Shown here: in pieces, positions 1 to 64,000 of the stretch
Numbering within the stretch: the stretch's first letter is position 1
Layout of the letters: every line of letters starts with the position of its first letter
DNA from: Arenicellales bacterium
GTDB taxonomy: Bacteria > Pseudomonadota > Gammaproteobacteria > Arenicellales > Poriferihabitantaceae
NCBI GenBank assembly: GCA_965116595.1
Contig: OZ220708.1
Span: forward strand, 1,590,875 to 1,654,874
Direction: 5' to 3'
DNA: 64,000 nucleotides
The notes under the pieces: generated by a model
Seen by the model: only the letters and a program-made list of their open reading frames with translations
What the model was told of the DNA's origin: nothing
Database searches by the model: none
Program-made: the position numbers and the translations under genes

Positions 1-504
1 CTCGATCAGAGCTATCCTGTGCCGCAACATATCTGTGAGCTTACCCATGATCTGATTCAACAGGGCGCTTTGAAGTTTGATCCTGAAGTGCATGATGACA
101 AGGTGATCACATTCCATGACTCCTGCAATGTTTCGCGGGGATCACGTATGGGCAGCATGCCGGGTGGACAGTTCATTATACCGCGGCAGATTATCAAGGC
201 ATGCAGTCGCCATTTTGTAGAAATGGCGCCGGATACGATTCGTGAGAATACCTTTTGCTGTGGTGGAGGGGGCGGACTGCTGACCGATGATCTGCTGGAA
301 CTCAGGGTAAAGGGCGCGATGCCAAGGGTTCAGGCGTTGCAACAGGTGATTGAAGATCACGGTGTCACCCACATGGCTGCGATCTGCGCAATATGCAAAA
401 GCCAGTTCACAAAGGTTCTGCCGATGTACGGCATGGGCATGGATATGGTGGTCAGTGTGCACCAACTGGTTGGTGATGCGCTGATCATGCAGACCGAGCA
501 CTAG
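1..504 (+). CDS. dsrK: DsrK, C-terminal part (CCG-domain Fe-S subunit of DsrMKJOP); truncated by window edge
   Basis: Frame open from base 1; FHDSCN and CCGGGGG motifs, CAICK; directly upstream of dsrL-J-O-P-N. Confidence 0.92.
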   Translation, partial: LDQSYPVPQHICELTHDLIQQGALKFDPEVHDDKVITFHDSCNVSRGSRMGSMPGGQFIIPRQIIKACSRHFVEMAPDTIRENTFCCGGGGGLLTDDLLELRVKGAMPRVQALQQVIEDHGVTHMAAICAICKSQFTKVLPMYGMGMDMVVSVHQLVGDALIMQTEH

Positions 505-538
505 AAAATGATGATGTTATATAAGTCCGGAAGCTGAA

Positions 539-2491
539 ATGTCAAAAGCAACAGAGCAGGAAAAAAAGCCAACCTTCAGGAAATTCAGGGAGGGCGCATT
601 CAAGTGGGCAAACTATCAGGACGATATCTTTAATGAAGACACCTCCCATAAATGCCCCACTTACGTCAATCGCACGCCGCCGTGCCAGGGCAGTTGTCCT
701 TCGGGCGAGGATATTCGGGGGTGGTTGCAGATTATCCGTGGTATTGAAAAGCCGCCGGGCGATATGAGTTGGCAAGAGTATGCATTTCGCCGCTCAACCG
801 ATGCCAATCCATTCCCCTCGATGATGGGCCGGGTATGTCCCGCCCCTTGTGAAGCGGGCTGTAACCGCAATAATGTGGATGACTTTGTCGGCATCAATGC
901 AGTCGAACAATATATTGGTGATACCGCTTTTGATGAAAACTTCAGGTTTGAGACTGCGCCGCCTCTCAATCAACAACGTGTTGCCGTCATCGGCGGCGGG
1001 CCGGCCGGGCTGGCCGCAGCTTATCAGTTAAGGCGAAAAGGCTATGGCTCGGTGATTATCGAGAGGCAGGCGGAGCTTGGTGGTATGTTCCGTTACGGGA
1101 TTCCGGGATATCGAACGCCAAGGAGCGTACTTGATCATGAGATTCAGCGGATACTGGATCTCGACGGTATCGAGGTCAGATTGAATACCCGGGTGGGTAC
1201 TGACATCACTGTGCAGCAACTCGAAAGTGACTATGATGCAATCATCTGGGCGATTGGCTGCCAAAGCGGCAACGGTTTGCCTCTTGAAGGCTGGGATGAC
1301 GCACCGAATTGTGTCAGTGGCGTTGCCTTCCTGGAGGCTTTCAATAAAGGCCACATGAAGGTCACGGCTGAAAAGGTGGTCTGCGTCGGTGGCGGCGATA
1401 CTTCGATCGACGTGGTTTCGGTGGCTCGTCGATTGGGCAAGATAGTGAATATCAACCAGAAGGATCGTCCGGAGGAAGTCATTGGCGGGTACACGGCCCA
1501 TGATGCGGCGATGGTTGCACGCAGACAGGGTTGCGATGTGACCCTGACCGCGTTGTTCAAGCGCCAGAATATGACAGCATCGGAAATCGAGGTGGAAGAC
1601 GCCACTACGGAAGGTGTCAATATCATTGATGGCGTGATGCCGGTTGAAATTCTGATTGGTGACACTGGCAGAGCAGTTGGACTGAAGATGGCGCAGTGCG
1701 AAATGGACAATAAAGGTACGCCTGTGGCTGTCGAGGGTACGGAATTCGAGTTGGAAGCGGATTTGCTCGTCTCTGCAATCGGACAGGGCGGTGATCTCGA
1801 AGGTATCGAGGATCTGGGTAACCAGCGAAACCTGATCAATGCCGATCCTGGTTTCCGGGTGCCTGACCGGCCAGGACATTTTGTTGCGGGAGATATTGTT
1901 CGTCCCCATTTGTTGACCACTGCGATCGGTCAAGCCTCCATCGCTGCGACCAGCGCAATCGGTTATATGGCAGGGAACGACCCATCAAGGCGCCCCAGGG
2001 TGGATGTACATCACTTCAATTTGCTGAACAAATTGAACGAGCAGGGCCTGGAGGTGAGTGAATACGACAAAAGCCAGGTGCATGGTACCGACAGCGCCGG
2101 ATTTGCGGTACATAATTACGAGGATCGTTCCGCCAATGAAATCATTCCATCAGACGAATTGTTTCTTGCCCACTTCAAGCCTGAGGAACGAAATAAACGG
2201 ACCTCGGTGGTGCCCGATGCGGATCAGGTCCTGGGTCACTTCGAGGAACGTCACATGATCCTGAGTGAAGAACAGGCAGTGGCGGAGTCGAACCGATGTA
2301 TGAGTTGCGGCATGTGTTTTGAGTGCGATAATTGTGTGATCTACTGCCCGCAAATAGCTGTTTTCCGCGTCAAGAAAGACAAAGCCACGCTCGGTCGTTA
2401 TGTCGATACCGACTACAGCAAATGCATTGGCTGTCACATCTGTGCCGATGTCTGCCCTTCTGGATATATTGACATGGGTCTCGGAAAATAA
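539..2491 (+). CDS. dsrL: DsrL iron-sulfur flavoprotein (NAD(P)H:acceptor oxidoreductase of reverse Dsr)
   Basis: GltD-like N-terminal Cys cluster (PCQGSCP, GRVCPAPCE), GGGPAG FAD motif, C-terminal ferredoxin (CMSCGMCFECDNC, CIGCHICADVCP); dsr context. Confidence 0.95.
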   Translation: MSKATEQEKKPTFRKFREGAFKWANYQDDIFNEDTSHKCPTYVNRTPPCQGSCPSGEDIRGWLQIIRGIEKPPGDMSWQEYAFRRSTDANPFPSMMGRVCPAPCEAGCNRNNVDDFVGINAVEQYIGDTAFDENFRFETAPPLNQQRVAVIGGGPAGLAAAYQLRRKGYGSVIIERQAELGGMFRYGIPGYRTPRSVLDHEIQRILDLDGIEVRLNTRVGTDITVQQLESDYDAIIWAIGCQSGNGLPLEGWDDAPNCVSGVAFLEAFNKGHMKVTAEKVVCVGGGDTSIDVVSVARRLGKIVNINQKDRPEEVIGGYTAHDAAMVARRQGCDVTLTALFKRQNMTASEIEVEDATTEGVNIIDGVMPVEILIGDTGRAVGLKMAQCEMDNKGTPVAVEGTEFELEADLLVSAIGQGGDLEGIEDLGNQRNLINADPGFRVPDRPGHFVAGDIVRPHLLTTAIGQASIAATSAIGYMAGNDPSRRPRVDVHHFNLLNKLNEQGLEVSEYDKSQVHGTDSAGFAVHNYEDRSANEIIPSDELFLAHFKPEERNKRTSVVPDADQVLGHFEERHMILSEEQAVAESNRCMSCGMCFECDNCVIYCPQIAVFRVKKDKATLGRYVDTDYSKCIGCHICADVCPSGYIDMGLGK

Positions 2492-2512
2492 GATCAGGGC
2501 AGTGGACTGATC

Positions 2513-2914
2513 ATGATATTTTTCTTTCGAATGACAGGACTGGTTTTGATATCCGGCATGATCGGCCTTTCTCACTCATCCCGGTCTTATGATCAACTGC
2601 CGCAGTCAGTTCTGAATCTCCCGAAGGCGGTCAAGGGTGATAGCTGTGTTGCGCCGGTTGAAGAGATGCGACGGAACCACATGGAGATGCTTTTCCACCA
2701 GCGTGATCAAACCATGTATTTTGGTGAGCGTGATGCCGAACACAGCCTGATCGGGTGTCTGTCCTGTCATACCCAAAAAGATGCCGGGGGGGAATACATT
2801 CCGATCAATGCTCCCGGCCAGTTTTGTCAGGAATGCCATTCCTATACGGCAGTAAAGATGGACTGCTTTCAATGTCATGCCGCCACTCCTGTACGGACGA
2901 CTTCCAATAAATGA
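2513..2914 (+). CDS. dsrJ: DsrJ triheme cytochrome c
   Basis: Three CxxCH motifs (CLSCH, CQECH, CFQCH), RRNHM..L.HQRD..M motif. Confidence 0.93.
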   Translation: MIFFFRMTGLVLISGMIGLSHSSRSYDQLPQSVLNLPKAVKGDSCVAPVEEMRRNHMEMLFHQRDQTMYFGERDAEHSLIGCLSCHTQKDAGGEYIPINAPGQFCQECHSYTAVKMDCFQCHAATPVRTTSNK

Positions 2915-3651
2915 GTAATTTGAGCAAGCCCACCCACTCGCGCAGGACAGTCCTGAAACAGTCCGGTATCTTACTTGCCGGTCTGGTATCAGGAATAAAG
3001 CTGGTTGACCTTGCGATGGCGGCTACGAAGACCGAAGCAAGCGACCAGCTTGTCCGATGGGGCATGCTGGTGGATGCAACCCGGTGCGCGGATGGTTGTA
3101 CCGACTGTGTCGATGCCTGCAATACGGAACACGGACTGACCGGCAAAGGCCGCCCTCAGACCGATGCACAGTATATTCGTGTCGTTGATCTGAAAGATAA
3201 ATCCACCGGGCACACTACTTCACTGCCGTTGATGTGCCAGCATTGTGAAACCGCGCCGTGTGTCGATGTCTGCCCGACCGGGGCATCTTTTCGAAGAGAG
3301 GATGGGGTCGTGCTGGTGGATAAACACACTTGCATTGGCTGTCGCTATTGCATGTTGGCCTGTCCCTACAAAGCGCGTTCGTTCATTCACGAAAATCTGA
3401 CCGATCAGGTACCAACCACCCCCCGTGGCAAGGGTACGGTGGAGTCCTGCAATTTTTGCACTCATCGGGTGGATCGCGGTGGAACCCCAGCCTGCGTTGA
3501 AGCCTGTGACGCCAACGGTCACAAGGCCCTGGTGTTTGGTGATATGAATGACCCGGACAGCGAGTTGTCCAGGCAACTACGGGAAAAAACCTCTGTGCAG
3601 ATTCGTGCAGACCTCAACCTCAATACCGGGGTGCGTTACCATGGCGTTTGA
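2911..3651 (+). CDS. dsrO: DsrO periplasmic 4Fe-4S protein
   Basis: Tat-like SRRTVLK, CADGCTDC, CQHCETAPCVDVCP, CIGCRYCMLACPY, CNFC. Confidence 0.93.
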   Translation: MSNLSKPTHSRRTVLKQSGILLAGLVSGIKLVDLAMAATKTEASDQLVRWGMLVDATRCADGCTDCVDACNTEHGLTGKGRPQTDAQYIRVVDLKDKSTGHTTSLPLMCQHCETAPCVDVCPTGASFRREDGVVLVDKHTCIGCRYCMLACPYKARSFIHENLTDQVPTTPRGKGTVESCNFCTHRVDRGGTPACVEACDANGHKALVFGDMNDPDSELSRQLREKTSVQIRADLNLNTGVRYHGV

Positions 3652-3678
3652 CCTGGACCCCTGGGCCGCCACCTGAGC

Positions 3679-4863
3679 TTGATGAAGCGGATCACTTATA
3701 CCCCTCTGGCATATAATTGCAGGCTGTACTGGATGTTGCTGGTCGGTTTTGCGATCCTCACCTTGAACGGTTTGTATTTTGCATGGTTCATGGAACATCA
3801 TGGTCACTGGGTGACCGGTATGAACAATCAGATTGTCTGGGGGTTGCCGCATGTTTTTGCGATTTTCCTGATCGTCACCGCATCGGGTGTCCTGAACATC
3901 GCATCGCTGTCATCCGTATTTGGGAAACCCGCATACAAGGCATGGGCAAGATTGTCAGGACTGCTTGCGATTACCTTGCTGGCTGGAGGCCTGATGGTGC
4001 TGGTACTCGACCTCGGTCGGCCTGATCGCCTGATCATTGCCATGACCCACTACAACTTCAAATCAATTTTTGCCTGGAACATTTTTCTCTATACCGGGTT
4101 TGTGCTGGTTGTCGCGGTCTATCTGTGGATGATGTTCGAGCCGAAGATGGCGCAAAAAGTAAACCCGGTGGGTCGGGTCGCCTTTGTCTGGCGAATCATT
4201 CTGACCACCGGGACTGGATCAATCTTCGGGGTGATCATCGCCCGTCAAGCCTATGATACCGTCATCCTGGCCCCCTTGTTCATTGCCATGTCATTGAGTT
4301 TCGGCGCCGCATTTTTCGTAACTTACCTGTTTGCCTTGAGGCAACCCGTTTTTACCGGTGATTCAGACTTGCTCCTGAAATTACGGAAGCTGCTGATAAT
4401 ATTTATCTGTTCGGTCTTGCTGATCACAATGATTTTTCACATCACAAAAGCCTGGGACACGGCGACCCGGGATTACGAGCGGTTCATTTTGCTTGACGGC
4501 GGTCTGTTGACTGCATTGTTCTGGGCAGGGTCTATCGTGCTCGGTATGCTGGCGCCGATTTTGCTGCTTTCGGGTACGGGCGGCGCCGCTTCAAGCCGAA
4601 TACTGTCCGCTTGTGTCCTGCACATCCTGGGCGGCCTGGTCCATCTTTACGTGATCATTATCGGTGGGCAGGCGTATCCTTCTGTGCTTTTTCAGAACAA
4701 GGAAATTTCAAGCAGTTTTTATGATGGCGCTATTGCAGGTTATTGCCCTTCATTTGCTGAACTGTCGCTTGGCCTGGGCGGAATGTCGCTTGCAATTGCT
4801 GCAAGTTTGCTGGTGATCCGGGTTTTGCCCTTTTTACCTGAAAACAGCCCATCTCCCGATTAG
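3679..4863 (+). CDS. dsrP: DsrP NrfD/PsrC-family membrane subunit
   Basis: Polytopic membrane protein, WGLPH and DLGRPDR motifs, follows dsrO. Confidence 0.93.
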   Translation: MMKRITYTPLAYNCRLYWMLLVGFAILTLNGLYFAWFMEHHGHWVTGMNNQIVWGLPHVFAIFLIVTASGVLNIASLSSVFGKPAYKAWARLSGLLAITLLAGGLMVLVLDLGRPDRLIIAMTHYNFKSIFAWNIFLYTGFVLVVAVYLWMMFEPKMAQKVNPVGRVAFVWRIILTTGTGSIFGVIIARQAYDTVILAPLFIAMSLSFGAAFFVTYLFALRQPVFTGDSDLLLKLRKLLIIFICSVLLITMIFHITKAWDTATRDYERFILLDGGLLTALFWAGSIVLGMLAPILLLSGTGGAASSRILSACVLHILGGLVHLYVIIIGGQAYPSVLFQNKEISSSFYDGAIAGYCPSFAELSLGLGGMSLAIAASLLVIRVLPFLPENSPSPD

Positions 4864-4869
4864 CCCCTG

Positions 4870-6273
4870 ATGGCAACGCCAGATCAACACATGCCTGGCT
4901 TCTATCTTTCCGCTGCCCGAAAGTCTTCCGGCAAAACGATTGTGTCAATCGGCATTTGCGCTGCTCTTGTCGCGCGCAACAGAAAGGTTCAGCCATTCAA
5001 GAAAGGGCCTGATTACATAGACCCGTTGTGGTTGAGCCAGGCTGCCGGAACCCACTGTTATAACCTGGATTTCAATACGCAGAGTCCCGAGCAGATAGTC
5101 CGGTTTTTTTCGCGTCGATCCAGTGGTTCAGACATGGTTGTCATCGAGGGCAACAAGGGGCTGTATGATGGTGTTTCGATTGACGGGCATGACAGCAACG
5201 CTGCGCTGGCGAAACTGTTGGCGTTGCCCGTAGTATTGGCGCTTGATACCCGGGGAATCACCCGCGGTATTGCGCCGTTGCTCCTCGGATACCAGCAGTT
5301 TGATCCGGATATACACTTCAAGGGCGTTATCCTGAACAGGGTTGCTGGCTCCAGGCACGAACAAAAACTGAGAGCGAACATCGAGACGTATACCGATTTT
5401 CAAGTAATCGGCTCGATACCGAACGATGACCGCTTGTTGATCGATGAAAGGCATCTCGGACTTACGCCCAGTAACGAGGTCGACCGGACAGAGGTCAGGA
5501 TTGAGGCGATCAGGGATGTTATTGAAGACAGTGTGGATGTTGATCTTCTTGTTCCGGACAAATCAGGACCTCGACGGGCAGAGCATGAAAAGGCAGCCAA
5601 AAGTGTGATGTCCGGGCACAAGGTAACCGATGTGTGCATCGGCGTGCCGAAAGATCCTGCATTCGGTTTTTACTATGCGGATGATCTCCAGGCATTTTCA
5701 GACAATGGCGCCGAAATTGTCCATTTCAGTACAATAGAAGATGATGGCATACCCGAGGGACTTGATGGCTTGTTTATTGGCGGTGGTTTCCCGGAAATTT
5801 ATCTGGACGAACTCAGCAGTAATTCAGCCATGCGGCAATCAGTACTCGAATTCATCAATGCCGACGGTCCGGTCTATGCTGAATGCGGCGGGCTGATGTA
5901 TCTGGCAAATTCAATACGATGGAATGGCAGGCAGGTGGGCATGGTCGGCGCGTTGCCGGTTAATGTGGTGATGGAGGACAGGCCTGTGGGCCGTGGATAT
6001 GTCAAATTGCGTGAAACCGGTGATTCGATCTGGGGGGGGCTGGTGGCGGCGGATGAGACCATTCATGCCCATGAGTTTCACTATTCCAGAGTTGAAATAA
6101 CCGGAGACATCGATCATTTTGCTTTTGAGGTCAAGCGCGGATGGGGACTGGATGGGAAGCGTGACGGCATGGTTTGCAAAAACGTTCTGGCAGGTTATTC
6201 CCATTTGCGATCGACGGGTGGTGTAGACTGGGTATCGAGGTTTGTAGATTTTGTAAGACAATGCAAAACCTGA
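4870..6273 (+). CDS. dsrN: DsrN siroheme amidase (CbiA/CobB-like)
   Basis: KSSGKT, FKKGPDYIDP, IEGNKGLYDG, YAECGGLMYL, HAHEFHYS; dsr operon position. Confidence 0.9.
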   Translation: MATPDQHMPGFYLSAARKSSGKTIVSIGICAALVARNRKVQPFKKGPDYIDPLWLSQAAGTHCYNLDFNTQSPEQIVRFFSRRSSGSDMVVIEGNKGLYDGVSIDGHDSNAALAKLLALPVVLALDTRGITRGIAPLLLGYQQFDPDIHFKGVILNRVAGSRHEQKLRANIETYTDFQVIGSIPNDDRLLIDERHLGLTPSNEVDRTEVRIEAIRDVIEDSVDVDLLVPDKSGPRRAEHEKAAKSVMSGHKVTDVCIGVPKDPAFGFYYADDLQAFSDNGAEIVHFSTIEDDGIPEGLDGLFIGGGFPEIYLDELSSNSAMRQSVLEFINADGPVYAECGGLMYLANSIRWNGRQVGMVGALPVNVVMEDRPVGRGYVKLRETGDSIWGGLVAADETIHAHEFHYSRVEITGDIDHFAFEVKRGWGLDGKRDGMVCKNVLAGYSHLRSTGGVDWVSRFVDFVRQCKT

Positions 6274-6312
6274 TGCTGTCTTTATCAATCATCAAATCAC
6301 AGTATAATTCAC

Positions 6313-7008
6313 TTGAACCCAGAGATTGACCAGCGATCATTAATCATGCTTTCGGATCAGGAACAATCAATTCAACAGTCCCGTATGCTGGAAAGGACCG
6401 ATCTTGCCCATGAGTTGCATGATTCCCTGGCCCAGACACTGGCCAGTGTTCGTTACTACATTCGTAATCTCGATCATGCGATTCAAGGCGGGGATGAGTG
6501 TGAAATCTACGAACTGCTGGAAGTGGTGGAAGATAACGTGGAGATCGCAAATACCGAGTTGCGTGCGCTGATCAGCCGATTCCGTGCACCGATAGAGGAA
6601 GACAGTTTCATCCCGGCCATCGAAGGCATCATTCGCAAATTCCGGAATGAGACAGGCCTGAATGCGGTTTTTCAGAACCGGCTTGGAGAGCCTGATTTTC
6701 CACCCGTCGTGGTCACCCAGGTGGTCAGGATCGTCCAGGAAGCAATGGCGAATATTCGCAAGCATGCCAAGGCGCACATGATTCGCGTGATGCTGTATTT
6801 CGAATCGGAATGCCATCATCTGCTGGTCGAAGATGATGGCATCGGTTTTGATCAGGAAATGTTGCCGGACGGCAAGAACGAGCATTTCGGTTTGAAGGTA
6901 ATGCGTGAACGAGCTGCCCGAATTGGCGGCGAACTCGGTATTGACAGTGTTCCCGGAGAAGGCACCCGAATTCGCCTTGTATTTCCTGAACAGGGACAAT
7001 TCCGATGA
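6313..7008 (+). CDS. NarX-type histidine kinase (HisKA_3 + HATPase_c only, no sensor domain)
   Basis: AHELHDSLAQ H-box, EAMANIRKHA N-box, DDGIGF and HFGL G-boxes; start uncertain (TTG 6313 or ATG 6346). Confidence 0.85.
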   Translation: MNPEIDQRSLIMLSDQEQSIQQSRMLERTDLAHELHDSLAQTLASVRYYIRNLDHAIQGGDECEIYELLEVVEDNVEIANTELRALISRFRAPIEEDSFIPAIEGIIRKFRNETGLNAVFQNRLGEPDFPPVVVTQVVRIVQEAMANIRKHAKAHMIRVMLYFESECHHLLVEDDGIGFDQEMLPDGKNEHFGLKVMRERAARIGGELGIDSVPGEGTRIRLVFPEQGQFR

Positions 7009-7646
7009 AATTGCTTGTAATTGATGACCACATGTTATTCCGGGCCGGATTGAAAAGCCTGCTGGAGCGAAGAAAAATTGATGTGTTTGAGGCCGGAGAT
7101 GGAGGGACAGGGATAGAATTGCTGGCCACGGAAGAGTTTGAAATCATTCTGCTTGACTTGAGAATGCCGGATATGAGCGGGCTCGAAGTTCTGCATTGGC
7201 TGCGACAGGCGCGGATCAAAACCCCTGTTGTCATGTTGTCAACCTCCAGCGAAGAAAAGGATCTGATTGAATCCCTGCGGCTCGGTGCACAGGGTTATCT
7301 GCTGAAGGATATGGATCCGGATGATCTGGTCAAATCATTGAGAAATGTACTGGATGGAGAAACCGTCGTTGCTCCTGACCTGACCGGGGTATTGGCCAGT
7401 GCAGTCCAAAAAGAGGTGACCACCAGTAATTCACCCACCTTTCAGTCGGTCCGTGATGTATTGACTTCAAGAGAGATGGATGTACTGAAGGATATAACTA
7501 AAGGGTGGAGCAACAAAATTATTGCCAGAGACCTCGGCATCACTGATGGCACTGTCAAGTTGCACGTCAAATCCATTCTCAGGAAACTCAATGTCCATTC
7601 CAGGGTCGAAGCCGCCGTGATTGCAGTAGAAGAAGGACTGGGTTAA
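7005..7646 (+). CDS. NarL/LuxR-family response regulator
   Basis: Receiver domain (IDDH, LLDLRMP, GYLLK) plus LTSREMDVL..SNKIIA..TVKLHV HTH; overlaps kinase stop. Confidence 0.92.
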   Translation: MKLLVIDDHMLFRAGLKSLLERRKIDVFEAGDGGTGIELLATEEFEIILLDLRMPDMSGLEVLHWLRQARIKTPVVMLSTSSEEKDLIESLRLGAQGYLLKDMDPDDLVKSLRNVLDGETVVAPDLTGVLASAVQKEVTTSNSPTFQSVRDVLTSREMDVLKDITKGWSNKIIARDLGITDGTVKLHVKSILRKLNVHSRVEAAVIAVEEGLG

Positions 7647-7690
7647 GCGCAATCGTGCGCGTGTGCAGTTCTTCACTGGCATTCAGAACC

Positions 7691-8332
7691 ATGTCGTCCA
7701 TGTCCATCAAGCGTTACCTTGGCCGATTCGAAGGTGAAAAATTATTAACCCTGGTCGGACCATTTTGTGATCCATCGACGCCGTTGGAAGAGCCGGTCAT
7801 ATTTGTCGATGGCGGTACCCGTTGCCGAAAATCCAGTCATGGTATTGCCGTCGGTGATGGTGATTCTTTCGATGGTGAACTGGATGTATTATTGAACCCG
7901 GACAAGGATTTTTCTGATCTGGCTTTTGCCCTGGACAATATCCCGCAAGGATTTTCAGATATTCATCTGCTTGGGTTTCTGGGCGGACGACGGGATCATG
8001 AATTATTCAATTTTGGCGAGGTGCACCGGTTTTTGACAACAGCCGCACCGGTGCGGGCGCGGTTCGATGACAAGGTGGTTGTCTATTCCGCCGGACGATG
8101 GAGCTTCTGCCGTCATGGCGGATTCAGCCTCGGTGTGCTGGAAGAAACCCGGGTCAGGGTTGATGGTGATTGTCTGTATCGATGTACCGACCCGACGCTG
8201 TTCAAACCGTTCACTTCGCTGGGTTTGAGTAATATCGGAAGTGGTACAATACGGCTGGAGTGTTCTCAGCCGGTTTTTGTCTTTTTTGTGGATCTGGAAT
8301 ACTCGGCAAACCGTCCCGATCACCCGCGCTGA
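7691..8332 (+). CDS. Thiamine pyrophosphokinase-like protein
   Basis: VDGG, GDGDS, KDFSDL, GGRRDH motifs match the TPK/ThiN catalytic domain; start uncertain. Confidence 0.7.
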   Translation: MSSMSIKRYLGRFEGEKLLTLVGPFCDPSTPLEEPVIFVDGGTRCRKSSHGIAVGDGDSFDGELDVLLNPDKDFSDLAFALDNIPQGFSDIHLLGFLGGRRDHELFNFGEVHRFLTTAAPVRARFDDKVVVYSAGRWSFCRHGGFSLGVLEETRVRVDGDCLYRCTDPTLFKPFTSLGLSNIGSGTIRLECSQPVFVFFVDLEYSANRPDHPR

Positions 8333-8340
8333 TCTTTGTC

Positions 8341-9213
8341 ATGACTGACCTGTTCGACTTCCAACCAGAATCTTCTGCCTTTGCAGTGATAGGAAATCCG
8401 GTCGCACACAGCCTGTCGCCGCTGATACACGGTTTGTTCGCCCGGCAATTCGGGATATTGCTCAGCTATGACCGGATCCAGGTGGATACCGGCGGCTTTG
8501 AGCAGGCAGTGAGCCATTTCTGCGCCCACGGTGGTGCGGGACTTAACATTACCATCCCTTACAAGGTTGAAGCCTGGCATATGTGCGGTCAGGGGAAGCA
8601 TAGTCTGTCAGCAAGAGCGGACCTCGCCCGGGCCGTGAATACCCTGAGCATCGAAAAGTCAGGAAAAATCCATGGTGACAATACCGATGGGGCAGGACTG
8701 GTGACCGATCTCCAGAAAAATCTCGGGGTTTCCCTGCACAATAAAAACCTGCTGGTAATTGGCGCCGGCGGCGCTGTCCGCGGCGTTCTTGGTCCGCTTC
8801 TTGAATGCCGCCCGGCTTCAATCTCGGTCGTGAATCGTACATTTACTAAAGCCGGTGATCTGGTAGAAGCATTCTCCAATACTGTGGACAGTAGCCGTAC
8901 ACTGCTTGAGAGTAGCCGTATTGAGGATTGCGTCAGGCAACGTTATGATCTGATTATCAACGGCACCGCAGCCAGCCTGGCCGGAACGTTGCCGGGAATC
9001 AGCGGGGCCTGCATCAATTCGGGTACGATCGTCTATGATATGGTGTATGGTTCCTGGCCGACAGTTTTCATGAAGTGGGCATTGTCCGAGGGTGCGGACC
9101 AGGCCCATGATGGTTTGGGAATGCTGGTCGAACAGGCAGCGGAATCATTTTTTGCATGGCATCGCAAAGCCCCGGATACGGAACCTGTTATCCAGGCAAT
9201 TCGAAAAAATTAG
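8341..9213 (+). CDS. aroE: Shikimate dehydrogenase
   Basis: GNPVAHSLSP, GLNITIPYK, AVNT, NTDG, GAGGA, DGLGMLVEQAA. Confidence 0.95.
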   Translation: MTDLFDFQPESSAFAVIGNPVAHSLSPLIHGLFARQFGILLSYDRIQVDTGGFEQAVSHFCAHGGAGLNITIPYKVEAWHMCGQGKHSLSARADLARAVNTLSIEKSGKIHGDNTDGAGLVTDLQKNLGVSLHNKNLLVIGAGGAVRGVLGPLLECRPASISVVNRTFTKAGDLVEAFSNTVDSSRTLLESSRIEDCVRQRYDLIINGTAASLAGTLPGISGACINSGTIVYDMVYGSWPTVFMKWALSEGADQAHDGLGMLVEQAAESFFAWHRKAPDTEPVIQAIRKN

Positions 9214-9227
9214 CCGGCAGGAAAGAC

Positions 9228-10136
9228 ATGGCACAGACATTTGGAAAAACCCTGGTGATTGCGATTTCTTCAAGGACACTGTTTGATCTGTCCGAGAGTC
9301 ACCGGGTTTTTGAAAAAGAAGGCATTGACGCTTATTGCAAATACCAGATCCGTCGTGAGACAGAAAAGCTGGAGCCGGGCATCGCTTTTCCGATGGTCAG
9401 GAAATTTCTTTCTCTGAACCGGAATACCGACAAGAATGCCCCGCATGTGGAAATTGTCCTGGTGTCGAGAAACAGTGCGGATACGGGTTTGCGCATATTC
9501 AATTCGATTCAGCATTATGGGCTCGATATCACCCGTGCCGCTTTTACCGGGGGCAGTATTGCTTATCCTTATGTCGAAGCATTCGGCGCCGATTTATTCC
9601 TGTCGGCTGACCAGGAAGCTGTAAGAAAGGCGCTCGATGCAGGTCATGCGGCAGCTACCATTTTACCCTCCCGGGCCGATCACTATGAGAATAATTCCGA
9701 TGGCGACCAACTGAAAATCGCGTTTGATGGCGATGCCGTCATTTTCTCTGATGAGGCAGAACAGGTTTTTCAGGAAAAAGGGTTGGCCGCTTTCGCTGAA
9801 AATGAGAAGCAGGCCGCCAATTATCCCTTGCCTGGCGGTCCTTTCAAGAAATTTCTGTCTGCCCTGCAACAGATTCAACAAAACCATGATGAGTCTCCGA
9901 TACGGACTGCCTTGATAACTGCGCGGGCGGCCCCTGCCCATGAGCGCGTGATCAAAACCCTGCGTGCGTGGGATGTGCGTATCGATGAGAGCTATTTTCT
10001 CGGCGGTATGGATAAGGCAGTGTTTCTGAAATCCTTCAAAGCGGATATATTTTTCGACGACCAGCACGGCAATTGTGAATCAGCAAGACAACATGTTCCG
10101 ACAGGGCATGTACCGAGCGGTATTGCCAACCTCTGA
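9228..10136 (+). CDS. 5'-nucleotidase (cytosolic, HAD-like PF06189 type)
   Basis: AISSRTLF, SRNSADTGLR, AFDGDAVIFSDE, IFFDDQ. Confidence 0.88.
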   Translation: MAQTFGKTLVIAISSRTLFDLSESHRVFEKEGIDAYCKYQIRRETEKLEPGIAFPMVRKFLSLNRNTDKNAPHVEIVLVSRNSADTGLRIFNSIQHYGLDITRAAFTGGSIAYPYVEAFGADLFLSADQEAVRKALDAGHAAATILPSRADHYENNSDGDQLKIAFDGDAVIFSDEAEQVFQEKGLAAFAENEKQAANYPLPGGPFKKFLSALQQIQQNHDESPIRTALITARAAPAHERVIKTLRAWDVRIDESYFLGGMDKAVFLKSFKADIFFDDQHGNCESARQHVPTGHVPSGIANL

Positions 10137-10149
10137 ACAAATGGACGGA

Positions 10150-11403
10150 TCAAGGCAGCAGGCGTTCCCCTGCGTATAGCATTGCCAACTCTTCTCTTGG
10201 TTTAATGATGTGGTATTGATCGCCGTCGACCATGACTTCCGCCGGGCGGGGACGTGAATTGTAATTTGAGCTCATCACCGAACAATAGGCTCCACAGGTT
10301 CTGACCGCGAGCAGGTCATTTTCCCTGACTTGCAGAGTATGGTCCTTGCCAAGAAAATCACTGCTTTCACAGACCGGACCCACTACATCATAAACTTCAG
10401 ATTGCGTCTCGGGATTCTGCTCAACTTCAATGATTTTTTGGGAGGCTTGATACAGGGAAGGTCGGATCAGGTCATTCATTCCCGCATCGACCACACAAAA
10501 ATTAGAGACCTCGCCCTTTTTCAGATAATGCACCCGGGTCAGCAGGATGCCGGCATTCGCCATGATCGCCCGCCCCGGTTCGATTGCAATCTGAATTTTA
10601 TCCTTGCGGTGGCGTAACTGATCGAACATCATTTGCCAGTACTGATCCGGGTCGGGTGGTTGCTCATCCAGGTAGCGCACTCCGAGACCGCCGCCAAAAT
10701 CAATCTGCGTCAGGGTGATGCCGTGGTCGGACAACTGGTCAACGAAATGCAATACCCGTTTCAAGGCATCGCGATACGGCGACAGTTCGAGGATTTGGGA
10801 GCCAATATGGCAGGCTACACCGTGAATCCTGAGATTCCGGTCTTTTGCCGCGGTTAGATAGATTGGCAGAGCCTTGTCAGGCGATAGCCCGAATTTGTTG
10901 TTGCGAAGACCGGTCGAAATATAGGGGTGGGTTTTTGGATCGACATCGGGATTAATCCGTACCGAGATCTCGGCAACCGTACCGAGTTCACAGGCAATAC
11001 TGCTGATGTGATCGACTTCACCCTGGGATTCGATATTGAAGCGGCTGACTCCGGATTTGAGCGCCAGACGGATTTCCCAATCCTGTTTGCATACACCGGA
11101 AAAAATGACCCTGGCCGGATCTCCTCCCGCCTTGATCACTTTCAACAATTCACCACCCGATACGATGTCAAAGCCCGAACCAAGGCGGGCCAGCAGGTCG
11201 AGAACTGCCAGATTATCGTTCGCTTTTACTGCGTAGCAAATCTGGTGGGGATAATTCCCGAATGCATCGTTGAAGGCATGCCAGTGTCTTTCCATGGTTG
11301 CGCGGGAATAGATATAGCACGGTGTGCCGATTTCTTCGGCAATCTTTGCCACAACCACATTCTCGGCGCACAATACGCCATTGCGATACTCAAAGTAATC
11401 CAT
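10150..11403 (-). CDS. lysA: Diaminopimelate decarboxylase
   Basis: YAVKAN PLP lysine, HIGSQ, EPGR, GPVCESSD. Confidence 0.97.
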   Translation of the reverse strand: MDYFEYRNGVLCAENVVVAKIAEEIGTPCYIYSRATMERHWHAFNDAFGNYPHQICYAVKANDNLAVLDLLARLGSGFDIVSGGELLKVIKAGGDPARVIFSGVCKQDWEIRLALKSGVSRFNIESQGEVDHISSIACELGTVAEISVRINPDVDPKTHPYISTGLRNNKFGLSPDKALPIYLTAAKDRNLRIHGVACHIGSQILELSPYRDALKRVLHFVDQLSDHGITLTQIDFGGGLGVRYLDEQPPDPDQYWQMMFDQLRHRKDKIQIAIEPGRAIMANAGILLTRVHYLKKGEVSNFCVVDAGMNDLIRPSLYQASQKIIEVEQNPETQSEVYDVVGPVCESSDFLGKDHTLQVRENDLLAVRTCGAYCSVMSSNYNSRPRPAEVMVDGDQYHIIKPREELAMLYAGERLLP

Positions 11404-11411
11404 ATTGCAGG

Positions 11412-11600
11412 TCAGGACAGATCAACTGACGTTGCGGCAGACCCTGCGGCAGACCCTTCAATCGATGACACTTCAACTGACTGGTAAACCTGTTCCTGCC
11501 CGGTTTCGTCCGGGGGCAGGTATAACGGGCCTTTCTGGCCACAGGCGGTCATCCACAAACAAATGAGCAGACTCGCAATCAGTGTTTTATTCATTATCAA
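11412..11600 (-). CDS. LppL/YifL(LptM)-family small lipoprotein
   Basis: Lipobox MTAC followed by GQKGPLYLP; usual position upstream of lysA. Confidence 0.85.
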
Positions 11601-12990
11601 CCCCTCTTGTATCGAGTAATTCCCGCGCTTTTACAACCTGTTCGCTGACCCGATCAGGAGCGGTCCCACCAAAATGATTGCGCGCATTGACCGACCCCTC
11701 AAGGGTCAGTATCTGATAAACATCCTCCTCTATGAGATTACAGAATGACTTCAGTTTGTCGAGTTTTATGGCCGATAGCGGCTGGTCGGAAGCTACGGCA
11801 TGACTGACGATCTTTCCCACGATCTCATGCGCGTCGCGAAACGGTACGCTCCTGCTGACCAGGTAGTCGGCAAGATCAGTGGCCGTGGCATGTCCGCGTG
11901 ACGCCGCACGCCGCATCGCATCGCGATTTATTTTGATCTGCGGAACCATCGCGGTAAAAACCTGAAGGCACAATAGCAGGGTATCGACAGTATCAAATAA
12001 GGGTTCCTTGTCTTCCTGGTTATCGCGATTGTATGCAAGCGGTTGTCCTTTCATCAAAACCAGTAATGCCACCAGGTTTCCAATCACCCTGCCGTTCTTG
12101 CCCCGGGTCAACTCCGCGACATCGGGGTTTTTCTTTTGTGGCATGATGCTCGATCCGGTACAGAACTGATCACCTGGATCGACAAAGCCGAAGGCATCCG
12201 AAGACCATAACACCAGCTCTTCGGAAATACGGGACAGATGTACCATCAAAAGGGCGCCATGGCCCAGAAATTCAATGATGAAATCCCGGTCTGAAACCGC
12301 ATCAAGCGAGTTGCCCGCAACTTCGTCAAAGCCAAGTTCCCGGGCGGTCATTTCCCGGTCAATCGGAAATCCGGTTCCAGCCAGCGCTGCGCTGCCGAGC
12401 GGACAGACATTGATCCGGCGCCTGCACTCGCGCAATCGCTCAAAATCCCGCTGGAACATTTCGTTCCAGGCCAGAACGTGATGCCCAAAAGTAACGGGTT
12501 GAGCGGATTGCATGTGAGTATAGCCAGGCATGATTGTCCCGGCTTCCGTGTCTGCAAGTTCAACCAGCGTGTACTGGAGCCGGGTCAGATGGTAGCAGAT
12601 CCGGTCAACTTCCTGGCGCAGATACAGTCGCATGTCAGTCGCAATCTGATCATTTCTGCTGCGCCCGGTATGGAGTTTTTTACCTGCCTGGCCTATTCGT
12701 GCAGTCAGCGCCGATTCGATATTCATATGGACATCTTCGAGGCTTTCGCACCAGTTGAATTGTCCGTCCTCTATTTCGAGGCGAATCGCTTCGAGGCCAT
12801 TCCTTATTTCTTCATAATCCGAGCTGGAGATAATGTCCTGTTTGGCCAGCATTCGTGCATGTGCGATTGAGCCGGTTATATCCTGACGATACAGACGGTA
12901 GTCGAAGTTGACCGATTGTGAATATTTTTCCATCAACGAACTGGTGGGTTCATCAAACCGTCCGCCCCATAACTTTTTTTCCTTGCTCAT
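11587..12990 (-). CDS. argH: Argininosuccinate lyase
   Basis: [25 protein letters not shown] signature. Confidence 0.97.
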
Positions 12991-12995
12991 TTCGA

Positions 12996-13607
12996 TCAGC
13001 CGATGCGGGAAATTTTAAGCAGTTTTTTCAGGTCTTTCAGAAACAATCGCGGGTCCAGGTTCGCAGGGATGGCCATCATGGCATTACCCAGCGGATCAAT
13101 CAATATCGCATCGTTGGCGTCAAGGTTGTTCTTTCTGACGATTGCTCGAATCTGATCTTCCAATCCCTGGCCCGAATCGATCAGGAAACTTGCATCACCG
13201 TGCCCGGTCTGCAGCCGATCCAGCAGATCCCTGTTCTGCAGTATCAGGTATCTTTGAACCCGTCCTGAATCCTTGCCGACCGCAATACGTGTCTGTCGGG
13301 TGTTGTAGATTGATTTCTGGCAGACATCATCGCATGGCTGTTCCACCAGATGCACTACAGTCCAGAATCTTTTCAGCGATTCCTGATTAACCGGGTCCTG
13401 GCCATAACGCATGTTTTCGAATGCCCCGAGCGGCACAGCGGGCTGGATCAAATGCGCGTGATTCGATTTACCTGCCGGCGCCTGGCTGGCATCGAATCCG
13501 TAGTACCAGATGAAAGCAGCCAGCATTGGTCCCAGGAAAACCGAGATAACCAGCGCCAGTTTCAGTCTGGATACCAGTACGCCAGGTTTTCCTGAATTAC
13601 TTCCCAC
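12996..13607 (-). CDS. Cox-cluster membrane-anchored thioredoxin/SCO-like protein
   Basis: N-terminal TM helix, CDDVC (CxxxC), IDPLGN motif; usual neighbour of SURF1. Confidence 0.65.
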
Positions 13608-13625
13608 TGTGTTTAACCGGCATCG

Positions 13626-14333
13626 TCATGGTTGTTTTGCAGAGCTGTTTTTCAGCCAGATGATCCCGAAAACAATCAGTACCACGGCCAGCCCCCACCA
13701 CTGCACAGCATAGCCAAAATGACGGGTAGCGTCCATTACATAAGGTTTCCAGATTCTGATCAAAGATTGACTTTCATCGGGGTCGATGATCAGGATGGCG
13801 GGAGCAATGTTCATGCCGAGAGCTTTCGCAAGTTCAGTGCGTTCGAAATACTGTATACGCCTTGGCCAGGTCGATTGATCAGTGTAGGCTGGTCCCAGGG
13901 TGAATCCTGTACCGGGGAGCGTCAACTGGCCCTTGATTGTGACGTTGCCGGTATCATTCGCGCCAGCATCTGGCAGTGCTTGCACATCAGTACTCCAGCC
14001 AAGGTTGACCAGTATGACCATATCGTCCTCTTTCAGCATGAATGGTGCCCATAATTCATGTCCCACCGTCCCATTGTAAACGCGATTCTCCATCAGGAAT
14101 ACCTTCTCCTGTAACCATTTTCCGTTCAACTCAACCTGCTGGTGGTTCAGCGTCCGCCAGTTCTCCGTGGTCCTGTACAGTCTGACCGGACTGTCTCCCC
14201 CGGCTGTAAGTTGCCGGTCAATGGCCTGCTTTTCAAGTCCGCGAACAAGCTGCCAGCCGCCCAGTAGAATGAGTACACCCAACCCCGCAAAATACAAGGC
14301 ATGAATGATAACTTTTACTGGTTTTTTGTGCAT
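13626..14333 (-). CDS. SURF1-family cytochrome oxidase assembly protein
   Basis: LGGWQLVRG, VNLGW, HFGYAVQW. Confidence 0.9.
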   Translation of the reverse strand: MHKKPVKVIIHALYFAGLGVLILLGGWQLVRGLEKQAIDRQLTAGGDSPVRLYRTTENWRTLNHQQVELNGKWLQEKVFLMENRVYNGTVGHELWAPFMLKEDDMVILVNLGWSTDVQALPDAGANDTGNVTIKGQLTLPGTGFTLGPAYTDQSTWPRRIQYFERTELAKALGMNIAPAILIIDPDESQSLIRIWKPYVMDATRHFGYAVQWWGLAVVLIVFGIIWLKNSSAKQP

Positions 14334-14378
14334 TTTCGTGATGATATGCCAATCTGTTATTAATCATCGGTTCCGGAC

Positions 14379-14588
14379 ATGTTGTTCAAGATTTCACTGG
14401 TTGCCTTGTTACTTTTTGTCGTCGTAAGTCTGTTTACCGCGTTTTACTACCTGGTAAAAGACCCGTCCAGTTCCACCCGGGTCGTCAAATCCCTGTTCAT
14501 CCGGGTTGGGTTATCGCTGTTTATCATGGCGCTTCTGGCATTGGGTGTCAAAATGGGGTGGGTGACACCGCATGGTTTCGGACAATAG
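14379..14588 (+). CDS. DUF2909 twin-transmembrane small protein
   Basis: Two TM helices, L..RVGLS motif; antisense position between SURF1 and coxC typical of this cluster. Confidence 0.8.
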   Translation: MLFKISLVALLLFVVVSLFTAFYYLVKDPSSSTRVVKSLFIRVGLSLFIMALLALGVKMGWVTPHGFGQ

Positions 14589-14693
14589 CTGGTTTTGAGG
14601 AGTAAAGCATATTTCCTGTAATTCAAGACAACAGGAACCGGAAACAGCCTGGCTTATGGCGCTTTTTCGGTATAACCGGGTCGGGGATTTGAT

Positions 14694-15560
14694 CTACAGG
14701 ATGTAGACAAACAGGAACAGCCCCAGCCAGACTACATCCACAAAGTGCCAGTACCATGCGGCCGCCTCGAAAGCAAAATGACGTTCTGCGGTAAAATGGC
14801 CCTTGATTGCACGAAACAACATCACGGTGAGCATGATGGCGCCGAGAGTCACATGCATGCCGTGGAATCCGGTCAGCATGAAAAACGTTGAACCGTAGAT
14901 ACCACTGCTCAGTTTCATGCCTTCATGGTAGGCTTCCACATACTCCACACCCTGAAGATAGACGAACAGGAAGCCCAGAGTTACCGTCAGGAACAAGCCG
15001 ATGACGATTTGTGCACGATGCTGGGTCTTAATTGCGTGGTGCGCCCAGGTCACAGTCAAGCCGGAGGTCAACAGGATCACCGTATTAATGAATGGCAACG
15101 GCCACCAGCCCATGTGAAAATCACTGCCCCCAAGGTCGCCAGGACCATTGGTTGGCCAGATCTCGCTGTATTCGCTCCACAGATAAGTATGTGTAGAGAG
15201 ACCCGTACCCTCACCCAGCAGCCATGGAACGGACAATTCCCGTGCGTAGTACAATGCGCCGAAAAATGCCGCAAAAAACATCACTTCAGAAAAAATGAAC
15301 CAACTCATCCCCATGCGGAAAGAGACATCTTCCCAGGATTTGTAAGTCCCGGATTCACTTTCATGAATCACCGTACCAAACCATCCGAACAGCATTACAA
15401 TGAAAAGCGCGAAACCCGCTGCAGTGAATTTAAGGCCGTTCTCGCTGCCGTTCAGATAAGCCGCGAATCCGCATACCATCAACGTGAGCGCAATGGAACC
15501 GACGAACGGCCACTTTGCAGCATCCGGAACAAAGTAATGACCGCGCGCTGTGTCTGACAT
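14694..15560 (-). CDS. coxC: Cytochrome c oxidase subunit III
   Basis: FIFSEVMFF, TGFHGMHV, WYWHFVDVVW. Confidence 0.97.
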   Translation of the reverse strand: MSDTARGHYFVPDAAKWPFVGSIALTLMVCGFAAYLNGSENGLKFTAAGFALFIVMLFGWFGTVIHESESGTYKSWEDVSFRMGMSWFIFSEVMFFAAFFGALYYARELSVPWLLGEGTGLSTHTYLWSEYSEIWPTNGPGDLGGSDFHMGWWPLPFINTVILLTSGLTVTWAHHAIKTQHRAQIVIGLFLTVTLGFLFVYLQGVEYVEAYHEGMKLSSGIYGSTFFMLTGFHGMHVTLGAIMLTVMLFRAIKGHFTAERHFAFEAAAWYWHFVDVVWLGLFLFVYIL

Positions 15561-15581
15561 AGTTGTACCTCTGTGTAAAAT

Positions 15582-16136
15582 TTAGTTGATTTGACGGTTT
15601 ACATCAAAAAAAGTATAGGAAAGTGTCACCGTGCCGATATCTGCCGGTAGCGCCGGATCCACTATAAAAGTGAGTGGCATCAGCTTCTGCTGGTTTGCCT
15701 CGAACACCTGCTGGTTGAAACAGAAACATTCGATCTTGTTGAAGTGAGTGGCCGCCTTCGCTGGCGCAACGCTTGGTATTGCCTGGCCGACCATGGCATG
15801 GTCACGCTTGTTAATCGCGATGTATTGCGCGGTATATTGCCTGCCCGGGTTGACTGTCATATTTTTAACCTCAGCCTTGAATTCCCATGGCGCATTCCGG
15901 TTGATTGAACTCACGAACTCGACCTTGACCAGACGATTCGGGTCAACCTCAAGAGCATTCGCCTGGGCTTCGCTGGTACGGCCGGTTTTTCCATTCAGGC
16001 CTGTCCAGTCACAGAAAACATCATAAATAGGCACCATCAGATAACCGAAGCCAAACATGACAACCGGAATCAGAAACAAATGCCATGTATTGATCTTTTT
16101 CTTCATTTTCCTGTTTTGGTCTTCCCCGGATTTCAT
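15582..16136 (-). CDS. ctaG: Cytochrome c oxidase assembly protein CtaG/Cox11
   Basis: FCDWTGLNG, KIECFCF. Confidence 0.95.
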   Translation of the reverse strand: MKSGEDQNRKMKKKINTWHLFLIPVVMFGFGYLMVPIYDVFCDWTGLNGKTGRTSEAQANALEVDPNRLVKVEFVSSINRNAPWEFKAEVKNMTVNPGRQYTAQYIAINKRDHAMVGQAIPSVAPAKAATHFNKIECFCFNQQVFEANQQKLMPLTFIVDPALPADIGTVTLSYTFFDVNRQIN

Positions 16137-16150
16137 GTCTGCAAACGGCC

Positions 16151-16264
16151 TTACAGTCGGCCCGTGCCGGCAAGAAAAATAAATCCGAAGTAAATCAGGC
16201 AGACGACGGCAAATAATATGATCACCGTCATCCTGGCGTTTTTCGCTGCAGATCGAACCATCAT
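16151..16264 (-). CDS. 37-aa single-TM cytochrome oxidase small assembly protein (not in ORF track)
   Basis: Hand-translated MMVRSAAKNARMTVIILFAVVCLIYFGFIFLAGTGRL*, lying between coxA and ctaG. Confidence 0.65.
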   Translation of the reverse strand: MMVRSAAKNARMTVIILFAVVCLIYFGFIFLAGTGRL

Positions 16265-16280
16265 GCCCTGTTTCTGATAC

Positions 16281-17861
16281 CTATCTGACGATCGGTTGGG
16301 GGTCGAAGGTATGGTATGGTGGCGGCGAACTTACGCTCCACTCCAGTCCCCGCGCTCCCTCCCAGACCTGATCGGTGGCTTTTTCTCCACCGCGGATACA
16401 TTTGACCACCACCACCAGCAACAGAATTTGCGCAAAACCGAAGCCAAATGCGCCGATGGTTGCGATCTGATTGAAATCAGTAAATTGTACCGCATAGTCG
16501 GGAATACGCCGCGGCATACCCGCCAGGCCGACAAAGTGCATCGGAAAGAACAGGATATTGACAAAAATCGTGGATAACCAGAAATGGATTTTGCCGAGCT
16601 TTTCGTCGTACATGTTGCCGGTCCACTTCGGCAGCCAGTAGTAAACCCCGCCGATGATGCCGAAGATTGCGCCCGGGACCAGCACATAGTGGAAGTGGGC
16701 AACGACAAAATAGGTATCATGGTACTGGAAATCGATGGGTGTCATTGCAAGCATCAGGCCGGAGAACCCCCCGATCGTGAACAGGATGACAAAACTCAGC
16801 GCAAACAGCATCGGTGTTTCGAACGTCAGCGCACCTCTCCACATCGTCGATACCCAGTTAAACACTTTCACGCCGGTCGGGACCGCAATCAGCATGGTGG
16901 TGAACATGAAGAAAAGTGCACCGGTCAGTGGCATGCCCACTGTAAACATGTGGTGAGCCCATACGATGAAGGACAAAAATGCAATGGATGCGGTCGCATA
17001 AACCATGGAACTGTAACCGAACAGTCGCTTTCGGGAGAAGGTAGGAATTATTTCAGATACCAGGCCAAACGACGGCAGGATCAATATATAGACTTCCGGA
17101 TGTCCGAAGAACCAGAAGATATGTTGAAACATGACCGGATCACCCCCGCCAGCCGCATCGAAAAAGCTGGTGCCGAAGTATTTATCCGTGAGCAACATAG
17201 TGACGGCGCCCGCCAGTACCGGCATTACCGCGATCAGCAGATAGGCCGTAATAAACCAGGTCCAGACAAATAACGGCATTTTCATGAATGTCATGCCCGG
17301 CGCCCGCAGATTCATGATTGTGGCAATGATGTTGATGGCCCCCATGATTGAAGAGATACCCAGCAGATGGATGGAAAAAATCAGGTACGGCAAAGCATTA
17401 CCGGTTTGCAGAGACAGGGGCGGGTACAGAGTCCAGCCCGATGCCGGTCCGCCGCCCTCCATGAACAACGTGGAAAGCATCAAACCAAATCCAAAAGGCA
17501 GTATCCAGAAACTCCAGTTATTCATCCTGGGTAACGCCATATCCGGAGCGCCGATCATCATCGGCACCATCCAGTTGGCCAGTCCTACGAATGCCGGCAT
17601 CACCACACCAAAAATCATCACCAGCGCATGCAGTGTCGTCATCTGGTTGAAAAAATGCGGATCCACGACCTGCAATCCAGGCTGAAACAGTTCAGCCCGA
17701 ATCACCAGGGCCATGGCGCCACCGATAAAAAACATGATCAGCGAGAACCACAGATACAGGGTGCCGATATCCTTATGGTTGGTAGTGGTCACCCAGCGCA
17801 TCAACCCAGGCGCCGGACCATGGTGATCGTCATGATGGGTGGTCGTTGCGTATGCGTTCAT
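16281..17861 (-). CDS. coxA: Cytochrome c oxidase subunit I (A1 type)
   Basis: GHPEVY, WAHH, AHFHY metal ligands. Confidence 0.98.
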   Translation of the reverse strand: MNAYATTTHHDDHHGPAPGLMRWVTTTNHKDIGTLYLWFSLIMFFIGGAMALVIRAELFQPGLQVVDPHFFNQMTTLHALVMIFGVVMPAFVGLANWMVPMMIGAPDMALPRMNNWSFWILPFGFGLMLSTLFMEGGGPASGWTLYPPLSLQTGNALPYLIFSIHLLGISSIMGAINIIATIMNLRAPGMTFMKMPLFVWTWFITAYLLIAVMPVLAGAVTMLLTDKYFGTSFFDAAGGGDPVMFQHIFWFFGHPEVYILILPSFGLVSEIIPTFSRKRLFGYSSMVYATASIAFLSFIVWAHHMFTVGMPLTGALFFMFTTMLIAVPTGVKVFNWVSTMWRGALTFETPMLFALSFVILFTIGGFSGLMLAMTPIDFQYHDTYFVVAHFHYVLVPGAIFGIIGGVYYWLPKWTGNMYDEKLGKIHFWLSTIFVNILFFPMHFVGLAGMPRRIPDYAVQFTDFNQIATIGAFGFGFAQILLLVVVVKCIRGGEKATDQVWEGARGLEWSVSSPPPYHTFDPQPIVR

Positions 17862-17899
17862 CTATTAATTCCTCTGTATCTGTTCTCGTATTGTACGGG

Positions 17900-19054
17900 C
17901 TATTGCACGCGCAGGTCTTTAATTGTCAAAGGCTGTACTACATCGCCGGTATCGTTGCCCCACGCATTTCGCTCATAGGTGATGACCGCAGCCAGGTCGG
18001 CGTCATTGAGCTGGGTGGAAAAGGCCTGCATCGCGGTGCCGGACTTGCCATTCATAACGACATCGATATGGCCCTCAATGTCCTCAAGCATCATCGGGGT
18101 GCCGACCAGTGAAGGGAATGCCCCTTGAATGCCCTGACCATTTCCCTGGTGGCAGACAACGCAGTAGGTCCCGTAAACTCCTTCACCTCTCTCCATCAAC
18201 TCTTCCATCGCCCATTCTCGGTCCGCAGAATTTGCCGCCGCCTCGGCTGCAGCCAGCTCTGCCGTCACCCAGTCGTCATATTCGCTTTGCGATCTTGCAT
18301 CGACCACAATCGGCATGAAGCCGTGGTCCCGGCCACACAGCTCGGCGCACTGCCCCCGATAAATGCCTTCTTCTTCGATAATCATCCACATCTCGTTGAT
18401 GAATCCCGGTATCGCGTCCTTCTTGACCGCGAATGCAGGCAACCACCAGGCGTGCAGCACATCGCTGGCAGTCAGCAGAATTCGTACTTTCTTGCCGGTA
18501 GGCAATACCACATGCTTGTCGGTTTCCAGCAGGTAGTTTTCAACACTTGCCGGGTCAATGCCGGAGCCGAGCTGCGCCGCTTCACGGCTATCCGCATGAA
18601 GATTACTGATGAATCTGATGCCGGACTCAAGGTATTCGTATTCCCATTTCCACTGATGGCCCGTAATTTTCAGCGTGATTTCAGCATCCTCTGTCTGCTC
18701 CATCACGATCAGGGTTTTCGCTGCGGGAACCGCCATCACAATCAGGATAATGAAAGGGACCACTGTCCAGGCAATCTCCGCTGTCAAACTGTCATGGAAA
18801 TCAGCGGGTTTGACTCCTTTCGATTTGCGATGCTTGACGATACTGATGGTCATTGCGCCAAACACCACGACACCAATCCAGAAGCAAATCCACAGCACCA
18901 TCATGTGCATGTCGAATACCCTTCGACTGATTTCTGTGACTCCTTCGGTCAGATTGAGTTGCCAATCGGCTGAAGCGGTGGAACTGAGCGTCGACAGAAG
19001 TATTGCGGACAGAATCGCGGGTCTGAGAGCGGACATTCGTTCAAATATTTTCAT
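17900..19054 (-). CDS. coxB: Cytochrome c oxidase subunit II with C-terminal cytochrome c
   Basis: CuA site CAELCGRDHGFM plus CVVCH heme motif. Confidence 0.97.
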   Translation of the reverse strand: MKIFERMSALRPAILSAILLSTLSSTASADWQLNLTEGVTEISRRVFDMHMMVLWICFWIGVVVFGAMTISIVKHRKSKGVKPADFHDSLTAEIAWTVVPFIILIVMAVPAAKTLIVMEQTEDAEITLKITGHQWKWEYEYLESGIRFISNLHADSREAAQLGSGIDPASVENYLLETDKHVVLPTGKKVRILLTASDVLHAWWLPAFAVKKDAIPGFINEMWMIIEEEGIYRGQCAELCGRDHGFMPIVVDARSQSEYDDWVTAELAAAEAAANSADREWAMEELMERGEGVYGTYCVVCHQGNGQGIQGAFPSLVGTPMMLEDIEGHIDVVMNGKSGTAMQAFSTQLNDADLAAVITYERNAWGNDTGDVVQPLTIKDLRVQ

Positions 19055-19304
19055 TATGACTATGGGTCCTCACCGACAGTAAAGATAAACCGGATTGATA
19101 GATACGATCGTTGCCTTGTGCAGCATGGATTTTCCAGATGTTAATGTGTTTGATCAAATAGTTTAGAAACGTCCCTTTTCCGGAAGCGCTTCGGATGCGT
19201 CCGCGATTATATCAAATTATGGATGATTGCAAAGGTGGAATACAATGACAGGTAATCCAACGCCTGTATATTGAACATTGATTCCTGATCCAACTCACCA
19301 CCGT

Positions 19305-19346
19305 AGAGCCTGTCCCCGGCTTGATCGGGGGCCGGGGACAGGCTCT
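19305..19346. repeat. 16-bp inverted-repeat hairpin (REP-like)
   Basis: AGAGCCTGTCCCCGGC-N10-GCCGGGGACAGGCTCT. Confidence 0.8.
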
Positions 19347-19583
19347 GTGCATCGGTGATTACGGTATCCATATTATCGTGGATTCCCGCTTTCGCGGGAA
19401 TGACGGAATGAGGCCACGACCGCCATCGTAGGGGCGGGCCTCGCGCCCGCCCGCAAAACGTCATCAACCGAATACAGAAAATCCAACTGGATGAGAAGCA
19501 CTAGACCATAGGCCGCAAATCAGCAGCATTTCTTTTATCAGGAACAACTATCGGGCAACCGCGTTCACTCATCAAACAAGTCA
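19309..19583. repeat. Direct repeat copy 1 (~275 bp): REP cluster plus yafQ 3' end
   Basis: Matches 20311-20583; 19322-19500 reads identical to 20324-20502; contains GATTCCCGCTTTCGCGGGAATGAC (19381-19404) and GTAGGGGCGGG..CCCGCCC (19428-19452). Confidence 0.92.
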
Positions 19584-19837
19584 ATATGTCTGCCCGTTCG
19601 TTCAAAACGCACTTCCTTGTTGTCAACTTTGTAAATCAGCAACCAATCCGGTTCAATGTGGGCATCCCGGAAACTGCGCCACTGACCTTTAAGCGGATGG
19701 TCCTTGTATTTCGCGGGTAAAGGTTTTTCATCAATCAACAGGCTCATCAACTCCTTGATTTTTACCATGTCCCTGCCGCGCTTCCGGGCCGCTTTCAGGT
19801 CACGCTTGAACTGGCCGGAATAGACCGGGGTACGCAC
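19565..19837 (-). CDS. yafQ: YafQ-family toxin (RelE superfamily)
   Basis: KYKDHPLKG, RDAHIEPDWLLIY, RTGRHIDLF. Confidence 0.92.
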   Translation of the reverse strand: MRTPVYSGQFKRDLKAARKRGRDMVKIKELMSLLIDEKPLPAKYKDHPLKGQWRSFRDAHIEPDWLLIYKVDNKEVRFERTGRHIDLFDE

Positions 19838-20097
19838 TAAATACCCAGGTCTTCAAACAGGGTTTTGGCATCTTCAGCGCGGTGTATGTCCTCGCCACGC
19901 TCGCTCCTGGCGAGAGTTTCAGCGGTGAATTGGTTGGGCACTCGCATTTCAAATGGCAGCCCTTGTTCGCTTACCACCCTGGTCAGTCCAATACGCACGA
20001 AATCAGACACGGTAAGCCCCATGGTAGCCAATATTGCGGTGGCCTCCTCTTTCAGGCGCTCATCAACGCGAGCGCGTACGACCTCGGTTGCAGCCAT
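19837..20097 (-). CDS. dinJ: DinJ/RelB-family antitoxin
   Basis: VRARVDERLKEEA..MGLTVSD..LPFE..PN; AGGAG RBS before ATG at 20097. Confidence 0.92.
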   Translation of the reverse strand: MAATEVVRARVDERLKEEATAILATMGLTVSDFVRIGLTRVVSEQGLPFEMRVPNQFTAETLARSERGEDIHRAEDAKTLFEDLGI

Positions 20098-20130
20098 ATT
20101 ACTCTCCTGTTCGTTACTTGAGCCTGATAG

Positions 20131-20150
20131 TGTAGCCCAAACAGGCCACA
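20131..20150 (-). promoter_or_regulatory. Putative dinJ-yafQ operator
   Basis: Imperfect palindrome TGTAGCC-N6-GGCCACA next to a TACACT -10-like hexamer (minus strand). Confidence 0.5.
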
Positions 20151-20218
20151 TTAGACAGCACTCAGTCGAAGTAAATATCCATAACCCGAAACATCATCCC
20201 TGCATACCAACCATTATC

Positions 20219-20295
20219 GTAGGGGCGGGTCTTGTGCCCGCCCGCAACCATCATCAGCCGTATACAGAAATCAACACGGGCACCCACAAGGGGCG
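20219..20295. repeat. GTAG-type REP with truncated partner REP
   Basis: GTAGGGGCGGGTCTTGTGCCCGCCC...CGGGCACCCACAAGGGGCG; spacer resembles 19453-19483. Confidence 0.7.
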
Positions 20296-20310
20296 TCTCC
20301 CCGATCAATG

Positions 20311-20583
20311 CCTGCCCTCGGCCTGATCGGGGGCCGGGGACAGGCTCTGTGCATCGGTGATTACGGTATCCATATTATCGTGGATTCCCGCTTTCGCGGG
20401 AATGACGGAATGAGGCCACGACCGCCATCGTAGGGGCGGGCCTCGCGCCCGCCCGCAAAACGTCATCAACCGAATACAGAAAATCCAACTGGATGAGAAG
20501 CATTAGGCCGAAGACCGCAAATCAGCAGCATTCCCCTGTCAGGAACAACTATCGGAAACCGCATTCACTCATCAAACAAGTCA
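20311..20583. repeat. Direct repeat copy 2 (~275 bp)
   Basis: Second copy of 19309-19583, about 1 kb downstream. Confidence 0.92.
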
Positions 20584-20588
20584 GAATG
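20565..20588 (-). pseudogene. Relic 3' end of a second yafQ-like toxin gene (HSDLFDE*)
   Basis: Minus strand CATTCTGACTTGTTTGATGAGTGA versus intact gene ending HIDLFDE*. Confidence 0.7.
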
Positions 20589-20589
20589 T

Positions 20590-21033
20590 TTACCCATTCA
20601 GGTGGTTCTTTCGCCTGTTGAATAGCCCCCATAATTTACCAACCAGTCTGGGAACGCCGACCAGAAGCAGAAAGGGAAGCAGGCCGTATAGTATTACGCC
20701 GAACGGCCCGAACAAACCGCCCATCAAGCCTGCCAGGACCGCGAGCGGTGTGGCCAGGATAGCCGCAATCAGTAACAGAGTGCGAAGGCCGGATGTCGTA
20801 CCCCGAAACAGGAGTTGGAGCAGCAGCCCGATCAATACGCCGGTGACAAAGAACAGACCCAGTCCGATCCACATCTGGTCATTAGAAAGCCCGGAAAGGA
20901 AGGAGTTACCGCCAAATCGGTACAGGACAATCAGAATTTGCAGGGCACACATTGCCAAGCCGCAAATGATCGGGAAAAACCGACAGCTCCACCGGGAAAT
21001 ATTTGTGGTCGCCGTCATGTTTAGAGGCGGCAA
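20590..21033 (-). CDS. Hypothetical multi-TM membrane protein
   Basis: About four hydrophobic segments; abuts cyoE stop; ATG at 21018 is a likely start. Confidence 0.7.
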   Translation of the reverse strand: MPPLNMTATTNISRWSCRFFPIICGLAMCALQILIVLYRFGGNSFLSGLSNDQMWIGLGLFFVTGVLIGLLLQLLFRGTTSGLRTLLLIAAILATPLAVLAGLMGGLFGPFGVILYGLLPFLLLVGVPRLVGKLWGLFNRRKNHLNG

Positions 21034-21951
21034 TCAGGCATCCAGGATAAAGGCGCGGATAAAGATTCGCGCGTAATGATCAATCAGCAGGAACGCGAAC
21101 AGGGCGCTTAAATAAAAGATCGAATAGCCAAAGGTTTTCATCGCATACTGATCGCCCGGCGAACGATAGAGCCGGACCGAATAAAACACGAAGCCGGCGC
21201 CGAGAGCCAGGGCGCCGGCCAGATAGATCGTACCGCTCATCAGGGTGACGAACGGCATGATCGTTACCACCACCAGCAAAATGGTATACAGCAGGATATG
21301 CAGCTTGGTATAGGCAATGCCATGGGTGACCGGCAGCATCGGCACCTGTGCCCGGCTGTAGTCGTCGACACGCTTGATCGCCAACGCCCAGAAATGAGGG
21401 GGTGTCCAGACAAATATAATCAGAAAAAGCAACAGCGCTTCACCATGAAGCTCGCCGGTCACCGAGGTCCAGCCGAGTACCGGCGGCGCCGCTCCGGCCG
21501 CTCCTCCGAGGACAATATTCTGAGGCGTACTGTGTTTCAGGAACATGGAATAAATGACGGCATAACCGATCATGGAGGCAAAGGTCAGAACCGCTGTCAG
21601 CACATTCACGAAAGCCAGCAGAATCACCATGGACAACGTCGCCAGGGCAAGCGAAAATGCCACTGCCTGCTTTCCGCTGACATTTCCCTGAGGCAGGGGT
21701 CTTGCCCGGGTGCGTTCCATGCGGGCATCAATTTCCTCATCCACCCAGTGGTTGAGGGCGGCGCCAGCGCAGGCAGCCAGCCCGATTCCGATCAATCCAA
21801 AGAACCAGGCATCAAAAGGCACCAGCCCATCGGTCGAAAGAAACATACCGACCAGCGCCGTGAACAGGATCAGCAACACGACTTTGGGTTTGCACAGTTC
21901 CAGATATTCCTTCCAGTCAAAAGGCCGGGGGAGAGTCTGCGTCAGCTTCAT
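21034..21951 (-). CDS. cyoE: Protoheme IX farnesyltransferase (heme O synthase)
   Basis: LCKPKV, DARMERTRARPL, WTPPHFWAL. Confidence 0.96.
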   Translation of the reverse strand: MKLTQTLPRPFDWKEYLELCKPKVVLLILFTALVGMFLSTDGLVPFDAWFFGLIGIGLAACAGAALNHWVDEEIDARMERTRARPLPQGNVSGKQAVAFSLALATLSMVILLAFVNVLTAVLTFASMIGYAVIYSMFLKHSTPQNIVLGGAAGAAPPVLGWTSVTGELHGEALLLFLIIFVWTPPHFWALAIKRVDDYSRAQVPMLPVTHGIAYTKLHILLYTILLVVVTIMPFVTLMSGTIYLAGALALGAGFVFYSVRLYRSPGDQYAMKTFGYSIFYLSALFAFLLIDHYARIFIRAFILDA

Positions 21952-22200
21952 CGTTATCGGGTCGGGCAGAGGGTCAGGTAAGATAGTTGCCGGATTTTAT
22001 CAAAAAAGTGCAGACAATCCGGTTTATTTCGTTGGTCCGTGCTTCAGGGGCGAATATCAGAGACACTCGCCAAGGCGTACTGCGTCTCGTGGACAAGGCC
22101 GGGCCGTGGCAACCAGAGTCGAAAGTATCGGCTGGAACCAGGCCCGTCCGATCAACTCGATATCCCGTTTCGATCCGGATGCGCGGGCGCCGACAGAGAG

Positions 22201-23694
22201 TCAGTCCTTCTTCTGGACTCCCGCGAGAAAGGTTCTGATGACCACGAAGAATGTCAGAGCCATCAGCAACATCGCTACGGGACGTCGAAAGAACATGAAG
22301 GTATCGAACTGGGATATGATCACCACCTGCTGCAATGCTCTCTCCCATTCGGGCACGAGGATAAACCCGATCAGGAACGCCACATAGGAAAAATCGAATT
22401 TGCGCATGAAGTAGCCAATCACCCCGAATACCAGCATCACCATCACATCGAACATCGAGGATTGCCCGAGATAGGCACCCATGATGCAGGTGAACATCAC
22501 CAGTGGATACAATATAACCGCGGGAATCTGGACTGCCTTGCAGAACAGCTTCAGGCCGAATCTGCCGATAATGAGCAGGAAGAAACTCGCAACCACGAGG
22601 CTGCCGAAAACGCCATACATCAGTTGCGAGTTTTCCTCGAACAGGAGCGGCCCAGGCATCATGCCATGGATCATGAAGGCGCCCATCAACATCGCCACTG
22701 CGAGATTACCGGGAATGCCGAGCACAAATAATGGAATCAGACTGGCGCCCACCACAGCGCTGTTGGCAGCTTCCGACGCGGCGATACCCTCCAGGCGCCC
22801 CTTGCCGAATTCTTCCGGCTTTTTTGATCGTTTAAGCGCCTGATCGTACGAAAGGAATGAAGCCACGGGAGCGCCCAGGCCGGGCATGGCGCCTACCCCG
22901 ATGCCGATAGCGCTTGCACGCAGCAACGTTTTCGTGTTCGCGAAGAATTCCTTCAGTGAAATGAATTTGTCTTCCGGTTTGTCAGAAAACCTTCGGGCGG
23001 CCTCATTGTCGCCGACGCCGGATTTGATCCGTTCGAGTTGAATCAAGATCTCCGAGAATGCCAACAGGCCAATCGCAACCGGAATCAATGACAGCCCGCT
23101 TTCGAGCTGGTAAATATCGAACGTCAGACGCGGCAACGCGGTTACAGGCTCGGTTCCGATCATACCTGCAAGGAGGCCCGCCGCCGCGGCCACGAGTCCG
23201 CGTGATATCGATTTGGTGCCAATTCCCGCGATCACCGTCAACGCCAGTGAAATCAAAGCGAACATTTCCGGTGGCCCCATATACAACGCCACCGTGGCCA
23301 GCGGGGCCGCGATCAACACCAGCACCGCGGTGGCAATGAAATCGCCGGACACGGAACTGTATAGCGCCATTCTGAGCGCTTTTTCTCCCTTGCCCTGCTC
23401 TGTCAGGGGATATCCGTCCCAGGTCGTCGCCGCCGCTTCGGGCGTACCCGGCGTTCTCAGTAGAACCGCCGATATGGCACCGCCAAAAAATGCGCCCTTG
23501 TTTAGCCCCACCAGGAATCCAATGGCCGCAAGGGGAGACATGTAATACGTCAGCGGGATGAACAGGGCAATGGCCATGGGACCATTGATACCCGGGATCG
23601 CACCGATCGCCACGCCGACCGCCACACCCACGAACACGTATATGAGGCTCACGGGAGACAGTGAGTCCATCAGGCCGGCAAGTATCATTTCCAT
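22201..23694 (-). CDS. tctA: Tripartite tricarboxylate transporter permease TctA
   Basis: GAIPGI, LRTPGTPEAAATTWDGYP, EAANSA, LGIPG. Confidence 0.92.
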   Translation of the reverse strand: MEMILAGLMDSLSPVSLIYVFVGVAVGVAIGAIPGINGPMAIALFIPLTYYMSPLAAIGFLVGLNKGAFFGGAISAVLLRTPGTPEAAATTWDGYPLTEQGKGEKALRMALYSSVSGDFIATAVLVLIAAPLATVALYMGPPEMFALISLALTVIAGIGTKSISRGLVAAAAGLLAGMIGTEPVTALPRLTFDIYQLESGLSLIPVAIGLLAFSEILIQLERIKSGVGDNEAARRFSDKPEDKFISLKEFFANTKTLLRASAIGIGVGAMPGLGAPVASFLSYDQALKRSKKPEEFGKGRLEGIAASEAANSAVVGASLIPLFVLGIPGNLAVAMLMGAFMIHGMMPGPLLFEENSQLMYGVFGSLVVASFFLLIIGRFGLKLFCKAVQIPAVILYPLVMFTCIMGAYLGQSSMFDVMVMLVFGVIGYFMRKFDFSYVAFLIGFILVPEWERALQQVVIISQFDTFMFFRRPVAMLLMALTFFVVIRTFLAGVQKKD

Positions 23695-23723
23695 GACGAG
23701 TCCTTACAGAGCGTGAAACTCCA

Positions 23724-24227
23724 TCAGTAGCCCGGGATCGGAACACCGAACCCGTAACGCATGGCTGCGTACATGAAGGCTACCGCCACTACGGACAGGG
23801 CCAGAATCCTGGCCGGGTTTCGGGAACCCACAAGAAACTGGAGCAACAACATGAAGCCCAGTGCTGAGGGGATATAACCGACGGTATGAATACCGACCAC
23901 GAACAGTGCTGCCGGACCGATGAACCTGATCAGGTGAAGAATATCCAGACGGCCTGCCTGGGTGAATCCGGCGCCGCCTTCCTCTTCGGGATATACGCTG
24001 TCTTCCGTAAGCAGTCTGGTTCCCTTCCTGCCGGCCACCAGCGTTCGCACGATTGCCAGTATGGCCATAATCAGCATGATGGCGGCCGCGACATTGGGAA
24101 CCAGCGCCGGTGAGGCGCCGTATCCCGGCCAGGGCGGTGTATACGCTGGAATTACCCAGACAAGAAGAAACACGCTGGCCAGTACGATCAGCGCATAGGC
24201 CAGCGTATCTCGTTGTATCCTCGTCAA
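23724..24227 (-). CDS. tctB: TctB-family small membrane subunit
   Basis: Four TM helices, ends FGVPIP; lies between tctC and tctA. Confidence 0.8.
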   Translation of the reverse strand: MTRIQRDTLAYALIVLASVFLLVWVIPAYTPPWPGYGASPALVPNVAAAIMLIMAILAIVRTLVAGRKGTRLLTEDSVYPEEEGGAGFTQAGRLDILHLIRFIGPAALFVVGIHTVGYIPSALGFMLLLQFLVGSRNPARILALSVVAVAFMYAAMRYGFGVPIPGY

Positions 24228-24276
24228 GGCTGCTACCTTCCTGATTTATCAGACTTGTATGGTAGCAGATTCCGGC

Positions 24277-25236
24277 TTACTGGTTTTTGGCCTGTTCTCC
24301 AAACAGATCATAAAGCTCCTTGAGGGATTTCTCAGCGTGATCCCTGCCCCAGGTCACCGGGATCATCAGGAGTTTCTCTGCAATAAAGGATTCCGTATCC
24401 GCATCGACAGCCAGCTTGTCCGCCGCTGCGGTAATCTTCGCCGCGACATCATCCGGCAACCCCTTGGGCGCGACCAGCCCGACAATCATTTCCACGGCTT
24501 CATCATAGCCCTGCTCTTTCAATGTCGGCACGTCCGGCAGCGGCGGCAGGCGCTCGTTGAGTGCGGACGCCAACAGCTTCAACCGGCCCGCCCTGACATG
24601 TTCGTAGAGAATGGCCCCCACGTATCCTATGTCCGCATGACCTCCGGTTACGGCCTTGATGACGGAAGGGCCGCCTTTGCTGGGAATCAGCGAAATGTTG
24701 ACATCTTCCGCCTTGGCGATACGCTGGATGGCATCCCGGTCGTCTGCACCGTGAAACATACAGACCAGCGCTTTTTCGTTGGACTTGGCCCACTCGAACG
24801 CCTCTTTCAGAGTGTTCCATGGCCGGTCCGGTTTGGAAATGAAACCGCTGGAATTCAGCGCAACCAAAGACAGGTAGTCGAAATCGTCAAAGCCGTATTT
24901 GACCGGAGAGTGGTGCGGTTGGTAGGTGTATGCGGTAACCGCTGCGATGCCCAGTGTATATCCGTCCGGTTTGGTTTTGCTGAGTTCGGTTGCCATCACG
25001 CTGCCATGAGAACCACCGGTGACGTTTTTCACATTCACGGGTTGCCCGAACTCCTTACTGAATCTTTCCGCAAGACCTCTTGCGAGGCGGTCAATCTGGG
25101 CGCCTGGCTGGACCATGGTCATCATTGTGATCGGCCTTTCCGGATACTCCGCCATGGCGGTCGGGATGGTCAGTATCAAGGCAAGGGAGACGCCGATACT
25201 TTTGAACAGTGTTTTAAGCATGATTTTCTCCTTCAT
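24277..25236 (-). CDS. tctC: TctC/Bug-family substrate-binding protein
   Basis: Signal peptide, YPERPI, V.N..GG..G, KPDGYTL, LPDVPTLKEQG. Confidence 0.9.
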   Translation of the reverse strand: MKEKIMLKTLFKSIGVSLALILTIPTAMAEYPERPITMMTMVQPGAQIDRLARGLAERFSKEFGQPVNVKNVTGGSHGSVMATELSKTKPDGYTLGIAAVTAYTYQPHHSPVKYGFDDFDYLSLVALNSSGFISKPDRPWNTLKEAFEWAKSNEKALVCMFHGADDRDAIQRIAKAEDVNISLIPSKGGPSVIKAVTGGHADIGYVGAILYEHVRAGRLKLLASALNERLPPLPDVPTLKEQGYDEAVEMIVGLVAPKGLPDDVAAKITAAADKLAVDADTESFIAEKLLMIPVTWGRDHAEKSLKELYDLFGEQAKNQ

Positions 25237-25393
25237 GGTATGAGTGTGTGGTACTGGGGTTACAAACGCCTGCAAGGGCAGGATTTATGCCGGATTGTGA
25301 AAAATCTTATACCCGTATAGGAGTTGTTTATGTCGTATGGACGACAAATCTATCAAAGCAAACACTTTGGTGTAACCCGGTATCAACCGGCAT

Positions 25394-26119
25394 TCAGGTC
25401 GGGGATTCAGCGAGATCGATACTTAGTTTCGCCAGCGTCTGTGCGGCAATCTGTGAAGACTCGGCTTCCATGTAGAGCATCCGGCGATCCGAACGCAAGC
25501 CGTGTGTCCGTTTCAGGACGCCCAGGGTGGAGGTTACCGTCTGGCGGCAACAGCCGATCATGTCCGCCATTTCCTGGTGCGTAAGCGGTATGTCGATATA
25601 AATCCTCCCGTCGCGACTACGGCCATAACGCTGAAAAAGTCGGGCCAACAGTTTGACCAGCCGCGCGGTGACATCGTTTGAGGTGAGGTTGAGCAACATG
25701 TCGCCCAGAATCCGCAGTCTTTCGGAGAGGATATCGATTACCCGCATCGCCATTGCCGGGTCGTCCATCAGGTATTGCCGGAAGCGCTTGCGATTCAACT
25801 TGATCAGATTGACCGTGCTGCAGGCTTGTGCGTAGACATCCCTGTGCGTCCCGCGCCACACCTCCGCCAATCCGAACAGTTCTCCGGAAAAACAGAACCA
25901 CATGATGACTTCTTTGCCCTGTGGAGAAAGTTCGTAGATCTTGGCCTGACCGTTCAAAATGATGTAAACATATTCGCTGGGCTCGCCGGCGTGAAAAATC
26001 AGGGAATTTTTTTCCACCCGCGCTACCGTGCCGATTCTGAGCAAATGTTCCCGGTCAGTTGGCGAGAGATTTTGCAGCAGATTAGTGGATGGTAGCGAGT
26101 ATGGTTCCTGGGCAGCCAT
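25394..26119 (-). CDS. Crp/Fnr-family transcriptional regulator
   Basis: cNMP domain (GELFGLAE, R..YAQA) and HTH LTHQEMADMIGCCRQTV; no N-terminal Fnr Cys cluster. Confidence 0.92.
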   Translation of the reverse strand: MAAQEPYSLPSTNLLQNLSPTDREHLLRIGTVARVEKNSLIFHAGEPSEYVYIILNGQAKIYELSPQGKEVIMWFCFSGELFGLAEVWRGTHRDVYAQACSTVNLIKLNRKRFRQYLMDDPAMAMRVIDILSERLRILGDMLLNLTSNDVTARLVKLLARLFQRYGRSRDGRIYIDIPLTHQEMADMIGCCRQTVTSTLGVLKRTHGLRSDRRMLYMEAESSQIAAQTLAKLSIDLAESPT

Positions 26120-26190
26120 CAGTCAAATTGGCATAAGGGAGTAATTTGTGGACTTTGCGCTATAATGCCTGAACTGTTCTATATTGTGGA

Positions 26191-27075
26191 GTGTCCATGC
26201 AACTGGAATGGCCCAGGGAAAATGCCGTTGATCCCGCTTTGCCGCAGAATCGCTGGTTCCACGCATCCAGCAACTATTGTCTGGATTTTCACGGTGATCC
26301 GGCTGCTTCGGAGTTGCGGGTGTTTTCCGATGGCAACCACCATATGGCGCTTGAACAAACACTGGAGTCCTTTCGTTTGAACCACGCTCTGTCGTCCATT
26401 TTCTACTGCACGACACCTCCGCAGGTATATCTGGACTGGATGCAAGCGGGTTGCATCGAGATCGGCAACCTCCACCTGGGCGTGACGCCCGATATCGTCA
26501 TCAGTCCCGACGACATCATGGAAAAACTGGTATCCGGGGGAACGGTTTGCCGCTCCGCGATATTCGCGCAAAGCTGCGGAAACAGCTTCCTGGTTCGGAA
26601 GAACAACCCCGGGAACATCCGGGATGTCAGGGACCTCGTCCGTCCGGATGTTCGGCTTTTCATTTCAAACCCCGGGACGGAAAGGGCCAGTCACCTGGTT
26701 TACCGGCAGACCCTGGAAGGGCTGGCAGCCGCGGCCGGCCTCGCCGAAAATTCCATCAGGGATCTCCTGGCCTCCGGGGACAGGGTGCTTTTCGGTGAGC
26801 TGATTCACCACCGCGAAGCGCCTCAGGCCATCGCCGATGGCCGCGCGGATGTCGCTGTGGTATATCGGCATCTCGCGCTGCGGTACACGCGCGTCTTCCC
26901 GGAAATCTTCGACCACATTCCACTTCCGGAGAGCGAGCACAACGTCACCACGCGTTATGCTGTCGGACTGGTCGATGAAAACCAAACAAGGGCCGGTGAG
27001 TTGTTCCGGTATTTTCTGGGCGACGCGGCGGCGGCCATCTACCGTTATCACGGTTTGCGGCCGATCAGTGGATAG
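26191..27075 (+). CDS. ModA-like type-2 periplasmic-binding-fold protein lacking a signal peptide
   Basis: LVRKNNPGNIRDVRDLVRPDVRLFISNP, HHREAPQAIADGRADVAV; no hydrophobic N-terminus. Confidence 0.7.
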   Translation: MSMQLEWPRENAVDPALPQNRWFHASSNYCLDFHGDPAASELRVFSDGNHHMALEQTLESFRLNHALSSIFYCTTPPQVYLDWMQAGCIEIGNLHLGVTPDIVISPDDIMEKLVSGGTVCRSAIFAQSCGNSFLVRKNNPGNIRDVRDLVRPDVRLFISNPGTERASHLVYRQTLEGLAAAAGLAENSIRDLLASGDRVLFGELIHHREAPQAIADGRADVAVVYRHLALRYTRVFPEIFDHIPLPESEHNVTTRYAVGLVDENQTRAGELFRYFLGDAAAAIYRYHGLRPISG

Positions 27076-27127
27076 TGCATCGTTTTGCCAACTATCCCGG
27101 TGAAGACAGGCCCGCGTGGTTTCCGGG

Positions 27128-27901
27128 CTATGGCCTGCGGGCGGCCAGCAAAGCACGATTGAACCGCTGGTAAAGAATGGCTACCTCGAACCCCGCCGCC
27201 CGCAACCAGTCCTCGTAGTCCGGGAGCGCGGTGACGTGGTCCGTTTTCGCGCTGTACCGGGCATGGTAACGATCGAAATCCGGCACCTCTCCCGCATCGG
27301 CCAGCGCATCACGCATGGCATCCCAGATCACCCGTTGGTCCGGTTCAAAATGCGCGTACTGGTAGGTAAAACGGTCAACGATGTAGAAAACACCGTCAGG
27401 ACGGAGCCGGGCCAGCGCCCATCGGAATATGGCCTGCTTTACCGCATGCGCCGACTCATGCAACGCCTGGATGCAGATAATGGCGTGAAACGTTTTACGG
27501 ATGCCGAGGTTGTCCAGGTCGGCAAAATCCGCACAGCGCAATTGAATCCGGTCGTCCAGACCGAGCTCGGAAAACCGCCGTTTCGCCAACGACAGCATGG
27601 CGGTGGAGGCATCGATGCCAAGCAATGAACGAGTCCCGAAGAATGTCGGATCCCTGCCGTGCAAATAAGCTTCCACCTGTCCGCTGCCAATTCCCAGGTC
27701 CAGAATATGCGCGTCCGACGGACAGTTTCCCCTCAGAAGCCGGGCAACGAGATCGACCTGGTGAAGCCGGTCCGGATTGGTTTCGAGGTTGCCAGCGATG
27801 TCCCACTCGCCAGCAAATTCCGCATCTTCCCAGTTGTCCCGAGTCAATGCCGGATCACTTGAAGGTAATAAACAGGGCAGATGTCCAGACCTTGGCATCA
27901 T
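27128..27901 (-). CDS. Class I SAM-dependent methyltransferase
   Basis: ILDLGIGSG, GIDAS..ML, ICIQALHE; start uncertain (overlaps DUF3604 end). Confidence 0.85.
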   Translation of the reverse strand: MMPRSGHLPCLLPSSDPALTRDNWEDAEFAGEWDIAGNLETNPDRLHQVDLVARLLRGNCPSDAHILDLGIGSGQVEAYLHGRDPTFFGTRSLLGIDASTAMLSLAKRRFSELGLDDRIQLRCADFADLDNLGIRKTFHAIICIQALHESAHAVKQAIFRWALARLRPDGVFYIVDRFTYQYAHFEPDQRVIWDAMRDALADAGEVPDFDRYHARYSAKTDHVTALPDYEDWLRAAGFEVAILYQRFNRALLAARRP

Positions 27902-30242
27902 CCACTTGACGTCCCATCAGGTAGACCGGCCTGAATCCGGCTGGTCCATTGACCGGATCAATGTCAAGCGTGCCGCTGATGTCTCTCGGCATGTCCGCGC
28001 CGCTGATCCGATCCACGGAGACGAATAGCCCGACACCCCCCAGATCCTTGCGAATCGAACCATCGCTGGCCAGTAATTCATCACCCGACAAGGTGAGCTC
28101 GAATTCCGGGCAATGGACAAACGGGCTGCCGTCCAGCGGGTTGCCGACCTTTACGTATCCATCGATGGTACCCCTGATCGTGATAGTGGCATTGGCGAGG
28201 TTGGCGAGATCAATCTCAATGGCGTCGGAATCGCCGTAGGTATCCGAGGTGAAGCTGATGGTGGTCGCGGATTGTCGCCAGCAGGTTTCCTCGTTGTGCT
28301 CGAATCCGAGTCCCCTGAAACGGTTGATCACTCCGTTGCGGATAGTAATGTCGCCATTCCACGCGGCCCAGCGGTAGCGGTCCTGGATCCTGGCTCCGCC
28401 CCAGCTGACACGGATGCGCTGGTCGGAGAACCCCGCTTCCTGTTGCAGGTTGCGCCGCCAGATCGGACCGGTATGATCCACCGCGATAATCTCGTCCCAT
28501 CCGGCGTCGCCGAGAAACCGGTAGGAAATGGTGGCTGGTCCGTTGCTGTTGAATTCATCGCCCTGTATGGCGTCGCCGCATTGCGTAAAGCCGGCGATGC
28601 GCTCCCCGGTGGTGGCAAAGGTATGACGGGCGCGCAACGCGGTGCCCACGGTGGCGCGGTCCAGCGCTGACGCCAGAATTCCCGTTACCCCGCCCTTGGT
28701 GCCGAACACCGCGGTACCGGGTACACCGCCGCCACAACGGCCGCGATGTTCATCCCCGTTGGCGGAAGCGCCAAGCTTGTATCCGCGGCGCATGGTTTCC
28801 TCGTAGAGCCAGGGGAAATGTCCCCACGCGGACTCGATTTCCACCAGACGTTCCAGCGTCGGGTGATGCCAGTCCATGATACATCGGCGTCCGCCTACAT
28901 GGGGCATCAGCAAATGCCCTTCCGGGTCATGGGCATAGGTGGCCCATAACTCTTCCAGAGGCCAGGCGCCCGGTTCAATCGTGTCCGAGCTCATGTCCTC
29001 GTTCCACTCGAAGGAGCGGCAAACATTACCGTCCCTGTCGAACGGAAATTCCGGATCTCCGTCCCGCAGAAAGACCACGTTGTGGTCACCGCCAGCGCAG
29101 GAACTGCCGCACCATTCTGTTCCGGGATAACAGACGAACTCGCCGCTTCGGTTGATCTGGTGGATCAACTCCACTGCCTTGTCCCAGCGCGCCCGGGTGA
29201 CATTGAAGTCATTGGCGGTATAACCCAGCACATCCAGACCCGCGATGTCACGACCGTAGGTCAGATTGTAAGTAGTATCGTTGGTGCCGACGGTGTCATC
29301 GGAATGGACATGAAGATCACCATAAAAAACCCTATCGAACACGAATTCATCGTCCACGGTGATGTAGAACGTCTTCTTCGGCACCCAGGGACAATCGAGG
29401 TGCTGTGCCGTAATTTCCAGTTCACCCGCCTGGTCGGTGGCAACCCCATCCACCAGGGCAACCGCCCAGCCCTGGTCCCTGAGTGCAACGGTTCTGGTAT
29501 CCACTGTCCGTCCGTTTCGGCTGGTCGTCAATTCGATGTTCCCACCGACGTCCCGGCAGGTATTGCCCCAGGCGTCCTCCGCTCGGACACGGAGTGGTAC
29601 CGCTACACCGGTACAGACCATCCGGGACGCGGCCATTACCAATTGCTCCGGACGCCCCGGTGTGATGTCGATGGCAGTATCCGGCATGACCGGGGCACAC
29701 CGGGAGGTCCCCAGCGGATCGCAATAGCAGCGGAACCGAAATCCCTCTTCCACAAAGGTCTGCGCCCGAGTACCGGGGCCGCCGTGACGACGATCTCCCA
29801 TGCGAATGATGATGTGGTCCCCCGGTTTCAGATAACCGTCCACGGTATCCACGATGATGGCCTTTTGAAAGGGCCGCTCGTGTCCTTTCTGGTCGAATCT
29901 TACCTTCAGGGACTGAACGGTGGCCGGACTCTGGCCGGGGGCGCAGGGTCCCGCCTGGTATTCCGCTGATACGTAGTTCGCAGCCCTGGGTTCTGCAGTT
30001 TGAAATAGCGCCCAGTCCGAGTAGAACTTGAAAGTTGCCTTGAACCAGGCGCCGTCCGCCATTCCGGACGCCCCGACCTCGTAGTCCAGGATGATCTCGG
30101 TCCATTCGCCGGCCACCAGCCGGTTGACGTTGCAGGTGACCTTTCCAAGGAACGACATGTCCTTGGTCTTCTGATACAGACCTTCGGGCGCGAAGTAGTC
30201 CCCCAGGCGGTCTTTCAGTTCTTGGTCGGTCATCTTTTTCAT
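27855..30242 (-). CDS. DUF3604-type PHP-fold metallohydrolase
   Basis: FYGDLHVHSDDT, PGTEW, GDHNV, PHVGG, ANGDEHRGRCG. Confidence 0.75.
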   Translation of the reverse strand: MKKMTDQELKDRLGDYFAPEGLYQKTKDMSFLGKVTCNVNRLVAGEWTEIILDYEVGASGMADGAWFKATFKFYSDWALFQTAEPRAANYVSAEYQAGPCAPGQSPATVQSLKVRFDQKGHERPFQKAIIVDTVDGYLKPGDHIIIRMGDRRHGGPGTRAQTFVEEGFRFRCYCDPLGTSRCAPVMPDTAIDITPGRPEQLVMAASRMVCTGVAVPLRVRAEDAWGNTCRDVGGNIELTTSRNGRTVDTRTVALRDQGWAVALVDGVATDQAGELEITAQHLDCPWVPKKTFYITVDDEFVFDRVFYGDLHVHSDDTVGTNDTTYNLTYGRDIAGLDVLGYTANDFNVTRARWDKAVELIHQINRSGEFVCYPGTEWCGSSCAGGDHNVVFLRDGDPEFPFDRDGNVCRSFEWNEDMSSDTIEPGAWPLEELWATYAHDPEGHLLMPHVGGRRCIMDWHHPTLERLVEIESAWGHFPWLYEETMRRGYKLGASANGDEHRGRCGGGVPGTAVFGTKGGVTGILASALDRATVGTALRARHTFATTGERIAGFTQCGDAIQGDEFNSNGPATISYRFLGDAGWDEIIAVDHTGPIWRRNLQQEAGFSDQRIRVSWGGARIQDRYRWAAWNGDITIRNGVINRFRGLGFEHNEETCWRQSATTISFTSDTYGDSDAIEIDLANLANATITIRGTIDGYVKVGNPLDGSPFVHCPEFELTLSGDELLASDGSIRKDLGGVGLFVSVDRISGADMPRDISGTLDIDPVNGPAGFRPVYLMGRQVDDAKVWTSALFITFK

Positions 30243-30556
30243 TATGGCTTTTCCTCAGTAATCAGGTGTTAACTGGATATCAGATTCCGGGCTTCGGCAA
30301 GGTTCGCCCAAGAAAGTCAGATTAAGAATTCCCGCCGGGTAGTTCTGTCGTGTAGCCGACAACTGTTTCCGGTGCAGCGCCGGTTCCAGTCTGGAACCGG
30401 TAAATCTCCGGATCTCGAAAATCAGACAATCGAATGTGCGAAATTTTGAAAATATCGAATACGTCAGTACATTTATGAAAAATTTGCAGTTTATAATTAC
30501 CGCTTTTCCAATTCCTGTTTCCGGAATGCTGGCTGAATTCTTCTCGAGCTGAAAAT

Positions 30557-31486
30557 ATGTCAGAAACACTGTTGATCAAATCCGACCTGGATAGATCCGA
30601 TGGCTGGGTCAACGCGTTCCGGGATTTTAACATCGAACTCGTCGATTGGCAGGAGTTTACCGACAAGGAAGATATAGATTATGCTTTGGTCTGGCACCCG
30701 TCCCCGGGGTTTCTCGGACAGTTTCCGAATCTGAAGATCATCTTTTCGGTCGGGGCGGGAATTGATCACCTGAAAGGTGAGAATATTCTACCTGCCGATG
30801 TCCCGGTTGTGCGGATGGTTGAAGAAGGGCTGACGGCGGGCATGGTGGAATACATCATTTACCAGACGCTGCGCTTCCATCGACATATGCCCCAATATGA
30901 ACAGGATAAAAGGGATCGTCATTGGGGTGAAATTGTACAGGCCCCAACCTGCGACCGCACGGTCGGCATTCTGGGGTTCGGGGTGCTGGGGCAGGCCGCG
31001 GCCGGATTTCTGATGGCTCTGGGTTTTAACGTCATCGGCTGGAGCCGGACCGAAAAAACCATACCAGGAGTCAGGAGTTATTTCGGCGATGATCAGTTGG
31101 ACGACATGCTGTCTGCAAGCGAAATACTGGTTTGTCTGTTACCCCGCACCGACCGGACGCAGGGAATTCTGAACGCGAACAATCTGGGTAAACTCCCCAG
31201 AGGCGCCTGGCTGATCAACGCAGGCCGGGGCGCCTGTCAGGTCGAAGCAGACATTATCGCGGCTCTGGACGAAGGACAGTTGGCTGGCGCCGCGCTCGAT
31301 GTGTTTGAAGTCGAGCCGTTGCCGAAAACCAGCCCGGTCTGGGTGCACCCGAAAATTTACTTTACCCCGCATGTCGCCAGTATGACATTGCCGGCATCCA
31401 GCGCAGCCTATGTTTACAGCAACATCGAGCGGTTTCGCAATAGCCTGCCGCTGACTCACGTTGCCGATATGGAGAGGGGGTATTAG
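30557..31486 (+). CDS. ghrA: Glyoxylate/hydroxypyruvate reductase A-like 2-hydroxyacid dehydrogenase
   Basis: GAGIDH, GILGFGVLG, INAGRG, LDVFEVEPL, TPHVAS. Confidence 0.85.
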   Translation: MSETLLIKSDLDRSDGWVNAFRDFNIELVDWQEFTDKEDIDYALVWHPSPGFLGQFPNLKIIFSVGAGIDHLKGENILPADVPVVRMVEEGLTAGMVEYIIYQTLRFHRHMPQYEQDKRDRHWGEIVQAPTCDRTVGILGFGVLGQAAAGFLMALGFNVIGWSRTEKTIPGVRSYFGDDQLDDMLSASEILVCLLPRTDRTQGILNANNLGKLPRGAWLINAGRGACQVEADIIAALDEGQLAGAALDVFEVEPLPKTSPVWVHPKIYFTPHVASMTLPASSAAYVYSNIERFRNSLPLTHVADMERGY

Positions 31487-31492
31487 TGCAGG

Positions 31493-32104
31493 TTGGAAAA
31501 TTCCTGTGATACGAGCTACATAATGTTCGGCGACTCTGGTATACGGCAGCCCAATCGGCTGGATGCGATCTGCAGGGAGACGGTTTCTCTGGGTTTCGAC
31601 ATGTCTTCTGACATCAAAACAGGAAATCTGCTTCGGTTTCTGGCGGGTAGCGTACCGGGCGGCCGCATTCTGGAGCTGGGTACCGGAACGGGCGTTTCCA
31701 CCTGTTGGCTTTTGGACGGAATGGATAGCCAAGCTAAATTAAGTAGCGTGGATATTGATAGTACGGTACAACAAATCGCCCAAAAGCATCTAGGTGAGGA
31801 CCCCAGAGTGACGTTTCATACAAGTGATGCTTTAGAACTGCTTCAGGTCATGGATGCTCAATCCGTTGACCTGCTCTTTGCAGATGCGTGGCCGGGAAAA
31901 TTTGAAGGTTTGGATTTGGCGTTGTCGAAGTTGAGAGTCGGTGGGGTTTACGTTATTGACGACTTGCTTCCTCAATCTAATTGGCCGCAAAATCATCAGC
32001 CCAATGTGGACCGTCTGATTGAACGGCTGACATCCAATCCATTGCTTCAGACTTTGCAATTGAATTGGTCCAGCGGCTTGCTTCTTGCCAGAAGAACCAA
32101 CTGA
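31493..32104 (+). CDS. O-methyltransferase (class I SAM)
   Basis: LELGTGTG, LLFADAWPGKF, VIDDL. Confidence 0.88.
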   Translation: MENSCDTSYIMFGDSGIRQPNRLDAICRETVSLGFDMSSDIKTGNLLRFLAGSVPGGRILELGTGTGVSTCWLLDGMDSQAKLSSVDIDSTVQQIAQKHLGEDPRVTFHTSDALELLQVMDAQSVDLLFADAWPGKFEGLDLALSKLRVGGVYVIDDLLPQSNWPQNHQPNVDRLIERLTSNPLLQTLQLNWSSGLLLARRTN

Positions 32105-32598
32105 ATCGGTTTATTCCCGTCTTGTAGAGTAAGGCTGGCCCGAACAAATGAACCAAATTTTGTCAATGAATTACTAAACATTTGTAGAGAGCAAATGAAT
32201 TACGCTGACATGGAGAAAATTTTATATTGACATTTTGTATGATACTGGTTTAGTTTTCTGGATACCGCTTGGTGCGTACACCGCAACAACGGAAATAATC
32301 CTGAAGCTCGCCCAATCATTGTATGGAAATCCAGAAAAAGTTCAGCATAAACAACAGGTTACCACCCCCCCCCCCTGAATTTCATAGGAAATTCAGGCGT
32401 TTAACAAATGAGCGGCAGCCTGGTTCGCCGTTCAGGAATCTGTCTCGTCCCCTGACGAGCGACTGGAAATACTTCCCTGTTCATGTTCTCCCGGATGCTC
32501 CGGCATCTGCGGGTCTATCCAGGCCCCTGCCCCGACGAAGCGATCAGAATTCATGTTCAGACCAACCCGATACTTCATTAACCATTGGATAATCAATC

Positions 32599-33210
32599 AT
32601 GAAACAAGAGAAACAGAAAACCGACCTGCGGAAACGGCAACAGATTATCAAAACCCTGGCCGTTGGAGGATTGGCGGTCACGGCATGGCATAAGCCGGTT
32701 GTAAGCAGCATCGTATTGCCTGCCCATGCACAAACATCACCGGGTACAACAACCACAACCACAACCGCACCGACATCACCAACCGTAACAGAAATAAAAC
32801 GCTTCCAGATTGGAAGGGCCAGGCTTGTACAATTTCAACCACCCGGCCATGCGAATTATACGGGGACGGTGAGCATGGAAAGAGGCCAGGGAGATGGTCC
32901 AAACAGGTTGGTTGTGGATCTTCATTTTCAAAATGAAAAAAATCTACGGCTTCGGTGGGCGAGAATTAACGAAGCTACCTGTAATGAGCTTGGATACCCT
33001 TCTAATATATTTGACAGAAGCCTTAGACAATTTGATGGAAAAAGAGAAATACTGGACGTACCTGCTGACAAAAACGCGATAGTACAAGTCAATTTTATGC
33101 TCTATGTATCCGAAAACGCCGCACCTAACCAGGATAACGACGCTGATACTCTTGAAGATAAAGAAAATGCTTTCTATTTACCATGTTCAGAGTTGTCCAA
33201 TGGAAGATGA
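32599..33210 (+). CDS. Hypothetical, probably exported protein with WxKPVV..LPAHAQTS leader
   Basis: Basic N-region, hydrophobic stretch, AHA-Q cleavage-like site, Thr-rich linker; AT-rich. Confidence 0.7.
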   Translation: MKQEKQKTDLRKRQQIIKTLAVGGLAVTAWHKPVVSSIVLPAHAQTSPGTTTTTTTAPTSPTVTEIKRFQIGRARLVQFQPPGHANYTGTVSMERGQGDGPNRLVVDLHFQNEKNLRLRWARINEATCNELGYPSNIFDRSLRQFDGKREILDVPADKNAIVQVNFMLYVSENAAPNQDNDADTLEDKENAFYLPCSELSNGR

Positions 33211-33326
33211 GCCTGAGTCCAACAGTTCGCCCTCATAGCGTCAATGAGACGTTGCCGGACGAGACGCAGAATATTTTTCATGTCTTGAATTTCAGGATTC
33301 AGTTGAATTGATTTCGTGATATTCGA

Positions 33327-33614
33327 TCAGGTCTGCAACGCGCGAATCACGGCCGCAGGCTCTTTAGACAGGACTTGCAGTAATACTCGGGAAACGCCTG
33401 TTGGCGTTCGTCTGCCCTGCTCCCAATCTTGTAAAGTTCGCTGACTTAAACCAAATTGTAACGCAAATTGTTTTTGCGTCATGTGCATACTGGAACGAAT
33501 CGCCGAAACATCAATATCATCAGGTACATGAACAACACAGCCATTCTCTTTGCCTTGAGCAAATTCCAGGGCTTCCAACGCACCTTTAATAATACTTTTG
33601 CCTGCTTCACTCAT
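33327..33614 (-). CDS. HigA-like Xre HTH antitoxin
   Basis: MTQKQFA..FGLSQRTLQDWEQGRRTP; overlaps toxin stop. Confidence 0.88.
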   Translation of the reverse strand: MSEAGKSIIKGALEALEFAQGKENGCVVHVPDDIDVSAIRSSMHMTQKQFALQFGLSQRTLQDWEQGRRTPTGVSRVLLQVLSKEPAAVIRALQT

Positions 33615-33963
33615 TATATGATACCTCCGAATTTTTATAGTGTTTGACCATTGATTTTAAAACCCGTTTTAACGTATTTTTTTCATGCTGTGTTAAGTCC
33701 ACTTTCTGATTTTTCGTGAATATTGACAGCAAAAATAATGGAATAGATTCGCCTGAATAAAAAGTAATGACACGATAACCACCACTTTTTCCAGCCCCGG
33801 GACGTGCAAAACGTACTTTTCTAGCTCCACCAGTTCCCGTTATTTCGTCGCCAGCCACAGGATTTTCAGCAAGATAACCAATTAACTCTCTTAACTCAGC
33901 ATCAGATATTTTTACCGCCTTGGCGCAACGGATGAATTCGGGTGTTTCGATGATTGTCTGCAT
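33607..33963 (-). CDS. HigB-like RelE/ParE-family toxin
   Basis: NPVAGDEI.GTGGARKVR..GKSGGYRVI; toxin-first gene order. Confidence 0.88.
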   Translation of the reverse strand: MQTIIETPEFIRCAKAVKISDAELRELIGYLAENPVAGDEITGTGGARKVRFARPGAGKSGGYRVITFYSGESIPLFLLSIFTKNQKVDLTQHEKNTLKRVLKSMVKHYKNSEVSYNE

Positions 33964-33997
33964 ACATTTATTATACGGCGTTGCCGTATTTTATCAA
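33964..33997 (-). promoter_or_regulatory. Sigma70-like promoter with palindromic operator for higBA
   Basis: TTGATA-N16-TATAAT-N6-ATG on minus strand; IR ATACGGC-N3-GCCGTAT (33973-33989) mostly within the spacer. Confidence 0.7.
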
Positions 33998-34038
33998 TAG
34001 ATCCTTTTCGCAATTTGCAGAGTTGGTGAAGACTGTGA

Positions 34039-34830
34039 TCAAGGCGCGTTCAGCCAATTATCCGGGCCTCCCGCCTGCGGACGGAAAAAGCAGATCATCC
34101 GTCCGTCCGGTCCGGCCTCGGCGTTTTCCCTCCAGGGCGCTGTGCCATGCAGCGCCAGGCGATGAACCACGAATGATTCTCCCGGCCGGGCATGGATCAA
34201 AACCCGCCGGCATTGACTGAATATGGTCCGTCGGGCCTGTTTGTAGATTTCGGTGATGTCCAGGTCGCCCCATTGCTCTGGCGGCAGTTTATGCCAGGCT
34301 GACCGGAAAGTTTGCCGGATGATTTCATGGGAGCCTTCCCAGACGACAAAAGGGGCGGCGTCGGAACTGAACGCCACCATTGGGATACCGAGAATGAACG
34401 CATGGTACTCGCGTAGGTGCCTGCGTCTATCGGGCCCTTCCGGCAGCAGGCCATCGACATGGGCGGCATCGCGCCTGAGCCGGTAGCGGTGCGACTGCGG
34501 TGTTTCAGAGGCTCCGGCCCGGGGATAACCCGGATAGCAAACGGAGATTTGGCCGGGGTCCAGGTCAAAATCGGTTATCCGCAGTGATTGCCGGATAAAC
34601 TCCATGGCGGTTCCCGCCAGAGGGCCGGAGTCACCCACCTCGCCGAGCCCGGTGTTGGGCAACACATTGACCCCGGCAAACCAGGTGCCATTACAGCGCA
34701 ACCATTGTCGGTTACGCTTCGCGTTGACCTGCTCTCTGGCACAGGGCAACACCTTGTCCACCCAGGCTTTTAGAACGGGATCAAAGTTAATCAGGCGCCA
34801 ACCGTTTTTATAAAAGAGACGGGTGTTCAT
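34039..34830 (-). CDS. Hypothetical protein, possible PhyH-like Fe(II)/2OG dioxygenase fold
   Basis: AHVDG...VWEGSH...LALHG facial-triad-like pattern. Confidence 0.5.
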   Translation of the reverse strand: MNTRLFYKNGWRLINFDPVLKAWVDKVLPCAREQVNAKRNRQWLRCNGTWFAGVNVLPNTGLGEVGDSGPLAGTAMEFIRQSLRITDFDLDPGQISVCYPGYPRAGASETPQSHRYRLRRDAAHVDGLLPEGPDRRRHLREYHAFILGIPMVAFSSDAAPFVVWEGSHEIIRQTFRSAWHKLPPEQWGDLDITEIYKQARRTIFSQCRRVLIHARPGESFVVHRLALHGTAPWRENAEAGPDGRMICFFRPQAGGPDNWLNAP

Positions 34831-34943
34831 GAAATCATGGTCCGTACAGGGGCATTAATTTTAAGGTGCTGTCCAGCCCCGTTCAATCAGGGTGAATGAG
34901 AGCAACCTGTTTTTTTCGATGCCATCTGATATTATAAGACCTG

Positions 34944-34959
34944 TTAAAAGATCTTTTAA
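34944..34959 (+). promoter_or_regulatory. Perfect 16-bp palindrome, putative antitoxin operator
   Basis: TTAAAAGATCTTTTAA, 12 nt before ATG 34972. Confidence 0.6.
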
Positions 34960-34971
34960 ATGGTTAAAAAT

Positions 34972-36327
34972 ATGAGCAATACACACACCATTCTGGCCGA
35001 TGTGAGCGCTGGAATTTCTGAGTTGAAGAAAAACCCGATGTCAGTTATTGAACAGGGTGAAGGCGCTCCGGTGGCGATTCTGAACCGTAACAAGCCAGTG
35101 TTCTATACAGTGCCTGCTGATGCCTGGGAGGAGTTGATGGATAAGCTGGAAGATATTGAATTGGCCGCGATTGCCAAAACTCGAATGGGGCAGCCGGAAA
35201 TCGAGGTTCCACTGAATGATCTGCCGGAGGTCGGGAGATTTCACGACGACGCTGACCAGTCCTGGACTTTGCCCGGGATCTATTACTACGACCCGGCTGT
35301 CTATGCACAGGAAATGCGCGATATATTTGCTGATAGCTGGCAGTACGTCTGTCATCAAAGCGATCTGCGAAACCCCGGCGATTACGTTGTACGCGACCTT
35401 GGCGACCAGAGTGTGGTGGTGGTGCGTGACCAGAACGGCGCGATACAGGCGTATCACAATGTCTGTCGCCATCGCGCCCACCGGCTGCTCGAAGATTCCG
35501 GCAAGACCGGCGCCCTGATCGTTTGCCCCTATCATAACTGGACCTACACCCTCACCGGTGAACTCAAATTCGCGCGGCACAGCGATCAGATTGCCGGATT
35601 TGCCCGCGCTGAATTTGGTCTGAACCCGGTTCGGGTGGAATCCTTCTGCGGATTCTGGTTCATCAATCTGAACGCTCAGGCCGACTCTCTGGCGGATGGC
35701 CTGGATGAACTGGAATGGGAAATCCGGGAATTGAGTCCCGACCTGGATAATCTCAAACGGGCAAGCCGCCGTGAAATCAGGCTGGCGGCAAACTGGAAGA
35801 ACTCGATGGAAAACTATTCCGAATGCTATCACTGTCCCAATCAGCATCCCGGTCTGGCGCAGGATTCGCTGGAAATGGAGTCCTACCAGATCACCGTCTA
35901 CGACAAGTATCACAGCCATGCCAGCCGTGGGGCTGGCGACGCCGCCGCTCAGGCCGGTTCATCCGATCATGATTCGGGGCGCGAGTTTGGCAGTTGGTTG
36001 CTGTGGCCGAATTTTGTTGTCGAGGTCTATCCGGGGGGCTATCTGAATGTATTTTATCATTTGCCTGTCGGGGTGGAAGAAACCCTGCAAATCTGCGAAT
36101 GGTATTTCCCGAACGAGACGCCAACCGAACAGCAACAGCAGGTGATTGACTTCGTGGACCAGGTGCGCGATGAGGATGTCCCGCTTTGTGAAACCGTGCA
36201 AAAGGGATTACACAGCGCGGGCTATACGCAAGGGAGATTTGTCGCAAATCGGGATCGAAGCTGGTTCAGCGAGCATGGTGTGCATGATTTTCAGAAGAAG
36301 GTTCTGCAGGCTCTCGGCGCCTGGTGA
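34972..36327 (+). CDS. Phd/StbD-type antitoxin domain fused in frame to a Rieske non-heme iron oxygenase alpha subunit (choline/carnitine/betaine monooxygenase-like)
   Basis: First 84 aa: AGISELKKNPM..PVAILNRNKP.FY..V.LNDL; then CRHRAH..CPYHNW Rieske motif and NWK..ENY.ECYHC..H iron site. Confidence 0.88.
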   Translation: MSNTHTILADVSAGISELKKNPMSVIEQGEGAPVAILNRNKPVFYTVPADAWEELMDKLEDIELAAIAKTRMGQPEIEVPLNDLPEVGRFHDDADQSWTLPGIYYYDPAVYAQEMRDIFADSWQYVCHQSDLRNPGDYVVRDLGDQSVVVVRDQNGAIQAYHNVCRHRAHRLLEDSGKTGALIVCPYHNWTYTLTGELKFARHSDQIAGFARAEFGLNPVRVESFCGFWFINLNAQADSLADGLDELEWEIRELSPDLDNLKRASRREIRLAANWKNSMENYSECYHCPNQHPGLAQDSLEMESYQITVYDKYHSHASRGAGDAAAQAGSSDHDSGREFGSWLLWPNFVVEVYPGGYLNVFYHLPVGVEETLQICEWYFPNETPTEQQQQVIDFVDQVRDEDVPLCETVQKGLHSAGYTQGRFVANRDRSWFSEHGVHDFQKKVLQALGAW

Positions 36328-36361
36328 AAGCCTGCCGTATTTCATCCGGCGTTCACGAGTC

Positions 36362-37243
36362 TCAATCCGGGCTTCCCTTCCCCGATCTTAAGGCCCGGCA
36401 AATGAAGGAGACGGTCCTGATTCGGCGTTCGCGGAGATTGCGGACCTGATTTTTGACCATTTCCGGGAAGTCATCGCCGAGAATGACCTGGAAGGATGCC
36501 GGCGGCGCTGATGATTCGGCGGATAGCCCAATCCGGGTCGCGGTTTTCGACGCCATTCTCTCAAACCAGCTTTGGCTTTGTTCGGTGGAATCAATAACTT
36601 CGAGTAACCTGAATCCTGCATCCGCAAGCAGGACAGTCATCCGGTCGGTCGTTGCCAGATGACTGATGTGCGGGTCCCGTGCCCAGGGAACCGGGTACAA
36701 TACGTCGCCTCCCTCGCCCTGGAGTACGTCATAGACCGCGAAAATACCACCGGGTCTGATGACTCTTTTTGCTTCAGCGTATACCCTGTCCTTGGCCTTG
36801 ATATTCATCGCAGCATGAATGGTCATGGCCGCATCGAACTGATTTTCCCGGAAGGGCAGGCGGGTTGCGTCTCCTTGCCGAAAGTCAACCCGGTCTGACA
36901 GCCCTGTCCATTCGGACAGCGTGGTTGCCGCATGGCAAAAAGCGGGGGTCAGGTCAATGCCGGTCACCCTGCAACCATACACTTCGGCCAGGCACCGGGC
37001 GGGCCCGCCCAGACCGCTTCCGATGTCAAGCACATGACTGCCCATCGACAGGTTCATCCACGCTGCCAGTTCCAGGGTCGCGCCACGTCCGCGGATGTGG
37101 AACTCATCGAAGGCAGCCAGGTCCCGGGTGGTCAATTGCGCCAGGCTTTTCCCACTTTCCTCCAGAGCGCCCGCGATCAGATCGGCCAGGGTTTCGCCAT
37201 CGCCATAGTGCGCTATGACCGGGTTTTGCTTCGGTTCTTTCAT
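36362..37243 (-). CDS. Class I SAM methyltransferase (sarcosine/dimethylglycine N-methyltransferase-like)
   Basis: DEFHIRG, VLDIGSGLGGPAR, GDAT.LPF; start uncertain (up to 37327). Confidence 0.8.
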   Translation of the reverse strand: MKEPKQNPVIAHYGDGETLADLIAGALEESGKSLAQLTTRDLAAFDEFHIRGRGATLELAAWMNLSMGSHVLDIGSGLGGPARCLAEVYGCRVTGIDLTPAFCHAATTLSEWTGLSDRVDFRQGDATRLPFRENQFDAAMTIHAAMNIKAKDRVYAEAKRVIRPGGIFAVYDVLQGEGGDVLYPVPWARDPHISHLATTDRMTVLLADAGFRLLEVIDSTEQSQSWFERMASKTATRIGLSAESSAPPASFQVILGDDFPEMVKNQVRNLRERRIRTVSFICRALRSGKGSPD

Positions 37244-37475
37244 GATCTGCTTTGTGAGTTCATGTGTCTTGAGCCTGTACATTAAACCAAATCCATCACC
37301 AGGGACAGGCCGGATGCCTGCCCGCAATCATTTGAGGGCGATGTCGGATTGGGTGATGCAGATTGACCGGTTGTATCCAATACAGTTATGCCAATTCAAA
37401 CCAGGATTTTGAAGTAGCCTGAATTTCTGTTAGACTTCAATCTATACTAATTCCCGCTCAGGCAGAGCGAATTGC

Positions 37476-39161
37476 ATGATTATTCGGGACCTCACGCCAA
37501 AACTGATCAATGCGGCGACTCGGTCGCCCGCAATTACGCTCACCGGGCCTCGGCAAAGTGGCAAGACTACGTTATGTCGCGCCGTGTTTTCCCGGCATCC
37601 GTATGTTACTCTCGAAGCGCCGGATGATCGTGCATTCGCATTGGACGACCCAAGGGGGTTTCTGGATCAGTTCCCGGAAGGCGCGATTATTGACGAAGTG
37701 CAACGCGCGCCAGATCTACTCTCTTATCTGCAAGGTATCATTGATGAGGATCCGCAGCCCGGACGCTGGATTCTCAGTGGCTCGCAAAACCTGTCCTTGC
37801 TGGAATCGGTCAGCCAGTCGCTGGCCGGGCGAACAGAAGTTCACCATCTGTTGCCGTTGACCTGTGGCGAGATTTCACGTTTTGATTCGCATCCCGGAAA
37901 TCTCGAAGAAACTCTTTATGCCGGAGGTTATCCCCGCATCTTCGATCACAATCTGGTTCCGGCAAATTGGCTCCGTTCGTATGTCGCCACTTATCTTGAG
38001 CGGGATGTGCGTACTCTCAGCAACATCGGCGATCTGGTGATGTTCCAGCGTTTCGTCGAGTTATGCGCAGGTCGCACTGCACAGTTGCTTAACTACTCGT
38101 CACTGGCTAATGATTGCGGCATATCGCAGCCGAGCGCGAAAGCATGGCTCAGCATACTGGAGGCGAGTTTTGTTGCTTTTCGCCTGCCGGCGTTTCACGC
38201 CAACCTGCGGAAACGGCTCGTGAAAATGCCAAAACTGTATTTTTACGATACCGGTCTGGTCTGTTGGCTTCTGGGGATCCGTCAACCTGGACAACTTCGT
38301 TCACACCCACTGCGCGGAGCAATCTTTGAGTCATGGGTTGTCTCGGAGGTTCTGAAACACCGGATCAATCGTGGTGAGAGAGGCGGCCTGTGTTTTTATC
38401 GGGACCGCAACGGGGCTGAAGTTGATCTCGTCATAGAAAGGCCGGATGGCCTTACATTGGTCGAAGCCAAGTCGACCATGACGGCCTCTTCAACCCTGTT
38501 CAATGGGCCCCGGCGTGTTCGCGGGCATTTCGACAGTGTCTCCCAATCCTGTAAGATTGTGGTCGCCTATGGCGGTGAGCAGTTTCAGCAGCGCGAGGAC
38601 GGGCGGCTGGTTCCCTGGCGAATGCTGCGCGCTGTGAGTCTGCTGAATTCCGAGTTCATCGTTTCGGTCTTCGCCGATGGCAGGCCAGTCGCTAATGCCA
38701 GCGTTTTGGTCCTGATGACAAACAAGACCTGGAAACGGGCTGTGACTGACAAAAACGGAGAGGCGATGCCCAACCTGTATTCTGTTCATATTCCGATGAC
38801 TGTCTATGTGGCGATGGAAGGTTTTACAGCGCATGTGGAGCGTGACTGGATTCCGGCCGAATGCACGCTCCATATCGAACTGAAAGCGCTTCCCAACGGC
38901 AGTGGAGCCGTGTTTTTTGAGAACGGACAGGGTCGCATTCCGGGGCTGACAGGGAGATTGAATCCGATCCGGGACAGCCAGGACAGATTGCATCTTTACG
39001 CGGACAACATTTCTGTGAACGATGGGGAGCGGCAGCCGGTTCCCTTTGCTATTGGCGAGGAGTTGCGCGCCACTGACACCGATGGAAAGGAAAAGCGGCT
39101 GCGCGTCGTCGATATCACGGGCCGGTCGGCCCTGCTCGAATACCATTCAACCCGCGATTAG
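37476..39161 (+). CDS. AAA+ ATPase with DUF4143 (COG1373-like) plus ~170-aa C-terminal extension
   Basis: GPRQSGKT, IIDEVQ, LSGS, KMPKLYFYDTG, EVDLV..EAK; extra beta-rich tail. Confidence 0.85.
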   Translation: MIIRDLTPKLINAATRSPAITLTGPRQSGKTTLCRAVFSRHPYVTLEAPDDRAFALDDPRGFLDQFPEGAIIDEVQRAPDLLSYLQGIIDEDPQPGRWILSGSQNLSLLESVSQSLAGRTEVHHLLPLTCGEISRFDSHPGNLEETLYAGGYPRIFDHNLVPANWLRSYVATYLERDVRTLSNIGDLVMFQRFVELCAGRTAQLLNYSSLANDCGISQPSAKAWLSILEASFVAFRLPAFHANLRKRLVKMPKLYFYDTGLVCWLLGIRQPGQLRSHPLRGAIFESWVVSEVLKHRINRGERGGLCFYRDRNGAEVDLVIERPDGLTLVEAKSTMTASSTLFNGPRRVRGHFDSVSQSCKIVVAYGGEQFQQREDGRLVPWRMLRAVSLLNSEFIVSVFADGRPVANASVLVLMTNKTWKRAVTDKNGEAMPNLYSVHIPMTVYVAMEGFTAHVERDWIPAECTLHIELKALPNGSGAVFFENGQGRIPGLTGRLNPIRDSQDRLHLYADNISVNDGERQPVPFAIGEELRATDTDGKEKRLRVVDITGRSALLEYHSTRD

Positions 39162-39234
39162 TAAGGAATCAGGTCCTTAAGACCTCCCCTGGGATTGTTC
39201 GCTACAGCGATTTGGTATTCCTGTCCCGCCGGTA

Positions 39235-39756
39235 TCAGGCGAGATCAATTTTTACCGGTACTGCCCGAGTCAGCGTATGGCCTACCGGAGAGGTGGAAGT
39301 CACCTTTTCGTGTAATTCCCGAAGCGCTTCCGGTGAAGCGTCACTGTCGATATCCACTGTAACCGAGATATTGTCATAGCCGGCGTTTCCTTCTTTCAAT
39401 CCAAGAAAGGTATGCAGATCCAGGTCGCCTTCGAGCTTAATGGTGATATCCTTGACTGTGATTCCGGCGGCGGTGGCATTGGCGGCGTAACCGACTGCCA
39501 GACAGTTGCCCAGCGCGCCGAGCACCTGTTCCACCGGATTGGGGCCGGTATCCGTGCCGCCCAACGCGCCCGGTTCGTCCGATGCCTGGGGGGTGAATTC
39601 GCGTATTCTGGCCTCGGAGCGAAACCCTCCGTTCCATTTGACTTCGGCGCTCCATTTTGTTGACGCAACTTCGGGCTGTTGCTGTATCCTTTCAGCCAAG
39701 CTGGCAACGGCAGAGATCTGAACATCATTCAGGGTGGTTGTAGTGGTATTTGGCAT
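39235..39756 (-). CDS. OsmC/Ohr-family protein
   Basis: DEP..LGGTDTGPNPVE..L..LGNC; second Cys not evident (SPV instead of CPV). Confidence 0.85.
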   Translation of the reverse strand: MPNTTTTTLNDVQISAVASLAERIQQQPEVASTKWSAEVKWNGGFRSEARIREFTPQASDEPGALGGTDTGPNPVEQVLGALGNCLAVGYAANATAAGITVKDITIKLEGDLDLHTFLGLKEGNAGYDNISVTVDIDSDASPEALRELHEKVTSTSPVGHTLTRAVPVKIDLA

Positions 39757-39771
39757 GTCGCAAGGTTTCCA

Positions 39772-39850
39772 AGATGAACGATACCGGATTGTATTATTCA
39801 CAGGAATACAAGTAAACCGGACATAAGTCCTCCTCTTGCCATTGTTCTGT
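39772..39850. repeat. Repeat A, copy 1
   Basis: Core TACCGGATTGTATTATT..GGAAT..AGTAAACCGGACATAAGTCC matches 40617-40665. Confidence 0.85.
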
Positions 39851-39854
39851 TCGG

Positions 39855-39926
39855 CAGTCAATCATTTCCGGCAGATTCCTGACACCCCGATCTGGTCTTG
39901 AAATTGATACTTATCTATCAATATCT
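39855..39926. repeat. Repeat B, copy 1 (72 bp)
   Basis: CAGTCAATCATTTCCGGCAGATTCCTGACACCCCGA...TATCAATATCT matches 42064-42135 with few mismatches. Confidence 0.9.
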
Positions 39927-40273
39927 GGCGACTCAATCTCTGCGAGCATGATCTGCACTACGCGGCGCAATTCCGGCAGGTTGCTGGTTGCATAAAGCCA
40001 GACCAGACGCGGCGCTACATGGTCGTAGCCATGGGCCAGATAGTTCCGAAAATCGATGATGTGGCGCATTTCGGGAATCCGACCGGCGAGATCTGGATGA
40101 TCCGCATTCAGGCGATTGACCGCTTCACCGATGATCTCGAACTTGCGTTCGACTGCGGCCTGCGTCCGCGCATCGGACGAGTAGGAGGCGCTGTCCATGC
40201 CGTCAATGAACAACTGTATGTCGGCACCCGCCTGATCAATGTCCGTCAACAGGACTCGGGGGTCACGTCGTAT
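39911..40273 (-). CDS. HepT/DUF86 HEPN ribonuclease toxin; expected start codon reads ATA (possible pseudogene)
   Basis: AVERKFEIIGEA, FRNYLAHGYD (R-X4-H); 5' end ATA CGA CGT GAC CCC overlaps the MNT stop. Confidence 0.8.
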   Translation of the reverse strand: MRRDPRVLLTDIDQAGADIQLFIDGMDSASYSSDARTQAAVERKFEIIGEAVNRLNADHPDLAGRIPEMRHIIDFRNYLAHGYDHVAPRLVWLYATSNLPELRRVVQIMLAEIESPDIDR

Positions 40274-40574
40274 AAACAAGTTCGCGGGATTCGTTGATGG
40301 AGGCACGCAGATACGGGTTGCGGAACTCGTGATTTTCGACCAGATCCACAGGGCGCCCCAAGACATCGCTCAGCGCGTCGACGAGGCCGAAGAACTGTTC
40401 GAGAGGCTGCAGGTCGCTGTCGGGATCGAACTCGACAAGGAAATCGGCGTCACTGGTGTCGGGATTGAAATCCACGCTGCGCGCAGCTGAACCAAACACC
40501 TCAAGACGCACGACATCGTAGCGTTGGCAGAGTTCGGCCAGATATTCCTTCTTGTCAGCAATGGCGGGGTGCAT
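40263..40574 (-). CDS. MNT (minimal nucleotidyltransferase) antitoxin
   Basis: VFGSAARS...SDADFLVEF, VLGRPVDLV. Confidence 0.9.
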   Translation of the reverse strand: MHPAIADKKEYLAELCQRYDVVRLEVFGSAARSVDFNPDTSDADFLVEFDPDSDLQPLEQFFGLVDALSDVLGRPVDLVENHEFRNPYLRASINESRELVYTT

Positions 40575-40600
40575 GCCTGACCCTCCCCGTGGGTGTCTCC

Positions 40601-40685
40601 AGATGAATGATATTGTTACCGGATTGTATTATTTGCGGGAATGCGAGTAAACCGGACATAAGTCCACCGCCTGTCATTATACTGT
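40601..40685. repeat. Repeat A, copy 2
   Basis: Homologous to 39772-39850; TATAAT hexamer on minus strand near 40675-40680. Confidence 0.85.
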
Positions 40686-40706
40686 GTGACTGGTTCAAGG
40701 GAACGA

Positions 40707-41804
40707 TTAGTTGTCTGGAAATGCTGGAAATGCTGGAAATGCTTTCAGCAAACTGTCCGCTATTTGGGTCATCTGTGTGACGGCGTCATCTATGACCCTG
40801 TCTCGTTCGACGCCGGTCTTGAGGCGGATGGGGATATACAGCCATCTGTCGTTAGGATCAGGCTCCTTCACATTATCCAAGAGTCTGCATATCTCCTTAG
40901 AATGGCCGGCAATGCCAGAGAGCTGCTCATTGCAATCAACGTGCCACCACAACGGTGTGATTCCGTTAGCGCGCCATACTTTCAGGTCAACCCCGAACCA
41001 TGATTCAAATTTCCCGAGCACACGTAAATTGCGGCCAGCGGTGTAATATGAGTTAGAAGCGCGTCCCTCCGTATCGGCGATTTTCTCGTTCTTCAGCTTC
41101 ACTGTAATGTCGTAAACCAGGTCGACGTAGTTGATCTGGCGACGTGCTATGCCCTGATCGGTAACCTCATCGGCACGAAGTGGCAGAAATGCTTCTGTAT
41201 CCATCTGGTTCGTCAGCCCCTGCAGTTGGAGGATGTCCCGTCTGATGGCGTCGTATCCGCCGGAATGGGCAGCGTCCAGCAATCCTTTCAGGACGTATTT
41301 CCAGCTCGTGATCAGCATGGTCTTACCGTCAACTTCGGCCCAAATTACGGAGCCATTGTCGGCGCCATCCTTCTGTTCGAGTTTTGCTTCGTCGCATCGC
41401 GCCTTGAGCTCGTTCCAGACCGTATGGATTCTCTGTTCCGGAACGATGAACACGAGGGCAGACGGAGGTTTTTCTACCTTGAGATATGATACAGGTTGCG
41501 CTTCGGTCAGCCCGGCCCAGAATTTGTTCTCGATGAAGATATAACTATCACTGTCACTGTCATAGATCGTCAAGTCTGGACGACTATCTCCATGTCCAAG
41601 CTCTGCCTGGATGCGTACTGGCTTGAACTCCTCGAACTTGCTATTTGCATTACGCAGCATGCCGAGGAACGAATCGGCAATATACGTAGACGATTTCAGT
41701 ATGAAGGCGAGTGCCTGTGTTGCCGCAGGTTTGCTCGAAAGCGAGCCACCAAGAACGACATGCGCCAGTACGCTATTCGGGGGTGTTGTAGCAGTATTTG
41801 ACAT
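40707..41804 (-). CDS. PD-(D/E)XK nuclease-domain protein
   Basis: RPDLTI...IFIENKFWAGLTEAQP.SY. Confidence 0.8.
   Translation of the reverse strand: MSNTATTPPNSVLAHVVLGGSLSSKPAATQALAFILKSSTYIADSFLGMLRNANSKFEEFKPVRIQAELGHGDSRPDLTIYDSDSDSYIFIENKFWAGLTEAQPVSYLKVEKPPSALVFIVPEQRIHTVWNELKARCDEAKLEQKDGADNGSVIWAEVDGKTMLITSWKYVLKGLLDAAHSGGYDAIRRDILQLQGLTNQMDTEAFLPLRADEVTDQGIARRQINYVDLVYDITVKLKNEKIADTEGRASNSYYTAGRNLRVLGKFESWFGVDLKVWRANGITPLWWHVDCNEQLSGIAGHSKEICRLLDNVKEPDPNDRWLYIPIRLKTGVERDRVIDDAVTQMTQIADSLLKAFPAFPAFPDN
40715..40743. repeat. 9-bp tandem repeat x3
   Basis: (CTGGAAATG)3, giving the protein terminus AFPAFPAFPDN. Confidence 0.9.
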
Positions 41805-41889
41805 GTCGAGGCCTCCAAATGAATAATACTATTATTACTGGATTAAGGATACAGATGATTGTATCGGTTCAGGGTGGCTTCTGGGTGTT

Positions 41890-41962
41890 GTAGGGGCGGG
41901 TCTCCGTGCCCGCCCGTTCCGGGCTCAGTCAATAACGGGCGACCACAGAGGGTCGCCCCTAC
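41890..41962. repeat. GTAG-type REP doublet (REPIN-like)
   Basis: GTAGGGGCGGGTCTCCGTGCCCGCCC ... GGGCGACCACAGAGGGTCGCCCCTAC in inverted orientation. Confidence 0.8.
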
Positions 41963-42063
41963 GTCATTTATTACAGACCCTGCCATCAAACCGCCCGTCA
42001 CCAGATAACCATCGCCTGACAGCGTCTTCTACGACCTCGTCCCGTTCAACGCTGGTCTTGAGA

Positions 42064-42135
42064 CAGTCAATCATTTCCGGCAGATTCCTGACACCCCGAC
42101 CTGATCCTGAAATTGATACTTGGCTATCAATATCT
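42064..42135. repeat. Repeat B, copy 2
   Basis: Matches 39855-39926; followed by IR TATCTATCAAT-N9-ATTGATAGATA. Confidence 0.9.
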
Positions 42136-42239
42136 ATCAATTTTTCAATAATTGATAGATAAGTGTTATTATTTGCCGCGAATCCACTTCATTTCGATAA
42201 TCGGGACAACTTGATACTGATCCACTAAACTATCAGTTT

Positions 42240-43166
42240 ATGGAAAAATATAATCTTGATGCTGAAATAAGCCGTTTTTTAACGGATTCGTCACAGTATT
42301 ATCCGGATCATCCGGGTCCCCGCACGGTGGAGGACGAGCGTCGCTGCTATGATCAATTGTGCCGCGCTTGGCAGGCGCCCATTCCCGATGGGGTATTGTT
42401 CACTGACAGTACGGTTGGCGCCGCCAGTGGGGACCTGAAGATACGGACTTATGAAAAACCGGCGGTAGAAACGGATGTCACGATTCTGTATTTCCATGGC
42501 GGCGGGTTTATTCTGGGCGACCTTGAAAGTCATCATTCCATTTGCGCTGAAATCGTGGACCGGTGCGGGTATCGGCTGGTCGCCGTGGATTACCGGTTGG
42601 CGCCCGAATTCACCTGGCCGACCCAGATCGAGGACGCTGTGGATGTGTTTCTGACGCTGGATCGGGGAAAAACAATCGTAGCCGGAGATTCCGCTGGCGG
42701 GCTGATGACTGCGGCAGTGTGCATTTCCCGGTGTGATCAGGAACGGCAACCGGTTGGACAGTTGTTGATTTACCCGGTATTGGGCGGACAGCAATTCGAC
42801 TACGATTCGTATCGACTGTTGAGCGATGCCCCCGGTCTTACCAGCGACGACATCGAACGATACCTGAACTTCTGGGCGACCCCCCCGTTCCCCTGGTCTG
42901 ACCCGCTGTTTGCGCCGTTGAGTTTCGATCAATTTGAAAAACTGCCGCCCTGTTTCGCCATTGCAGCCGAATATGATCCGTTGAAGGATGACGCCAGGGC
43001 TTATGTTGACAAGCTGAATGAGGTTGGCGTGCCGGCGGATTATTTCGAAGAGACGGGTTTGATCCACGGTTACCTGCGTGCTCGTCATTGCAGCGCAAAA
43101 GCCGGCCGAAGTTTCACCAGGATATGTGATTGCCTCAACATTCTTGGCGAAAGAATCAAATCATGA
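42240..43166 (+). CDS. Alpha/beta hydrolase, HSL (family IV) esterase
   Basis: YFHGGG, DYRLAPE, GDSAGG, YDPLKDD, HG. Confidence 0.93.
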   Translation: MEKYNLDAEISRFLTDSSQYYPDHPGPRTVEDERRCYDQLCRAWQAPIPDGVLFTDSTVGAASGDLKIRTYEKPAVETDVTILYFHGGGFILGDLESHHSICAEIVDRCGYRLVAVDYRLAPEFTWPTQIEDAVDVFLTLDRGKTIVAGDSAGGLMTAAVCISRCDQERQPVGQLLIYPVLGGQQFDYDSYRLLSDAPGLTSDDIERYLNFWATPPFPWSDPLFAPLSFDQFEKLPPCFAIAAEYDPLKDDARAYVDKLNEVGVPADYFEETGLIHGYLRARHCSAKAGRSFTRICDCLNILGERIKS

Positions 43167-43310
43167 GTTCGGAGCAGCATGAAAAGCCGGGCGAAATTTT
43201 TTACTTCGCCACTTTTTCCTGAAATCCATCATGGAACCCGAAAATTGAAGTTCGGATACAATGCCGATATAGTTTATGAATCTAAAGAAACAGGATCGGG
43301 ACAAACAGTA

Positions 43311-44099
43311 ATGAAACAAAATTTCGGATGTGGCATCGTGCGGTTTCATGCAGCTATCGCGTTGTCGGCTTTCTTTTTGTTGACTTTCCCTGATCCCTCG
43401 AGCGCCGGGGAGGACGATGTTGTGTCCGCTCAAAGCGGAGTCTACGCAGGCGTCTTCGCTGCCCGCAGTCGAATCAGTAACAGGATCGTCGATGTCGACG
43501 GTTTTGCCAATTGGGGGCAGAGCGGATGGGCCGTCGATTACGACAATTCCGGGTCTGCCGGCGGCGTATTGATCGGCAAGAGGTACGAGCAGGGCGGCGT
43601 GTCACTCAGGACTGAAATCGATATTATGTCAGGCGGTATATCGGCGACATCGAACAGACTGGATCCGGAAGGCCTGGACGAGACGGTCAAGGCGGAGTTT
43701 CGATCCATCGTAACGGCGCGCATGGGAATTGAGCGCTCTTTCGGTCCGGTCGTGGTATTTGCCTCAGGCGGACTGGCGATTGCCTGGATTGAGAATTCGG
43801 TTACCGACATTGATTTTGGTCCGAACATAACGACACGGATCGATCCTGACGATTCTTTTCGCGACAGTTCAATAGAAGGCGGCTGGGTGGTGGGTCTCGG
43901 CGCCGAGGCGCCTCTGTCCGATGCTTGGACGTTGCGGTTTGAGGGATTGCAGATGGATTTCGGGCAGGGCACCCATTATGTCAATCGCTCCGGCAATAAC
44001 CGATGCGGGCCGGGGTTGCCGCAAAGGTCGTGCCCCTACAAGGTCAAGAACAAGGCCGGTGTCTTCAGACTGGCAATCATCTATCGATTTAGCGGATGA
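43311..44099 (+). CDS. Outer-membrane beta-barrel protein (Omp25/RopB-like)
   Basis: Signal-like N-terminus, GVYAG, GWVVGLGAE..W.LR.E, C-terminal YRF; start uncertain. Confidence 0.75.
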   Translation: MKQNFGCGIVRFHAAIALSAFFLLTFPDPSSAGEDDVVSAQSGVYAGVFAARSRISNRIVDVDGFANWGQSGWAVDYDNSGSAGGVLIGKRYEQGGVSLRTEIDIMSGGISATSNRLDPEGLDETVKAEFRSIVTARMGIERSFGPVVVFASGGLAIAWIENSVTDIDFGPNITTRIDPDDSFRDSSIEGGWVVGLGAEAPLSDAWTLRFEGLQMDFGQGTHYVNRSGNNRCGPGLPQRSCPYKVKNKAGVFRLAIIYRFSG

Positions 44100-44148
44100 C
44101 GAAGCCCGGGATATCCGGTTGTTCTCCTCAAGTCAGCGAGGGTTCTGA

Positions 44149-44448
44149 TTGTCGGATCCGGTTTATCCAATGAGTTCGCAGCAACATGAGAAGCTGATCG
44201 AAATTTTTAAGGGCATGATTTCGATGGAGGAGGGCGGGCGGCAGTGGCAGTTTACGCTGCCGGAGTTGTATGAATTCTGTTGCCAGTCAAACAGTGAAAT
44301 AATTGAACTTGGATATCCGGGGTTCAGAAAACTGTTGTATCAACATCCGACCAACCGGAGAATCGCCGACAGCGGCGGCCAATTCGTGGTGGTCGAGAAC
44401 AAGGGGCATATCGACCGGAATATCTATGCCTTGACCGTCAGTGGTTGA
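44149..44448 (+). CDS. Hypothetical protein
   Basis: Clean 99-aa ORF co-oriented with the porin gene; no recognised motif. Confidence 0.55.
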   Translation: MSDPVYPMSSQQHEKLIEIFKGMISMEEGGRQWQFTLPELYEFCCQSNSEIIELGYPGFRKLLYQHPTNRRIADSGGQFVVVENKGHIDRNIYALTVSG

Positions 44449-44460
44449 ATCAACTGGTTA

Positions 44461-44697
44461 TTGATCGATCTCTACCGCATTTCGATCCCATGCCAGCGAC
44501 ATGTATATCGGCTTTCTGTCGGGTTTGACGAACAGATCTGCACGTGTCCGTTTTACAAGGAAGCCACTATCCAGCAGGATACAGAAACGCTGAATGACAT
44601 GGCCGCGCTTCTCCACGCCTACGATCTGGCCCCACGACTTGCTGAGTTCATCGCGAATGCGCATACCAAGGAATTTCAAAATACTGCCTCTGATTGA
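44461..44697 (+). CDS. Hypothetical small ORF or gene fragment
   Basis: 78-aa ORF, TTG start, no motif. Confidence 0.3.
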   Translation: MIDLYRISIPCQRHVYRLSVGFDEQICTCPFYKEATIQQDTETLNDMAALLHAYDLAPRLAEFIANAHTKEFQNTASD

Positions 44698-44983
44698 AAT
44701 GTCTCTGAATCGGCAGAATGAACCTTATCGGCACTCCAAGTCAAGTCATCCGGCCAATTAATTTGCATTATCGGGAGCCAGGGCTTCACAGAAGGCGTGA
44801 CACTGGATTTGCCCGCCATTAAATTGGTCGGTCAGGGATCGTCTCCCCAGCGGGTGAAATTCCAGCGATTCTGAAGTACACTGTGTGTCCAGGCCTGTCT
44901 CCTGGTTGATTGACATAATCTGTTGATGAAAAAACGTTTATGCCACAAGGAGCAGCCTTTTTCTACCTCAAGCGAAAGGTGCG

Positions 44984-45247
44984 ATGAAAGAGCAGTTTAT
45001 TGTCTTCCTGATGCAGGGTACGCGGCCTCTGCGAATTCTGATTTTCGGGGGCATTTTCCTGGCTTGGCTGGTAATGATTCTGCTCGCCTGGCTGTTCAAC
45101 ATCGAGACTGATATCGGTGGCGAAATCGTGATCTCGAATATCGTGCTGATCGCCGTATCGCTGTTAATCGGTTTCGGGGTTGCTTTGTGGATTTTTCGTT
45201 TACTCGAAAATGCCAAATATGAGCGTGATCCCCCAAAGAGGCTTTGA
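44984..45247 (+). CDS. Small two-TM hypothetical membrane protein
   Basis: Two hydrophobic helices; AAGG RBS-like sequence upstream. Confidence 0.6.
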   Translation: MKEQFIVFLMQGTRPLRILIFGGIFLAWLVMILLAWLFNIETDIGGEIVISNIVLIAVSLLIGFGVALWIFRLLENAKYERDPPKRL

Positions 45248-45384
45248 CTGTCTGTACGTGGCAGTGGTCAGGCGTCGGGAACCCTTATATCCGCATGCAA
45301 GCATTGATGTCGCGGACCTTACCGGTATCCGTCAGTTTCTTATCAGGGGATTAAAGGTACTGGTGCGGACTGGGGGTGCCGGGA

Positions 45385-46371
45385 TCAGCGTAGAAAGGAG
45401 GCGGGGAGCACGGAAATTTTGCTGTCAACAGATTTGCGGGGCGATGTTGTCTTCCTCTTGTGCGTTTGCGGGTGCCAATTCGTAGCCAACTCTATAAATG
45501 CTGCACAAGCCGGGTTGATATAGCCGTATCGGTGCCAGATCAGGCTGACGGCGTGTTGCGGCAAATTGACCTCCAGTTTTATTGAATGCAGATTACTCCG
45601 ATTATCGATAATGCTCTTCGGCAGGATGGTAGCAAGCCTGCCGGACTCGACAAGTTCGAGAATGACACTGACCGAGTTGGTTTCGATCGCGATCTGCGGG
45701 GTGAGCGAATGCTTTTTGCAGTATTCATCGATGTGCTGGCGCAGGGCAAAGTCCCGGTTGAGCAACACCATTGAAAGCGGGGAGTCAGATTGCGGCGTCT
45801 TGCCCTGGGCAAACTTCGCAAGTGGATGTTTGTCGCCGACGGCGAGGAACAGCGACTCGTTGAACATGATTCGGGTTTCGAATTCCTGGACACGCACATT
45901 ATTTGCATCGGGTTGGGTGAACGCAATGCCGATGTCGATCGTGTCTTCAGTAACGGACTGTTCGAGGAATTCCTGAGACATTTCGAAGGTCGACAGGATA
46001 ATTCCGGGATGCTGATGGTGGAAGCTGTCGATCAGGTCATAAGTCAGGTGATCGGTTATCGGCGTCCAACCAACCCTTAACGTACCCCGGCTCAAATCAC
46101 GGACATCATTGACCGCACGTGCACCTGCGATCATCTCGGCACGCGCACGCTTGGCGAACCCATGAAAGATTTCACCTGCATCGGTCAGCCGCACGGTACG
46201 CCCGGGTCGGATTAGCAGTCGGGTCTGGAGCAAACCCTCCAGTTGCTTGATCTGTTGCGATAGCGAGGGCTGGGAAACGTGCAGGACCTCCGCTGCCCGG
46301 GAGAAACTGCCATATTCAACGATGGTAAGGAAATACTCCAATGCCCTCGGAAATATGATTTTTCGGTACAT
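45385..46371 (-). CDS. LysR-family regulator, CynR-like
   Basis: GSFSRAAEVLHVSQPSLSQQIKQLE; divergent from scnBAC. Confidence 0.9.
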   Translation of the reverse strand: MYRKIIFPRALEYFLTIVEYGSFSRAAEVLHVSQPSLSQQIKQLEGLLQTRLLIRPGRTVRLTDAGEIFHGFAKRARAEMIAGARAVNDVRDLSRGTLRVGWTPITDHLTYDLIDSFHHQHPGIILSTFEMSQEFLEQSVTEDTIDIGIAFTQPDANNVRVQEFETRIMFNESLFLAVGDKHPLAKFAQGKTPQSDSPLSMVLLNRDFALRQHIDEYCKKHSLTPQIAIETNSVSVILELVESGRLATILPKSIIDNRSNLHSIKLEVNLPQHAVSLIWHRYGYINPACAAFIELATNWHPQTHKRKTTSPRKSVDSKISVLPASFLR

Positions 46372-46510
46372 AGTGGTGCTGTTTTTCCCAGCCTGCCCCG
46401 GACATTCGGATGGTGACGGAGATTCAGGCTGGTAAATTATCTGAATTTTCTATAATATATGGCAATAATATCATTATTTCCAATAATCCACCACGTCAGG
46501 GTTTCATACG

Positions 46511-46542
46511 AGGATATAATTATATCCTATAGACCCGATAGG
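46511..46542. promoter_or_regulatory. Overlapping palindromes, candidate LysR box
   Basis: Perfect 18-bp AGGATATAATTATATCCT (46511-46528) and CCTAT-N7-ATAGG (46526-46542, fits T-N11-A). Confidence 0.6.
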
Positions 46543-46695
46543 AAAATATGACTTGATTATTGCATGGTCTTTAGGGTAGCTTTCTACTAAGAGTTTTATT
46601 TTCGACAGCGATGTTTCCGCCGGAGTGAGAACAACAAAAAGAAGGATTCATCGCCGGGCACACGAACCAGTACTTATTGAGGAGATTTTCCAGAC

Positions 46696-47127
46696 ATGCC
46701 TTCATCCACCCGAGATAGAATCATGCGGCATCTGGATATTGTCAAACAATTCCAGCCTGCCCTGCATGGCGAAACCCACGCTCCCTCTCCCGATATGGTT
46801 GATGACGACCACTATCGCGCCTACACGCGCTCGTCACATGACGTCGGTGGTGAACCGGATATCCCGATTCCCTGGGAAGAGAAGGAAGAGGAGATCTGGG
46901 AACACAATACTTTTGTCACTTGCGAGGTGCTGGCCTGGCGGGGTGTCTGGAATGCCGAGGAGCGGCGGCGGCGTCAAAATGTTGACGTCGGCCAGACGAT
47001 TTACCTCGGCTTGCCGTACTACGGCCGCTGGCTGATGACTGCGGCCCTGATCCTGGTCGACAAGCAATACGCTACCCTGAGCGAGCTTCAGGACAAGATT
47101 CACGAAGTGAGGCAACGTTATGAGTAA
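46696..47127 (+). CDS. scnB: Thiocyanate hydrolase beta subunit
   Basis: HDVGGE, EKEEEIWE.NTF.TCE.LAWRGVW.AEERRR.QN.DVGQT.YLG.PYYGRW, as recalled for Thiobacillus ScnB. Confidence 0.92.
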   Translation: MPSSTRDRIMRHLDIVKQFQPALHGETHAPSPDMVDDDHYRAYTRSSHDVGGEPDIPIPWEEKEEEIWEHNTFVTCEVLAWRGVWNAEERRRRQNVDVGQTIYLGLPYYGRWLMTAALILVDKQYATLSELQDKIHEVRQRYE

Positions 47128-47491
47128 TAAACCTGTTTACGATCGCGAACATCACGTCAAGAAAGCCACGGGGATCGGCGATCCCCAGTGTTTTGCCGGG
47201 GAAGCTGCGCCGGCCAGGTTCAAGGTGGGAGACCAGGTTCGGGTCCGTGACCTGCCTGATCTGTTCTATACCCGGACGCAAACCTACTTGCGAGGAACGG
47301 AGTGCACCGTTTCTGCGCTTGTCTATGAAAGCCCGGCCGCCGAAGACGAGGCCTGGGATAATACCGACAAGGCCGAATGGTTTTACAGCCTCGTCTTCAA
47401 GCAGAGCGATCTTTGGTCCGATTATCCGAAGACCTTTGGCGGCGATACGCTGGAGACTGAATTACCGGAGCGTTGGCTGGAGTCGGCCTAG
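47120..47491 (+). CDS. scnA: Thiocyanate hydrolase alpha subunit
   Basis: ATGIGDPQCF, F.VGD.VR..DLPDLFYTRT, YESPAAEDEA, DTLETE.PER.LE. Confidence 0.92.
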   Translation: MSNKPVYDREHHVKKATGIGDPQCFAGEAAPARFKVGDQVRVRDLPDLFYTRTQTYLRGTECTVSALVYESPAAEDEAWDNTDKAEWFYSLVFKQSDLWSDYPKTFGGDTLETELPERWLESA

Positions 47492-47552
47492 AGCCTGCAC
47501 CGGAACTCACACTTGCACGAATTGACGAAATAACTGTTGAGAGGAAAGATAA

Positions 47553-48248
47553 ATGTCTGACGATCACAAGCATGCGCCGATGGTTGATGAAGTAAGCGAA
47601 TTCGAAATTCTGGAAATCGCGGTTCGCGAACTTGCCATTGAAAAGGGCCTGTTTACCCAAGAGGATCACAATGCCTGGACCGAGTATATGCATACCCTCG
47701 GGCCGCTGCCGGCGGCACGCCTTGTGGCCAAGGCCTGGCTGGATCCTGAATTCAAAAAACTCGCGGTAGAGGATGGCGTCAAGGCCAGCCTTGAAGTCGG
47801 GATCGATTGGATCAAGACTATGCCGACACAGTTCGGTACCCCAAGTGACTATTGCAGTTTCCGCGTCATGGAAGATACGCCGACCCTGAAGCATGTCGTA
47901 GTCTGCACTTTGTGCTCATGCTATCCGCGCCCGATACTGGGCCAGTCTCCCGAGTGGTATCGTACGCCGAATTATCGTCGGCGCCTTGTACGCTGGCCCC
48001 GGCAGGTGTTATCGGAGTTCGGTTTGCAGTTATCGGAAGACGTGGAAGTCCGGGTGGTTGACTCCAATCAGAAATCCCGCTTCACCGTGCTGCCGGTTCG
48101 TCCGGAAGGGACTGAGGGCTGGACCGAGGATCAATTAACCGAAATCGTCACGCGTGATTGCCTGATCGGAGTAGCCTTGCCGAAACCGGGCAAGACCGCG
48201 AACGATCCTCGTCCGATCCGCAAGGCGCTGAAACCCTACAACCACTAG
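47553..48248 (+). CDS. scnC: Thiocyanate hydrolase gamma subunit (Co-binding)
   Basis: VCTLCSCYPRP: Co-type Cys motif with Arg where nitrile hydratases have Trp (YPWP). Confidence 0.95.
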   Translation: MSDDHKHAPMVDEVSEFEILEIAVRELAIEKGLFTQEDHNAWTEYMHTLGPLPAARLVAKAWLDPEFKKLAVEDGVKASLEVGIDWIKTMPTQFGTPSDYCSFRVMEDTPTLKHVVVCTLCSCYPRPILGQSPEWYRTPNYRRRLVRWPRQVLSEFGLQLSEDVEVRVVDSNQKSRFTVLPVRPEGTEGWTEDQLTEIVTRDCLIGVALPKPGKTANDPRPIRKALKPYNH

Positions 48249-48266
48249 ACAACGCGTGATGCCGAC

Positions 48267-48674
48267 ATGACCTTGATCAATCCCGAAAAGATTGCGCTTG
48301 ACGAGGAAATGCAGGCGCGCGATCTTGAAAACTCGCCGATCGACTTGCTGGAAGAGATCAGGCGGGATGGTAGTCATTGGGAAGACCTGGCATCGAAATG
48401 GGGAGTGGACAACCCGGACCCGCCCTGGAAAATATGGCTGGAAGCCACGTGCGAAGTCCTGGCAGATAAAAATTGTGCATTGCCAGCGCTGGAACGCCGG
48501 TGGGAGGAAGACGATCTCAGCGAGGAGCTGTACAAAGATGTTCCTTTTCCGGAACGGCAATTGTTGGCCCTGGCACATTCGATGATTCGACGCGGGTTGA
48601 TCGACGAGAAGGAACTGGCGACGCACAAAAAGGTTGTAGAAAAGCGACTGCACATGGTGGACCAGATAACTTAA
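48267..48674 (+). CDS. SCNase activator/metallochaperone (P15K-like)
   Basis: NHase-beta-like tail (PFPERQLLALAHSMIRRGLIDE.EL), about 15 kDa, directly after scnC. Confidence 0.75.
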   Translation: MTLINPEKIALDEEMQARDLENSPIDLLEEIRRDGSHWEDLASKWGVDNPDPPWKIWLEATCEVLADKNCALPALERRWEEDDLSEELYKDVPFPERQLLALAHSMIRRGLIDEKELATHKKVVEKRLHMVDQIT

Positions 48675-48707
48675 GAGGTTGCACCTAAATATTACGTTGA
48701 TCGAAAT

Positions 48708-49613
48708 TTGAATATTTCCGCAAGCGCCAGTGGTATCCACATCAGTGTCGAAGATCTCTCGCATCGATACACGCATAAATCGCCTTTTACATTCGAAAAG
48801 GTCAGCTTCAAGGCGGAACCGGGCGAAGCCCTGACCATAATCGGCCGGTCCGGATGTGGCAAGTCAACGCTGCTTCAGGTTATCGCGGGATTGTTGCCTT
48901 ATTCCATAGGCAAGGTTCAACTTGAGAATGAAGATGTCGTTGAACCCTCCTCGCGGTGGGTCATGATGTTTCAGGCTCCCCATTTGTTTCCCTGGATGAA
49001 CGTTCGTCAAAACGTCGGCGTGGGCCTGCGTTTTGCGAACTGGCCGAAGGAACGGATTACGGATCGTGTCGATGAGGCGCTTGAACTCGTCCACCTGGAA
49101 GAGTTTGCCAACAAGAACACTCAGGATCTGTCGGGCGGTCAGCAACAGCGTGTTGCGCTGGCGCGATCACTGGTCATGGAACCGGAGATGCTGCTCCTGG
49201 ATGAGCCTTTCTCGGCGCTGGATGCCTTCACCCGCGCCAGTCTCCAGCATGATGTACGCCAGATCGCCAAGCAACTGTGTATCAATGTTGTCCTGGTTAC
49301 ACACGATATCGACGAAGCCATCCTGATGGCTGACCGCGCCTTGGTGATGGCAGGTTCTCCGGGCAAGATCGTACATGATTTCAAGGTGGATCTCCCGGAC
49401 CCGCGTGAGCGCCGCGATCCGAAAGTGCAGGAAATGCGTACCAGGCTGATGGGGGTTTTCCACGATGCTACGCATGAGCAGGGCGAGGATGAAGGTGATT
49501 TACCGATAGTAGACGATGAACCGATAGTAACCGACTCGACAAAACTTGAGTTTTCGGGCCGCGAGTTTAGTCGGTCTAACTGGACCGAGGTGGCATCCGG
49601 CCGCCCAATTTGA
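48708..49613 (+). CDS. NitT/TauT-family ABC ATP-binding protein
   Basis: GRSGCGKST, LSGGQQQR, LLLDEPFSALD, THDIDEA. Confidence 0.95.
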   Translation: MNISASASGIHISVEDLSHRYTHKSPFTFEKVSFKAEPGEALTIIGRSGCGKSTLLQVIAGLLPYSIGKVQLENEDVVEPSSRWVMMFQAPHLFPWMNVRQNVGVGLRFANWPKERITDRVDEALELVHLEEFANKNTQDLSGGQQQRVALARSLVMEPEMLLLDEPFSALDAFTRASLQHDVRQIAKQLCINVVLVTHDIDEAILMADRALVMAGSPGKIVHDFKVDLPDPRERRDPKVQEMRTRLMGVFHDATHEQGEDEGDLPIVDDEPIVTDSTKLEFSGREFSRSNWTEVASGRPI

Positions 49614-49631
49614 CACTGTGGAGGAATCAGA

Positions 49632-50924
49632 ATGACTGATATGAAAAAAATGTACACGAAGCACGGTGATGGTATTCAAGATCCAAATCTCGTAATCGAG
49701 TGTGACCCCAACTTCAAGGGTATCCTTGGGTCGTCGGTCAATCGACGCGAACTGCTGCAACTGGGTGCTGCCGCAACTGCGGCCGGATTTACCTTACCAT
49801 CCTCTAGCCTGGCGCAGCAGACCAACTGGGATCCGGTGGTCAAGATCGGATACATTCCAATCACGGACTCGGCCGCGTTACTGGTTGCCCATGAATTGGG
49901 ATACCTGAAAGAAGAGGGTATCGATTCGGTCAGGCCGACGCTTATTCGAGGGTGGTCTCCGCTGGTAGAAGCCTTCGCCTCCTACCGCTTTAACCTGACT
50001 CACATGTTGATCCCGATTCCGATCTGGATGAGGTACAACAACAATTACCCAGTCAAAATCACCGCCTGGGACCACACCAACGGTTCTGCAATCGTGGTGG
50101 GCAAGAATACCGGTATCAACTCGCCGGCCGATTTCGGCGGCAAGCAGTTTGCAATGCCATACTGGTACTCGATCCACAACATTGTATCGCAACGTCTGTT
50201 ACGTGATGCCGGGATTACGCCAGTCATTCGTCCGCAGGATGCTGAATTGGGGCCGAATGAGTGTAACTTTCTTGTGCTGCCGCCGCCGTCAATGCCGCCG
50301 GCACTGGCTGCCGGCACGATTGACGGCTACTGCGTAGCCGAACCCTTCAACGCCCTGGGTGAACTCAAGGCAGGAGGCAAGGTGCTTCGGTTCACCGGTG
50401 ACGTCTGGAAAGGCCACCCATGCTGTGTGGTCGTCATGCACGAAGAGAACACGATGGATCCAGACCGGGCGGCATGGGCGCAGGGTATCCACAATGCCGT
50501 GGTGAGGGCACAGATCACGTTGGCCGAAAATCGTGAGGAAATGGCCGTGATGTTGTCACGTGACGGTCAGAAGTACCTGCCATTCCCGAAGGAGGTGATT
50601 GAGCGCGCCATGCTGTTCTACGATCCCGCCTACTACAACAATCCGCTTGCAATCAAGCATCCGGAGTGGGGTATGGACCGGATCAACTTCCAGGCCTGGC
50701 CGTATCGCTCGGCGACCGAACTTGTGGTCGATGATCTGAAGCAGACTCTCGTTACCGGTGATGATGCATTTCTGGCTGGCCTGACACCAAAAATGGTGGC
50801 CGACGATCTGGTCAATTACGAGTTCATCAAGAATTCACTCGAAGCCAACCCGAAATGGCGTAACGATGTGAGTGTTCCGAAAGGGGATGATCCCTATACG
50901 CGGACGGAAGTGGTTGAACTGTAG
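49632..50924 (+). CDS. NrtA/CynA-like ABC substrate-binding protein (Tat)
   Basis: NRRELLQ Tat motif, IGYIPITD, NGSAI, VAEPFN, W.GHPCC. Confidence 0.9.
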   Translation: MTDMKKMYTKHGDGIQDPNLVIECDPNFKGILGSSVNRRELLQLGAAATAAGFTLPSSSLAQQTNWDPVVKIGYIPITDSAALLVAHELGYLKEEGIDSVRPTLIRGWSPLVEAFASYRFNLTHMLIPIPIWMRYNNNYPVKITAWDHTNGSAIVVGKNTGINSPADFGGKQFAMPYWYSIHNIVSQRLLRDAGITPVIRPQDAELGPNECNFLVLPPPSMPPALAAGTIDGYCVAEPFNALGELKAGGKVLRFTGDVWKGHPCCVVVMHEENTMDPDRAAWAQGIHNAVVRAQITLAENREEMAVMLSRDGQKYLPFPKEVIERAMLFYDPAYYNNPLAIKHPEWGMDRINFQAWPYRSATELVVDDLKQTLVTGDDAFLAGLTPKMVADDLVNYEFIKNSLEANPKWRNDVSVPKGDDPYTRTEVVEL

Positions 50925-50964
50925 GCGCTGTCAGATCGCGTACATATAGATCCTGAATCTGGAT

Positions 50965-51777
50965 GTGACCATGGATCCAAGCCAGCCTAAGTTCTGGATC
51001 AAAAAGTACGGCCTCAAGTTATTTAACTGGGTGGCCGGACTTCTGATCCTGTTTTCGCTCTGGTGGTTGGGCGGTTTCCTGATCCATCTGAATCCCGACA
51101 CAACCCATTTTTCGGACTTCGGGCCAATCCCGACCCTCCAGGCTTTCCCCGAGCTCTGGGGAGATGGAACGATACTGGATGCAGTCATGTCCAGTGGCTA
51201 TCGGCTCGGTATCGGGTTGTTGATCGCCATCGCCTGCGGCATTCCGATCGGGATTCTAATGGGTCGCAGTCGTACGTTTCGTGAACTGAGTAATTCGCCA
51301 TTTCAGTTGCTGCGTATGATCAGCCCGCTGTCCTGGGAGCCGATTGCTGTTATCGTTTTCGTGACCTGGAACCAGGCGATCATATTCCTGATTGCGGTGG
51401 CCTCAGTCTGGCCGGTTGCCTTCGCAACAGCGGCAGGCCTGGCGAAGGTGGATCCGGCCTGGTTCAAAGTTGCCAGAAACCTCGGCGCCAGTCCCTGGCA
51501 CCGCCTGACGCTGATCATCATTCCGGCGATCACGTTCGATATGTTGACGGGAATCCGCGCTGCCCTCGGCGTCGCCTGGATCGTTCTGGTTCCGGCTGAG
51601 TTTCTCGGCGTAACTTCAGGTCTGGGCTATTCGATCGCGGATGCGCGTGAAACGCTGTCCTACGACTATCTGACCGCGATGGTATTAACAATCGGTTGCA
51701 TCGGCTACATTCTGGACAGTTCCTGTGTGCTGGCAATCAAGCGGTTCAGTTGGCACAGGGGTGATGAATCATCCTGA
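50965..51777 (+). CDS. NitT/TauT-family ABC permease
   Basis: PIGILMG, LR.ISPLSW.P, VARNLGAS, W..LVPAE.LG..SGLGY. Confidence 0.93.
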   Translation: MTMDPSQPKFWIKKYGLKLFNWVAGLLILFSLWWLGGFLIHLNPDTTHFSDFGPIPTLQAFPELWGDGTILDAVMSSGYRLGIGLLIAIACGIPIGILMGRSRTFRELSNSPFQLLRMISPLSWEPIAVIVFVTWNQAIIFLIAVASVWPVAFATAAGLAKVDPAWFKVARNLGASPWHRLTLIIIPAITFDMLTGIRAALGVAWIVLVPAEFLGVTSGLGYSIADARETLSYDYLTAMVLTIGCIGYILDSSCVLAIKRFSWHRGDESS

Positions 51778-51838
51778 CCCGACTTCAATGTTTTTTAATA
51801 ATCTAATCATATAACGAGTTAAATAGGAGAGAAGTAAA

Positions 51839-52024
51839 ATGAGTACTTTAGCAACGACATCGGCAATTAGCGTACCCACTATCGGCACTCGCGTGCTGAG
51901 TCAGCTGGTAGCTGCATTAATTCTGGGTTCAGTCATTCTCTATGGGGCGGGATTTGCGAATATGGGAGTCGCGCATAGTGCTGCCCATGACGCCCGTCAT
52001 TCACAGGGCTTCCCTTGCCATTAG
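51839..52024 (+). CDS. cbtB: Cobalt transporter subunit CbtB
   Basis: Single TM then HSAAHDARHSQGFPCH. Confidence 0.92.
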   Translation: MSTLATTSAISVPTIGTRVLSQLVAALILGSVILYGAGFANMGVAHSAAHDARHSQGFPCH

Positions 52025-52049
52025 TAGTCGCTGATTCCAGGTTTGTGCT

Positions 52050-52811
52050 GTGGTATTTCGGAAAGTCGTCTACTATTCGATTCTGGTTGGGATCGTAGCC
52101 GGCCTCGTCCTGACCGCGGCCCAACGTTTGCAGGTTGTGCCGATCATCTTTACTGCGGAGGTATACGAAAGTACGTCGATAGACACCGGATCAGGTGGGG
52201 CTGACGACCACGCACACTGGTCGCCGGAGGCAGGCATGCGGACTGTGTTAACCGCGTTTTCCAACGTGCTGACAGCTATTGGATACGCACTGATACTGCT
52301 GTCCGTGATGCTGGCTGTACAAACCTGGTCCCCAGGCAAGCCAAACCGACTTACCTGGCAGAGGGCGCTTGGTTGGAGCCTGGCAGGATATGCCATATTC
52401 TGGTTAGTGCCATCACTTGGTTTGCCACCGGAAATTCCTCTGCAAAATGCCGCCGAACTGCAAGATCGTCAGGTCTGGTGGGTAATCTGTGTCGTCTGTA
52501 CGGCTGCCGGGCTTGGTGGACTTGCTTTCGCGTCGACACCCTGGCGATGGCTGGCGCCACTGGTCATCGCGGTCCCTTACCTGATCGGCGCACCGCATCC
52601 GGAAGGTCCGATGTTTATTGGCCAGACCCCGGAATTCGCAGGGGCACTTGAGGCGCTTGCTGCTGAATTTTTCTATGCCACGGCCATCGTGAATGCCGTG
52701 TTCTGGCTGGTTCTTGGTTCGCTGGTTACCTGGTCCGGTGTCCGGATCAGCCGGAGTATGGCAACAGCGGACAAGGATTCTTCCAAACCCGCTACCACAA
52801 CCTCGGCTTAA
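52050..52811 (+). CDS. cbtA: Cobalt transporter subunit CbtA
   Basis: P.I..AEVYE, PSLGLPPEIP, RQVWW, GAPHP. Confidence 0.92.
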   Translation: MVFRKVVYYSILVGIVAGLVLTAAQRLQVVPIIFTAEVYESTSIDTGSGGADDHAHWSPEAGMRTVLTAFSNVLTAIGYALILLSVMLAVQTWSPGKPNRLTWQRALGWSLAGYAIFWLVPSLGLPPEIPLQNAAELQDRQVWWVICVVCTAAGLGGLAFASTPWRWLAPLVIAVPYLIGAPHPEGPMFIGQTPEFAGALEALAAEFFYATAIVNAVFWLVLGSLVTWSGVRISRSMATADKDSSKPATTTSA

Positions 52812-52825
52812 CTCAAGGAGTCAAA

Positions 52826-53218
52826 GTGACCAATAAGATCAGTATCATCTGTTTGTCGGGTGAACACGAAAAGCTGCAAATGGCGGCCATGGTGGCCTCG
52901 GTTGGAGCTGCATCAGGAGATGAAGTCACGGTTTTCTTTTCTATGAACTCGATGAAGTACTTTATCAAGGGCAATGAGGACACTGTCCCGGCCGAGGGTG
53001 AATTCGGCGCTACTGCCCTGAATCGTGAGGGTGTGCCCCCCTTTCGGGATTTGTTCCAACAGGCAGTAGAGCTTGGTGATGCGGCCTTGCTTCCCTGTTC
53101 GATGGCGATGGACCTGCTGGAATTGAAGGATGGTGATCTGATGAACGAGTTCGGACCGTCTACCGGGTTGACCAAATTCTTGAGCGATGCAGAGGGATCG
53201 CAAATTATAACTTTTTAA
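52826..53218 (+). CDS. DsrE/DsrF-like (DsrE2/E3-type) sulfur carrier
   Basis: V.VFFSM, PCSMAMDL conserved Cys. Confidence 0.82.
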   Translation: MTNKISIICLSGEHEKLQMAAMVASVGAASGDEVTVFFSMNSMKYFIKGNEDTVPAEGEFGATALNREGVPPFRDLFQQAVELGDAALLPCSMAMDLLELKDGDLMNEFGPSTGLTKFLSDAEGSQIITF

Positions 53219-53248
53219 TGGTAGAATTTCTGTGTAAGGAGGGATGAC

Positions 53249-53479
53249 ATGAGTGAGCATATCATCATTGATGCAAAGAACACCTATTGCCCGGGCCCAT
53301 TGATGGAGTTGATCCGGTGCGTGAAACAGGCGGAGGTCGGCGACGTACTCGAGTTGCTTTCGACCGACAGCGGCACTGCTAATGACGTTCCCGAGTGGGT
53401 CGCCAAGATCGGCCATGAAATTTTGAGCTCGGAGCAAATCGATGACGTCTGGCACGTCACGGTGAAAAAGGTCAAGTAA
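53249..53479 (+). CDS. TusA-family sulfurtransferase
   Basis: IDA...CPGP.M, LSTD.G..NDVP.W. Confidence 0.92.
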   Translation: MSEHIIIDAKNTYCPGPLMELIRCVKQAEVGDVLELLSTDSGTANDVPEWVAKIGHEILSSEQIDDVWHVTVKKVK

Positions 53480-53520
53480 CGCCCGTTCCAGGTCGCTGCG
53501 CTGAAATACGGAAGGTTGAA

Positions 53521-54654
53521 ATGAAAATTCTGGTAGTGGGTGGCGGTACCGGTGGTACGATCACCGCCAACAATGTGGCCCGACGCCTGGCGTCGGAAAT
53601 AAGTGCAGGCAAGGCGGGTATCACGATGCTGTCCGCATCCGACCGCCACATGTATCAACCCGGCTTGCTGTACGTTGCTTTCGGGCAGATGATGCCTGAT
53701 GAACTGTATCGCGATCAGGCGAGCCTGCTTGAAAGTTCCATAGACTTTCATGTCGATCCGGCTGAAGATTTTGATCTTGACAATAACCGGGTGACGACGC
53801 AGAGCGGCCAGGTTCATGACTACGACGTACTTGTTATCGCAACCGGTTCGCGCATCATGCCGAAGATCATTCCCGGCCTCAACGAGGGCGCCGAAACCTT
53901 TTATACCGAGGAAGGGGCGATCAAGATGTTCAAGGCCCTGCGGGAATTTGAGGGCGGCAAGGTTGCTACCATCGTCGGTGTACCTCACAAGTGTCCTATT
54001 GCACCGGTGGAGGTAACTTTTTCGCTGCACGATTATTTCAAGTCCCGCGGCATTCGCGACAAGGTCGAAATCAAGTACCATTATCCGATCAACCGGATTC
54101 ACAGTATCGAAAATGTGGCTGCCTGGGCGGAGCCCGAGTTTCGACGCATGGGTGTCGAGTACGAAACCCTTTTCAATGTCGAGGAAGTCGACGTAGAAAA
54201 CAAGATTGTCAAGAGCCTCGAAGGTACCGAATATCAGTACGATCTGCTGATTTCGATTCCCGAACATAACGGGGTTGAAGCCATTATCAACAGCGACCTG
54301 GGGCAGGACGGCTGGATACCGACTGATCGGCACAAGCTGACGATGACGGGCTATGACAATGTCTATGTCGTGGGCGACACCACCGATCTGCCGGTCAGCA
54401 AGACAGGGTCAGCAGCTCACTTTCAGGCTGAAGTCATTGCAGAGAATATTGCCTCGATGATCAAGATAGGCACACCGGTCACAGAGTACAACGGCAAGGT
54501 GTACTGCTTTATAGAAGCCGGTTACGATAAGGCAACCTACGCAATGTTCAACTATGACTTCCCGCCCGATTTGAAAGAACCGAACAAATCCATGCACTGG
54601 TTCAAGGTCAGTTATAACAAGATGTACTGGACCAGTGTTCGCGGGCTACTGTAA
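53521..54654 (+). CDS. Sulfide:quinone oxidoreductase-like flavoprotein (short type)
   Basis: VVGGGTGG, KCPIAP, VGD...P.SK.G..AH, YCF; the two Cys lie at SQR-like positions. Confidence 0.8.
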   Translation: MKILVVGGGTGGTITANNVARRLASEISAGKAGITMLSASDRHMYQPGLLYVAFGQMMPDELYRDQASLLESSIDFHVDPAEDFDLDNNRVTTQSGQVHDYDVLVIATGSRIMPKIIPGLNEGAETFYTEEGAIKMFKALREFEGGKVATIVGVPHKCPIAPVEVTFSLHDYFKSRGIRDKVEIKYHYPINRIHSIENVAAWAEPEFRRMGVEYETLFNVEEVDVENKIVKSLEGTEYQYDLLISIPEHNGVEAIINSDLGQDGWIPTDRHKLTMTGYDNVYVVGDTTDLPVSKTGSAAHFQAEVIAENIASMIKIGTPVTEYNGKVYCFIEAGYDKATYAMFNYDFPPDLKEPNKSMHWFKVSYNKMYWTSVRGLL

Positions 54655-54665
54655 GGCAGACATCA

Positions 54666-55070
54666 ATGACCTCTGGACCAGAAAACGAAAACAGCAACAG
54701 CCTGGAAAAAAGTCTTGAAGGGTTGACCGAGATCGGTACCGTCATCGCTGCAGCCAAGGATGCGCTTAACGACGACATGGTTGCCAGAATGTCTTCGGCG
54801 TTTTCCGAGGGCGTCATGTTGCTTGATCGCCTGACCCGGAACCAGGCCCTCGTCCGGTTGCTGCAAAATCTTGATCGGCCGGAGAATCAGGCATTGCTGA
54901 ATAGCCTTTCGGATGCGCTTGGCAAGACCAGTATCGAGATGTCTTCTTCGTCGCCGGCAAAGGGAGGGTTCGGTAACCTGGTCAAGCAATTGAACGACCC
55001 GGATACGCAGGAAGGTCTGCGTATACTCGCCATGTTTGGTAAGCACCTGGGGGCGGGTATACGTAAATAA
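54666..55070 (+). CDS. DUF1641-family protein
   Basis: Helical; GGFGNLVKQLNDPDTQEGL motif; usual SQR neighbour. Confidence 0.75.
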   Translation: MTSGPENENSNSLEKSLEGLTEIGTVIAAAKDALNDDMVARMSSAFSEGVMLLDRLTRNQALVRLLQNLDRPENQALLNSLSDALGKTSIEMSSSSPAKGGFGNLVKQLNDPDTQEGLRILAMFGKHLGAGIRK

Positions 55071-55107
55071 ATGGGGGTTCCTGATCACTTCCAGCGCCGC
55101 GGGAGTT

Positions 55108-55605
55108 ATGATTCACGTATACGAATTCTTCGGTGACAATCCAATTATCGGCGCCTTGATGCTGGATACGGATCGCCGATCTGCGTTGCACTCGATACGC
55201 GTCAGCAAGCCGCTGTTTCGCGCTCCTTTTATCGAGGTGGAACACTCCGACGGTACGCTCGAAGTCCATCAGTTTGCAAAGGATGACTTTACCAATCACT
55301 GGGCGGAGGCGAGGTTGCTGTTCACCTTGTTGACCGGCATGGAAATCAAAACGGATTTCAACCCGGGCGCCCTTGATCGGGGGGCGCAACGGCGGGCGGA
55401 AATTCTGCAGATTCGCGACCAGGGTATTGAGGCCTCAAAGCATCTATTCGAACAGGGTTTGTACGACGAGTTTATCGGATGCTATGGCCCGGATTGCAAA
55501 CATGTTCCTGAGGAGGCGGTTCAAATGCTGGGCGAAGCACGGCGCCGACTCGCGGATAGCCTGCCCCGGACCTCCCTGGACACCGGTTCAGGAGCCCGCC
55601 AATGA
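55108..55605 (+). CDS. Hypothetical protein
   Basis: GGAG RBS before ATG 55108; stop overlaps GST start (ATGA). Confidence 0.6.
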   Translation: MIHVYEFFGDNPIIGALMLDTDRRSALHSIRVSKPLFRAPFIEVEHSDGTLEVHQFAKDDFTNHWAEARLLFTLLTGMEIKTDFNPGALDRGAQRRAEILQIRDQGIEASKHLFEQGLYDEFIGCYGPDCKHVPEEAVQMLGEARRRLADSLPRTSLDTGSGARQ

Positions 55606-56204
55606 AACTGTACGATTTTGCCCGCTCCGGCAATTGCTACAAGATACGATTGTTTCTCTCGCTGATCAATATGCCGCACGAGACCGTGACGGTTGACCTG
55701 TTCAAGGGAGAGCATCGTGAACCCTGGTTTCTGGATATCAATCCTGAGGCCTGTGTACCGGTACTCGTCGATGGCGGAATGACGCTGCAGGATTCGGTTG
55801 CCATACTGGTATATCTGGCCAGGAAGTGGGGCGATGAGCATTGGTTCCCGAAGGAGGCGCTGGCGGTGGCGATGGTGACCCGCTGGCTGGCTTTCGAGCA
55901 GGGTATGATGCGCTACGGGTTGGCTCGGGGTCGATCCATCGCGCTGAACAACCCGGTCAAACTCGCTGGGACCGGCAACCTTGAAGAGTGCCGTCAGATC
56001 GGCGCTGGCGCGCTTAACCTGCTTGAAACACAATTGTCGCGAACGGTCTGGCTGGTCGGGGATGCCCACCCCACGATTGCCGATATCGCGTGTTATCCTT
56101 ACAGCCTGCTGGCCCCTGACGCGGGCCTGTCGCTGGAACCCTATCCGTCGATCAGGGAGTGGTTCAAGAAAATCGAAACCTTGCCGGGTTACCGGGTTAT
56201 GTAA
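55602..56204 (+). CDS. Glutathione S-transferase family protein
   Basis: SGNCYKIRL, NP...VPVL, DSVAILVYLA, PTIADIACYPY. Confidence 0.93.
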   Translation: MKLYDFARSGNCYKIRLFLSLINMPHETVTVDLFKGEHREPWFLDINPEACVPVLVDGGMTLQDSVAILVYLARKWGDEHWFPKEALAVAMVTRWLAFEQGMMRYGLARGRSIALNNPVKLAGTGNLEECRQIGAGALNLLETQLSRTVWLVGDAHPTIADIACYPYSLLAPDAGLSLEPYPSIREWFKKIETLPGYRVM

Positions 56205-56223
56205 TGAGCAAACCAGGCAAATC

Positions 56224-56490
56224 ATGATCAGTGAATCTGAAGCGTTGGATATCGCCACACAGTACCTGCACGAGGAGTACCAGGCGTCGGGGCTGTCCGT
56301 GACTGTCACAGGTCGCAGTGTTGAACTCAAGGACATGGACGAGGGGCTTACGATGGTAGGTCTATTCGGAAAATTCTATTCCGTGACTTTTCATTGCGAT
56401 ATTCAACCAAATGCGTTCGACCCTGACTACATCATCCTTCTCATTGATGCCGAGACGGGGGAACCGTTCTGGTACCCAGGTGAGCACTAG
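56224..56490 (+). CDS. Hypothetical small acidic protein
   Basis: 88-aa ORF (MISESEALDIA...IDAETGE); the longer ORF call from 55981 overlaps GST. Confidence 0.6.
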   Translation: MISESEALDIATQYLHEEYQASGLSVTVTGRSVELKDMDEGLTMVGLFGKFYSVTFHCDIQPNAFDPDYIILLIDAETGEPFWYPGEH

Positions 56491-56573
56491 ATTCTGGAGG
56501 CATGATTGGCGAAGCTCAACTGGAGATTGACGATTGGTTGTGATAGGGTGGACTGTTCAAGGTAGAGGCTATT

Positions 56574-57401
56574 TTGATGATCAGTGTAGACCCCCATTGC
56601 CGATCCCATTCGCTGGATGACGAAACCTCCGGGCGCCTGATCAGCCGGCTGGAAAGCCGTGCGCAGGATGACGTGTTCACCCGACTGTTCGACCGCTATG
56701 CCGACACCCTGGAATTTTCCGACGATACACTCACGCTGGAGGTGGGGTGCGGAACCGGGGCCATGATTCGCTCGCTGGTAAACAAACCGAATTTCCGCGG
56801 CCGCATTGTCGGTGTCGATCAGAGTCCGGCTTTCATCGATGCAGCGTCCGGCTTCGCCGAAAATGCCGGTATCACGGATCGGGTCGAATTTCATGTCGGC
56901 GACGCGCATAATCTTGATAGTGAAGACGGAAAATTCGATCTGGTCATCGCCCATACTGTGATCAGCCATGTTGTTGATCCGCAATCGGTTGTCAACGAGT
57001 GCGCCCGAGCCTTACGTCCTGGAGGAATGCTTGTTGTTTTCGATGGTGACTACTCGTCGCTGACCTACGGGTTTCCTGACGATCCGGAACTGGGACGGCG
57101 TATGGATCGTGCACTTGCCGAAACCACCTTCCACAATCCTTTGGTAATGCGGGATCTGATCAAGCTGTTGCCCGAAAGTTGTTTTGACATCGAAGATACC
57201 CTTGCCGAGGTCGTTTCGGAAATTGGGGAGGCCAGCTACTTCAAGTCCTTTGCCGACACTTACGCGCCCATGGTGGCGAGTGGTGACATGATGGACGCCG
57301 GTGAGGTGGAGCGTTGGGTCAATGGGCAGGCCGAACTGATTGCCAGCCGACAGTTTTTTGCCTCATGCAACTACTACACCTATCGGTCACGGCGCGTCTG
57401 A
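56574..57401 (+). CDS. Class I SAM methyltransferase (UbiE-like)
   Basis: LEVGCGTG, GVDQS, VGDAH, LRPGG. Confidence 0.9.
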   Translation: MMISVDPHCRSHSLDDETSGRLISRLESRAQDDVFTRLFDRYADTLEFSDDTLTLEVGCGTGAMIRSLVNKPNFRGRIVGVDQSPAFIDAASGFAENAGITDRVEFHVGDAHNLDSEDGKFDLVIAHTVISHVVDPQSVVNECARALRPGGMLVVFDGDYSSLTYGFPDDPELGRRMDRALAETTFHNPLVMRDLIKLLPESCFDIEDTLAEVVSEIGEASYFKSFADTYAPMVASGDMMDAGEVERWVNGQAELIASRQFFASCNYYTYRSRRV

Positions 57402-57511
57402 GCGGTGGTGATCCTGTTTATCGGCACCACCAACCTTTCACACAGTCTGATACAGTTTATAATTCCCGGTTGATTTGCATTATCCGGAACCAGAGCTTCA
57501 GACCGGTCATG

Positions 57512-57802
57512 CTATTCGAGAATCAGCGGCTGGAAATCTGACCACAGAATGACCGGTTCAGCCGGGGGCGGCCTGTCCGCTGGAAAATGGTTCAGGTTTG
57601 AGGTTATTTCGAGCCCGGAGTTATAGGCGCCGAGAACCATGTACTGGATAAAATCGTCGGGATGATCTTCCAGAATGGTCTCGGCGCCGCATTTGTAGTT
57701 GAGTTGAATCCGCCATTTCATGCGCGAAACACGCTCGTAAGTATGTTCACAGATGGGAGGCCAGAACATATTAAACTTCTTGATTTGACTATTAATAACC
57801 AT
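57512..57802 (-). CDS. Hypothetical 96-aa protein downstream of the tubulin-like gene
   Basis: Perfect AGGAGG RBS 5 nt before ATG. Confidence 0.7.
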   Translation of the reverse strand: MVINSQIKKFNMFWPPICEHTYERVSRMKWRIQLNYKCGAETILEDHPDDFIQYMVLGAYNSGLEITSNLNHFPADRPPPAEPVILWSDFQPLILE

Positions 57803-57880
57803 TATCGCCTCCTGACATCAATCTTGAGCCGGGTTTCAGTTGCCATTGGATCAACCATTTTCAATCAACCACGTTTCTGC

Positions 57881-59071
57881 TTAACTCTTACCTGCCTGGT
57901 TGTATTGATCAAGGTCCTTTTTTGAAAGTCCTGGCAGGCAAATATCAGCGTAAGACGTAAGATGATCGAAAAACTCATGGAAATCCATCGTCACGTTCGA
58001 TTCATTGCCTTCGGACAGGAAGCTGTCAGCCAGTCGTTGGCGTAACTTGTCGCTTATTCCGTCAAAACCGATCTCCCTTGGAACATGTAAATGAACATCT
58101 GCACAGTGCGAACGGAAATCCTTGCTGACGCATGAAAAGTCATCCAGATGGTCAATCCACTGGCAGATGACATTACGCCATTTGCTCAAGGGTTCACCAG
58201 GCAGAACCTGTACACCGGGGTGGGTGAATTTCGCCAGATTGTAATAAATCCAGTTCCCACCTTCAGAGGCAGATGCCAGCACCCGGGATAGTGCGCCGCC
58301 GTCGTCGTGAACCGCAAGGCGCATGAACGCATCTTGCGTAAACTTGGTGGTCACCTCCTGGCGGATACGGTTACGCAAGTCTACTTCACCGGTATTCGTA
58401 TACGAGGTCAGGCGCTGCCATGAATGTTCGGTATTGGTTACAAAAAACCCGCCGTTGAATGGATTTGCATCGTCAGACAAGCCGTCGAGCTCGTCGAGGC
58501 TTTCGCGCAGAGTCGCCGGGACATCACCATCACCACTATGAGGCAACTGTCCGACACCGATGATCGTACCGTTGCCGTCAAGCTTGTCGTTTGCCAGGTG
58601 GGATGCAAGATCCACAGCCATGCCACTCCCGGTTCCACCCGCCAGATTGAAGCAAACCATAATCCTGGATGACAGTTCCGTTTGACCGATATGCCCGGCG
58701 AAATCTGTCAGGGCAGCGTTCAAAGCGCCTGCGTCATCATTGTAGTCGTCGTTGTAGATTTTCCTGGCTGCAGCACGGGAAAGATGCGACCCGGCTTCGG
58801 CTCCATCAAGCGAGACCGACTGGAAATGAAAATTCTCAGGTGGAATATCCAGTTCTTCGAGTCGTGTCTTCATGGCATCTGCATAGCCTATTGCACGATC
58901 CAGATCCGCGTCCCCCACATCCACCACAAGAGCGGCAACCCGTGCCCCTGGGTTCATTAGAATATCTTCGACTTCCCCGGTACGCAAAAGCCCGTCTACG
59001 TAACCGGCGCCGGAACGTCCAATACCCACAACATGCAGGCAATAAGGTGATTCATTAGCATTCGACATCAT
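57881..59071 (-). CDS. Tubulin/FtsZ-like GTPase-domain protein
   Basis: N-terminal VVGIGRSG, ALVVDVG, signature NLAGGTGSG; GGAGG RBS. Confidence 0.78.
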   Translation of the reverse strand: MMSNANESPYCLHVVGIGRSGAGYVDGLLRTGEVEDILMNPGARVAALVVDVGDADLDRAIGYADAMKTRLEELDIPPENFHFQSVSLDGAEAGSHLSRAAARKIYNDDYNDDAGALNAALTDFAGHIGQTELSSRIMVCFNLAGGTGSGMAVDLASHLANDKLDGNGTIIGVGQLPHSGDGDVPATLRESLDELDGLSDDANPFNGGFFVTNTEHSWQRLTSYTNTGEVDLRNRIRQEVTTKFTQDAFMRLAVHDDGGALSRVLASASEGGNWIYYNLAKFTHPGVQVLPGEPLSKWRNVICQWIDHLDDFSCVSKDFRSHCADVHLHVPREIGFDGISDKLRQRLADSFLSEGNESNVTMDFHEFFDHLTSYADICLPGLSKKDLDQYNQAGKS

Positions 59072-59352
59072 CTATCCTCCGATAGTCCAGATTGATACAA
59101 GTCAATAGTGTAGGGTGCTACTTTTGAGCATCCTCTTGAAACACACCACCAATAACCGCTATGGGCACTCTAATTCAATAGGGAATACTACCTATTTTAC
59201 CGATAATTCGTGCAGAATTTATACGCATCAATACTAGACAAGTAAATTAATGTGTGTTAATAAAAGATTGATGTAGGTGGTAGATAATTAGACAAAACGA
59301 ATAATTAAGAAGTCTAAGAGCGAAATACCCCAATTGGAACGTTTGTTCCTGT

Positions 59353-60522
59353 ATGCTTTTTGACAAGAAGGAAATAATTATGGGGTTAGTGAAAACCAGG
59401 ACATCCGCCCCTTGGCGGGTTGGTGTACTATTCTCTATAACGGGGAATACTGCGGTAATTGAGAAAACTCAATTAGCCGGGACTATGCTCGCTATTGAGG
59501 AAATCAATAACGCTGGGGGAATTCGTGGTCGTCCGCTTGAGCCGGTAGTCTACAATCCCATGTCGGATACGTCTGCTTTTGGTCGTTACGCCAAACAGTT
59601 GATGATCAAGGACGGCGTCAACACCATTTTCGGGTGTTATACCTCCAGTAGCCGGAAGTCTGTTTTACCGGTCGTAGAGCGACTCAATGGATTGTTGTGG
59701 TACCCTACGCTGTATGAAGGATTCGAGTTTTCCCCGAACATTGTTTACACCGGAGCGGCACCCAACCAGAACGTGACCGTGTTGTGCCACTATTTGATGA
59801 GGCGCTATGGAAGCCGTTTCTATTTTATCGGTTCTGACTACATATATCCCCGTGAGTTGAATCGCCTGATGAAGGAATTTCTTGGCCACAATGGTGGCTC
59901 GGTGGAGGGGGAGTCGTACTTGAGTCTCCGCGCCAGTCGGGGTGATTTCAATCCGATCATCAGTGAGATAAAAAAATGTCGACCCGACATAATTTTCTCA
60001 ACGGTGGTTGGAGAGACAACATCTTATCTGTATCAGGCCTATGCTGATTCCGGTCTCGACCCCAAGACCATGCCGATTGCAAGTCTGACCACGACAGAAA
60101 CAGAAATCCGGGATATGGGTTATGATGTCGGCGAGCATCATCTTACTGCTGCGAGTTATTTTCAAGGGATAAAGAGCGATACGAATTCTCAATTTATAAG
60201 AAAATACAAAGAACATTACGGCGAAGACGAGCCGACCAATGTTTGTGCGGAAGCCTCCTATTTTCAGGTGCATCTTTTTGCCAGGGCGCTGCATGAAGCT
60301 GGAACAATGGACACCGATGTCTTGAGAAAAATGGTTATGGAAACCGAATACACCGCACCCCAGGGAAAAGTCTCACTGGATTCGAGAAATGGTCACACAG
60401 CCCTGTGGTCAAGGATAGGACGCGCAAATCGTGAAGGTCAGTTTGATATTGTTTATGAATCATCAAAACAGGTTGCAGCAGATCCGTATCTGATTGGTTA
60501 TGGAAGGGTCGCTTCCGATTGA
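59353..60522 (+). CDS. AmiC-like cytoplasmic amide sensor (periplasmic-binding fold)
   Basis: FGCYTSSSRK, YPTLYEGFE, GSDYIYPRE; no signal peptide; start may be 59380. Confidence 0.85.
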   Translation: MLFDKKEIIMGLVKTRTSAPWRVGVLFSITGNTAVIEKTQLAGTMLAIEEINNAGGIRGRPLEPVVYNPMSDTSAFGRYAKQLMIKDGVNTIFGCYTSSSRKSVLPVVERLNGLLWYPTLYEGFEFSPNIVYTGAAPNQNVTVLCHYLMRRYGSRFYFIGSDYIYPRELNRLMKEFLGHNGGSVEGESYLSLRASRGDFNPIISEIKKCRPDIIFSTVVGETTSYLYQAYADSGLDPKTMPIASLTTTETEIRDMGYDVGEHHLTAASYFQGIKSDTNSQFIRKYKEHYGEDEPTNVCAEASYFQVHLFARALHEAGTMDTDVLRKMVMETEYTAPQGKVSLDSRNGHTALWSRIGRANREGQFDIVYESSKQVAADPYLIGYGRVASD

Positions 60523-60547
60523 TCATTAATCAAGGGATGCCAGCAGT

Positions 60548-61135
60548 TTGGGAACTGACAGAGAATATTTAAAGGAGTTCAGAAAACTGGAATTTCTGGT
60601 CGTAATTCCGTTTGATGAAGATGGTAACAATATTACGCGGGAACTGCGGCACCTCGGTGGTATCGTAAAGCAGCTATGGCCTGCCCCGGTGCCCTTGCCG
60701 ACGGAAGGTGGAATACTGATTTGCGAGCTTGTTCCTGATATTGCCGAGTGTACGTCCTGGCTGCCGGGAAATTCCCCGCTCCCATTCATATTGCATGTGC
60801 CCAGGAACCAGGAAGTCGATTTCAGGGAAATCCGCAATAGTGCACCCCATGGATTACTGTATTCCCCGGTAACTGAAACATCAATTGTTACAACAATTCT
60901 GCTTGCGCGGGACCAGTTCAACTATGAGCGGCGGTTGCGGTTTCGGATAAACAAGCTTGATGATAATCTAAGATCAATGCGTTCGGTGGAGAAAGCCAAG
61001 GCGATCCTGATGGAAGCCAGGAATATTGGTGAAAGTGAGGCATACCGGGTACTCAGACAAACTGCGATGGAACGCCGGATTACCCTGGGGACTATCGCAA
61101 AAGCAATTGTTGACTCTCACGAACTATTGAGGTGA
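60548..61135 (+). CDS. AmiR-like pseudo-receiver/ANTAR antiterminator
   Basis: C-terminal VEKAKAILM....E.EAY..LR..AM; follows the AmiC-like gene. Confidence 0.9.
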   Translation: MGTDREYLKEFRKLEFLVVIPFDEDGNNITRELRHLGGIVKQLWPAPVPLPTEGGILICELVPDIAECTSWLPGNSPLPFILHVPRNQEVDFREIRNSAPHGLLYSPVTETSIVTTILLARDQFNYERRLRFRINKLDDNLRSMRSVEKAKAILMEARNIGESEAYRVLRQTAMERRITLGTIAKAIVDSHELLR

Positions 61136-61158
61136 TAATACACAGGCTGCAGTCATAA

Positions 61159-61193
61159 CAACAATGACGTTGCAAAATGGCAACGGCGCCATT
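61159..61193 (+). promoter_or_regulatory. ANTAR-binding dual-hairpin RNA motif
   Basis: CAAC-AATGAC-GTTG and AATGGC-AACGGC-GCCATT: two stems with hexaloops carrying A1/G4. Confidence 0.85.
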
Positions 61194-61206
61194 ATAAAAT
61201 TGAGCG

Positions 61207-61260
61207 AAAACGCCCCATGAAGATGTCCGGTAAACCGGGCCTTTGGTGTGGGCGTTTTTT
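61207..61260 (+). terminator. Intrinsic terminator in the transporter leader (attenuator)
   Basis: AAAACGCCC...GGGCGTTTT followed by a T-tract. Confidence 0.7.
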
Positions 61261-61341
61261 ATTGGCTGTTACAGTTCAATATATTATAGTGAAAATTATT
61301 TGAATTATGGGGTTTTAAATTACAATCCAGGAGAATAGATT

Positions 61342-62529
61342 ATGAGTACGATTAACAGACGCAAGTTCCTCAAGTCAAGTTCGGTGGTCGCCGCAGCTGG
61401 TGCATTGCCGATGCCTTTTATCTGGCCTAAAGGCGCCAGCGCCGATACCGTAAAGATGGGAATCCTGCATTCCCTTACCGGTACCATTGCAATCGCTGAA
61501 AAATCGGTTGTCGATGCCGAATTGCTTGCAGTAGAGGAAATCAACAATGCTGGCGGAGTCATGGGGCAGCAAATCGAGGCTATTGTCGAAGATGGTGCAA
61601 GCGACTGGCCTACCTTCGCTGAAAAAGCGCGCAAACTGATCGACAAAGACAATGTGGCGGCAGTAATGGGATGTTATACCTCGGCCTCGCGCAAGGCGGT
61701 ATTACCGGTTTTCGAAAAACTGAATGGCCTGCTTTATTACCCGACCTATTACGAAGGACTCGAGATCTCGCCCAACATAATGTATACCGCACAAGAGGCC
61801 ACTCAATCATCGATTGCGGCGACCGAATGGTTATATGAAAACCGCGGAAAGAGTTATTATCTGGTGGGTTCGGACTATATCTGGCCACGCACCACGATCA
61901 AACTGTGCAAGATCACCCTCGACCGTCTCGGTGGCACCGTAGCAGGTGAGGACTACTACCCTCTGGGGGATATCGAGTTCTCTTCAGCGATCAACAAGAT
62001 CAAGGCAGCCAAACCGGATGTCATCATCAATTGTGTGGTCGGCGGCAGTAATGTGGCATTTTTCAAGCAATTGAAAGCAGCCGGTGTAATTGATAGTGGC
62101 ACGACGGTATTATCGCTCGCGGTCTCCGAGGAAGAGGTATCCGGAATCGGTAGCGAAAATACTGCCGGCACCCTGACTTGTATGAGTTATTTCCAGAGTC
62201 TGCAAAATCCGGCCAACCAGAAGTTCGTCAGTGCGTTCAAAAACAAATATGGCGCTGACCGGGTGACCGGTGATACACTTGAATGTGCCTATATTTCGGT
62301 ATACCTGTGGGCGATGGCGGTTGAGAAAGCACAGAGCATTGAAGTAGAAAAGGTAGTAGCGGCATCGTCTGAACTTGCAATCGACGCACCGGAGGGCAAT
62401 GTGAAGTTCCATGTTGACAATCATCATCTCTGGAAACACGTCAGGGTCGGCGAGTTTCTGCCTGATGGACAAGTGAATATGCTTTATGAATCACCTCTTA
62501 TTGAGCCTGACCCGTTCCCGAAACTGTAA
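61342..62529 (+). CDS. UrtA/FmdD-like urea/short-chain amide ABC substrate-binding protein
   Basis: Tat NRRKFLK, GILHSLTGT, ASDWPTFAEKA, TSASRKAVLP. Confidence 0.9.
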   Translation: MSTINRRKFLKSSSVVAAAGALPMPFIWPKGASADTVKMGILHSLTGTIAIAEKSVVDAELLAVEEINNAGGVMGQQIEAIVEDGASDWPTFAEKARKLIDKDNVAAVMGCYTSASRKAVLPVFEKLNGLLYYPTYYEGLEISPNIMYTAQEATQSSIAATEWLYENRGKSYYLVGSDYIWPRTTIKLCKITLDRLGGTVAGEDYYPLGDIEFSSAINKIKAAKPDVIINCVVGGSNVAFFKQLKAAGVIDSGTTVLSLAVSEEEVSGIGSENTAGTLTCMSYFQSLQNPANQKFVSAFKNKYGADRVTGDTLECAYISVYLWAMAVEKAQSIEVEKVVAASSELAIDAPEGNVKFHVDNHHLWKHVRVGEFLPDGQVNMLYESPLIEPDPFPKL

Positions 62530-62553
62530 AATTACAGTATGAAAGCAGTGTAT

Positions 62554-62654
62554 TGAAGGGTTGCAACATGCAACCCTTCAGGTACGCTCCTGAAACGTAT
62601 CAGTATACATTTGCCGGAGGGCGGTATTGGTTGCAACATGCAACCCTTCAGGTA
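62554..62654. repeat. Palindromic element present in two copies
   Basis: TGAAGGGTTGCA-ACA-TGCAACCCTTCA (62554-62580); 26-bp GGTTGCAACATGCAACCCTTCAGGTA at 62559 and 62629. Confidence 0.88.
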
Positions 62655-62732
62655 TTATCTTGAAACAGTTGATTTCCTGCTTCACCATGAGAATCAGATA
62701 GTGAGAATCATTTTGTTAGAGTCAGATTAATT

Positions 62733-63635
62733 ATGAGCGGCGAGATGCTTGTGCTGCAGGCCTTTACCGGTCTTAGCATATTCACGGTGCTGATGTTGAT
62801 GGCCCTGGGGTTGGCCATTGTTTTTGGTTTGATGGGCGTGATCAACATGGCCCACGGCGAGTTGATGGCGATGGGCGCCTACACGACCTACGGTACATCG
62901 CTTCTGTTCCAGGCTTTCTTCCCCGACCTGATGGGCATTTATTTCCTGGTCGGTATCGTACTCGCGTTCTGTACTACATTCGTGTTCGGCTATTTGCTGG
63001 AGCGCAGCCTGATCCGTTTTCTGTATGAACGTCCGCTCGATACGATGCTTGCGACATGGGGGGTGGGGTTGTTGTTGCAACAACTCTATCGCCAGTTTAT
63101 CAATCCAAGGCCGGTCAGTGTTCCCACCGCCTCCTGGCTGCAGGGGGTCTGGCAGGTTACAGACAGCATCTCCTTTCCGATGAGCCGGATATTTATTATC
63201 GCACTGGCCTTCGTCACGGCAATACTGGTTTACCTGTTGCTTTACAAGACCCGCTGGGGACTTCTGATCCGGGCAGTGACCCAGAATCGCGGGATGAGCG
63301 GGGCGGTTGGAATAGATCAGAATCGGGTCGATTCCTACACCTTCGCGCTTGGCTGTGGTCTGGCCGGTATCGCTGGCAGTTCGTTTACCATGCTGGCATC
63401 AACGGCGCCGGACACCGGCCAGGCCTATATTGTCGACACTTTCATCGTAGTCGTATTTGGTGGGGTAGAGAGCATACTGGGGACAATACTGTCGGCATTT
63501 ATAATTGGTGAAATACAGGCCTGGTTAGGGTATTACCTGAGCGGATCGATGGCGCGTGCGGGTGTATTGCTACTGGTGATTGTAGTGTTGTATTTCAGAC
63601 CAAACGGTCTGTTCTCCACCCGGGTCAGGCGATGA
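62733..63635 (+). CDS. UrtB-like ABC permease (short form)
   Basis: ALGLAIVFGLMGVINMAHGE, RPLDTMLATWG. Confidence 0.92.
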   Translation: MSGEMLVLQAFTGLSIFTVLMLMALGLAIVFGLMGVINMAHGELMAMGAYTTYGTSLLFQAFFPDLMGIYFLVGIVLAFCTTFVFGYLLERSLIRFLYERPLDTMLATWGVGLLLQQLYRQFINPRPVSVPTASWLQGVWQVTDSISFPMSRIFIIALAFVTAILVYLLLYKTRWGLLIRAVTQNRGMSGAVGIDQNRVDSYTFALGCGLAGIAGSSFTMLASTAPDTGQAYIVDTFIVVVFGGVESILGTILSAFIIGEIQAWLGYYLSGSMARAGVLLLVIVVLYFRPNGLFSTRVRR

Positions 63636-64000
63636 CGGCTGCCAGGCAGGCCAGGGTTGGAGCGTCCTTGCGTCACACGCTGGTGGATATTCTTGAACGA
63701 TTCGGTGTGCTGATTCTGGCCGTGTTGTTATTGCTTGTTATCCCGTTTACCTTTGATATGTTCAGGCTGGGGTTAGCCGCAAAGTACCTTTGCTTCGCAT
63801 TTCCGGCGGTCGGAATCGTTCTTATCTGGGGTTATGCCGGCATCCTGAGTCTGGGTCAGGGCATGTTCTTCGGCTTGGGCAGTTACATGATGGCGATGTT
63901 TCTGAAGCTCGAAGCCGCAGCCAATCCGGATTCATCTTCGGGCACCGCACTGGCGGCCTTTTTTGGGGCTGCTGGCTTGCCCGACTTCATGGTCTGGAAC
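63632..64000 (+). CDS. UrtC-like ABC permease (5' part, truncated by window edge)
   Basis: Hand-translated KYLCFAF...WGYAGILSLGQG.FFGLGSYMMAMFLKLE..LPDFMVWN. Confidence 0.9.
   Translation, partial: MTAARQARVGASLRHTLVDILERFGVLILAVLLLLVIPFTFDMFRLGLAAKYLCFAFPAVGIVLIWGYAGILSLGQGMFFGLGSYMMAMFLKLEAAANPDSSSGTALAAFFGAAGLPDFMVWN

Follow-up and report, generated by a model that had tools for sequence, protein, structure and literature searches.

[quoted passage not shown] An inverted repeat at the promoter serves as autoregulatory operator, and the antitoxin, which is protease-labile, neutralises the toxin. Antitoxins of the Phd/YefM class generally need their toxin for tight operator binding (conditional cooperativity). 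A DNA-binding domain is joined to a metabolic enzyme in trigger enzymes such as PutA, which combines a ribbon-helix-helix domain with a proline dehydrogenase; both PutA and BirA are old and widespread, and their regulatory role has been demonstrated by experiment. Group V Rieske oxygenases like CntA act on quaternary ammonium substrates, with electrons from a partner reductase. The Rieske oxygenase CntA forms a head-to-tail α3 trimer (PMC7948474).

The locus described here, from an Arenicellales bacterium, lies in a window of 64,000 nucleotides, the whole stretch of DNA that was analysed, and brings parts of these systems together. As in stbDE-type modules, its N-terminal 84 codons are orthologous to 84-residue stand-alone antitoxins, a leader with a promoter-like element and a dyad is kept, and the Shine-Dalgarno-like motif and start ATG of a toxin gene lie over the last antitoxin codons. 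Unlike in these modules, the toxin gene is cut to ATGA and the antitoxin runs without a stop into an enzyme; it is a TA system no more. The features of the locus are listed below; L numbers mark the relatives we compared, which are long-contig sponge MAGs with chromosomes of 2-3 Mb.

34039-34830, minus strand: divergent upstream gene of 263 residues, the left flank, syntenic in L004, L006, L007 and L009
34888-34971, plus strand: leader (promoter/operator region) of a stbD-stbE cassette, from a multi-cassette alignment and BLAST
34927-34935, plus strand: extended -10-like element TGaTATTAT, the putative TA promoter, conserved in four cassettes
34937-34954, plus strand: family-type inverted repeat AGACCTGTTAAAAGATCT, the likeliest (putative) StbD operator, matching the consensus AGACCTGTTAACAGGTCT at 16 of 18 positions
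34944-34959, no strand: perfect 16-bp palindrome TTAAAAGATCTTTTAA in the window sequence
34960-34962, plus strand: upstream in-frame ATG, from a window-specific A>T change seen in the cassette alignment
34972-35219, plus strand: part derived from a StbD/Phd-YefM antitoxin (codons 1-82 plus 2 nt), from family-model matches and nucleotide identity
35185-35187, plus strand: in-frame ATG, candidate internal start of a 380-residue product close in length to the native oxygenase (MGQPEIEVPLNDLP..., native MNKPLMLSSDDLP...)
35203-35218, plus strand: relic toxin translation-initiation region (GAGG at 35203-35206, start codon ATG at 35216-35218)
35216-35219, plus strand: deletion junction, an ATGA common to the stbD end/toxin gene start and to oxygenase codons 10-11
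35216-35518, plus strand: ORF of 100 codons in the +1 frame that begins with the relic toxin ATG; its product is predicted to be junk
35220-36327, plus strand: part contributed by the oxygenase gene, running from its codon 11/12 through the stop codon and encoding the alpha subunit of a CntA-like Group V Rieske monooxygenase
36362-37327, minus strand: convergent class I SAM-methyltransferase gene, the right flank, from domain matches; syntenic in L004, L007 and L009
36427-36445, plus strand: terminator-like hairpin 3' of the fusion ORF, from a terminator scan

A single forward ORF (34960-36327) encodes 455 residues, or 451 (34972-36327) if started at ATG 34972, whose equivalent is the antitoxin start in the relatives (MSNTHT...). 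It holds in one frame a complete 84-codon StbD/Phd antitoxin, ending in ...EVPLNDL at 35223, and an intact CntA-like (Group V) Rieske oxygenase. There is no stop after antitoxin codon 84, and 367 further codons follow. The ORF list and the domain matches thereby bear out the first-pass annotation, which had read an antitoxin running without a stop into an intact Rieske oxygenase. Pfam searches with the fusion matched PhdYeFM_antitox (residues 18-68, 28.6 bits, just under the cut-off of 29.8), Rieske (residues 126-212, 75.9 bits) and Ring_hydroxyl_A (residues 262-452, 108.6 bits), placing a DNA-binding domain and an enzyme in one polypeptide. An AF2 monomer model has pLDDT >90 in the oxygenase and <50 in residues 78-105, which span the junction; in this model, the junction is located within a predicted disordered linker. 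The 263-residue gene on the left flank had no match in Pfam or NCBIfam.

The antitoxin part is 98.0% identical at the nucleotide level to stbD of L008 and 89.8% to that of L007, and its product is 74-87% identical to proteins named StbD or Phd/YefM. It passes the NCBIfam model phd_fam (TIGR01552, 21.8 bits, cut-off 20.8), and PF02604 is precomputed on all 120 of its best database homologues. Homologues of the antitoxin are all stand-alone, with 84-128 residues in these best 120 matches and 71-85 residues at 80 genomic loci, 62 of which have a toxin-sized ORF beginning at the same overlapping ATGA. Its residues are within the natural range of the family save P80, which is also found in L008. 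Comparison with solved structures yielded only weak matches to DnaT, and no Phd/YefM structure passed.

The oxygenase part is 95.2% identical to L004 in nucleotide sequence and 90% identical to protein P0001 in amino acid sequence. Its best match of solved structure is CntA (6y8j, E 9e-75), with homology beginning at residue 31 of the solved chain, which bears extra N-terminal residues. In the numbering of CntA ligands (PMC7948474, PMC10952381), the Rieske [2Fe-2S] ligands are kept (CRH...CPYH aligned to Cys86/His88/Cys106/His109), ECYHCPNQH aligns to E205-C206-Y-H208-C209-x3-H213, and 'ED' aligns to D323; the His-His-Asp triad, the bridging Glu and the Group V Cys-x-x-Cys pair are all intact. 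Scores against the NCBIfam equivalog models are far under their cut-offs (GbcA, 190 bits against 670). The best 120 oxygenase homologues are all unfused, which indicates that the unfused state is ancestral. The large ORFs at 26-47 kb include no reductase gene, in line with the earlier remark that none is adjacent; the unfused orthologues normally have no adjacent one either, and the partner may be encoded elsewhere in the genome.

The arrangement before fusion is seen in L007 (OY761989.1), a related sponge-symbiont genome in which stbD, stbE/parE and the oxygenase are three separate genes between the same flanking genes. The window has this layout minus 404 bp, with an in-frame join. The left breakpoint falls directly after the ATGA of the toxin start and the right one in oxygenase codon 11; BLAST segments overlap at 35217-35219, in agreement with a base-level comparison, and the microhomology at the junction is 3-5 nt long (TGA against L007, GATGA against L002 and L004). 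The suggestion that a deletion had been joined at shared DL codons is thus right to the base, the codons being D(D/E)L. On both sides of the locus, the window is collinear with L004, L006, L007 and L009. A deletion origin of the fusion is strongly supported by these sequence comparisons. By chance, one in three deletions is expected to be in frame. Simple deletion from the first relatives found (L001-L003) was rejected, as the antitoxin there lies downstream of the oxygenase, and junctions from tandem duplication or circular permutation, as well as inter-strain chimeric assembly, are needless given the collinearity of the two flanks with L007 and L004.

Relative to L007, the deletion took out the whole toxin gene but for ATGA, a spacer of about 90 nt holding the oxygenase's promoter-like element (TGGACA-N18-TAGAAT), and the oxygenase ribosome-binding site and first 10-11 codons. 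The promoter-like element is conserved in six relatives and absent in the window. As element, ribosome-binding site and start codon are all deleted, expression would have to come from the antitoxin promoter and start. The comparison with the relatives agrees with the earlier proposal that a TA promoter was captured, the cassette leader being retained.

BLAST homology to the L002 and L008 cassettes begins at 34886-34890, homology to the cassette-free L004 and L009 stops at 34887, and homology to cassettes at other genomic positions starts at 34888. A simple sigma-70 scan, in which a -35 element is required, did not call the element at 34927-34935. Among 81 homologous upstream regions, 13 have the motif AGACC-N8-GGTCT, always equally spaced; among 4000 control segments, 16 have it. 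Its extended form, the dyad AGACCT-N6-AGGTCT, has perfect arms in the L008 copy and one arm mismatch in both the window and L007. The first-pass annotation had instead pointed to the perfect 16-bp palindrome just upstream of the gene. This is present at 34944-34959, also perfect in L007, with one mismatch in L008 and degraded in L002, but the family-conserved dyad is a different, overlapping one that sits 7 nt leftward. As a statistically significant signal the palindrome was rejected, since the window has two perfect 16-bp palindromes where composition-matched shuffles have 0.97 ± 0.92; its position is what counts, not its perfection. The A>T change at 34960-34962 converts the stbD Shine-Dalgarno-like AAAGG to AATGG, weakening the motif.

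At the other end of the antitoxin, 35203-35218 is homologous to L007 10241-10256 and L002 6793-6808, where ATGAGTTATAGG begins a RelE/ParE toxin of 91-94 residues. The out-of-frame ATG at 35216 is therefore a remnant of the toxin start of intact cassettes, as had been surmised. We do not take the 100-residue ORF that it opens for a real gene, since conservation of the overlapping oxygenase sequence keeps this frame open in L007, L008 and L009 as well. The toxin gene is present in L002, L007 and L008, and in one assembly of a sister species it is frameshifted. No further copy of the toxin, the antitoxin or the oxygenase was found on searching the window, nor any ParE/RelE homologue of this toxin.

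No second fusion of this kind turned up among 5.8 billion proteins, the representatives of 1.84 billion clusters, the genomes of 185,579 species or the JGI metagenomes. Searches with the full-length fusion protein and exact look-ups with three alternative starts gave no other fusion, nor did a junction-spanning query of 126 residues against the 1.84 billion representatives. A 42-mer of the junction had no match in the species genomes; in the JGI metagenomes, a gapped pattern of the junction had none either, nor had a lineage-tolerant 3' pattern. A comparison of each half with unfused homologues had been advised, and for either half the 120 best homologues are all unfused. The window copy is thus a singleton, without the conservation seen in trigger enzymes.

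Taken together, we think it probable that the locus is a toxin-deletion fusion in which the oxygenase likely works and the StbD moiety is a passenger. Comparison with the relatives shows that a stbD-stbE cassette (Phd/YefM antitoxin and RelE/ParE toxin) lay between the divergent 263-residue gene and the CntA-like oxygenase gene, and that a 404-bp deletion at the ATGA microhomology turned it into an in-frame stbD::oxygenase gene. Transcription would proceed solely from the TA promoter (extended -10, 34927-34935) and translation from the stbD start. In the resulting protein of 451 residues, a disordered linker some 28 residues long, presumably made up of the toxin-binding tail of the antitoxin and the N-terminal tail of the enzyme, would connect the StbD dimerisation/DNA-binding domain with the complete oxygenase. 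The oxygenase is most likely still functional, because an out-of-frame deletion would silence the gene and not survive selection. The StbD moiety may provide at most weak negative autoregulation, via the AGACCT-N6-AGRTCT dyad over the transcription start, because the toxin co-repressor is lost. We read the fusion as a by-product of TA decay, young and specific to its lineage, and not as a demonstrated adaptation.

Several points go against this view. The fusion is a singleton, and its frame could have been kept by chance alone, as in one deletion in three; a dimeric StbD domain on an α3 enzyme is a symmetry mismatch, which could make the protein aggregate or lose its activity; some ribosomes may be drawn into the junk frame by the toxin initiation site that is still there; and the stbD Shine-Dalgarno-like motif is weakened by the window-specific change.

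The mismatch with the CntA trimer (PMC7948474) and the weakened motif would also fit a nascent pseudogene, in which the oxygenase was killed by mis-assembly, poor translation or lost regulation and the ORF is intact only because it is too young to have decayed. This is unlikely in our judgement. The fusion being a singleton agrees with it, as does the divergence of the cassette from the L008 copy, which at just 2% fits a young locus, and the toxin frameshift in the sister species suggests that TA erosion is ongoing in the clade. Yet the frame is open over 1353 nt, every catalytic ligand is kept, and the in-frame result is what selection for a kept function would filter for. Substitutions in the oxygenase are also no more often non-synonymous on the window branch (synonymous to non-synonymous 12:6) than in the unfused sister L004 (8:8, Fisher p = 0.49). 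Relaxed selection was detectable neither on the window-branch oxygenase nor on the antitoxin half, both with small counts, and neither half has signs of decay. The deletion cannot be dated, and the low dN/dS may simply predate it.

Adaptive domestication, the reading of the first-pass annotation, would make the fusion a selected trigger enzyme, with the StbD domain on its operator, the oxygenase self-repressing and its turnover possibly under protease control via the antitoxin tail. The kept DNA-binding domain, promoter-like element and family-type dyad, the loss of the native promoter, the intact and undecayed state of both halves and the predicted disorder of the linker are all consistent with this. 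We nevertheless regard it as quite unlikely: no second lineage has the fusion, one arm of the dyad is mismatched in the window (as in L007), antitoxins of this class generally depend on the toxin to bind their operator tightly, and there is no selection signal specific to the fusion. Just as doubtful seems a newly born trigger enzyme that represses its own promoter and whose linker, the tail that once bound the toxin, is sensitive to proteases or responds by changes in conformation.

Internal initiation at ATG 35185, with the near-native oxygenase of 380 residues as the functional product and the long fusion as a minor or unstable by-product, we consider decidedly improbable. The N-terminus would be native in length and similar in character, and in tblastn alignments unfused orthologues match as far as precisely the residue encoded there. 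In contrast, the absence of a stop between stbD and the oxygenase means that each ribosome starting at stbD makes the fusion, and no Shine-Dalgarno-like or promoter-like site was found upstream of 35185. The predicted tryptic peptide across the junction, MGQPEIEVPLNDLPEVGR, is common to both products.

That the 404-bp deletion is an artefact (an error of assembly or consensus, a chimera from the library or a promoted minority variant) is highly improbable. The exact protein and junction are absent from all public collections searched, but 3-5 nt of breakpoint homology is too short for assembly collapse, which is unlikely in long-contig MAGs, four related genomes are collinear with the window on either side, and clean in-frame microhomology junctions are typical of true deletions by replication slippage or illegitimate recombination.

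With the toxin-deletion fusion as the favoured reading, the alleles before and after the event in sister genomes form an unusually clean natural record of the erosion of a TA module by toxin loss, in which one microhomology deletion exchanged the promoter and start codon of a metabolic gene for those of a TA operon and attached a DNA-binding domain to the enzyme. Should the fusion prove to be expressed and active, comparing it with the unfused, L007-like allele would be a simple system for testing antitoxin domains as co-opted regulators; otherwise it is a young structural variant of the ordinary kind, in a symbiont genome prone to rearrangement. Were it truly a trigger enzyme, it would give a direct view, in nature, of a TA regulatory module being co-opted for metabolic control.

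Compared with CntA/YeaW carnitine monooxygenase and other Group V enzymes (GbcA, Stc2), the window enzyme has the same Rieske and catalytic domains, cluster ligands and triad (PMC7948474, PMC10952381), yet it bears an 84-residue N-terminal DNA-binding domain, scores well under the equivalog cut-offs and has no reductase gene nearby. The resemblance to PutA and BirA is one of analogy: a small dimeric DNA-binding domain is joined to a metabolic enzyme and adjoins the operator of its own promoter, but the window fusion is a singleton with at most putative regulation, and its DNA-binding fold is another. The N-terminal domain of DnaT has weak but specific matches to the antitoxin (NCBIfam NF002770, E 4e-6; PDB 9zbu, E 0.04), showing that a Phd-like fold has found use beyond TA systems before. 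DnaT is, however, a replication-restart protein without an enzyme fusion, and the relation is remote. Like orphan antitoxins and other products of TA erosion, the window locus has selectively lost its toxin while antitoxin and promoter stay; unlike in these, the same deletion also made a translational fusion and swapped the promoter of a neighbouring metabolic gene.

The fusion of a StbD/Phd antitoxin to a CntA-like (Group V) Rieske oxygenase is encoded by a single ORF of 455 residues (34960..36327, plus strand). Since the antitoxin starts in all related cassettes at the ATG equivalent to 34972 (MS(N/S)THTILADV...), the likely product, judged from this conservation, has 451 residues. Its codons 1-84 correspond to a complete StbD/Phd-type antitoxin, with EVPLNDL closing the antitoxin part at 35223. 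Pfam detects PhdYeFM_antitox (28.6 bits, just under the cut-off of 29.8), Rieske and Ring_hydroxyl_A in the fusion, which also scores above the cut-off of the NCBIfam model phd_fam. In the database, the 120 closest homologues of the antitoxin half measure 84-128 residues, nearly all of them 84, and PF02604 is present in every one; several are named 'antitoxin StbD', and plasmid homologues are annotated as Phd/YefM antitoxins with an overlapping RelE/ParE toxin. A second fusion of this kind was not found by any search route.

The window has its closest relatives among sponge-associated MAGs; these are labelled either Arenicellales or Candidatus Poriferihabitaceae, the latter a family name used in a sponge genome note (PMC12859430). 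Among the comparison loci, L004, L006, L007 and L009 are collinear with the window on both flanks of the fusion, and the oxygenase of L004 is 95.2% identical to that of the window in nucleotides. In L007 (OY761989.1, a sponge symbiont), stbD, toxin and oxygenase are three separate genes, flanked as in the window by a divergent 263-aa gene and a convergent methyltransferase. StbD has 84 residues there and the overlapping toxin 94, the latter matching TIGR02385 RelE_StbE with 30.3 bits (cut-off 27.9); the toxin of L002 matches Pfam ParE_toxin. In BLAST, window 34043-35219 aligns to L007 9079-10257 and window 35217-37267 to L007 10662-12719; the window is therefore L007 minus 404 bp, which bears out the toxin deletion proposed in the first-pass annotation. 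None of the 120 best oxygenase homologues is fused; they have 322-396 residues, and those inspected begin with M(N/S)... and continue with LP.(I/V/T)G(K/R)FHDD. Antitoxin homologues in 80 genomes are all 71-85 residues long, and in 62 of the 80 a toxin-sized ORF follows from the same overlapping ATGA. Together, the unfused oxygenases and the short antitoxins with adjoining toxin ORFs indicate that the fused state is derived.

At base level, the left breakpoint lies directly after ATGA (35216-35219), which comprises the toxin start codon plus one base and overlaps the antitoxin Asp-Glu codons; the right one falls inside G(A/G)TGA|TCTGCCG of the oxygenase (codons 10-11). The junction shows microhomology of TGA relative to L007 and of GATGA relative to L002 and L004. 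The two genes are joined in frame and, as had been proposed, at the DL codons, recreating a natural antitoxin C-terminus: the last three residues of the 80 homologues are DDL at 30 loci, DEL at 26 and NDL at 9. Also kept are the toxin GAGG and ATG (35203-35218), including the relic start at 35216 described earlier. This start opens a 100-codon +1 frame (35216-35518) inside the oxygenase gene, and a start at the same position with an open 100-codon +1 frame occurs in L007 (10661-10963), L008 (10038-10340) and L009 (10092-10394). From this distribution, the open frame would most simply be a by-product of conserved overlapping coding sequence.

Six relatives share a promoter-like element, TGGACA-N18-TAGAAT, about 30-36 nt 5' of the oxygenase ATG; in L007, one of the six, it sits downstream of the toxin gene. 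The element is gone from the window, as are the native ribosome-binding region and the oxygenase start codon. The sole upstream signals left to the fusion are those of the cassette leader (34888-34971), so that the TA promoter region was indeed retained. Within it, an extended -10-like TGaTATTAT (34927-34935) is conserved in four cassettes. A simple sigma-70 scan, in which a -35 element was required, returned no plus-strand site; TGaTATTAT is the putative TA promoter serving the fusion. A window-specific A>T at 34961 changes the Shine-Dalgarno-like AAAGG of stbD (L002, L007; AGGG in L008) to AATGG, and the in-frame ATG at 34960 arises from the same substitution. The change may be neutral, or the fusion may be translated less because of it. 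The in-frame ATG at 35185 would yield a 380-aa protein of near-native oxygenase length. No Shine-Dalgarno-like motif is present upstream of it, and even with a start there, ribosomes coming from the stbD start would still make the fusion, since they meet no stop codon on the way.

The perfect 16-bp palindrome TTAAAAGATCTTTTAA, previously put forward as the TA operator, is present at 34944-34959, but finding one in 64 kb is unremarkable (2 observed, 0.97 +/- 0.92 expected). The only other one in the window, GGATATAATTATATCC (46512-46527), precedes the minus-strand gene of a LysR-family regulator (45385-46371) by about 140 nt and is a possible LysR operator. At the family level, AGACC-N8-GGTCT was found in 13 of 81 homologous upstream regions versus 16 of 4000 control segments, always with identical spacing; their consensus, AGACCTGTTAACAGGTCT, also forms a palindrome, of 18 bp. 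The window version, AGACCTGTTAAAAGATCT (34937-34954), lies directly 3' of the -10-like element and has one arm mismatch (G>A), common to L007 and not found in L008; the same change renders the overlapping 16-mer perfect. The family-level evidence makes this dyad, offset 7 nt to the left of the 16-mer, the likely StbD site.

Between the oxygenase and CntA (6y8j), the alignment has an E-value of 9e-75. It shows conservation of the Rieske ligands, of His208, His213 and Asp323 in the triad, of Glu205 as the bridging residue and of Cys206 and Cys209 as the Group V pair (CntA numbering as in PMC7948474 and PMC10952381). The NCBIfam equivalog models score far under their cut-offs and do not point to a substrate. 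Oxygenase substitutions polarised on the window branch comprise 12 synonymous and 6 non-synonymous changes, compared with 8 and 8 in the unfused sister L004 (p = 0.49). The antitoxin half is 98.0% identical to the L008 copy and has three window-specific codon changes, one synonymous and two, A46T and A70T, to residues found in natural homologues; P80, shared with L008, is its only residue missing from them. No decay was seen in either half, though the substitution counts are small and the deletion is undatable.

In an AlphaFold2 model of the fusion (combined alignment A4), the oxygenase has pLDDT values above 90. The N-terminal alpha/beta unit is of low confidence, which is not surprising in a monomer model of an obligate dimer. 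Across residues 78-105 pLDDT falls below 50; the junction is therefore predicted to sit in a disordered linker, to which the toxin-binding tail of the antitoxin and the N-terminal tail of the enzyme both contribute. CntA forms a head-to-tail alpha3 trimer (PMC7948474). In the crystal structure, the CntA chain carries extra N-terminal residues ahead of the homologous region, which by analogy suggests that N-terminal extensions are tolerable; a dimerising domain on a trimeric enzyme remains a risk.

The stbD-stbE cassette, whose left and right ends are shared between copies, occupies three different sites around the oxygenase in related genomes.

Positions of the stbD-stbE cassette (about 0.7 kb)
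Window 34888-35219
L007 9960-10570
L008 11325-11970
L002 6480-7110

It lies upstream of the oxygenase in the window and L007, just downstream in L008 and after an OMP gene in L001-L003 and L005; at the upstream site it is missing from the closest relative, L004, and from L006 and L009. The window copy is 98% identical to that of L008 and the flanking genes about 92%, which, with the shifting sites, suggests that the cassette is mobile or is exchanged. Neither a transposase nor an obvious recombination site was seen. In L001/L005 (a 2.99-Mb chromosome assembly), the toxin gene lacks one nucleotide of a C-run (CCCC>CCC) and is frameshifted after about 20 codons (L001 12433-12708 versus L002 6806-7081); in L002 and L003, two further assemblies of this sequence, the gene is intact. 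Either the toxin was inactivated a second time, independently, in the clade, or the frameshift is a homopolymer consensus error.

Further TA-type features near the fusion
33327-33963, minus strand, RelE-type toxin (PF06296, 118 aa) overlapping an HTH_3 antitoxin-like gene (95 aa)
39911-40366, minus strand, HepT-like ribonuclease toxin ORF (151 aa)

The RelE-type pair, a second TA-like one, sits 1 kb upstream of the fusion, in a segment 97.6-98.4% identical to L004 and L005, compared with 82-94% for the surrounding DNA; the HepT-like ORF implies a third TA-type module within 6 kb. Relative to L002/L005-type genomes, window 37405-44099 shows a large-scale rearrangement, with an AAA_14/DUF4143 gene, an inverted Abhydrolase_3 gene and the OMP gene reordered. 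The L005 lineage has a transposase near this region, and the gene order of the window agrees with L004, L007 and L009.

The parsimonious reading of these comparisons is that a young, lineage-specific microhomology deletion eroded a TA cassette. By chance the deletion would have left the neighbouring oxygenase expressed, in the form of an in-frame fusion, and would have persisted for that reason. Support for the self-repressing, domesticated enzyme proposed earlier ends with the architecture. The processes behind it are known ones: erosion of TA modules, and fusion of genes with capture of a promoter through a deletion.

Follow-up and report, generated by a model that had tools for sequence, protein, structure and literature searches.

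The closest described systems to the locus reported here are the thiocyanate (scn) gene clusters of Thiobacillus thioparus DSM 505 and Thioalkalivibrio thiocyanodenitrificans ARhD1, which have the same layout and for whose genes Berben et al. (2017; Front Microbiol 8:254, PMC5328954, Fig. 3) proposed the same roles as we consider below. The arrangement has been called a 'conserved operon' (Kantor 2015, as cited by Rahman et al., 2017, PMC5458468) and transcripts of scn are known from a lucinid symbiont (PMC11171427). The activator role of the small protein encoded behind the hydrolase goes back to P15K of T. thioparus (Kataoka 2006, as cited in PMC5458468).

We analysed a 64-kb stretch of DNA (the window) from a genome that is closest, among relatives with a name, to an Arenicellales / Ca. 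Poriferihabitaceae MAG. With high confidence, we consider its cluster to be of the canonical COS-pathway type of thiocyanate utilisation first seen in Thiobacillus thioparus, and its host to be an uncultured gammaproteobacterial sulfur oxidiser. The cluster is real but largely ordinary: an intact copy of a gene set already described in Thiobacillus and Thioalkalivibrio. The only fresher lead is a conserved pair of SQR-like and DUF1641 genes, which resembles the DUF1641 quinone-conduit complexes of Huc, ForCE and Ndh-Ncp.

Gene order and conservation

Open reading frame and domain annotation placed 13 co-oriented genes at 46696-55070, divergent from the gene of a CynR-like LysR regulator (Table 1). 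Their order is scnB-scnA-scnC, P15K-like activator, three ABC transporter genes, cbtB-cbtA, DsrE3-like gene, tusA, SQR-like gene and DUF1641 gene, with intergenic distances of -8 to 61 nt (scnA and scnB overlap by 8 nt). Every gene named in the original prediction was found at its position, and the common orientation and tight spacing stand; the count of ten to twelve becomes 13 since 'ABC' covers three genes. Behind the DUF1641 gene come two more co-oriented ORFs, first (after 37 nt) one of 165/189 aa without assigned function and then (at -4 nt) a GST gene; both are kept in the closest relatives only.

Table 1. Features of the scn locus; positions are those of the window.
Feature	Position	Strand	Basis
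LysR-family regulator, CynR-like, divergent from scnB	45385-46371	-	Pfam HTH_1 + LysR_substrate
Putative LysR operator CCTAT-N7-ATAGG (T-N11-A dyad)	46526-46542	.	Inside 324-nt lysR-scnB intergenic region
scnB, thiocyanate hydrolase beta (N-terminal half of nitrile hydratase beta)	46696-47127	+	Pfam NHase_beta_N
scnA, thiocyanate hydrolase alpha (C-terminal half of nitrile hydratase beta)	47120-47491	+	Pfam NHase_beta_C
scnC, thiocyanate hydrolase gamma, catalytic cobalt-binding subunit	47553-48248	+	2dd4_C match, E 1.8e-126
P15K-like activator or metallochaperone of thiocyanate hydrolase (putative)	48267-48674	+	Position + T. thioparus orthologue
ABC transporter ATPase, NitT/TauT-type	48708-49613	+	Pfam ABC_tran
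Periplasmic substrate-binding protein, candidate thiocyanate binder	49632-50924	+	Pfam NMT1_2
ABC transporter permease	50965-51777	+	Pfam BPD_transp_1; similar to SaoP, TauC, NrtB permeases
cbtB, small subunit of probable cobalt transporter	51839-52024	+	Pfam CbtB, E 1.7e-17
cbtA, probable cobalt transporter	52050-52811	+	Pfam CbtA, E 1e-37
DsrE3-type sulfur carrier, start uncertain (130 or 109 aa)	52826-53218	+	Pfam DrsE_2, DsrE
tusA-like sulfurtransferase	53249-53479	+	Pfam TusA, E 5.7e-19
SQR-family flavoprotein, type III-like sulfide:quinone oxidoreductase	53521-54654	+	Pfam Pyr_redox_2
DUF1641 protein, probable partner of SQR-like enzyme	54666-55070	+	Pfam DUF1641 27.5 vs cut-off 21, residues 96-129

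A synteny scan yielded 80 scn loci, of which 64 were evaluable for the full core. This core was complete in 44 of the 64, including T. thioparus DSM 505 (L035) with all 11 core genes in the same order at 46-80% identity, and the exact order of the window, cbtBA included, recurs in eight loci. The suggestion that the gene combination might be an undescribed architecture therefore has to be given up, as the order was published by Berben et al. (2017; PMC5328954) and is the 'conserved operon' of PMC5458468. Because the same order is found in dozens of unrelated genomes, the cluster is far beyond chance. The run dsrE-tusA-SQR-DUF1641 follows the ABC genes in 47 of the 64 loci and across classes, among them Thiobacillus, Halochromatium, Thiogranum, Thiodiazotropha and Sedimenticolaceae. 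Several lineages have scnBAC, P15K and the ABC genes without this sulfur module (L003-5, L059-67), and the Actinomycetota loci keep scnBAC and P15K only (L073, L078-80).

We infer that the genes from scnB through the DUF1641 gene are co-transcribed. It is rather unlikely that transcription is divided at cbtB or dsrE, so that separate units would make up a gene neighbourhood rather than one operon, even though the permease-dsrE junction varies: close relatives differ in whether they have cbtBA there, it is inverted or upstream in some loci and replaced by CbiM in others, and a weak promoter-like site lies just before cbtB (51774-51802). Against a division speak gaps of 14-61 nt, the use of one strand throughout and the recurrence of the sulfur module behind the ABC genes across classes. 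Moreover, the gaps between the 13 genes hold no terminator-like hairpin followed by a T-run; the terminator-like sites found (14, with 12.1 expected from shuffles) show no excess.

Regulation

The LysR regulator scores 315.2 on the NCBIfam CynR equivalog NF008416 (cut-off 277), and in 45 of the 80 loci an orthologue is encoded divergently no more than 1.2 kb from scnB. The core of the dyad in Table 1, CTAT-N7-ATAG, occurs once in the 64-kb window. It is present in 12 of 48 lysR-scnB intergenic regions of relatives, compared with 0.33 expected from shuffles, and looser versions sit at the lysR-proximal end of most of the others. The CynR-like protein may thus bind at CCTAT-N7-ATAGG and turn the unit on in the presence of thiocyanate or a related pseudohalide.

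Hydrolase and activator

Strong homology and the presence of all diagnostic motifs indicate that ScnABC would hydrolyse thiocyanate to COS and NH3. ScnA matches 2dd4_A (E 7.1e-54) and ScnB matches 2dd4_B (E 1.1e-62) over residues 1-141; because the latter alignment begins at residue 1, a 143-aa ScnB is favoured over the 134-aa gene call. Overall, identity between the subunits and those of the crystallised T. thioparus enzyme amounts to 65-80%. The motif CTLCSCYPRP, already noted in ScnC, is indeed present at residues 118-127 and in 77 of 80 orthologues; cobalt nitrile hydratases carry W at the position of its R, as does PDB 3vyg with Trp at the position of the Arg in CYPRP.

Could the enzyme instead be a cobalt nitrile hydratase that acts on organic nitriles? 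The two belong to one superfamily (Pfam NHase_alpha, NHase_beta) and have the CTLCSC cobalt motif in common, but this reading is already disfavoured and we regard it as highly improbable. ScnC reaches 379.8 on the NCBIfam thiocyanate hydrolase model TIGR03887 (cut-off 291.45), but with 204 it falls short of the 249.85 set for the nitrile hydratase alpha model. Likewise, it is 80% identical to the T. thioparus gamma subunit, whereas nitrile hydratases match only at E ~1e-52. Two genes encode the halves of beta, as in thiocyanate hydrolase, and Arg, not Trp, follows CSCYP. The 2dd4 matches, the TIGR03887 score, the split beta and the Arg in CYPRP bear out the COS-pathway assignment of the original prediction.

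The P15K-like protein has no Pfam or NCBIfam match and is weakly similar to the ScnB-type chain 2dd4_B (E 0.0024). In 63 of 64 loci scnC is directly followed by an orthologue, and the one of T. thioparus DSM 505 shares 63% identity with the protein of the window. By analogy with P15K it may be an activator, and its homology suggests that it would mature the Co(III) centre of ScnC.

Transport

Family and linkage suggest that the NrtA/CmpA-family binding protein, the permease and the ATPase could import thiocyanate. The nearest solved structures of the binding protein are 3un6, the C-terminal domains of NrtC/CmpC, NrtA (2g29) and CmpA (2i48), and it has a twin-arginine-like motif (NRRELLQ) at residue 37. 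The best NCBIfam matches of the ATPase, which include nitrate, taurine and sulfonate families, do not reach the cut-offs. Three points favour an importer for some other small anion (for instance cyanate, nitrate/nitrite, bicarbonate or a sulfonate): the nearest solved relatives of the binding protein bind nitrate or bicarbonate, the top NCBIfam matches are to sulfonate, taurine and nitrate families, and the model on which the LysR protein scores, CynR, is that of the cyanate regulator. However, none of the substrate-specific NCBIfam models reaches its cut-off, 58 of 64 loci have the three ABC genes directly behind scnC-P15K, with cynS or without it, and the window itself has no cynS (found in 46 of the 80 related loci). 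We therefore find another substrate improbable, and thiocyanate remains the preferred candidate. Since an IS element lies within the binding-protein gene of a strain relative (L082), the transporter may be dispensable.

The annotation of CbtBA at family level suggests import of Co2+. In eight other loci cbtBA occupies the same place between permease and dsrE in the same order, whereas L001 and L002, the nearest of the other species, lack it.

Fate of the sulfur and nitrogen

No COS hydrolase or beta-carbonic anhydrase signature was found in the 64-kb window, nor within 10 kb of scn in any of the 80 loci, so one step of the pathway is locally unaccounted for. Conversion of COS to H2S and CO2 would fall to an enzyme encoded outside the cluster, which leaves a gap in the model. 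Thereafter, the SQR-family flavoprotein, probably with its DUF1641 partner, may oxidise H2S to sulfane sulfur and pass the electrons to quinone. The best NCBIfam match of this flavoprotein is the type III SQR model (E 2.9e-96; 322.8 bits, below the cut-off of 525), and among solved structures it comes closest to human SQOR (E 6e-36) and Acidianus SQR. Two of its cysteines, Cys158 and Cys329, pair with cysteines of human SQOR (motifs VKCAGAP and YTSCPL) and are kept in 54 and 51 of 54 orthologues, respectively; in the alignment the protein stops about 30 residues short of the C-terminus of the human chain. The DUF1641 gene begins 11 nt behind it and was found in 54 of the 80 loci, always directly after the SQR-like gene, which makes a partnership probable. 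A profile of 35 DUF1641 orthologues weakly matches, in the same region, the YjlC/Ncp chains 9snk_B (E 0.066) and 9pxk_E (E 0.15).

The DsrE-like protein matches 2qs7 from residue 3 (E 8e-10), an uncharacterised chain that we take to be a Sulfolobus DsrE3-type protein. Its Cys91 (PCSMAMD) falls on the CS motif of 2qs7 and the Cys motif is kept in 48 of 52 orthologues, and the CPGP motif of TusA with Cys14 in all 52. Known sulfur relays include DsrE3A/TusA of Metallosphaera cuprina and Rhd-TusA-DsrE2 of Allochromatium vinosum. On these models, the DsrE3-like protein and TusA might carry sulfane sulfur on their conserved cysteines towards the Dsr system. That the reverse Dsr pathway is encoded in the same window holds only in part: the 3' end of dsrK and dsrL-J-O-P-N lie at 19-6273, about 40 kb upstream of the scn cluster (dsrK fragment, DsrL-like, DsrJ, DsrO with 309 against a cut-off of 200, DsrP and DsrN-like), and the catalytic dsrAB, as well as dsrEFH and dsrC, are not in the 64-kb window.

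The NH3 released would be assimilated, and it is plausible that the host uses thiocyanate as both energy and nitrogen source. Alternatively, the cluster could mainly scavenge nitrogen or detoxify trace thiocyanate, with the sulfur genes merely disposing of toxic cytoplasmic sulfide. Several lineages, described above, keep scn genes without the sulfur module, so the scn core works without coupling to sulfur energy; the cluster also adjoins a urea-uptake unit (AmiC/AmiR-like genes, urtA and urtB), and the study of the lucinid symbiont treats scn as an ammonium source (PMC11171427). Nevertheless, 47 of 64 loci have kept the sulfur module, identity across orthologues is at a similar level for the SQR-like protein (63-94%) and for ScnC (72-97%), and T. 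thioparus, with the same cluster, is described as growing on thiocyanate for energy in literature cited in PMC5328954. We thus see a mainly scavenging or protective purpose as possible but doubtful, and prefer the dual use of thiocyanate.

Comparison with described systems

Compared with ScnABC and P15K of T. thioparus THI115 (PDB 2DD4, 2DD5, 2ZZD), the window shows the same B-A-C order with beta split in two genes, the Co-type CTLCSC followed by YPRP, and a small beta-like activator gene directly downstream. With the proteins of T. thioparus DSM 505 the subunits share 72-80% identity; ScnB has 143 aa and the T. thioparus PDB chain 157 aa. The host is a marine-type gammaproteobacterium and T. 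thioparus a betaproteobacterium. Cobalt nitrile hydratases (Pseudonocardia thermophila 1IRE, Bacillus 1V29) belong to the same fold family and have the CTLCSC metal motif, an activator gene downstream and, expected here as well, cysteines oxidised post-translationally. They differ in a single beta gene and in Trp where thiocyanate hydrolase has Arg, and the proteins of the window score below the nitrile hydratase equivalog cut-offs.

At the level of the cluster, the order of scnBAC, hypothetical (P15K), NitT/TauT ABC, DsrE-like, TusA, SQR and hypothetical (DUF1641) genes is that of the clusters of Berben et al. (2017), which also have a linked cobalt uptake system; a Thioalkalivibrio MAG (L028) even has cbtB-cbtA after the permease. 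Unlike the published clusters, the window has neither cynS nor a CbiM-type cobalt gene, carries a conserved methyltransferase downstream rather than upstream, and has the GST gene and the ORF without assigned function appended. Its LysR gene stands back to back with scnB; in Thiobacillus about 4 kb separate the two. In Escherichia coli, CynR is likewise encoded divergently beside a pseudohalide-degrading operon, cynTSX, which it controls; here a regulator above the CynR equivalog cut-off neighbours the scn operon, and the 64-kb window, unlike cynTSX, has no cyanase or carbonic anhydrase. The sulfur relays of M. cuprina and A. vinosum also combine a DrsE_2-family protein with one conserved Cys and an adjacent CPxP TusA, but those pairs lie beside hdr or dsr genes and this one inside an scn cluster beside an SQR homologue.

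Finally, Huc-HucM, ForCE (ForE) and Bacillus subtilis Ndh-Ncp likewise have a small DUF1641 gene immediately beside a quinone-reaching redox enzyme (PMC13524794, PMC8808070). The DUF1641 protein of the window resembles Ncp weakly in sequence (E 0.07-0.15), and its host is a proteobacterium, whereas the 684 Ndh-Ncp genomes are all Bacillota (PMC13524794, PMC8808070). In the known complexes the partner is a hydrogenase, a formate dehydrogenase or NDH-2; here it is a homologue of SQR, the family with which the Ndh-Ncp study roots its NDH-2 tree as outgroup (PMC13524794, PMC8808070).

Gene content and layout of the scn unit

Divergent from a LysR-family gene, the window carries thirteen plus-strand genes with intergenic distances of -8 to 61 nt (see the table). 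The gene list that the original prediction had read from the sequence at 45385-55070 was confirmed, as its domains, order, spacing and CTLCSCYPRP motif are all present. All of its genes are there, but its tally of ten to twelve fell short: "ABC" stands for three genes, and two more co-oriented ORFs follow the DUF1641 gene, namely an uncharacterised 165/189-aa ORF (gap 37 nt) and a GST (-4 nt). Terminator-like and promoter-like sites within the unit showed no excess over shuffled sequence and are informative neither way. Rfam gave no match at gathering threshold anywhere in the window, a riboswitch before cbtBA included, and no tRNAs were found.

Features of the scn unit and of the respiratory and Dsr genes in the window
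Feature	Position	Strand	Remark
dsrK 3' part-L-J-O-P-N	19-6273		left edge of window, 40 kb from scn
aa3-type cytochrome c oxidase cluster coxB-coxA-ctaG-coxC-SURF1	13626-19054	-
Heme O synthase	within 13626-21951	-	alongside oxidase cluster
LysR-family gene	45385-46371	-	328 aa
Dyad CCTAT-N7-ATAGG	46526-46542		lysR-scnB intergenic region
scnB	46696-47127	+	NHase_beta_N
scnA	47120-47491	+	NHase_beta_C
scnC	47553-48248	+	NHase_alpha
P15K-like ORF	48267-48674	+	135 aa, no family match
ABC ATPase	48708-49613	+
Substrate-binding protein	49632-50924	+	NMT1_2
ABC permease	50965-51777	+
cbtB	51839-52024	+
cbtA	52050-52811	+
DsrE-like protein	52826-53218	+	DrsE_2/DsrE
tusA	53249-53479	+
SQR-like flavoprotein	53521-54654	+	Pyr_redox_2, 377 aa
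DUF1641 protein	54666-55070	+

For comparison, one genome per GTDB species was scanned for ScnC, which gave at least 582 confirmed stretches, the best 80 of them all at least 70% identical. All window proteins were compared by tblastn with these best 80 of at least 582 loci, 64 of which have at least 8 kb downstream of scnC, and the ORFs of the 80 loci were clustered to find recurrent neighbours.

The hydrolase and its probable activator

Thiocyanate hydrolase (EC 3.5.5.8) converts SCN- to COS and NH3 at a Co(III) centre with Cys-sulfinate and Cys-sulfenate ligands. The three Pfam nitrile hydratase domains fall on three consecutive ORFs, giving the split beta subunit and alpha-like gamma subunit that are a trait of this enzyme. 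Each Scn subunit matches its own chain of the Thiobacillus thioparus crystal structure 2dd4 over near full length (gamma E 1.8e-126, beta 1.1e-62, alpha 7.1e-54). On the curated NCBIfam model for the thiocyanate hydrolase gamma subunit (TIGR03887), ScnC scores 379.8 bits and passes the cut-off of 291.45. On the nitrile hydratase alpha model it scores 204, which is below the cut-off of 249.85. The motif CTLCSCYPRP, at ScnC residues 118-127, contains the cobalt-type CTLCSC and is kept in 77 of the 80 orthologues from the best 80 of at least 582 loci. The Arg that follows CSCYP corresponds to gamma-R136 of T. thioparus and is found in wild-type thiocyanate hydrolase, whereas solved cobalt nitrile hydratases have Trp at this position: 1v29, 7qom and 7qop read CTLCSCYPWP. 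PDB entry 3vyg, too, has W there.

Directly after scnC lies a 135-aa ORF that resembles ScnB weakly (E 0.0024) and is 63% identical to its positional counterpart in T. thioparus DSM 505; its orthologue is directly 3' of scnC in 63 of the 64 loci that extend 8 kb or more beyond scnC, from the best 80 of at least 582. Its similarity to ScnB, its identity to the T. thioparus gene and its position after scnC mean that it fits a counterpart of the beta-like activator P15K. A nitrile hydratase, which would share the domain families and the cobalt motif, was rejected because of the curated-model cut-offs, the beta subunit split over two genes and the Arg in place of Trp; with the TIGR03887 pass, the failure on the nitrile hydratase model, the Arg and the activator gene taken together, this reading is very unlikely. 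By strong homology, ScnABC and the activator would constitute a cobalt thiocyanate hydrolase yielding COS and NH3.

Regulation and transport

The LysR protein passes the CynR equivalog model NF008416 (315.2 against a cut-off of 277), and its gene is transcribed divergently from scnB, as is typical of CynR-type regulators; the 324 nt between the two genes contain a conserved dyad. The core of the dyad, CTAT-N7-ATAG, is unique in the 64 kb and recurs in 12 of 48 lysR-scnB intergenic regions of relatives, where shuffles lead one to expect 0.33; most of the remaining relatives have degenerate dyads (CCTATAGG...ATAA) near the lysR start. We regard the dyad as a putative LysR box of the T-N11-A type, its binding and inducer being predictions. 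A 99-aa ORF without Pfam match (44149-44448, plus strand) belongs to a small family whose members, about 30-40% identical, lie beside lysR or cynS at 24 of the scn loci.

The nearest solved relatives of the binding protein are 3un6, the NrtA-like C-terminal domains of NrtC/CmpC, NrtA and CmpA, and it has a twin-arginine-like NRRELLQ motif. These features are as expected of a small-anion binder in the periplasm, SCN- being the candidate substrate. Cobalt uptake is linked to the cluster through cbtB and cbtA between the permease and dsrE genes, and such linkage is a trait of the conserved scn cluster: among the best 80 of at least 582 loci, cbtBA has the same placement in 8 others, and 21 have CbiM instead.

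An identical ScnC occurs on two ENA contigs (>1 Mb), which match the window at about 97% identity throughout the cluster. The nearest other species, a Gammaproteobacteria MAG and a MAG labelled Ca. Poriferihabitaceae (an Arenicellales family reported from a sponge metagenome), share about 85% nucleotide and 96-97% ScnC identity, and both are without cbtBA. Among close relatives the segment with cbtB-cbtA (51832-52815) is an indel, present in the window and in its strain relatives L081 and L082 and absent from these two nearest other species, at about 85% nucleotide identity on both flanks. In L082 (about 97% nucleotide identity), a DDE_Tnp_1 insertion sequence at L082:12362-13675 breaks the binding-protein gene at a point corresponding to about 49809 in the window, and in L081 an rve-type transposase separates the GST region from the methyltransferase. 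The scn cluster lies in a region of mobile-element activity, and some strains may be able to do without the transporter.

The sulfur module

The four genes downstream of cbtA encode three proteins with conserved cysteine motifs and a DUF1641 protein. From residue 3 onwards the DsrE-like protein can be aligned with 2qs7, an uncharacterised PDB chain, and its Cys91 then coincides with the CS motif of 2qs7; the motif PCSMA(M/L)D is present in 48 of 52 orthologues, and CPGP in all 52 of the TusA orthologues. The SQR-like protein has the FAD-binding Rossmann fold of the Pfam family Pyr_redox_2. Among NCBIfam models it comes closest to that for type III SQR of the selenoprotein subtype (E 2.9e-96), where its 322.8 bits stay below the cut-off of 525, and human SQOR and the Acidianus SQR are its best solved relatives. 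Cys158 (54/54 orthologues) and Cys329 (51/54) align with the human SQOR cysteines in the motifs VKCAGAP and YTSCPL and are taken as the putative catalytic, redox-active pair of an SQR. In the alignment the protein stops about 30 residues short of the C-terminus of the human SQOR chain. Its conservation is unusually high, with at least 79% identity in all of the best 120 database matches listed, and both homologues among them whose context was inspected are scn-linked. An AlphaFold2 model (mean pLDDT 56.5, residues 315-377 below 50) is too poor to judge the membrane-binding region at the C-terminus because the 22 input sequences were all at least 79% identical.

The DUF1641 gene starts 11 nt 3' of the SQR-like gene, was found in 54 of the best 80 of at least 582 loci, and encodes a protein with PF07849 at its C-terminus (residues 96-129; 27.5 against a cut-off of 21). 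When a profile of 35 orthologues was compared with the PDB, the YjlC/Ncp chains were marginal matches (E 0.066 and 0.15) over the C-terminal domain matched by Pfam. The top matches of that search, designed armadillo-repeat proteins, were regarded as helical-repeat artefacts. A degraded variant of the cluster is present on three metagenome contigs (L083-L085) with P0113, a protein that NCBI names "Chromatiaceae bacterium", in the order scnC, 57-aa ORF, permease, transposase-HTH fragment, DsrE-TusA-SQR-DUF1641. The activator, ATPase and binding-protein genes have apparently been lost there; this SQR-like protein is nonetheless on 141 contigs.

Dsr, respiration and other features of the window

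In sulfur oxidisers such as Allochromatium vinosum, the reverse Dsr system comprises dsrAB, dsrEFH, dsrC, dsrMKJOP with dsrL between K and J, and dsrN, and the order K-L-J-O-P-N is of this oxidative type. The dsrK fragment is partial (168 bits), DsrO scores 309 against a cut-off of 200, and DsrJ and DsrP are weak matches; the DsrL-like protein is an NAD(P)-binding Fe-S flavoprotein and a CobB-type amidase occupies the dsrN position. The claim that the reverse Dsr pathway is encoded in the same window as scn is therefore only partly true: dsrK'-L-J-O-P-N is present, but dsrAB, dsrEFH and dsrC, the catalytic genes included, are outside the 64-kb window, and the genes inside it are 40 kb from scn. 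In the scn locus L086, a cluster with cbtB-cbtA-cbtB (L086:10728-19134) directly adjoins aprBA-like genes, with dsrAB-like and DsrE-family genes about 5 kb beyond, a linkage of thiocyanate and Dsr/Apr genes much tighter than in the window. The aa3-type oxidase cluster shows an aerobic respiratory chain.

A patch resembling toxin-antitoxin and defence regions spans 32000-42000, with G+C dipping to 0.44 at 32-34 kb, and contains RelE (33607-33963), HepT (39911-40366), an AAA_14/DUF4143 ATPase (37476-39161) and a weak PD-(D/E)XK match (40707-41804). Within it, the ORF at 34960-36327 has a Phd/YefM-like N-terminus fused in frame to a Rieske oxygenase. Since L081 has phd, parE and Rieske as separate genes and its segment 813-1235 is absent from the window, parE appears to have been deleted in the window. 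In the most G+C-rich part of the window (0.60) lies a 795-aa ORF on the minus strand (27855-30242) with a faint DUF3604 match only. A 396-aa protein encoded between scn and the urea genes (57881-59071, minus strand) matches Tubulin_2 (PF13809) marginally, at 29 bits against a cut-off of 27.

Discussion

The functional interpretation in the original prediction was largely right. The assignment of the thiocyanate hydrolase rests on strong homology. Around the enzyme, family membership and conserved linkage suggest how the other genes could take part: the CynR-like regulator would control the unit, the ABC system would import SCN- and CbtBA would provide cobalt. The cobalt hydrolase with its activator would then convert SCN- to COS and NH3, the latter two products following from the strong homology of the enzyme. 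On the grounds of family and linkage again, the SQR homologue could oxidise sulfide derived from COS, and the cysteines of the DsrE3-like protein and TusA could pass sulfane sulfur towards Dsr.

Food for thought is the step in between. A regular expression for COS hydrolase and beta-carbonic anhydrase (C-x-D-x-R...H-x-x-C-G), which may miss divergent or non-beta carbonic anhydrases, had no match in the window or in the 6091 ORFs within 10 kb around scn in the best 80 of at least 582 loci, and Pfam searches of most of the larger window ORFs gave no carbonic anhydrase. With no such signature near scn, hydrolysis of COS to H2S would be encoded elsewhere, or fall to some activity still to be recognised.

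For the half of the cluster that is still uncharacterised, its last two genes might offer a way in. DUF1641 quinone-conduit scaffolds (HucM, ForE and Ncp) form a tetrameric tube that binds a partner enzyme. These hydrophobic tubes of HucM, ForE and Ncp/YjlC scaffold a soluble oxidoreductase, dock to the membrane and carry quinone, and the NDH-2 coupled to Ncp is without the usual membrane-binding residues; the Ndh-Ncp paper roots its NDH-2 tree with the SQR family as outgroup (PMC13524794, PMC8808070). Tentatively, and with the balance of probability in our view leaning against it, the scn-linked SQR-like protein and its DUF1641 neighbour may form a quinone-conduit complex like Ndh-Ncp, ForCE and Huc-HucM. 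It is a reasonable reading that fits the kinship of SQR and NDH-2, the C-terminus that stops short of that of human SQOR, the strong conservation, the linkage to scn and the marginal YjlC/Ncp matches. If such a complex exists, SQR would become the fourth class of enzyme to work with the DUF1641 superfamily, cytoplasmic sulfide from thiocyanate-derived COS would be oxidised away from the membrane, and sulfane sulfur would be handed directly to the co-encoded DsrE3-like and TusA carriers. Our literature search found no paper connecting DUF1641 with SQR, and the pair, together with the DUF1641 quinone-conduit work of 2023-2026, provides a concrete and testable hypothesis. A bolder extension is that the four-gene sulfur module itself might be involved in COS conversion, because no COS hydrolase was found in any of the 80 clusters (best 80 of at least 582).

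SCN- may give the organism energy or mainly nitrogen; the adjacent urea-uptake unit, and the fact that some relatives lack the sulfur module, speak for nitrogen acquisition as at least one major function of the scn cluster. This urea/amide uptake unit (59353-63635), just downstream of scn, comprises an AmiC-like sensor (UrtA-like, with a TIGR03407 score under the cut-off), an AmiR/ANTAR antiterminator, a UrtA with a Tat signal (494.7 on TIGR03407, cut-off 492.75) and a UrtB-like permease. The urea unit and scn together look like a nitrogen-scavenging neighbourhood.

ScnC at 70% identity or more is present in at least 80 species-level genomes, including Ca. Thiodiazotropha symbionts of lucinid clams, MAGs assigned to Ca. 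Poriferihabitaceae, Sedimenticolaceae and Halochromatium. Thiocyanate hydrolase is on record, and was found to be transcribed, in a Ca. Thiodiazotropha symbiont of a lucinid (PMC11171427); for sponge symbionts, our literature search found no paper on this enzyme. The complete cluster is far more widespread than the picture of "Thiobacillus and halophiles" would have it, and the breadth of ScnC across marine symbiont-type lineages suggests that thiocyanate is a more general marine source of nitrogen and sulfur than usually assumed.

Regarding the arrangement of the genes, the search for synteny across the full gene set found a recurrent layout, the gene order of the window being shared by most of the best 80 of at least 582 loci. 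Among the 64 of these with at least 8 kb downstream, all three ABC genes are present in 58, DsrE-TusA-SQR-DUF1641 in 47, and the complete core of eleven genes (scnBAC, activator, ABC and sulfur genes) in 44, T. thioparus DSM 505 included; 14 have cbtB and cbtA downstream in addition to the core. The exact order of the window, permease-cbtB-cbtA-dsrE, was found in 8 of the 64 (Sedimenticolaceae, Acidiferrobacteraceae, Burkholderiales, two Thiogranum, a Gemmatimonas-labelled MAG and two others). The sulfur module is missing in some lineages, including the MAGs L003-5 and L059-67, whose names suggest a sponge origin, and four actinomycetotal loci (L073, L078-80) have scnBAC and the activator only. 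The cluster is therefore modular, with a core of hydrolase plus uptake to which the four-gene sulfur unit is added in many of the sampled genomes. Several recurrent neighbours in the best 80 of at least 582 loci are absent from the window, namely cynS (46 loci; tblastn of the window was negative), a CbiM-type cobalt component (21), a PhzF-family protein (22), DUF1348 (18) and a GlcF-like Fe-S protein (26). A Methyltransf_11 homologue, about 50% identical to the window's 56574-57401, lies within 10 kb of scn in 39 of the best 80 of at least 582 loci, T. thioparus included. This plus-strand SAM methyltransferase is the "methylase" of Berben et al. (2017), and its best NCBIfam matches (UbiG, ArsM-like, DVU1556 family) are all far under their cut-offs.

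The suggestion that the gene combination is an undescribed architecture did not survive this comparison, as the same layout is in the literature and the full core recurs. Berben et al. (2017; PMC5328954, Fig. 3) gave it for T. thioparus DSM 505 and Thioalkalivibrio thiocyanodenitrificans, in the order scnABC, hypothetical, NitT/TauT ABC transporter, DsrE/F-like, TusA-related sulfurtransferase, sulfide:quinone oxidoreductase, hypothetical. In T. thioparus DSM 505 the eleven core genes are collinear with the window at 46-80% identity. Our finding is the correct annotation of a gene cluster already in the literature, which opens no new question alone; its interest lies in how widely the cluster occurs among marine symbiont-type lineages, in the COS step and in the DUF1641 hypothesis. 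The scn cluster of the window is of the type described by Berben et al. (2017) and, as cited by Rahman et al. (2017), in Kantor 2015, sharing with it a single-orientation gene set and linked cobalt uptake of variable type.

Follow-up and report, generated by a model that had tools for sequence, protein, structure and literature searches.

A putative thiocyanate ABC importer encoded within the thiocyanate hydrolase operon of a sponge-associated Arenicellales bacterium

Gene clusters for thiocyanate (SCN-) degradation have been described for Thiobacillus thioparus DSM 505 as well as Thioalkalivibrio thiocyanodenitrificans ARhD1, and comprise scnABC, a hypothetical protein (P15K), a NitT/TauT ABC transporter, and DsrE-like, TusA and SQR genes, alongside a nearby gene for cobalt uptake (Berben et al., 2017; PMC5328954, Fig. 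3). The placement of the transporter in the scn cluster is therefore already published, and no substrate is given for it (Berben et al., 2017; PMC5328954). A comparable logic is found in the CynABD-CynS operons of Synechococcus and Pseudomonas pseudoalcaligenes CECT5344, where an NrtA-family pseudohalide importer is co-transcribed with an ammonia-releasing cytoplasmic enzyme, cyanase (PMC6627978). Within the NrtA group, the specificity residue is a lysine in NrtA (K269) and in the regulatory domain of CmpC (K481), and a glutamate in CmpA (PMC13287603). In line with the earlier note on this DNA, which knew of no well-characterised SCN- ABC transporter, none was found in the literature searched, nor was any other SCN- transporter or SCN- binding protein of any kind. 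The enzyme that degrades thiocyanate has been known for decades, and to our knowledge the route by which thiocyanate enters cells has never been demonstrated. Thiocyanate is an industrial pollutant (gold mining, coking) and, in nature, supplies nitrogen and sulfur.

The window analyzed here is a stretch of 64,000 nucleotides from an Arenicellales bacterium (Poriferihabitantaceae; GCA_965116595.1, contig OZ220708.1, positions 1,590,875 to 1,654,874 of the forward strand). Its scn operon and the adjoining regulator gene contain the following features.

45385-46371, minus strand: CynR-like LysR-type regulator, divergent (NCBIfam NF008416, CynR, 315 bits, cut-off 277)
46372-46695, plus strand: promoter and 5' UTR region, with an apparent RNA 5' end near 46664
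46696-47127, plus strand: scnB-type thiocyanate hydrolase (SCNase) subunit, counterpart of the N-terminal half of the nitrile hydratase beta subunit (Pfam NHase_beta_N, 61 bits)
47120-47491, plus strand: scnA-type subunit, counterpart of the C-terminal half of the nitrile hydratase beta subunit (Pfam NHase_beta_C, 72 bits)
47553-48248, plus strand: scnC, the gamma, catalytic cobalt-binding subunit (TIGR03887, 380 bits, cut-off 291; CTLCSC motif)
48267-48674, plus strand: 135-aa ORF at the P15K activator position, directly after scnC
48708-49613, plus strand: ABC ATPase gene, 301 aa, TTG start (Pfam ABC_tran, 122 bits)
49632-50924, plus strand: binding-protein gene, 430 aa (Pfam NMT1_2, 126 bits)
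49632-49814, plus strand: Tat signal peptide of the binding protein, as read from the sequence
49815-50924, plus strand: mature periplasmic binding protein, candidate SCN- binder (NrtA/CmpA fold, Pfam NMT1_2)
50965-51777, plus strand: permease gene, 270 aa (Pfam BPD_transp_1, 76 bits)
51839-52024, plus strand: cbtB (Pfam CbtB, 64 bits)
52050-52811, plus strand: cbtA (Pfam CbtA, 131 bits)
52826-53218, plus strand: DsrE-like gene (Pfam/NCBIfam)
53249-53479, plus strand: tusA (Pfam/NCBIfam)
53521-54654, plus strand: type III-like sqr (Pfam/NCBIfam)
54666-55070, plus strand: DUF1641 gene (Pfam/NCBIfam)

A three-subunit cobalt-type SCNase is thus followed by a gene in the P15K position and, downstream on the same strand, by NitT/TauT transporter, DsrE, TusA and SQR genes. 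This is the content and order of the clusters of Berben et al. (2017), and the window is a further member of that known cluster. It differs from them in its host, a sponge-associated gammaproteobacterium, in having one permease gene instead of two, in the location of cbtBA inside the operon and in the absence of an adjacent cynS. Compared with the CynABD-CynS operons, the enzyme is a Co-type SCNase instead of cyanase and the regulator is of the LysR type instead of the sigma-54 regulator CynF; the binding protein appears to belong to a distant subfamily without the oxyanion lysine.

The ORF in the P15K position had no family match in Pfam or NCBIfam, and a gene in this position is kept directly 3' of scnC in nearly all related loci. 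The CbtB and CbtA proteins are proposed to take up cobalt for the cobalt enzyme, and the DsrE-like, TusA, SQR and DUF1641 proteins would jointly process sulfide or sulfane sulfur derived from COS. Most related loci likewise have a divergently oriented LysR homologue upstream of scnB, and the CynR-like regulator is probably an activator of the operon that responds to a pseudohalide. In E. coli CynR is a cyanate sensor, and in this respect the regulator counts against an SCN- reading.

The region 48708-51777, located between scnB-scnA-scnC-P15K and cbtBA-dsrE-tusA-sqr, is filled exactly by three ORFs in the same direction. ORFs and Pfam matches confirm that a binding protein, an ATPase and a permease lie inside the scn operon, as had been noted before from the sequence; the order in which they had been listed does not hold, as the genes run ATPase, binding protein, permease. 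With an ABC ATPase, a BPD_transp_1 permease and an exported NMT1_2 binding protein, every component expected of a type I ABC importer in the NitT/TauT group is present. Within the ATPase we identified the Walker A (GRSGCGKST), signature (LSGGQQQR) and Walker B (LLLDEP) motifs. Its acidic C-terminal tail is unconserved, and relatives align over just some 0.8-0.9 of the protein. Among NCBIfam models, the nearest ones (PotA, SaoA, NtrCD, and TauB) each scored below their own cut-off, and the same was observed for the permease, with SaoP, TauC and NtrB at 113-125 bits, all under the equivalog cut-offs. Many relatives (e.g., locus L012) have two permease genes; the single gene in the window implies a permease homodimer.

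The binding protein carries features of a Tat signal peptide, consisting of R38-R39, a hydrophobic stretch and a likely cleavage site (SLA|QQ), preceded by a conserved stretch of approximately 35 aa in which D17, L20, D25, P26, and F28 are conserved. Some homologues match Pfam TAT_signal. An AlphaFold2 model, built on an alignment of 70 sequences including outgroups, reached a pLDDT of 94.8 and predicts a C-clamp fold extended at the C-terminus by approximately 100 aa, as in the NrtA/CmpA/CynA group. The best Foldseek matches were 3un6, NrtA (2g29, TM 0.72), the regulatory domains of CmpC and NrtC, and CmpA (2i48, TM 0.71). NrtA, CmpA and the nitrate-binding NrtC and CmpC regulatory domains (8wm7, 9uai) have the same two-lobe fold and C-terminal subdomain (TM 0.70-0.74), at a sequence identity of only about 20%. 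The earlier description of the protein as NrtA/CynA-like holds, as judged from the model, at the level of the fold; it does not extend to sequence kinship, since other relatives are closer (see below) and the NrtA lysine is absent.

Pocket-equivalent residues of the binding protein are W108, S152, H182, A236 and C264-C265 (Cys codons at 50421-50426). Aligned with the nitrate ligands of NrtA, these correspond to W108 (W102 in NrtA), S152 (Q155), H182 (H196), A236 (G240), and C265 (K269), so the tryptophan and histidine of the NrtA group are retained and the other three ligands are changed. The specificity position is occupied by neither lysine nor the glutamate of the bicarbonate binder CmpA, but by C265 in a GHPCC motif, which is invariant in all 128 clade members. 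No positively charged substitute for the nitrate-binding lysine was identified in the binding protein. A cysteine at this position argues against nitrate as the substrate and, more weakly, against bicarbonate.

The scn-linked binding proteins form a clade of their own (54-95% identity), with 125 of them in one clade of the tree (SH-aLRT 92) and three in a second. Relatives of 48% identity or less fall outside it and adjoin TauD-like, weakly SfnB-like or NifH/NifK-like genes; scn genes were never found beside them, several of the outgroup contigs being short and offering little context. Against the binding protein, these non-scn relatives scored 200-390 bits and the PDB sequences of NrtA, CmpC and CmpA 32-66 bits, with NrtA and CmpC on a branch of length 8.85. 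The closest relatives therefore appear to be an uncharacterised "HxCC" subfamily and not the oxyanion binders NrtA and CmpA, which represented that group in this sequence comparison. Residues A82, Q172, C211, K260-G261, W356 and A361 are fixed differences of the scn clade from the outgroups. The pocket-equivalent residues are conserved also in the non-scn relatives at 35-48% identity (D79, R106, W108, H148, N150, S152, W178, S180, H182, N183, A236, E237, F239, H262, C264, and C265), and sequence alone is therefore no proof of thiocyanate binding.

Among solved structures the best match, by sequence (80 bits) as well as by structure (Foldseek E 9e-21), is 3un6, which serves an ABC importer of Staphylococcus aureus as its ligand-binding component and was solved by structural genomics with zinc bound. 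It has the CC pair, the tryptophan, the histidine and an AEPF motif in common with the binding protein, but is approximately 100 aa shorter, 22% identical and without scn context. Its position inside the scn clade in the tree was rejected as a long-branch and partial-sequence artifact (partial sequence, branch length 10). The Cys-Cys pair was likewise rejected as a signature of the scn clade, as it also occurs in 3un6 and the non-scn relatives.

Linkage of the binding protein to the scn genes is strict. Among 77 informative genome loci with an orthologue (at least 70% identity), 76 also contain scnC, almost always with scnB-A-C-P15K directly upstream; at the single locus without scnC (L012), a DDE transposase abuts the ATPase gene. 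Together with the lack of scn linkage in relatives of 48% identity or less, this answers in the affirmative the question, raised in the earlier note, of whether the clade is restricted to scn loci, to which it is essentially confined. Conversely, where metagenome scnC loci have 3 kb or more of downstream sequence, the binding protein is present in 41 of 44 cases, 35 of which have all three transporter genes (35/44). The genome loci have the three genes in fixed order everywhere except on two short contigs. Three scn loci retain just a permease. In one marine water-column lineage, six scn loci (L118, L120, and L146-L149) contain the binding protein without an ATPase or permease gene in the vicinity. 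The loci closest to that of the window are from Ca. Poriferihabitaceae MAGs, and the clade accompanies SCNase across gamma-, beta- and some alphaproteobacteria. With a median identity of 75%, the binding protein is conserved as strongly as the enzyme subunits ScnB (75%), ScnA (70%) and ScnC (81%).

Expression was assessed in a related strain, from assembled metatranscriptome contigs rather than reads. Contigs from four metatranscriptomes, approximately 94-95% identical to the window, tile positions 46676 to about 54900 and bridge the P15K/ATPase, ATPase/binding protein and binding protein/permease/cbtBA junctions; RNA is unbroken from approximately 30 nt 5' of scnB, across the transporter, to sqr. 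The operon, including the transporter, is thus co-transcribed in a close relative. No RNA was found over 45300-46623 in these contigs at a mapping threshold of 88%. Over the LysR gene this absence is weak evidence, as the gene is more diverged in the relatives and may miss the threshold. The better argument is that contigs in three runs end together at 46676, with merely 12 more letters beyond. A scan of the operon for promoters and terminators gave matches no more frequent than in shuffled sequence.

The N-termini of ScnB, ScnA, and ScnC lack a signal peptide, which places the enzyme in the cytoplasm. A permanently anionic substrate requires active uptake to enter against the membrane potential, and a cytoplasmic SCNase would thus need active uptake of SCN-. 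That the binding protein is almost never found apart from the SCNase genes makes a thiocyanate importer very probable. Taking comparative and expression evidence together, we consider it likely, short of firm, that the ATPase, binding protein and permease make up a NitT/TauT-group type I ABC importer through which thiocyanate reaches the cytoplasm. We infer SCN- as its ligand, as well as the direction of flux and the affinity; the high affinity named in the earlier note is putative. In the proposed route, the binding protein would be exported folded via the Tat pathway, trap SCN- in its interlobe cleft and dock on the permease dimer, with an ATPase dimer providing the energy for import. The cytoplasmic cobalt enzyme ScnBAC, presumably matured by P15K and supplied with cobalt by CbtAB, would convert SCN- to COS and ammonia, and the sulfur would be handled by DsrE, TusA, SQR and DUF1641. 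The operon would probably be switched on by the divergent CynR-like LysR regulator.

Other substrates have to be weighed against thiocyanate. The pump might import a small organosulfur compound (organic thiocyanates, isothiocyanates, sulfonates and thioethers being candidates) that feeds the same operon or a sulfur-scavenging route. The nearest non-scn relatives have the same pocket residues, and their TauD-like, ACAD-fold (a weak SfnB match) and nitrogenase-like neighbors suggest sulfur scavenging; in addition, the best NCBIfam match of the binding protein is SsuA_fam (70 bits, under the cut-off), and SsuA and TauA are among the Foldseek matches. However, the sole invariant partner of the clade is an enzyme characterized on inorganic SCN-, with scnC above the equivalog cut-off, and the scn clade has its own fixed residues compared with the outgroups, which leaves an organosulfur substrate unlikely. 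A classical importer of the CynABD, NrtABCD or CmpABCD type (for cyanate, nitrite/nitrate or bicarbonate), merely co-located with scn, is in our view quite improbable. It would fit the NrtA/CmpA-type fold, the CynR-like regulator, the cynS gene that adjoins scn in Thiobacillus (PMC5328954) and the precedent of the CynABD-cynS operons (PMC6627978), but not the alteration of three of the five nitrate ligands (K269 to C, Q155 to S, and G240 to A), the far lower bit scores of NrtA, CmpC and CmpA than of the HxCC relatives, the NtrB and NtrCD models that stay under their cut-offs, or a linkage that is to scn, with cynS absent from this operon.

The marine lineage in which the contigs contain scnBAC, P15K and the binding protein and no ATPase or permease could also be read as a sign that the binding protein mainly senses or buffers SCN- in the periplasm, or works with a different membrane system, the adjacent ABC genes then being dispensable. 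Such lineages may encode an ATPase and permease elsewhere, and given that the full trio in fixed order is present at 35 of the 44 scnC loci and nearly all genome loci, we regard a role outside transport as very improbable. Least credible of all is that the Cys/His-rich cleft binds a metal and that the pump supplies cobalt or zinc for maturation of the enzyme. C264-C265, H148, H182 and H262 are invariant, the zinc-bound 3un6 is the nearest solved structure and has the CC pair too, and the Tat pathway typically exports proteins already carrying a cofactor; yet cobalt is already provided for by CbtAB, and we know of no NitT/TauT system that imports metal.

Within the thiocyanate importer reading, a bolder and rather doubtful proposal is that the protein is the first dedicated thiocyanate receptor, recognizing SCN- via a putative cluster of the invariant Cys264-Cys265 and histidine rather than via Lys or Glu, and that the HxCC subfamily consists of binders of small sulfur molecules. 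The cluster might then form a vicinal disulfide, or hold a soft metal ion acquired ahead of Tat export, which we liken to the Ca2+ that CmpA binds together with bicarbonate. If true, the recognition of the soft linear anion SCN- would be of a mode unseen in other anion-binding proteins, and the wider subfamily would be an unrecognised class that binds small sulfur-containing molecules.

The window contributes another example of a described cluster, with sharper predictions, rather than a new system. The scn-linked binding-protein clade, which travels with the enzyme, matches it in conservation and is transcribed together with it in situ, is the obvious candidate for the entry of SCN-, and its confirmation would fill the entry gap in the degradation pathway. 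Biosensors would also gain a module that binds SCN- specifically, a counterpart of NrtA, which already serves in this way for nitrate, and light would be shed on how sponge and lucinid clam symbionts can live on trace thiocyanate.

The three transporter genes are co-directional at 48708-51777, within the array that begins with scnB, which confirms the earlier placement of an ATPase, a binding protein and a permease inside the scn operon; all three listed genes are present, but their actual order is ATPase, binding protein, permease. The array is laid out as follows:

Upstream of scnB, divergent: CynR-like LysR regulator (NF008416, 315 bits against a 277-bit cut-off)
46696-47127, same strand as the transporter genes: scnB, first of the array
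47120-47491, same strand: scnA
47553-48248, same strand: scnC (TIGR03887, the thiocyanate hydrolase gamma equivalog model, 380 bits against a 291-bit cut-off)
Between scnC and the ATPase gene, same strand: gene of 135 aa in the P15K (activator) position
48708-49613, same strand as the scn genes: ABC ATPase, 301 aa, TTG start (ABC_tran, 122 bits)
49632-50924, same strand: binding protein, 430 aa (NMT1_2, 126 bits)
50965-51777, same strand: permease (BPD_transp_1, 76 bits)
3' of the permease gene, same strand: cbtB, cbtA, a DsrE-like gene, tusA, a type III-like sqr and a DUF1641 gene

Walker A (GRSGCGKST), signature (LSGGQQQR) and Walker B (LLLDEP) motifs are present in the ATPase sequence. Its C-terminus (49460-49613) forms a tail of some 50 aa, acidic and of low complexity, which is not kept in relatives and is not an NrtC- or CmpC-type regulatory domain. 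Further downstream, a 275-aa SAM methyltransferase (Methyltransf_11; 56574-57401) is found again no more than 10 kb from the scn cluster, upstream or downstream of it, in 40 of the fetched loci, and is approximately 50% identical across beta- and gammaproteobacteria; a methylase adjoining the Thiobacillus cluster has been mentioned previously (Berben et al., 2017; PMC5328954).

To assess the linkage of the binding protein to scn genes, a one-genome-per-species search yielded 211 relatives, the best 80 of which (all at least 70% identical) were taken with 10-kb flanks, and gene content was called by tblastn with the window proteins. Three of these 80 loci were too short to judge and were left out. 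Among the 77 informative loci from these best 80 of 211 relatives, 76 carry scnC, bearing out the restriction of the binding-protein clade to scn loci that the earlier note had raised. The usual order is scnB-scnA-scnC-P15K, almost always directly 5' of the genes for the ATPase, binding protein and permease. The closest loci (binding protein 95% identical) belong to sponge-associated gammaproteobacterial MAGs, including 'Candidatus Poriferihabitaceae'. The sole informative locus without scnC, L012 from a Thiodiazotropha MAG, contains two transposase copies, the nearer of them directly abutting the ATPase gene:

L012:2609-3928, upstream of the transporter: DDE transposase (DDE_Tnp_1_4)
L012:7721-9040, upstream of the transporter: DDE transposase (DDE_Tnp_1_4)

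These copies separate the transporter from the scn genes, the only linkage break among the genome loci.

For the reverse test, 80 metagenome loci were fetched with scnC as bait, 44 of which extend 3 kb or more beyond scnC on its downstream side. All three transporter genes are present in 35 of the 44; ATPase and binding protein followed by the contig end occur in three, the binding protein alone of the transporter genes in three, and the permease alone in three. Median identities across loci are 75% for the binding protein, 75% for ScnB, 70% for ScnA, 81% for ScnC and 60% for P15K; the binding protein is thus conserved to the same degree as the enzyme.

Sampling from the scnC side widened the clade down to 54% identity, and among 1.84 billion representative proteins searched, none fell between the clade and its relatives at 48% identity or less. 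In a maximum-likelihood tree, 125 scn-linked proteins group in a single clade (SH-aLRT 92), with NrtA and the CmpC regulatory domain placed far from it; a second, small scn-linked clade (loci L121, L125, and L152) shares an unresolved node with non-scn relatives. The latter likewise occur in cassettes of ATPase, binding protein and permease with different neighbors: a TauD-like dioxygenase with a second NMT1_2 protein, NifH-like and NifK-like genes, or an ACAD-fold protein some 355 aa long, seen three times (two weak SfnB matches, the third matching other ACAD-fold families). No scn genes were found beside any non-scn relative, several of these contigs being short.

The operon is co-transcribed in situ in a related strain, transporter included. 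Assembled contigs from four metatranscriptomic runs, matching the window at approximately 94-95% identity, together tile the stretch from 46676 to about 54900. Single contigs connect scnB to the ATPase gene (46676-49078), the ATPase gene to the binding-protein gene (49540-50281), and the binding-protein gene to the permease gene, cbtB and cbtA (50291-52518). Contigs from three runs end at 46676 with only 12 further letters (46664-46676); this shared end, some 30 nt upstream of the scnB start codon, is likely a 5' end, and 46664-46676 is a candidate site at which transcription of the entire operon starts. The 10 kb 5' of the operon is almost without RNA contig coverage, for which divergence may account in part. 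No coverage was found for the GST-like gene after the operon (55602-56204), and 57881-64000 is covered by the same contigs (a tubulin-like gene, a Peripla_BP_5 binding protein of the UrtA/AmiC type and the genes after). This pattern fits RNA, not contaminating DNA.

An AlphaFold2 model of the binding protein from a 70-sequence alignment (pLDDT 94.8, pTM 0.92) matched best to 3un6, a Staphylococcus aureus binding protein with substrate unknown, deposited with zinc, followed by NrtA (2g29, TM 0.72), the nitrate-binding regulatory domains of CmpC and NrtC, and CmpA; SsuA and TauA rank below CmpA. By this ranking, the earlier description as NrtA-like is right at the level of the fold. Nitrate is bound by W102, Q155, H196, G240, and K269 in NrtA and by W319, H408, G452, and K481 in the CmpC domain, the lysine setting nitrate specificity and being replaced by glutamate in CmpA (PMC13204499, PMC13287603). 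HMMER alignments mapped the NrtA positions onto the window protein:

W102 to W108, kept
Q155 to S152, changed
H196 to H182, kept
G240 to A236, changed
K269 to C265, changed

These changes speak against a pocket of the nitrate type and, less strongly, against one of the bicarbonate type. C265 is part of a GHPCC motif, and C264-C265 is invariant in 128 of 128 clade members. The same pocket-equivalent residues, Cys-Cys pair included, are conserved in non-scn relatives and 3un6, and are therefore a trait of the wider 'HxCC' subfamily, not a thiocyanate signature. This NMT1_2 subfamily (35-48% identical; L081, L082, and L165-L167), which has the same pocket residues, may be a family of sulfur-scavenging importers. 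Fixed only in the scn clade, and all away from the pocket, are A82 (Pro in outgroups, NrtA and CmpC), Q172, C211, K260-G261, W356, and A361; part of the C-terminus is also clade-specific.

The N-terminus of the binding protein is a Tat signal, with R38-R39, a hydrophobic stretch and SLA|QQ as likely cleavage site, and some homologues match Pfam TAT_signal. In the main scn clade, the RR motif is preceded by a conserved segment some 35 aa long (K-H-G-D-G-I-x-D-P...Y-D-P-L-F), absent from outgroups:

49632-49745, residues 1-37 of the binding protein: pre-RR stretch

Other lineages (L066, L125, and L147 among the loci noted) carry different extensions, some Cys- and His-rich: MCILCD...HH in Rhodocyclales, HGCDCCGGDHVH in L125, and MCLMCD in the outgroup protein P0127. 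Tat signals do not usually have a conserved n-region, and the stretch might bind a chaperone or metal. No signal peptide was seen in the window ScnB, ScnA or ScnC; this places the enzyme in the cytoplasm, so that its anionic substrate has to be brought into the cell.

We consider, with moderate confidence, that the transporter is best explained as a candidate thiocyanate importer, which would bring SCN- inward as substrate for the cytoplasmic hydrolase. Thiocyanate import would account for the near-obligate pairing with scnBAC better than a small organosulfur compound as ligand, a pump of the classical type for cyanate, nitrate or bicarbonate, or metal uptake. It would also do so better than a non-transport role of the binding protein, although this is suggested by operons keeping it alone (L118, L120, and L146-L149), all of one marine water-column lineage with scnBAC, P15K, a 467-aa binding protein, cbtA, dsrE and sqr (e.g., L147:5511-6914); neither an ATPase nor a permease gene was found within these contigs. 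In L131, L133, and L145, the permease gene is directly 3' of scnC (e.g., L131:8813-9655) and no P15K, ATPase or binding-protein genes were found; decay or rearrangement of the operons may have left them in this form.

The literature searched yielded no SCN- ABC transporter or binding protein that has been characterised, in line with the earlier note, which knew of no well-characterised transporter of this kind; Huddy et al. (2021; PMC8061750) use the phrase 'the necessary transporters'. In the clusters of Thiobacillus thioparus and Thioalkalivibrio thiocyanodenitrificans drawn by Berben et al. (2017; PMC5328954), scnABC and a hypothetical protein are followed, as in the window, by a NitT/TauT transporter, for which that paper names no substrate. 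As this layout has already been drawn, the window holds a new member of a known cluster. New here are the linkage of scn genes and binding protein counted both ways, with the clade delimited; the replacement of lysine by cysteine, qualified by the same residues in non-scn relatives; the co-transcription in situ; and the variants with the binding protein or the permease alone.
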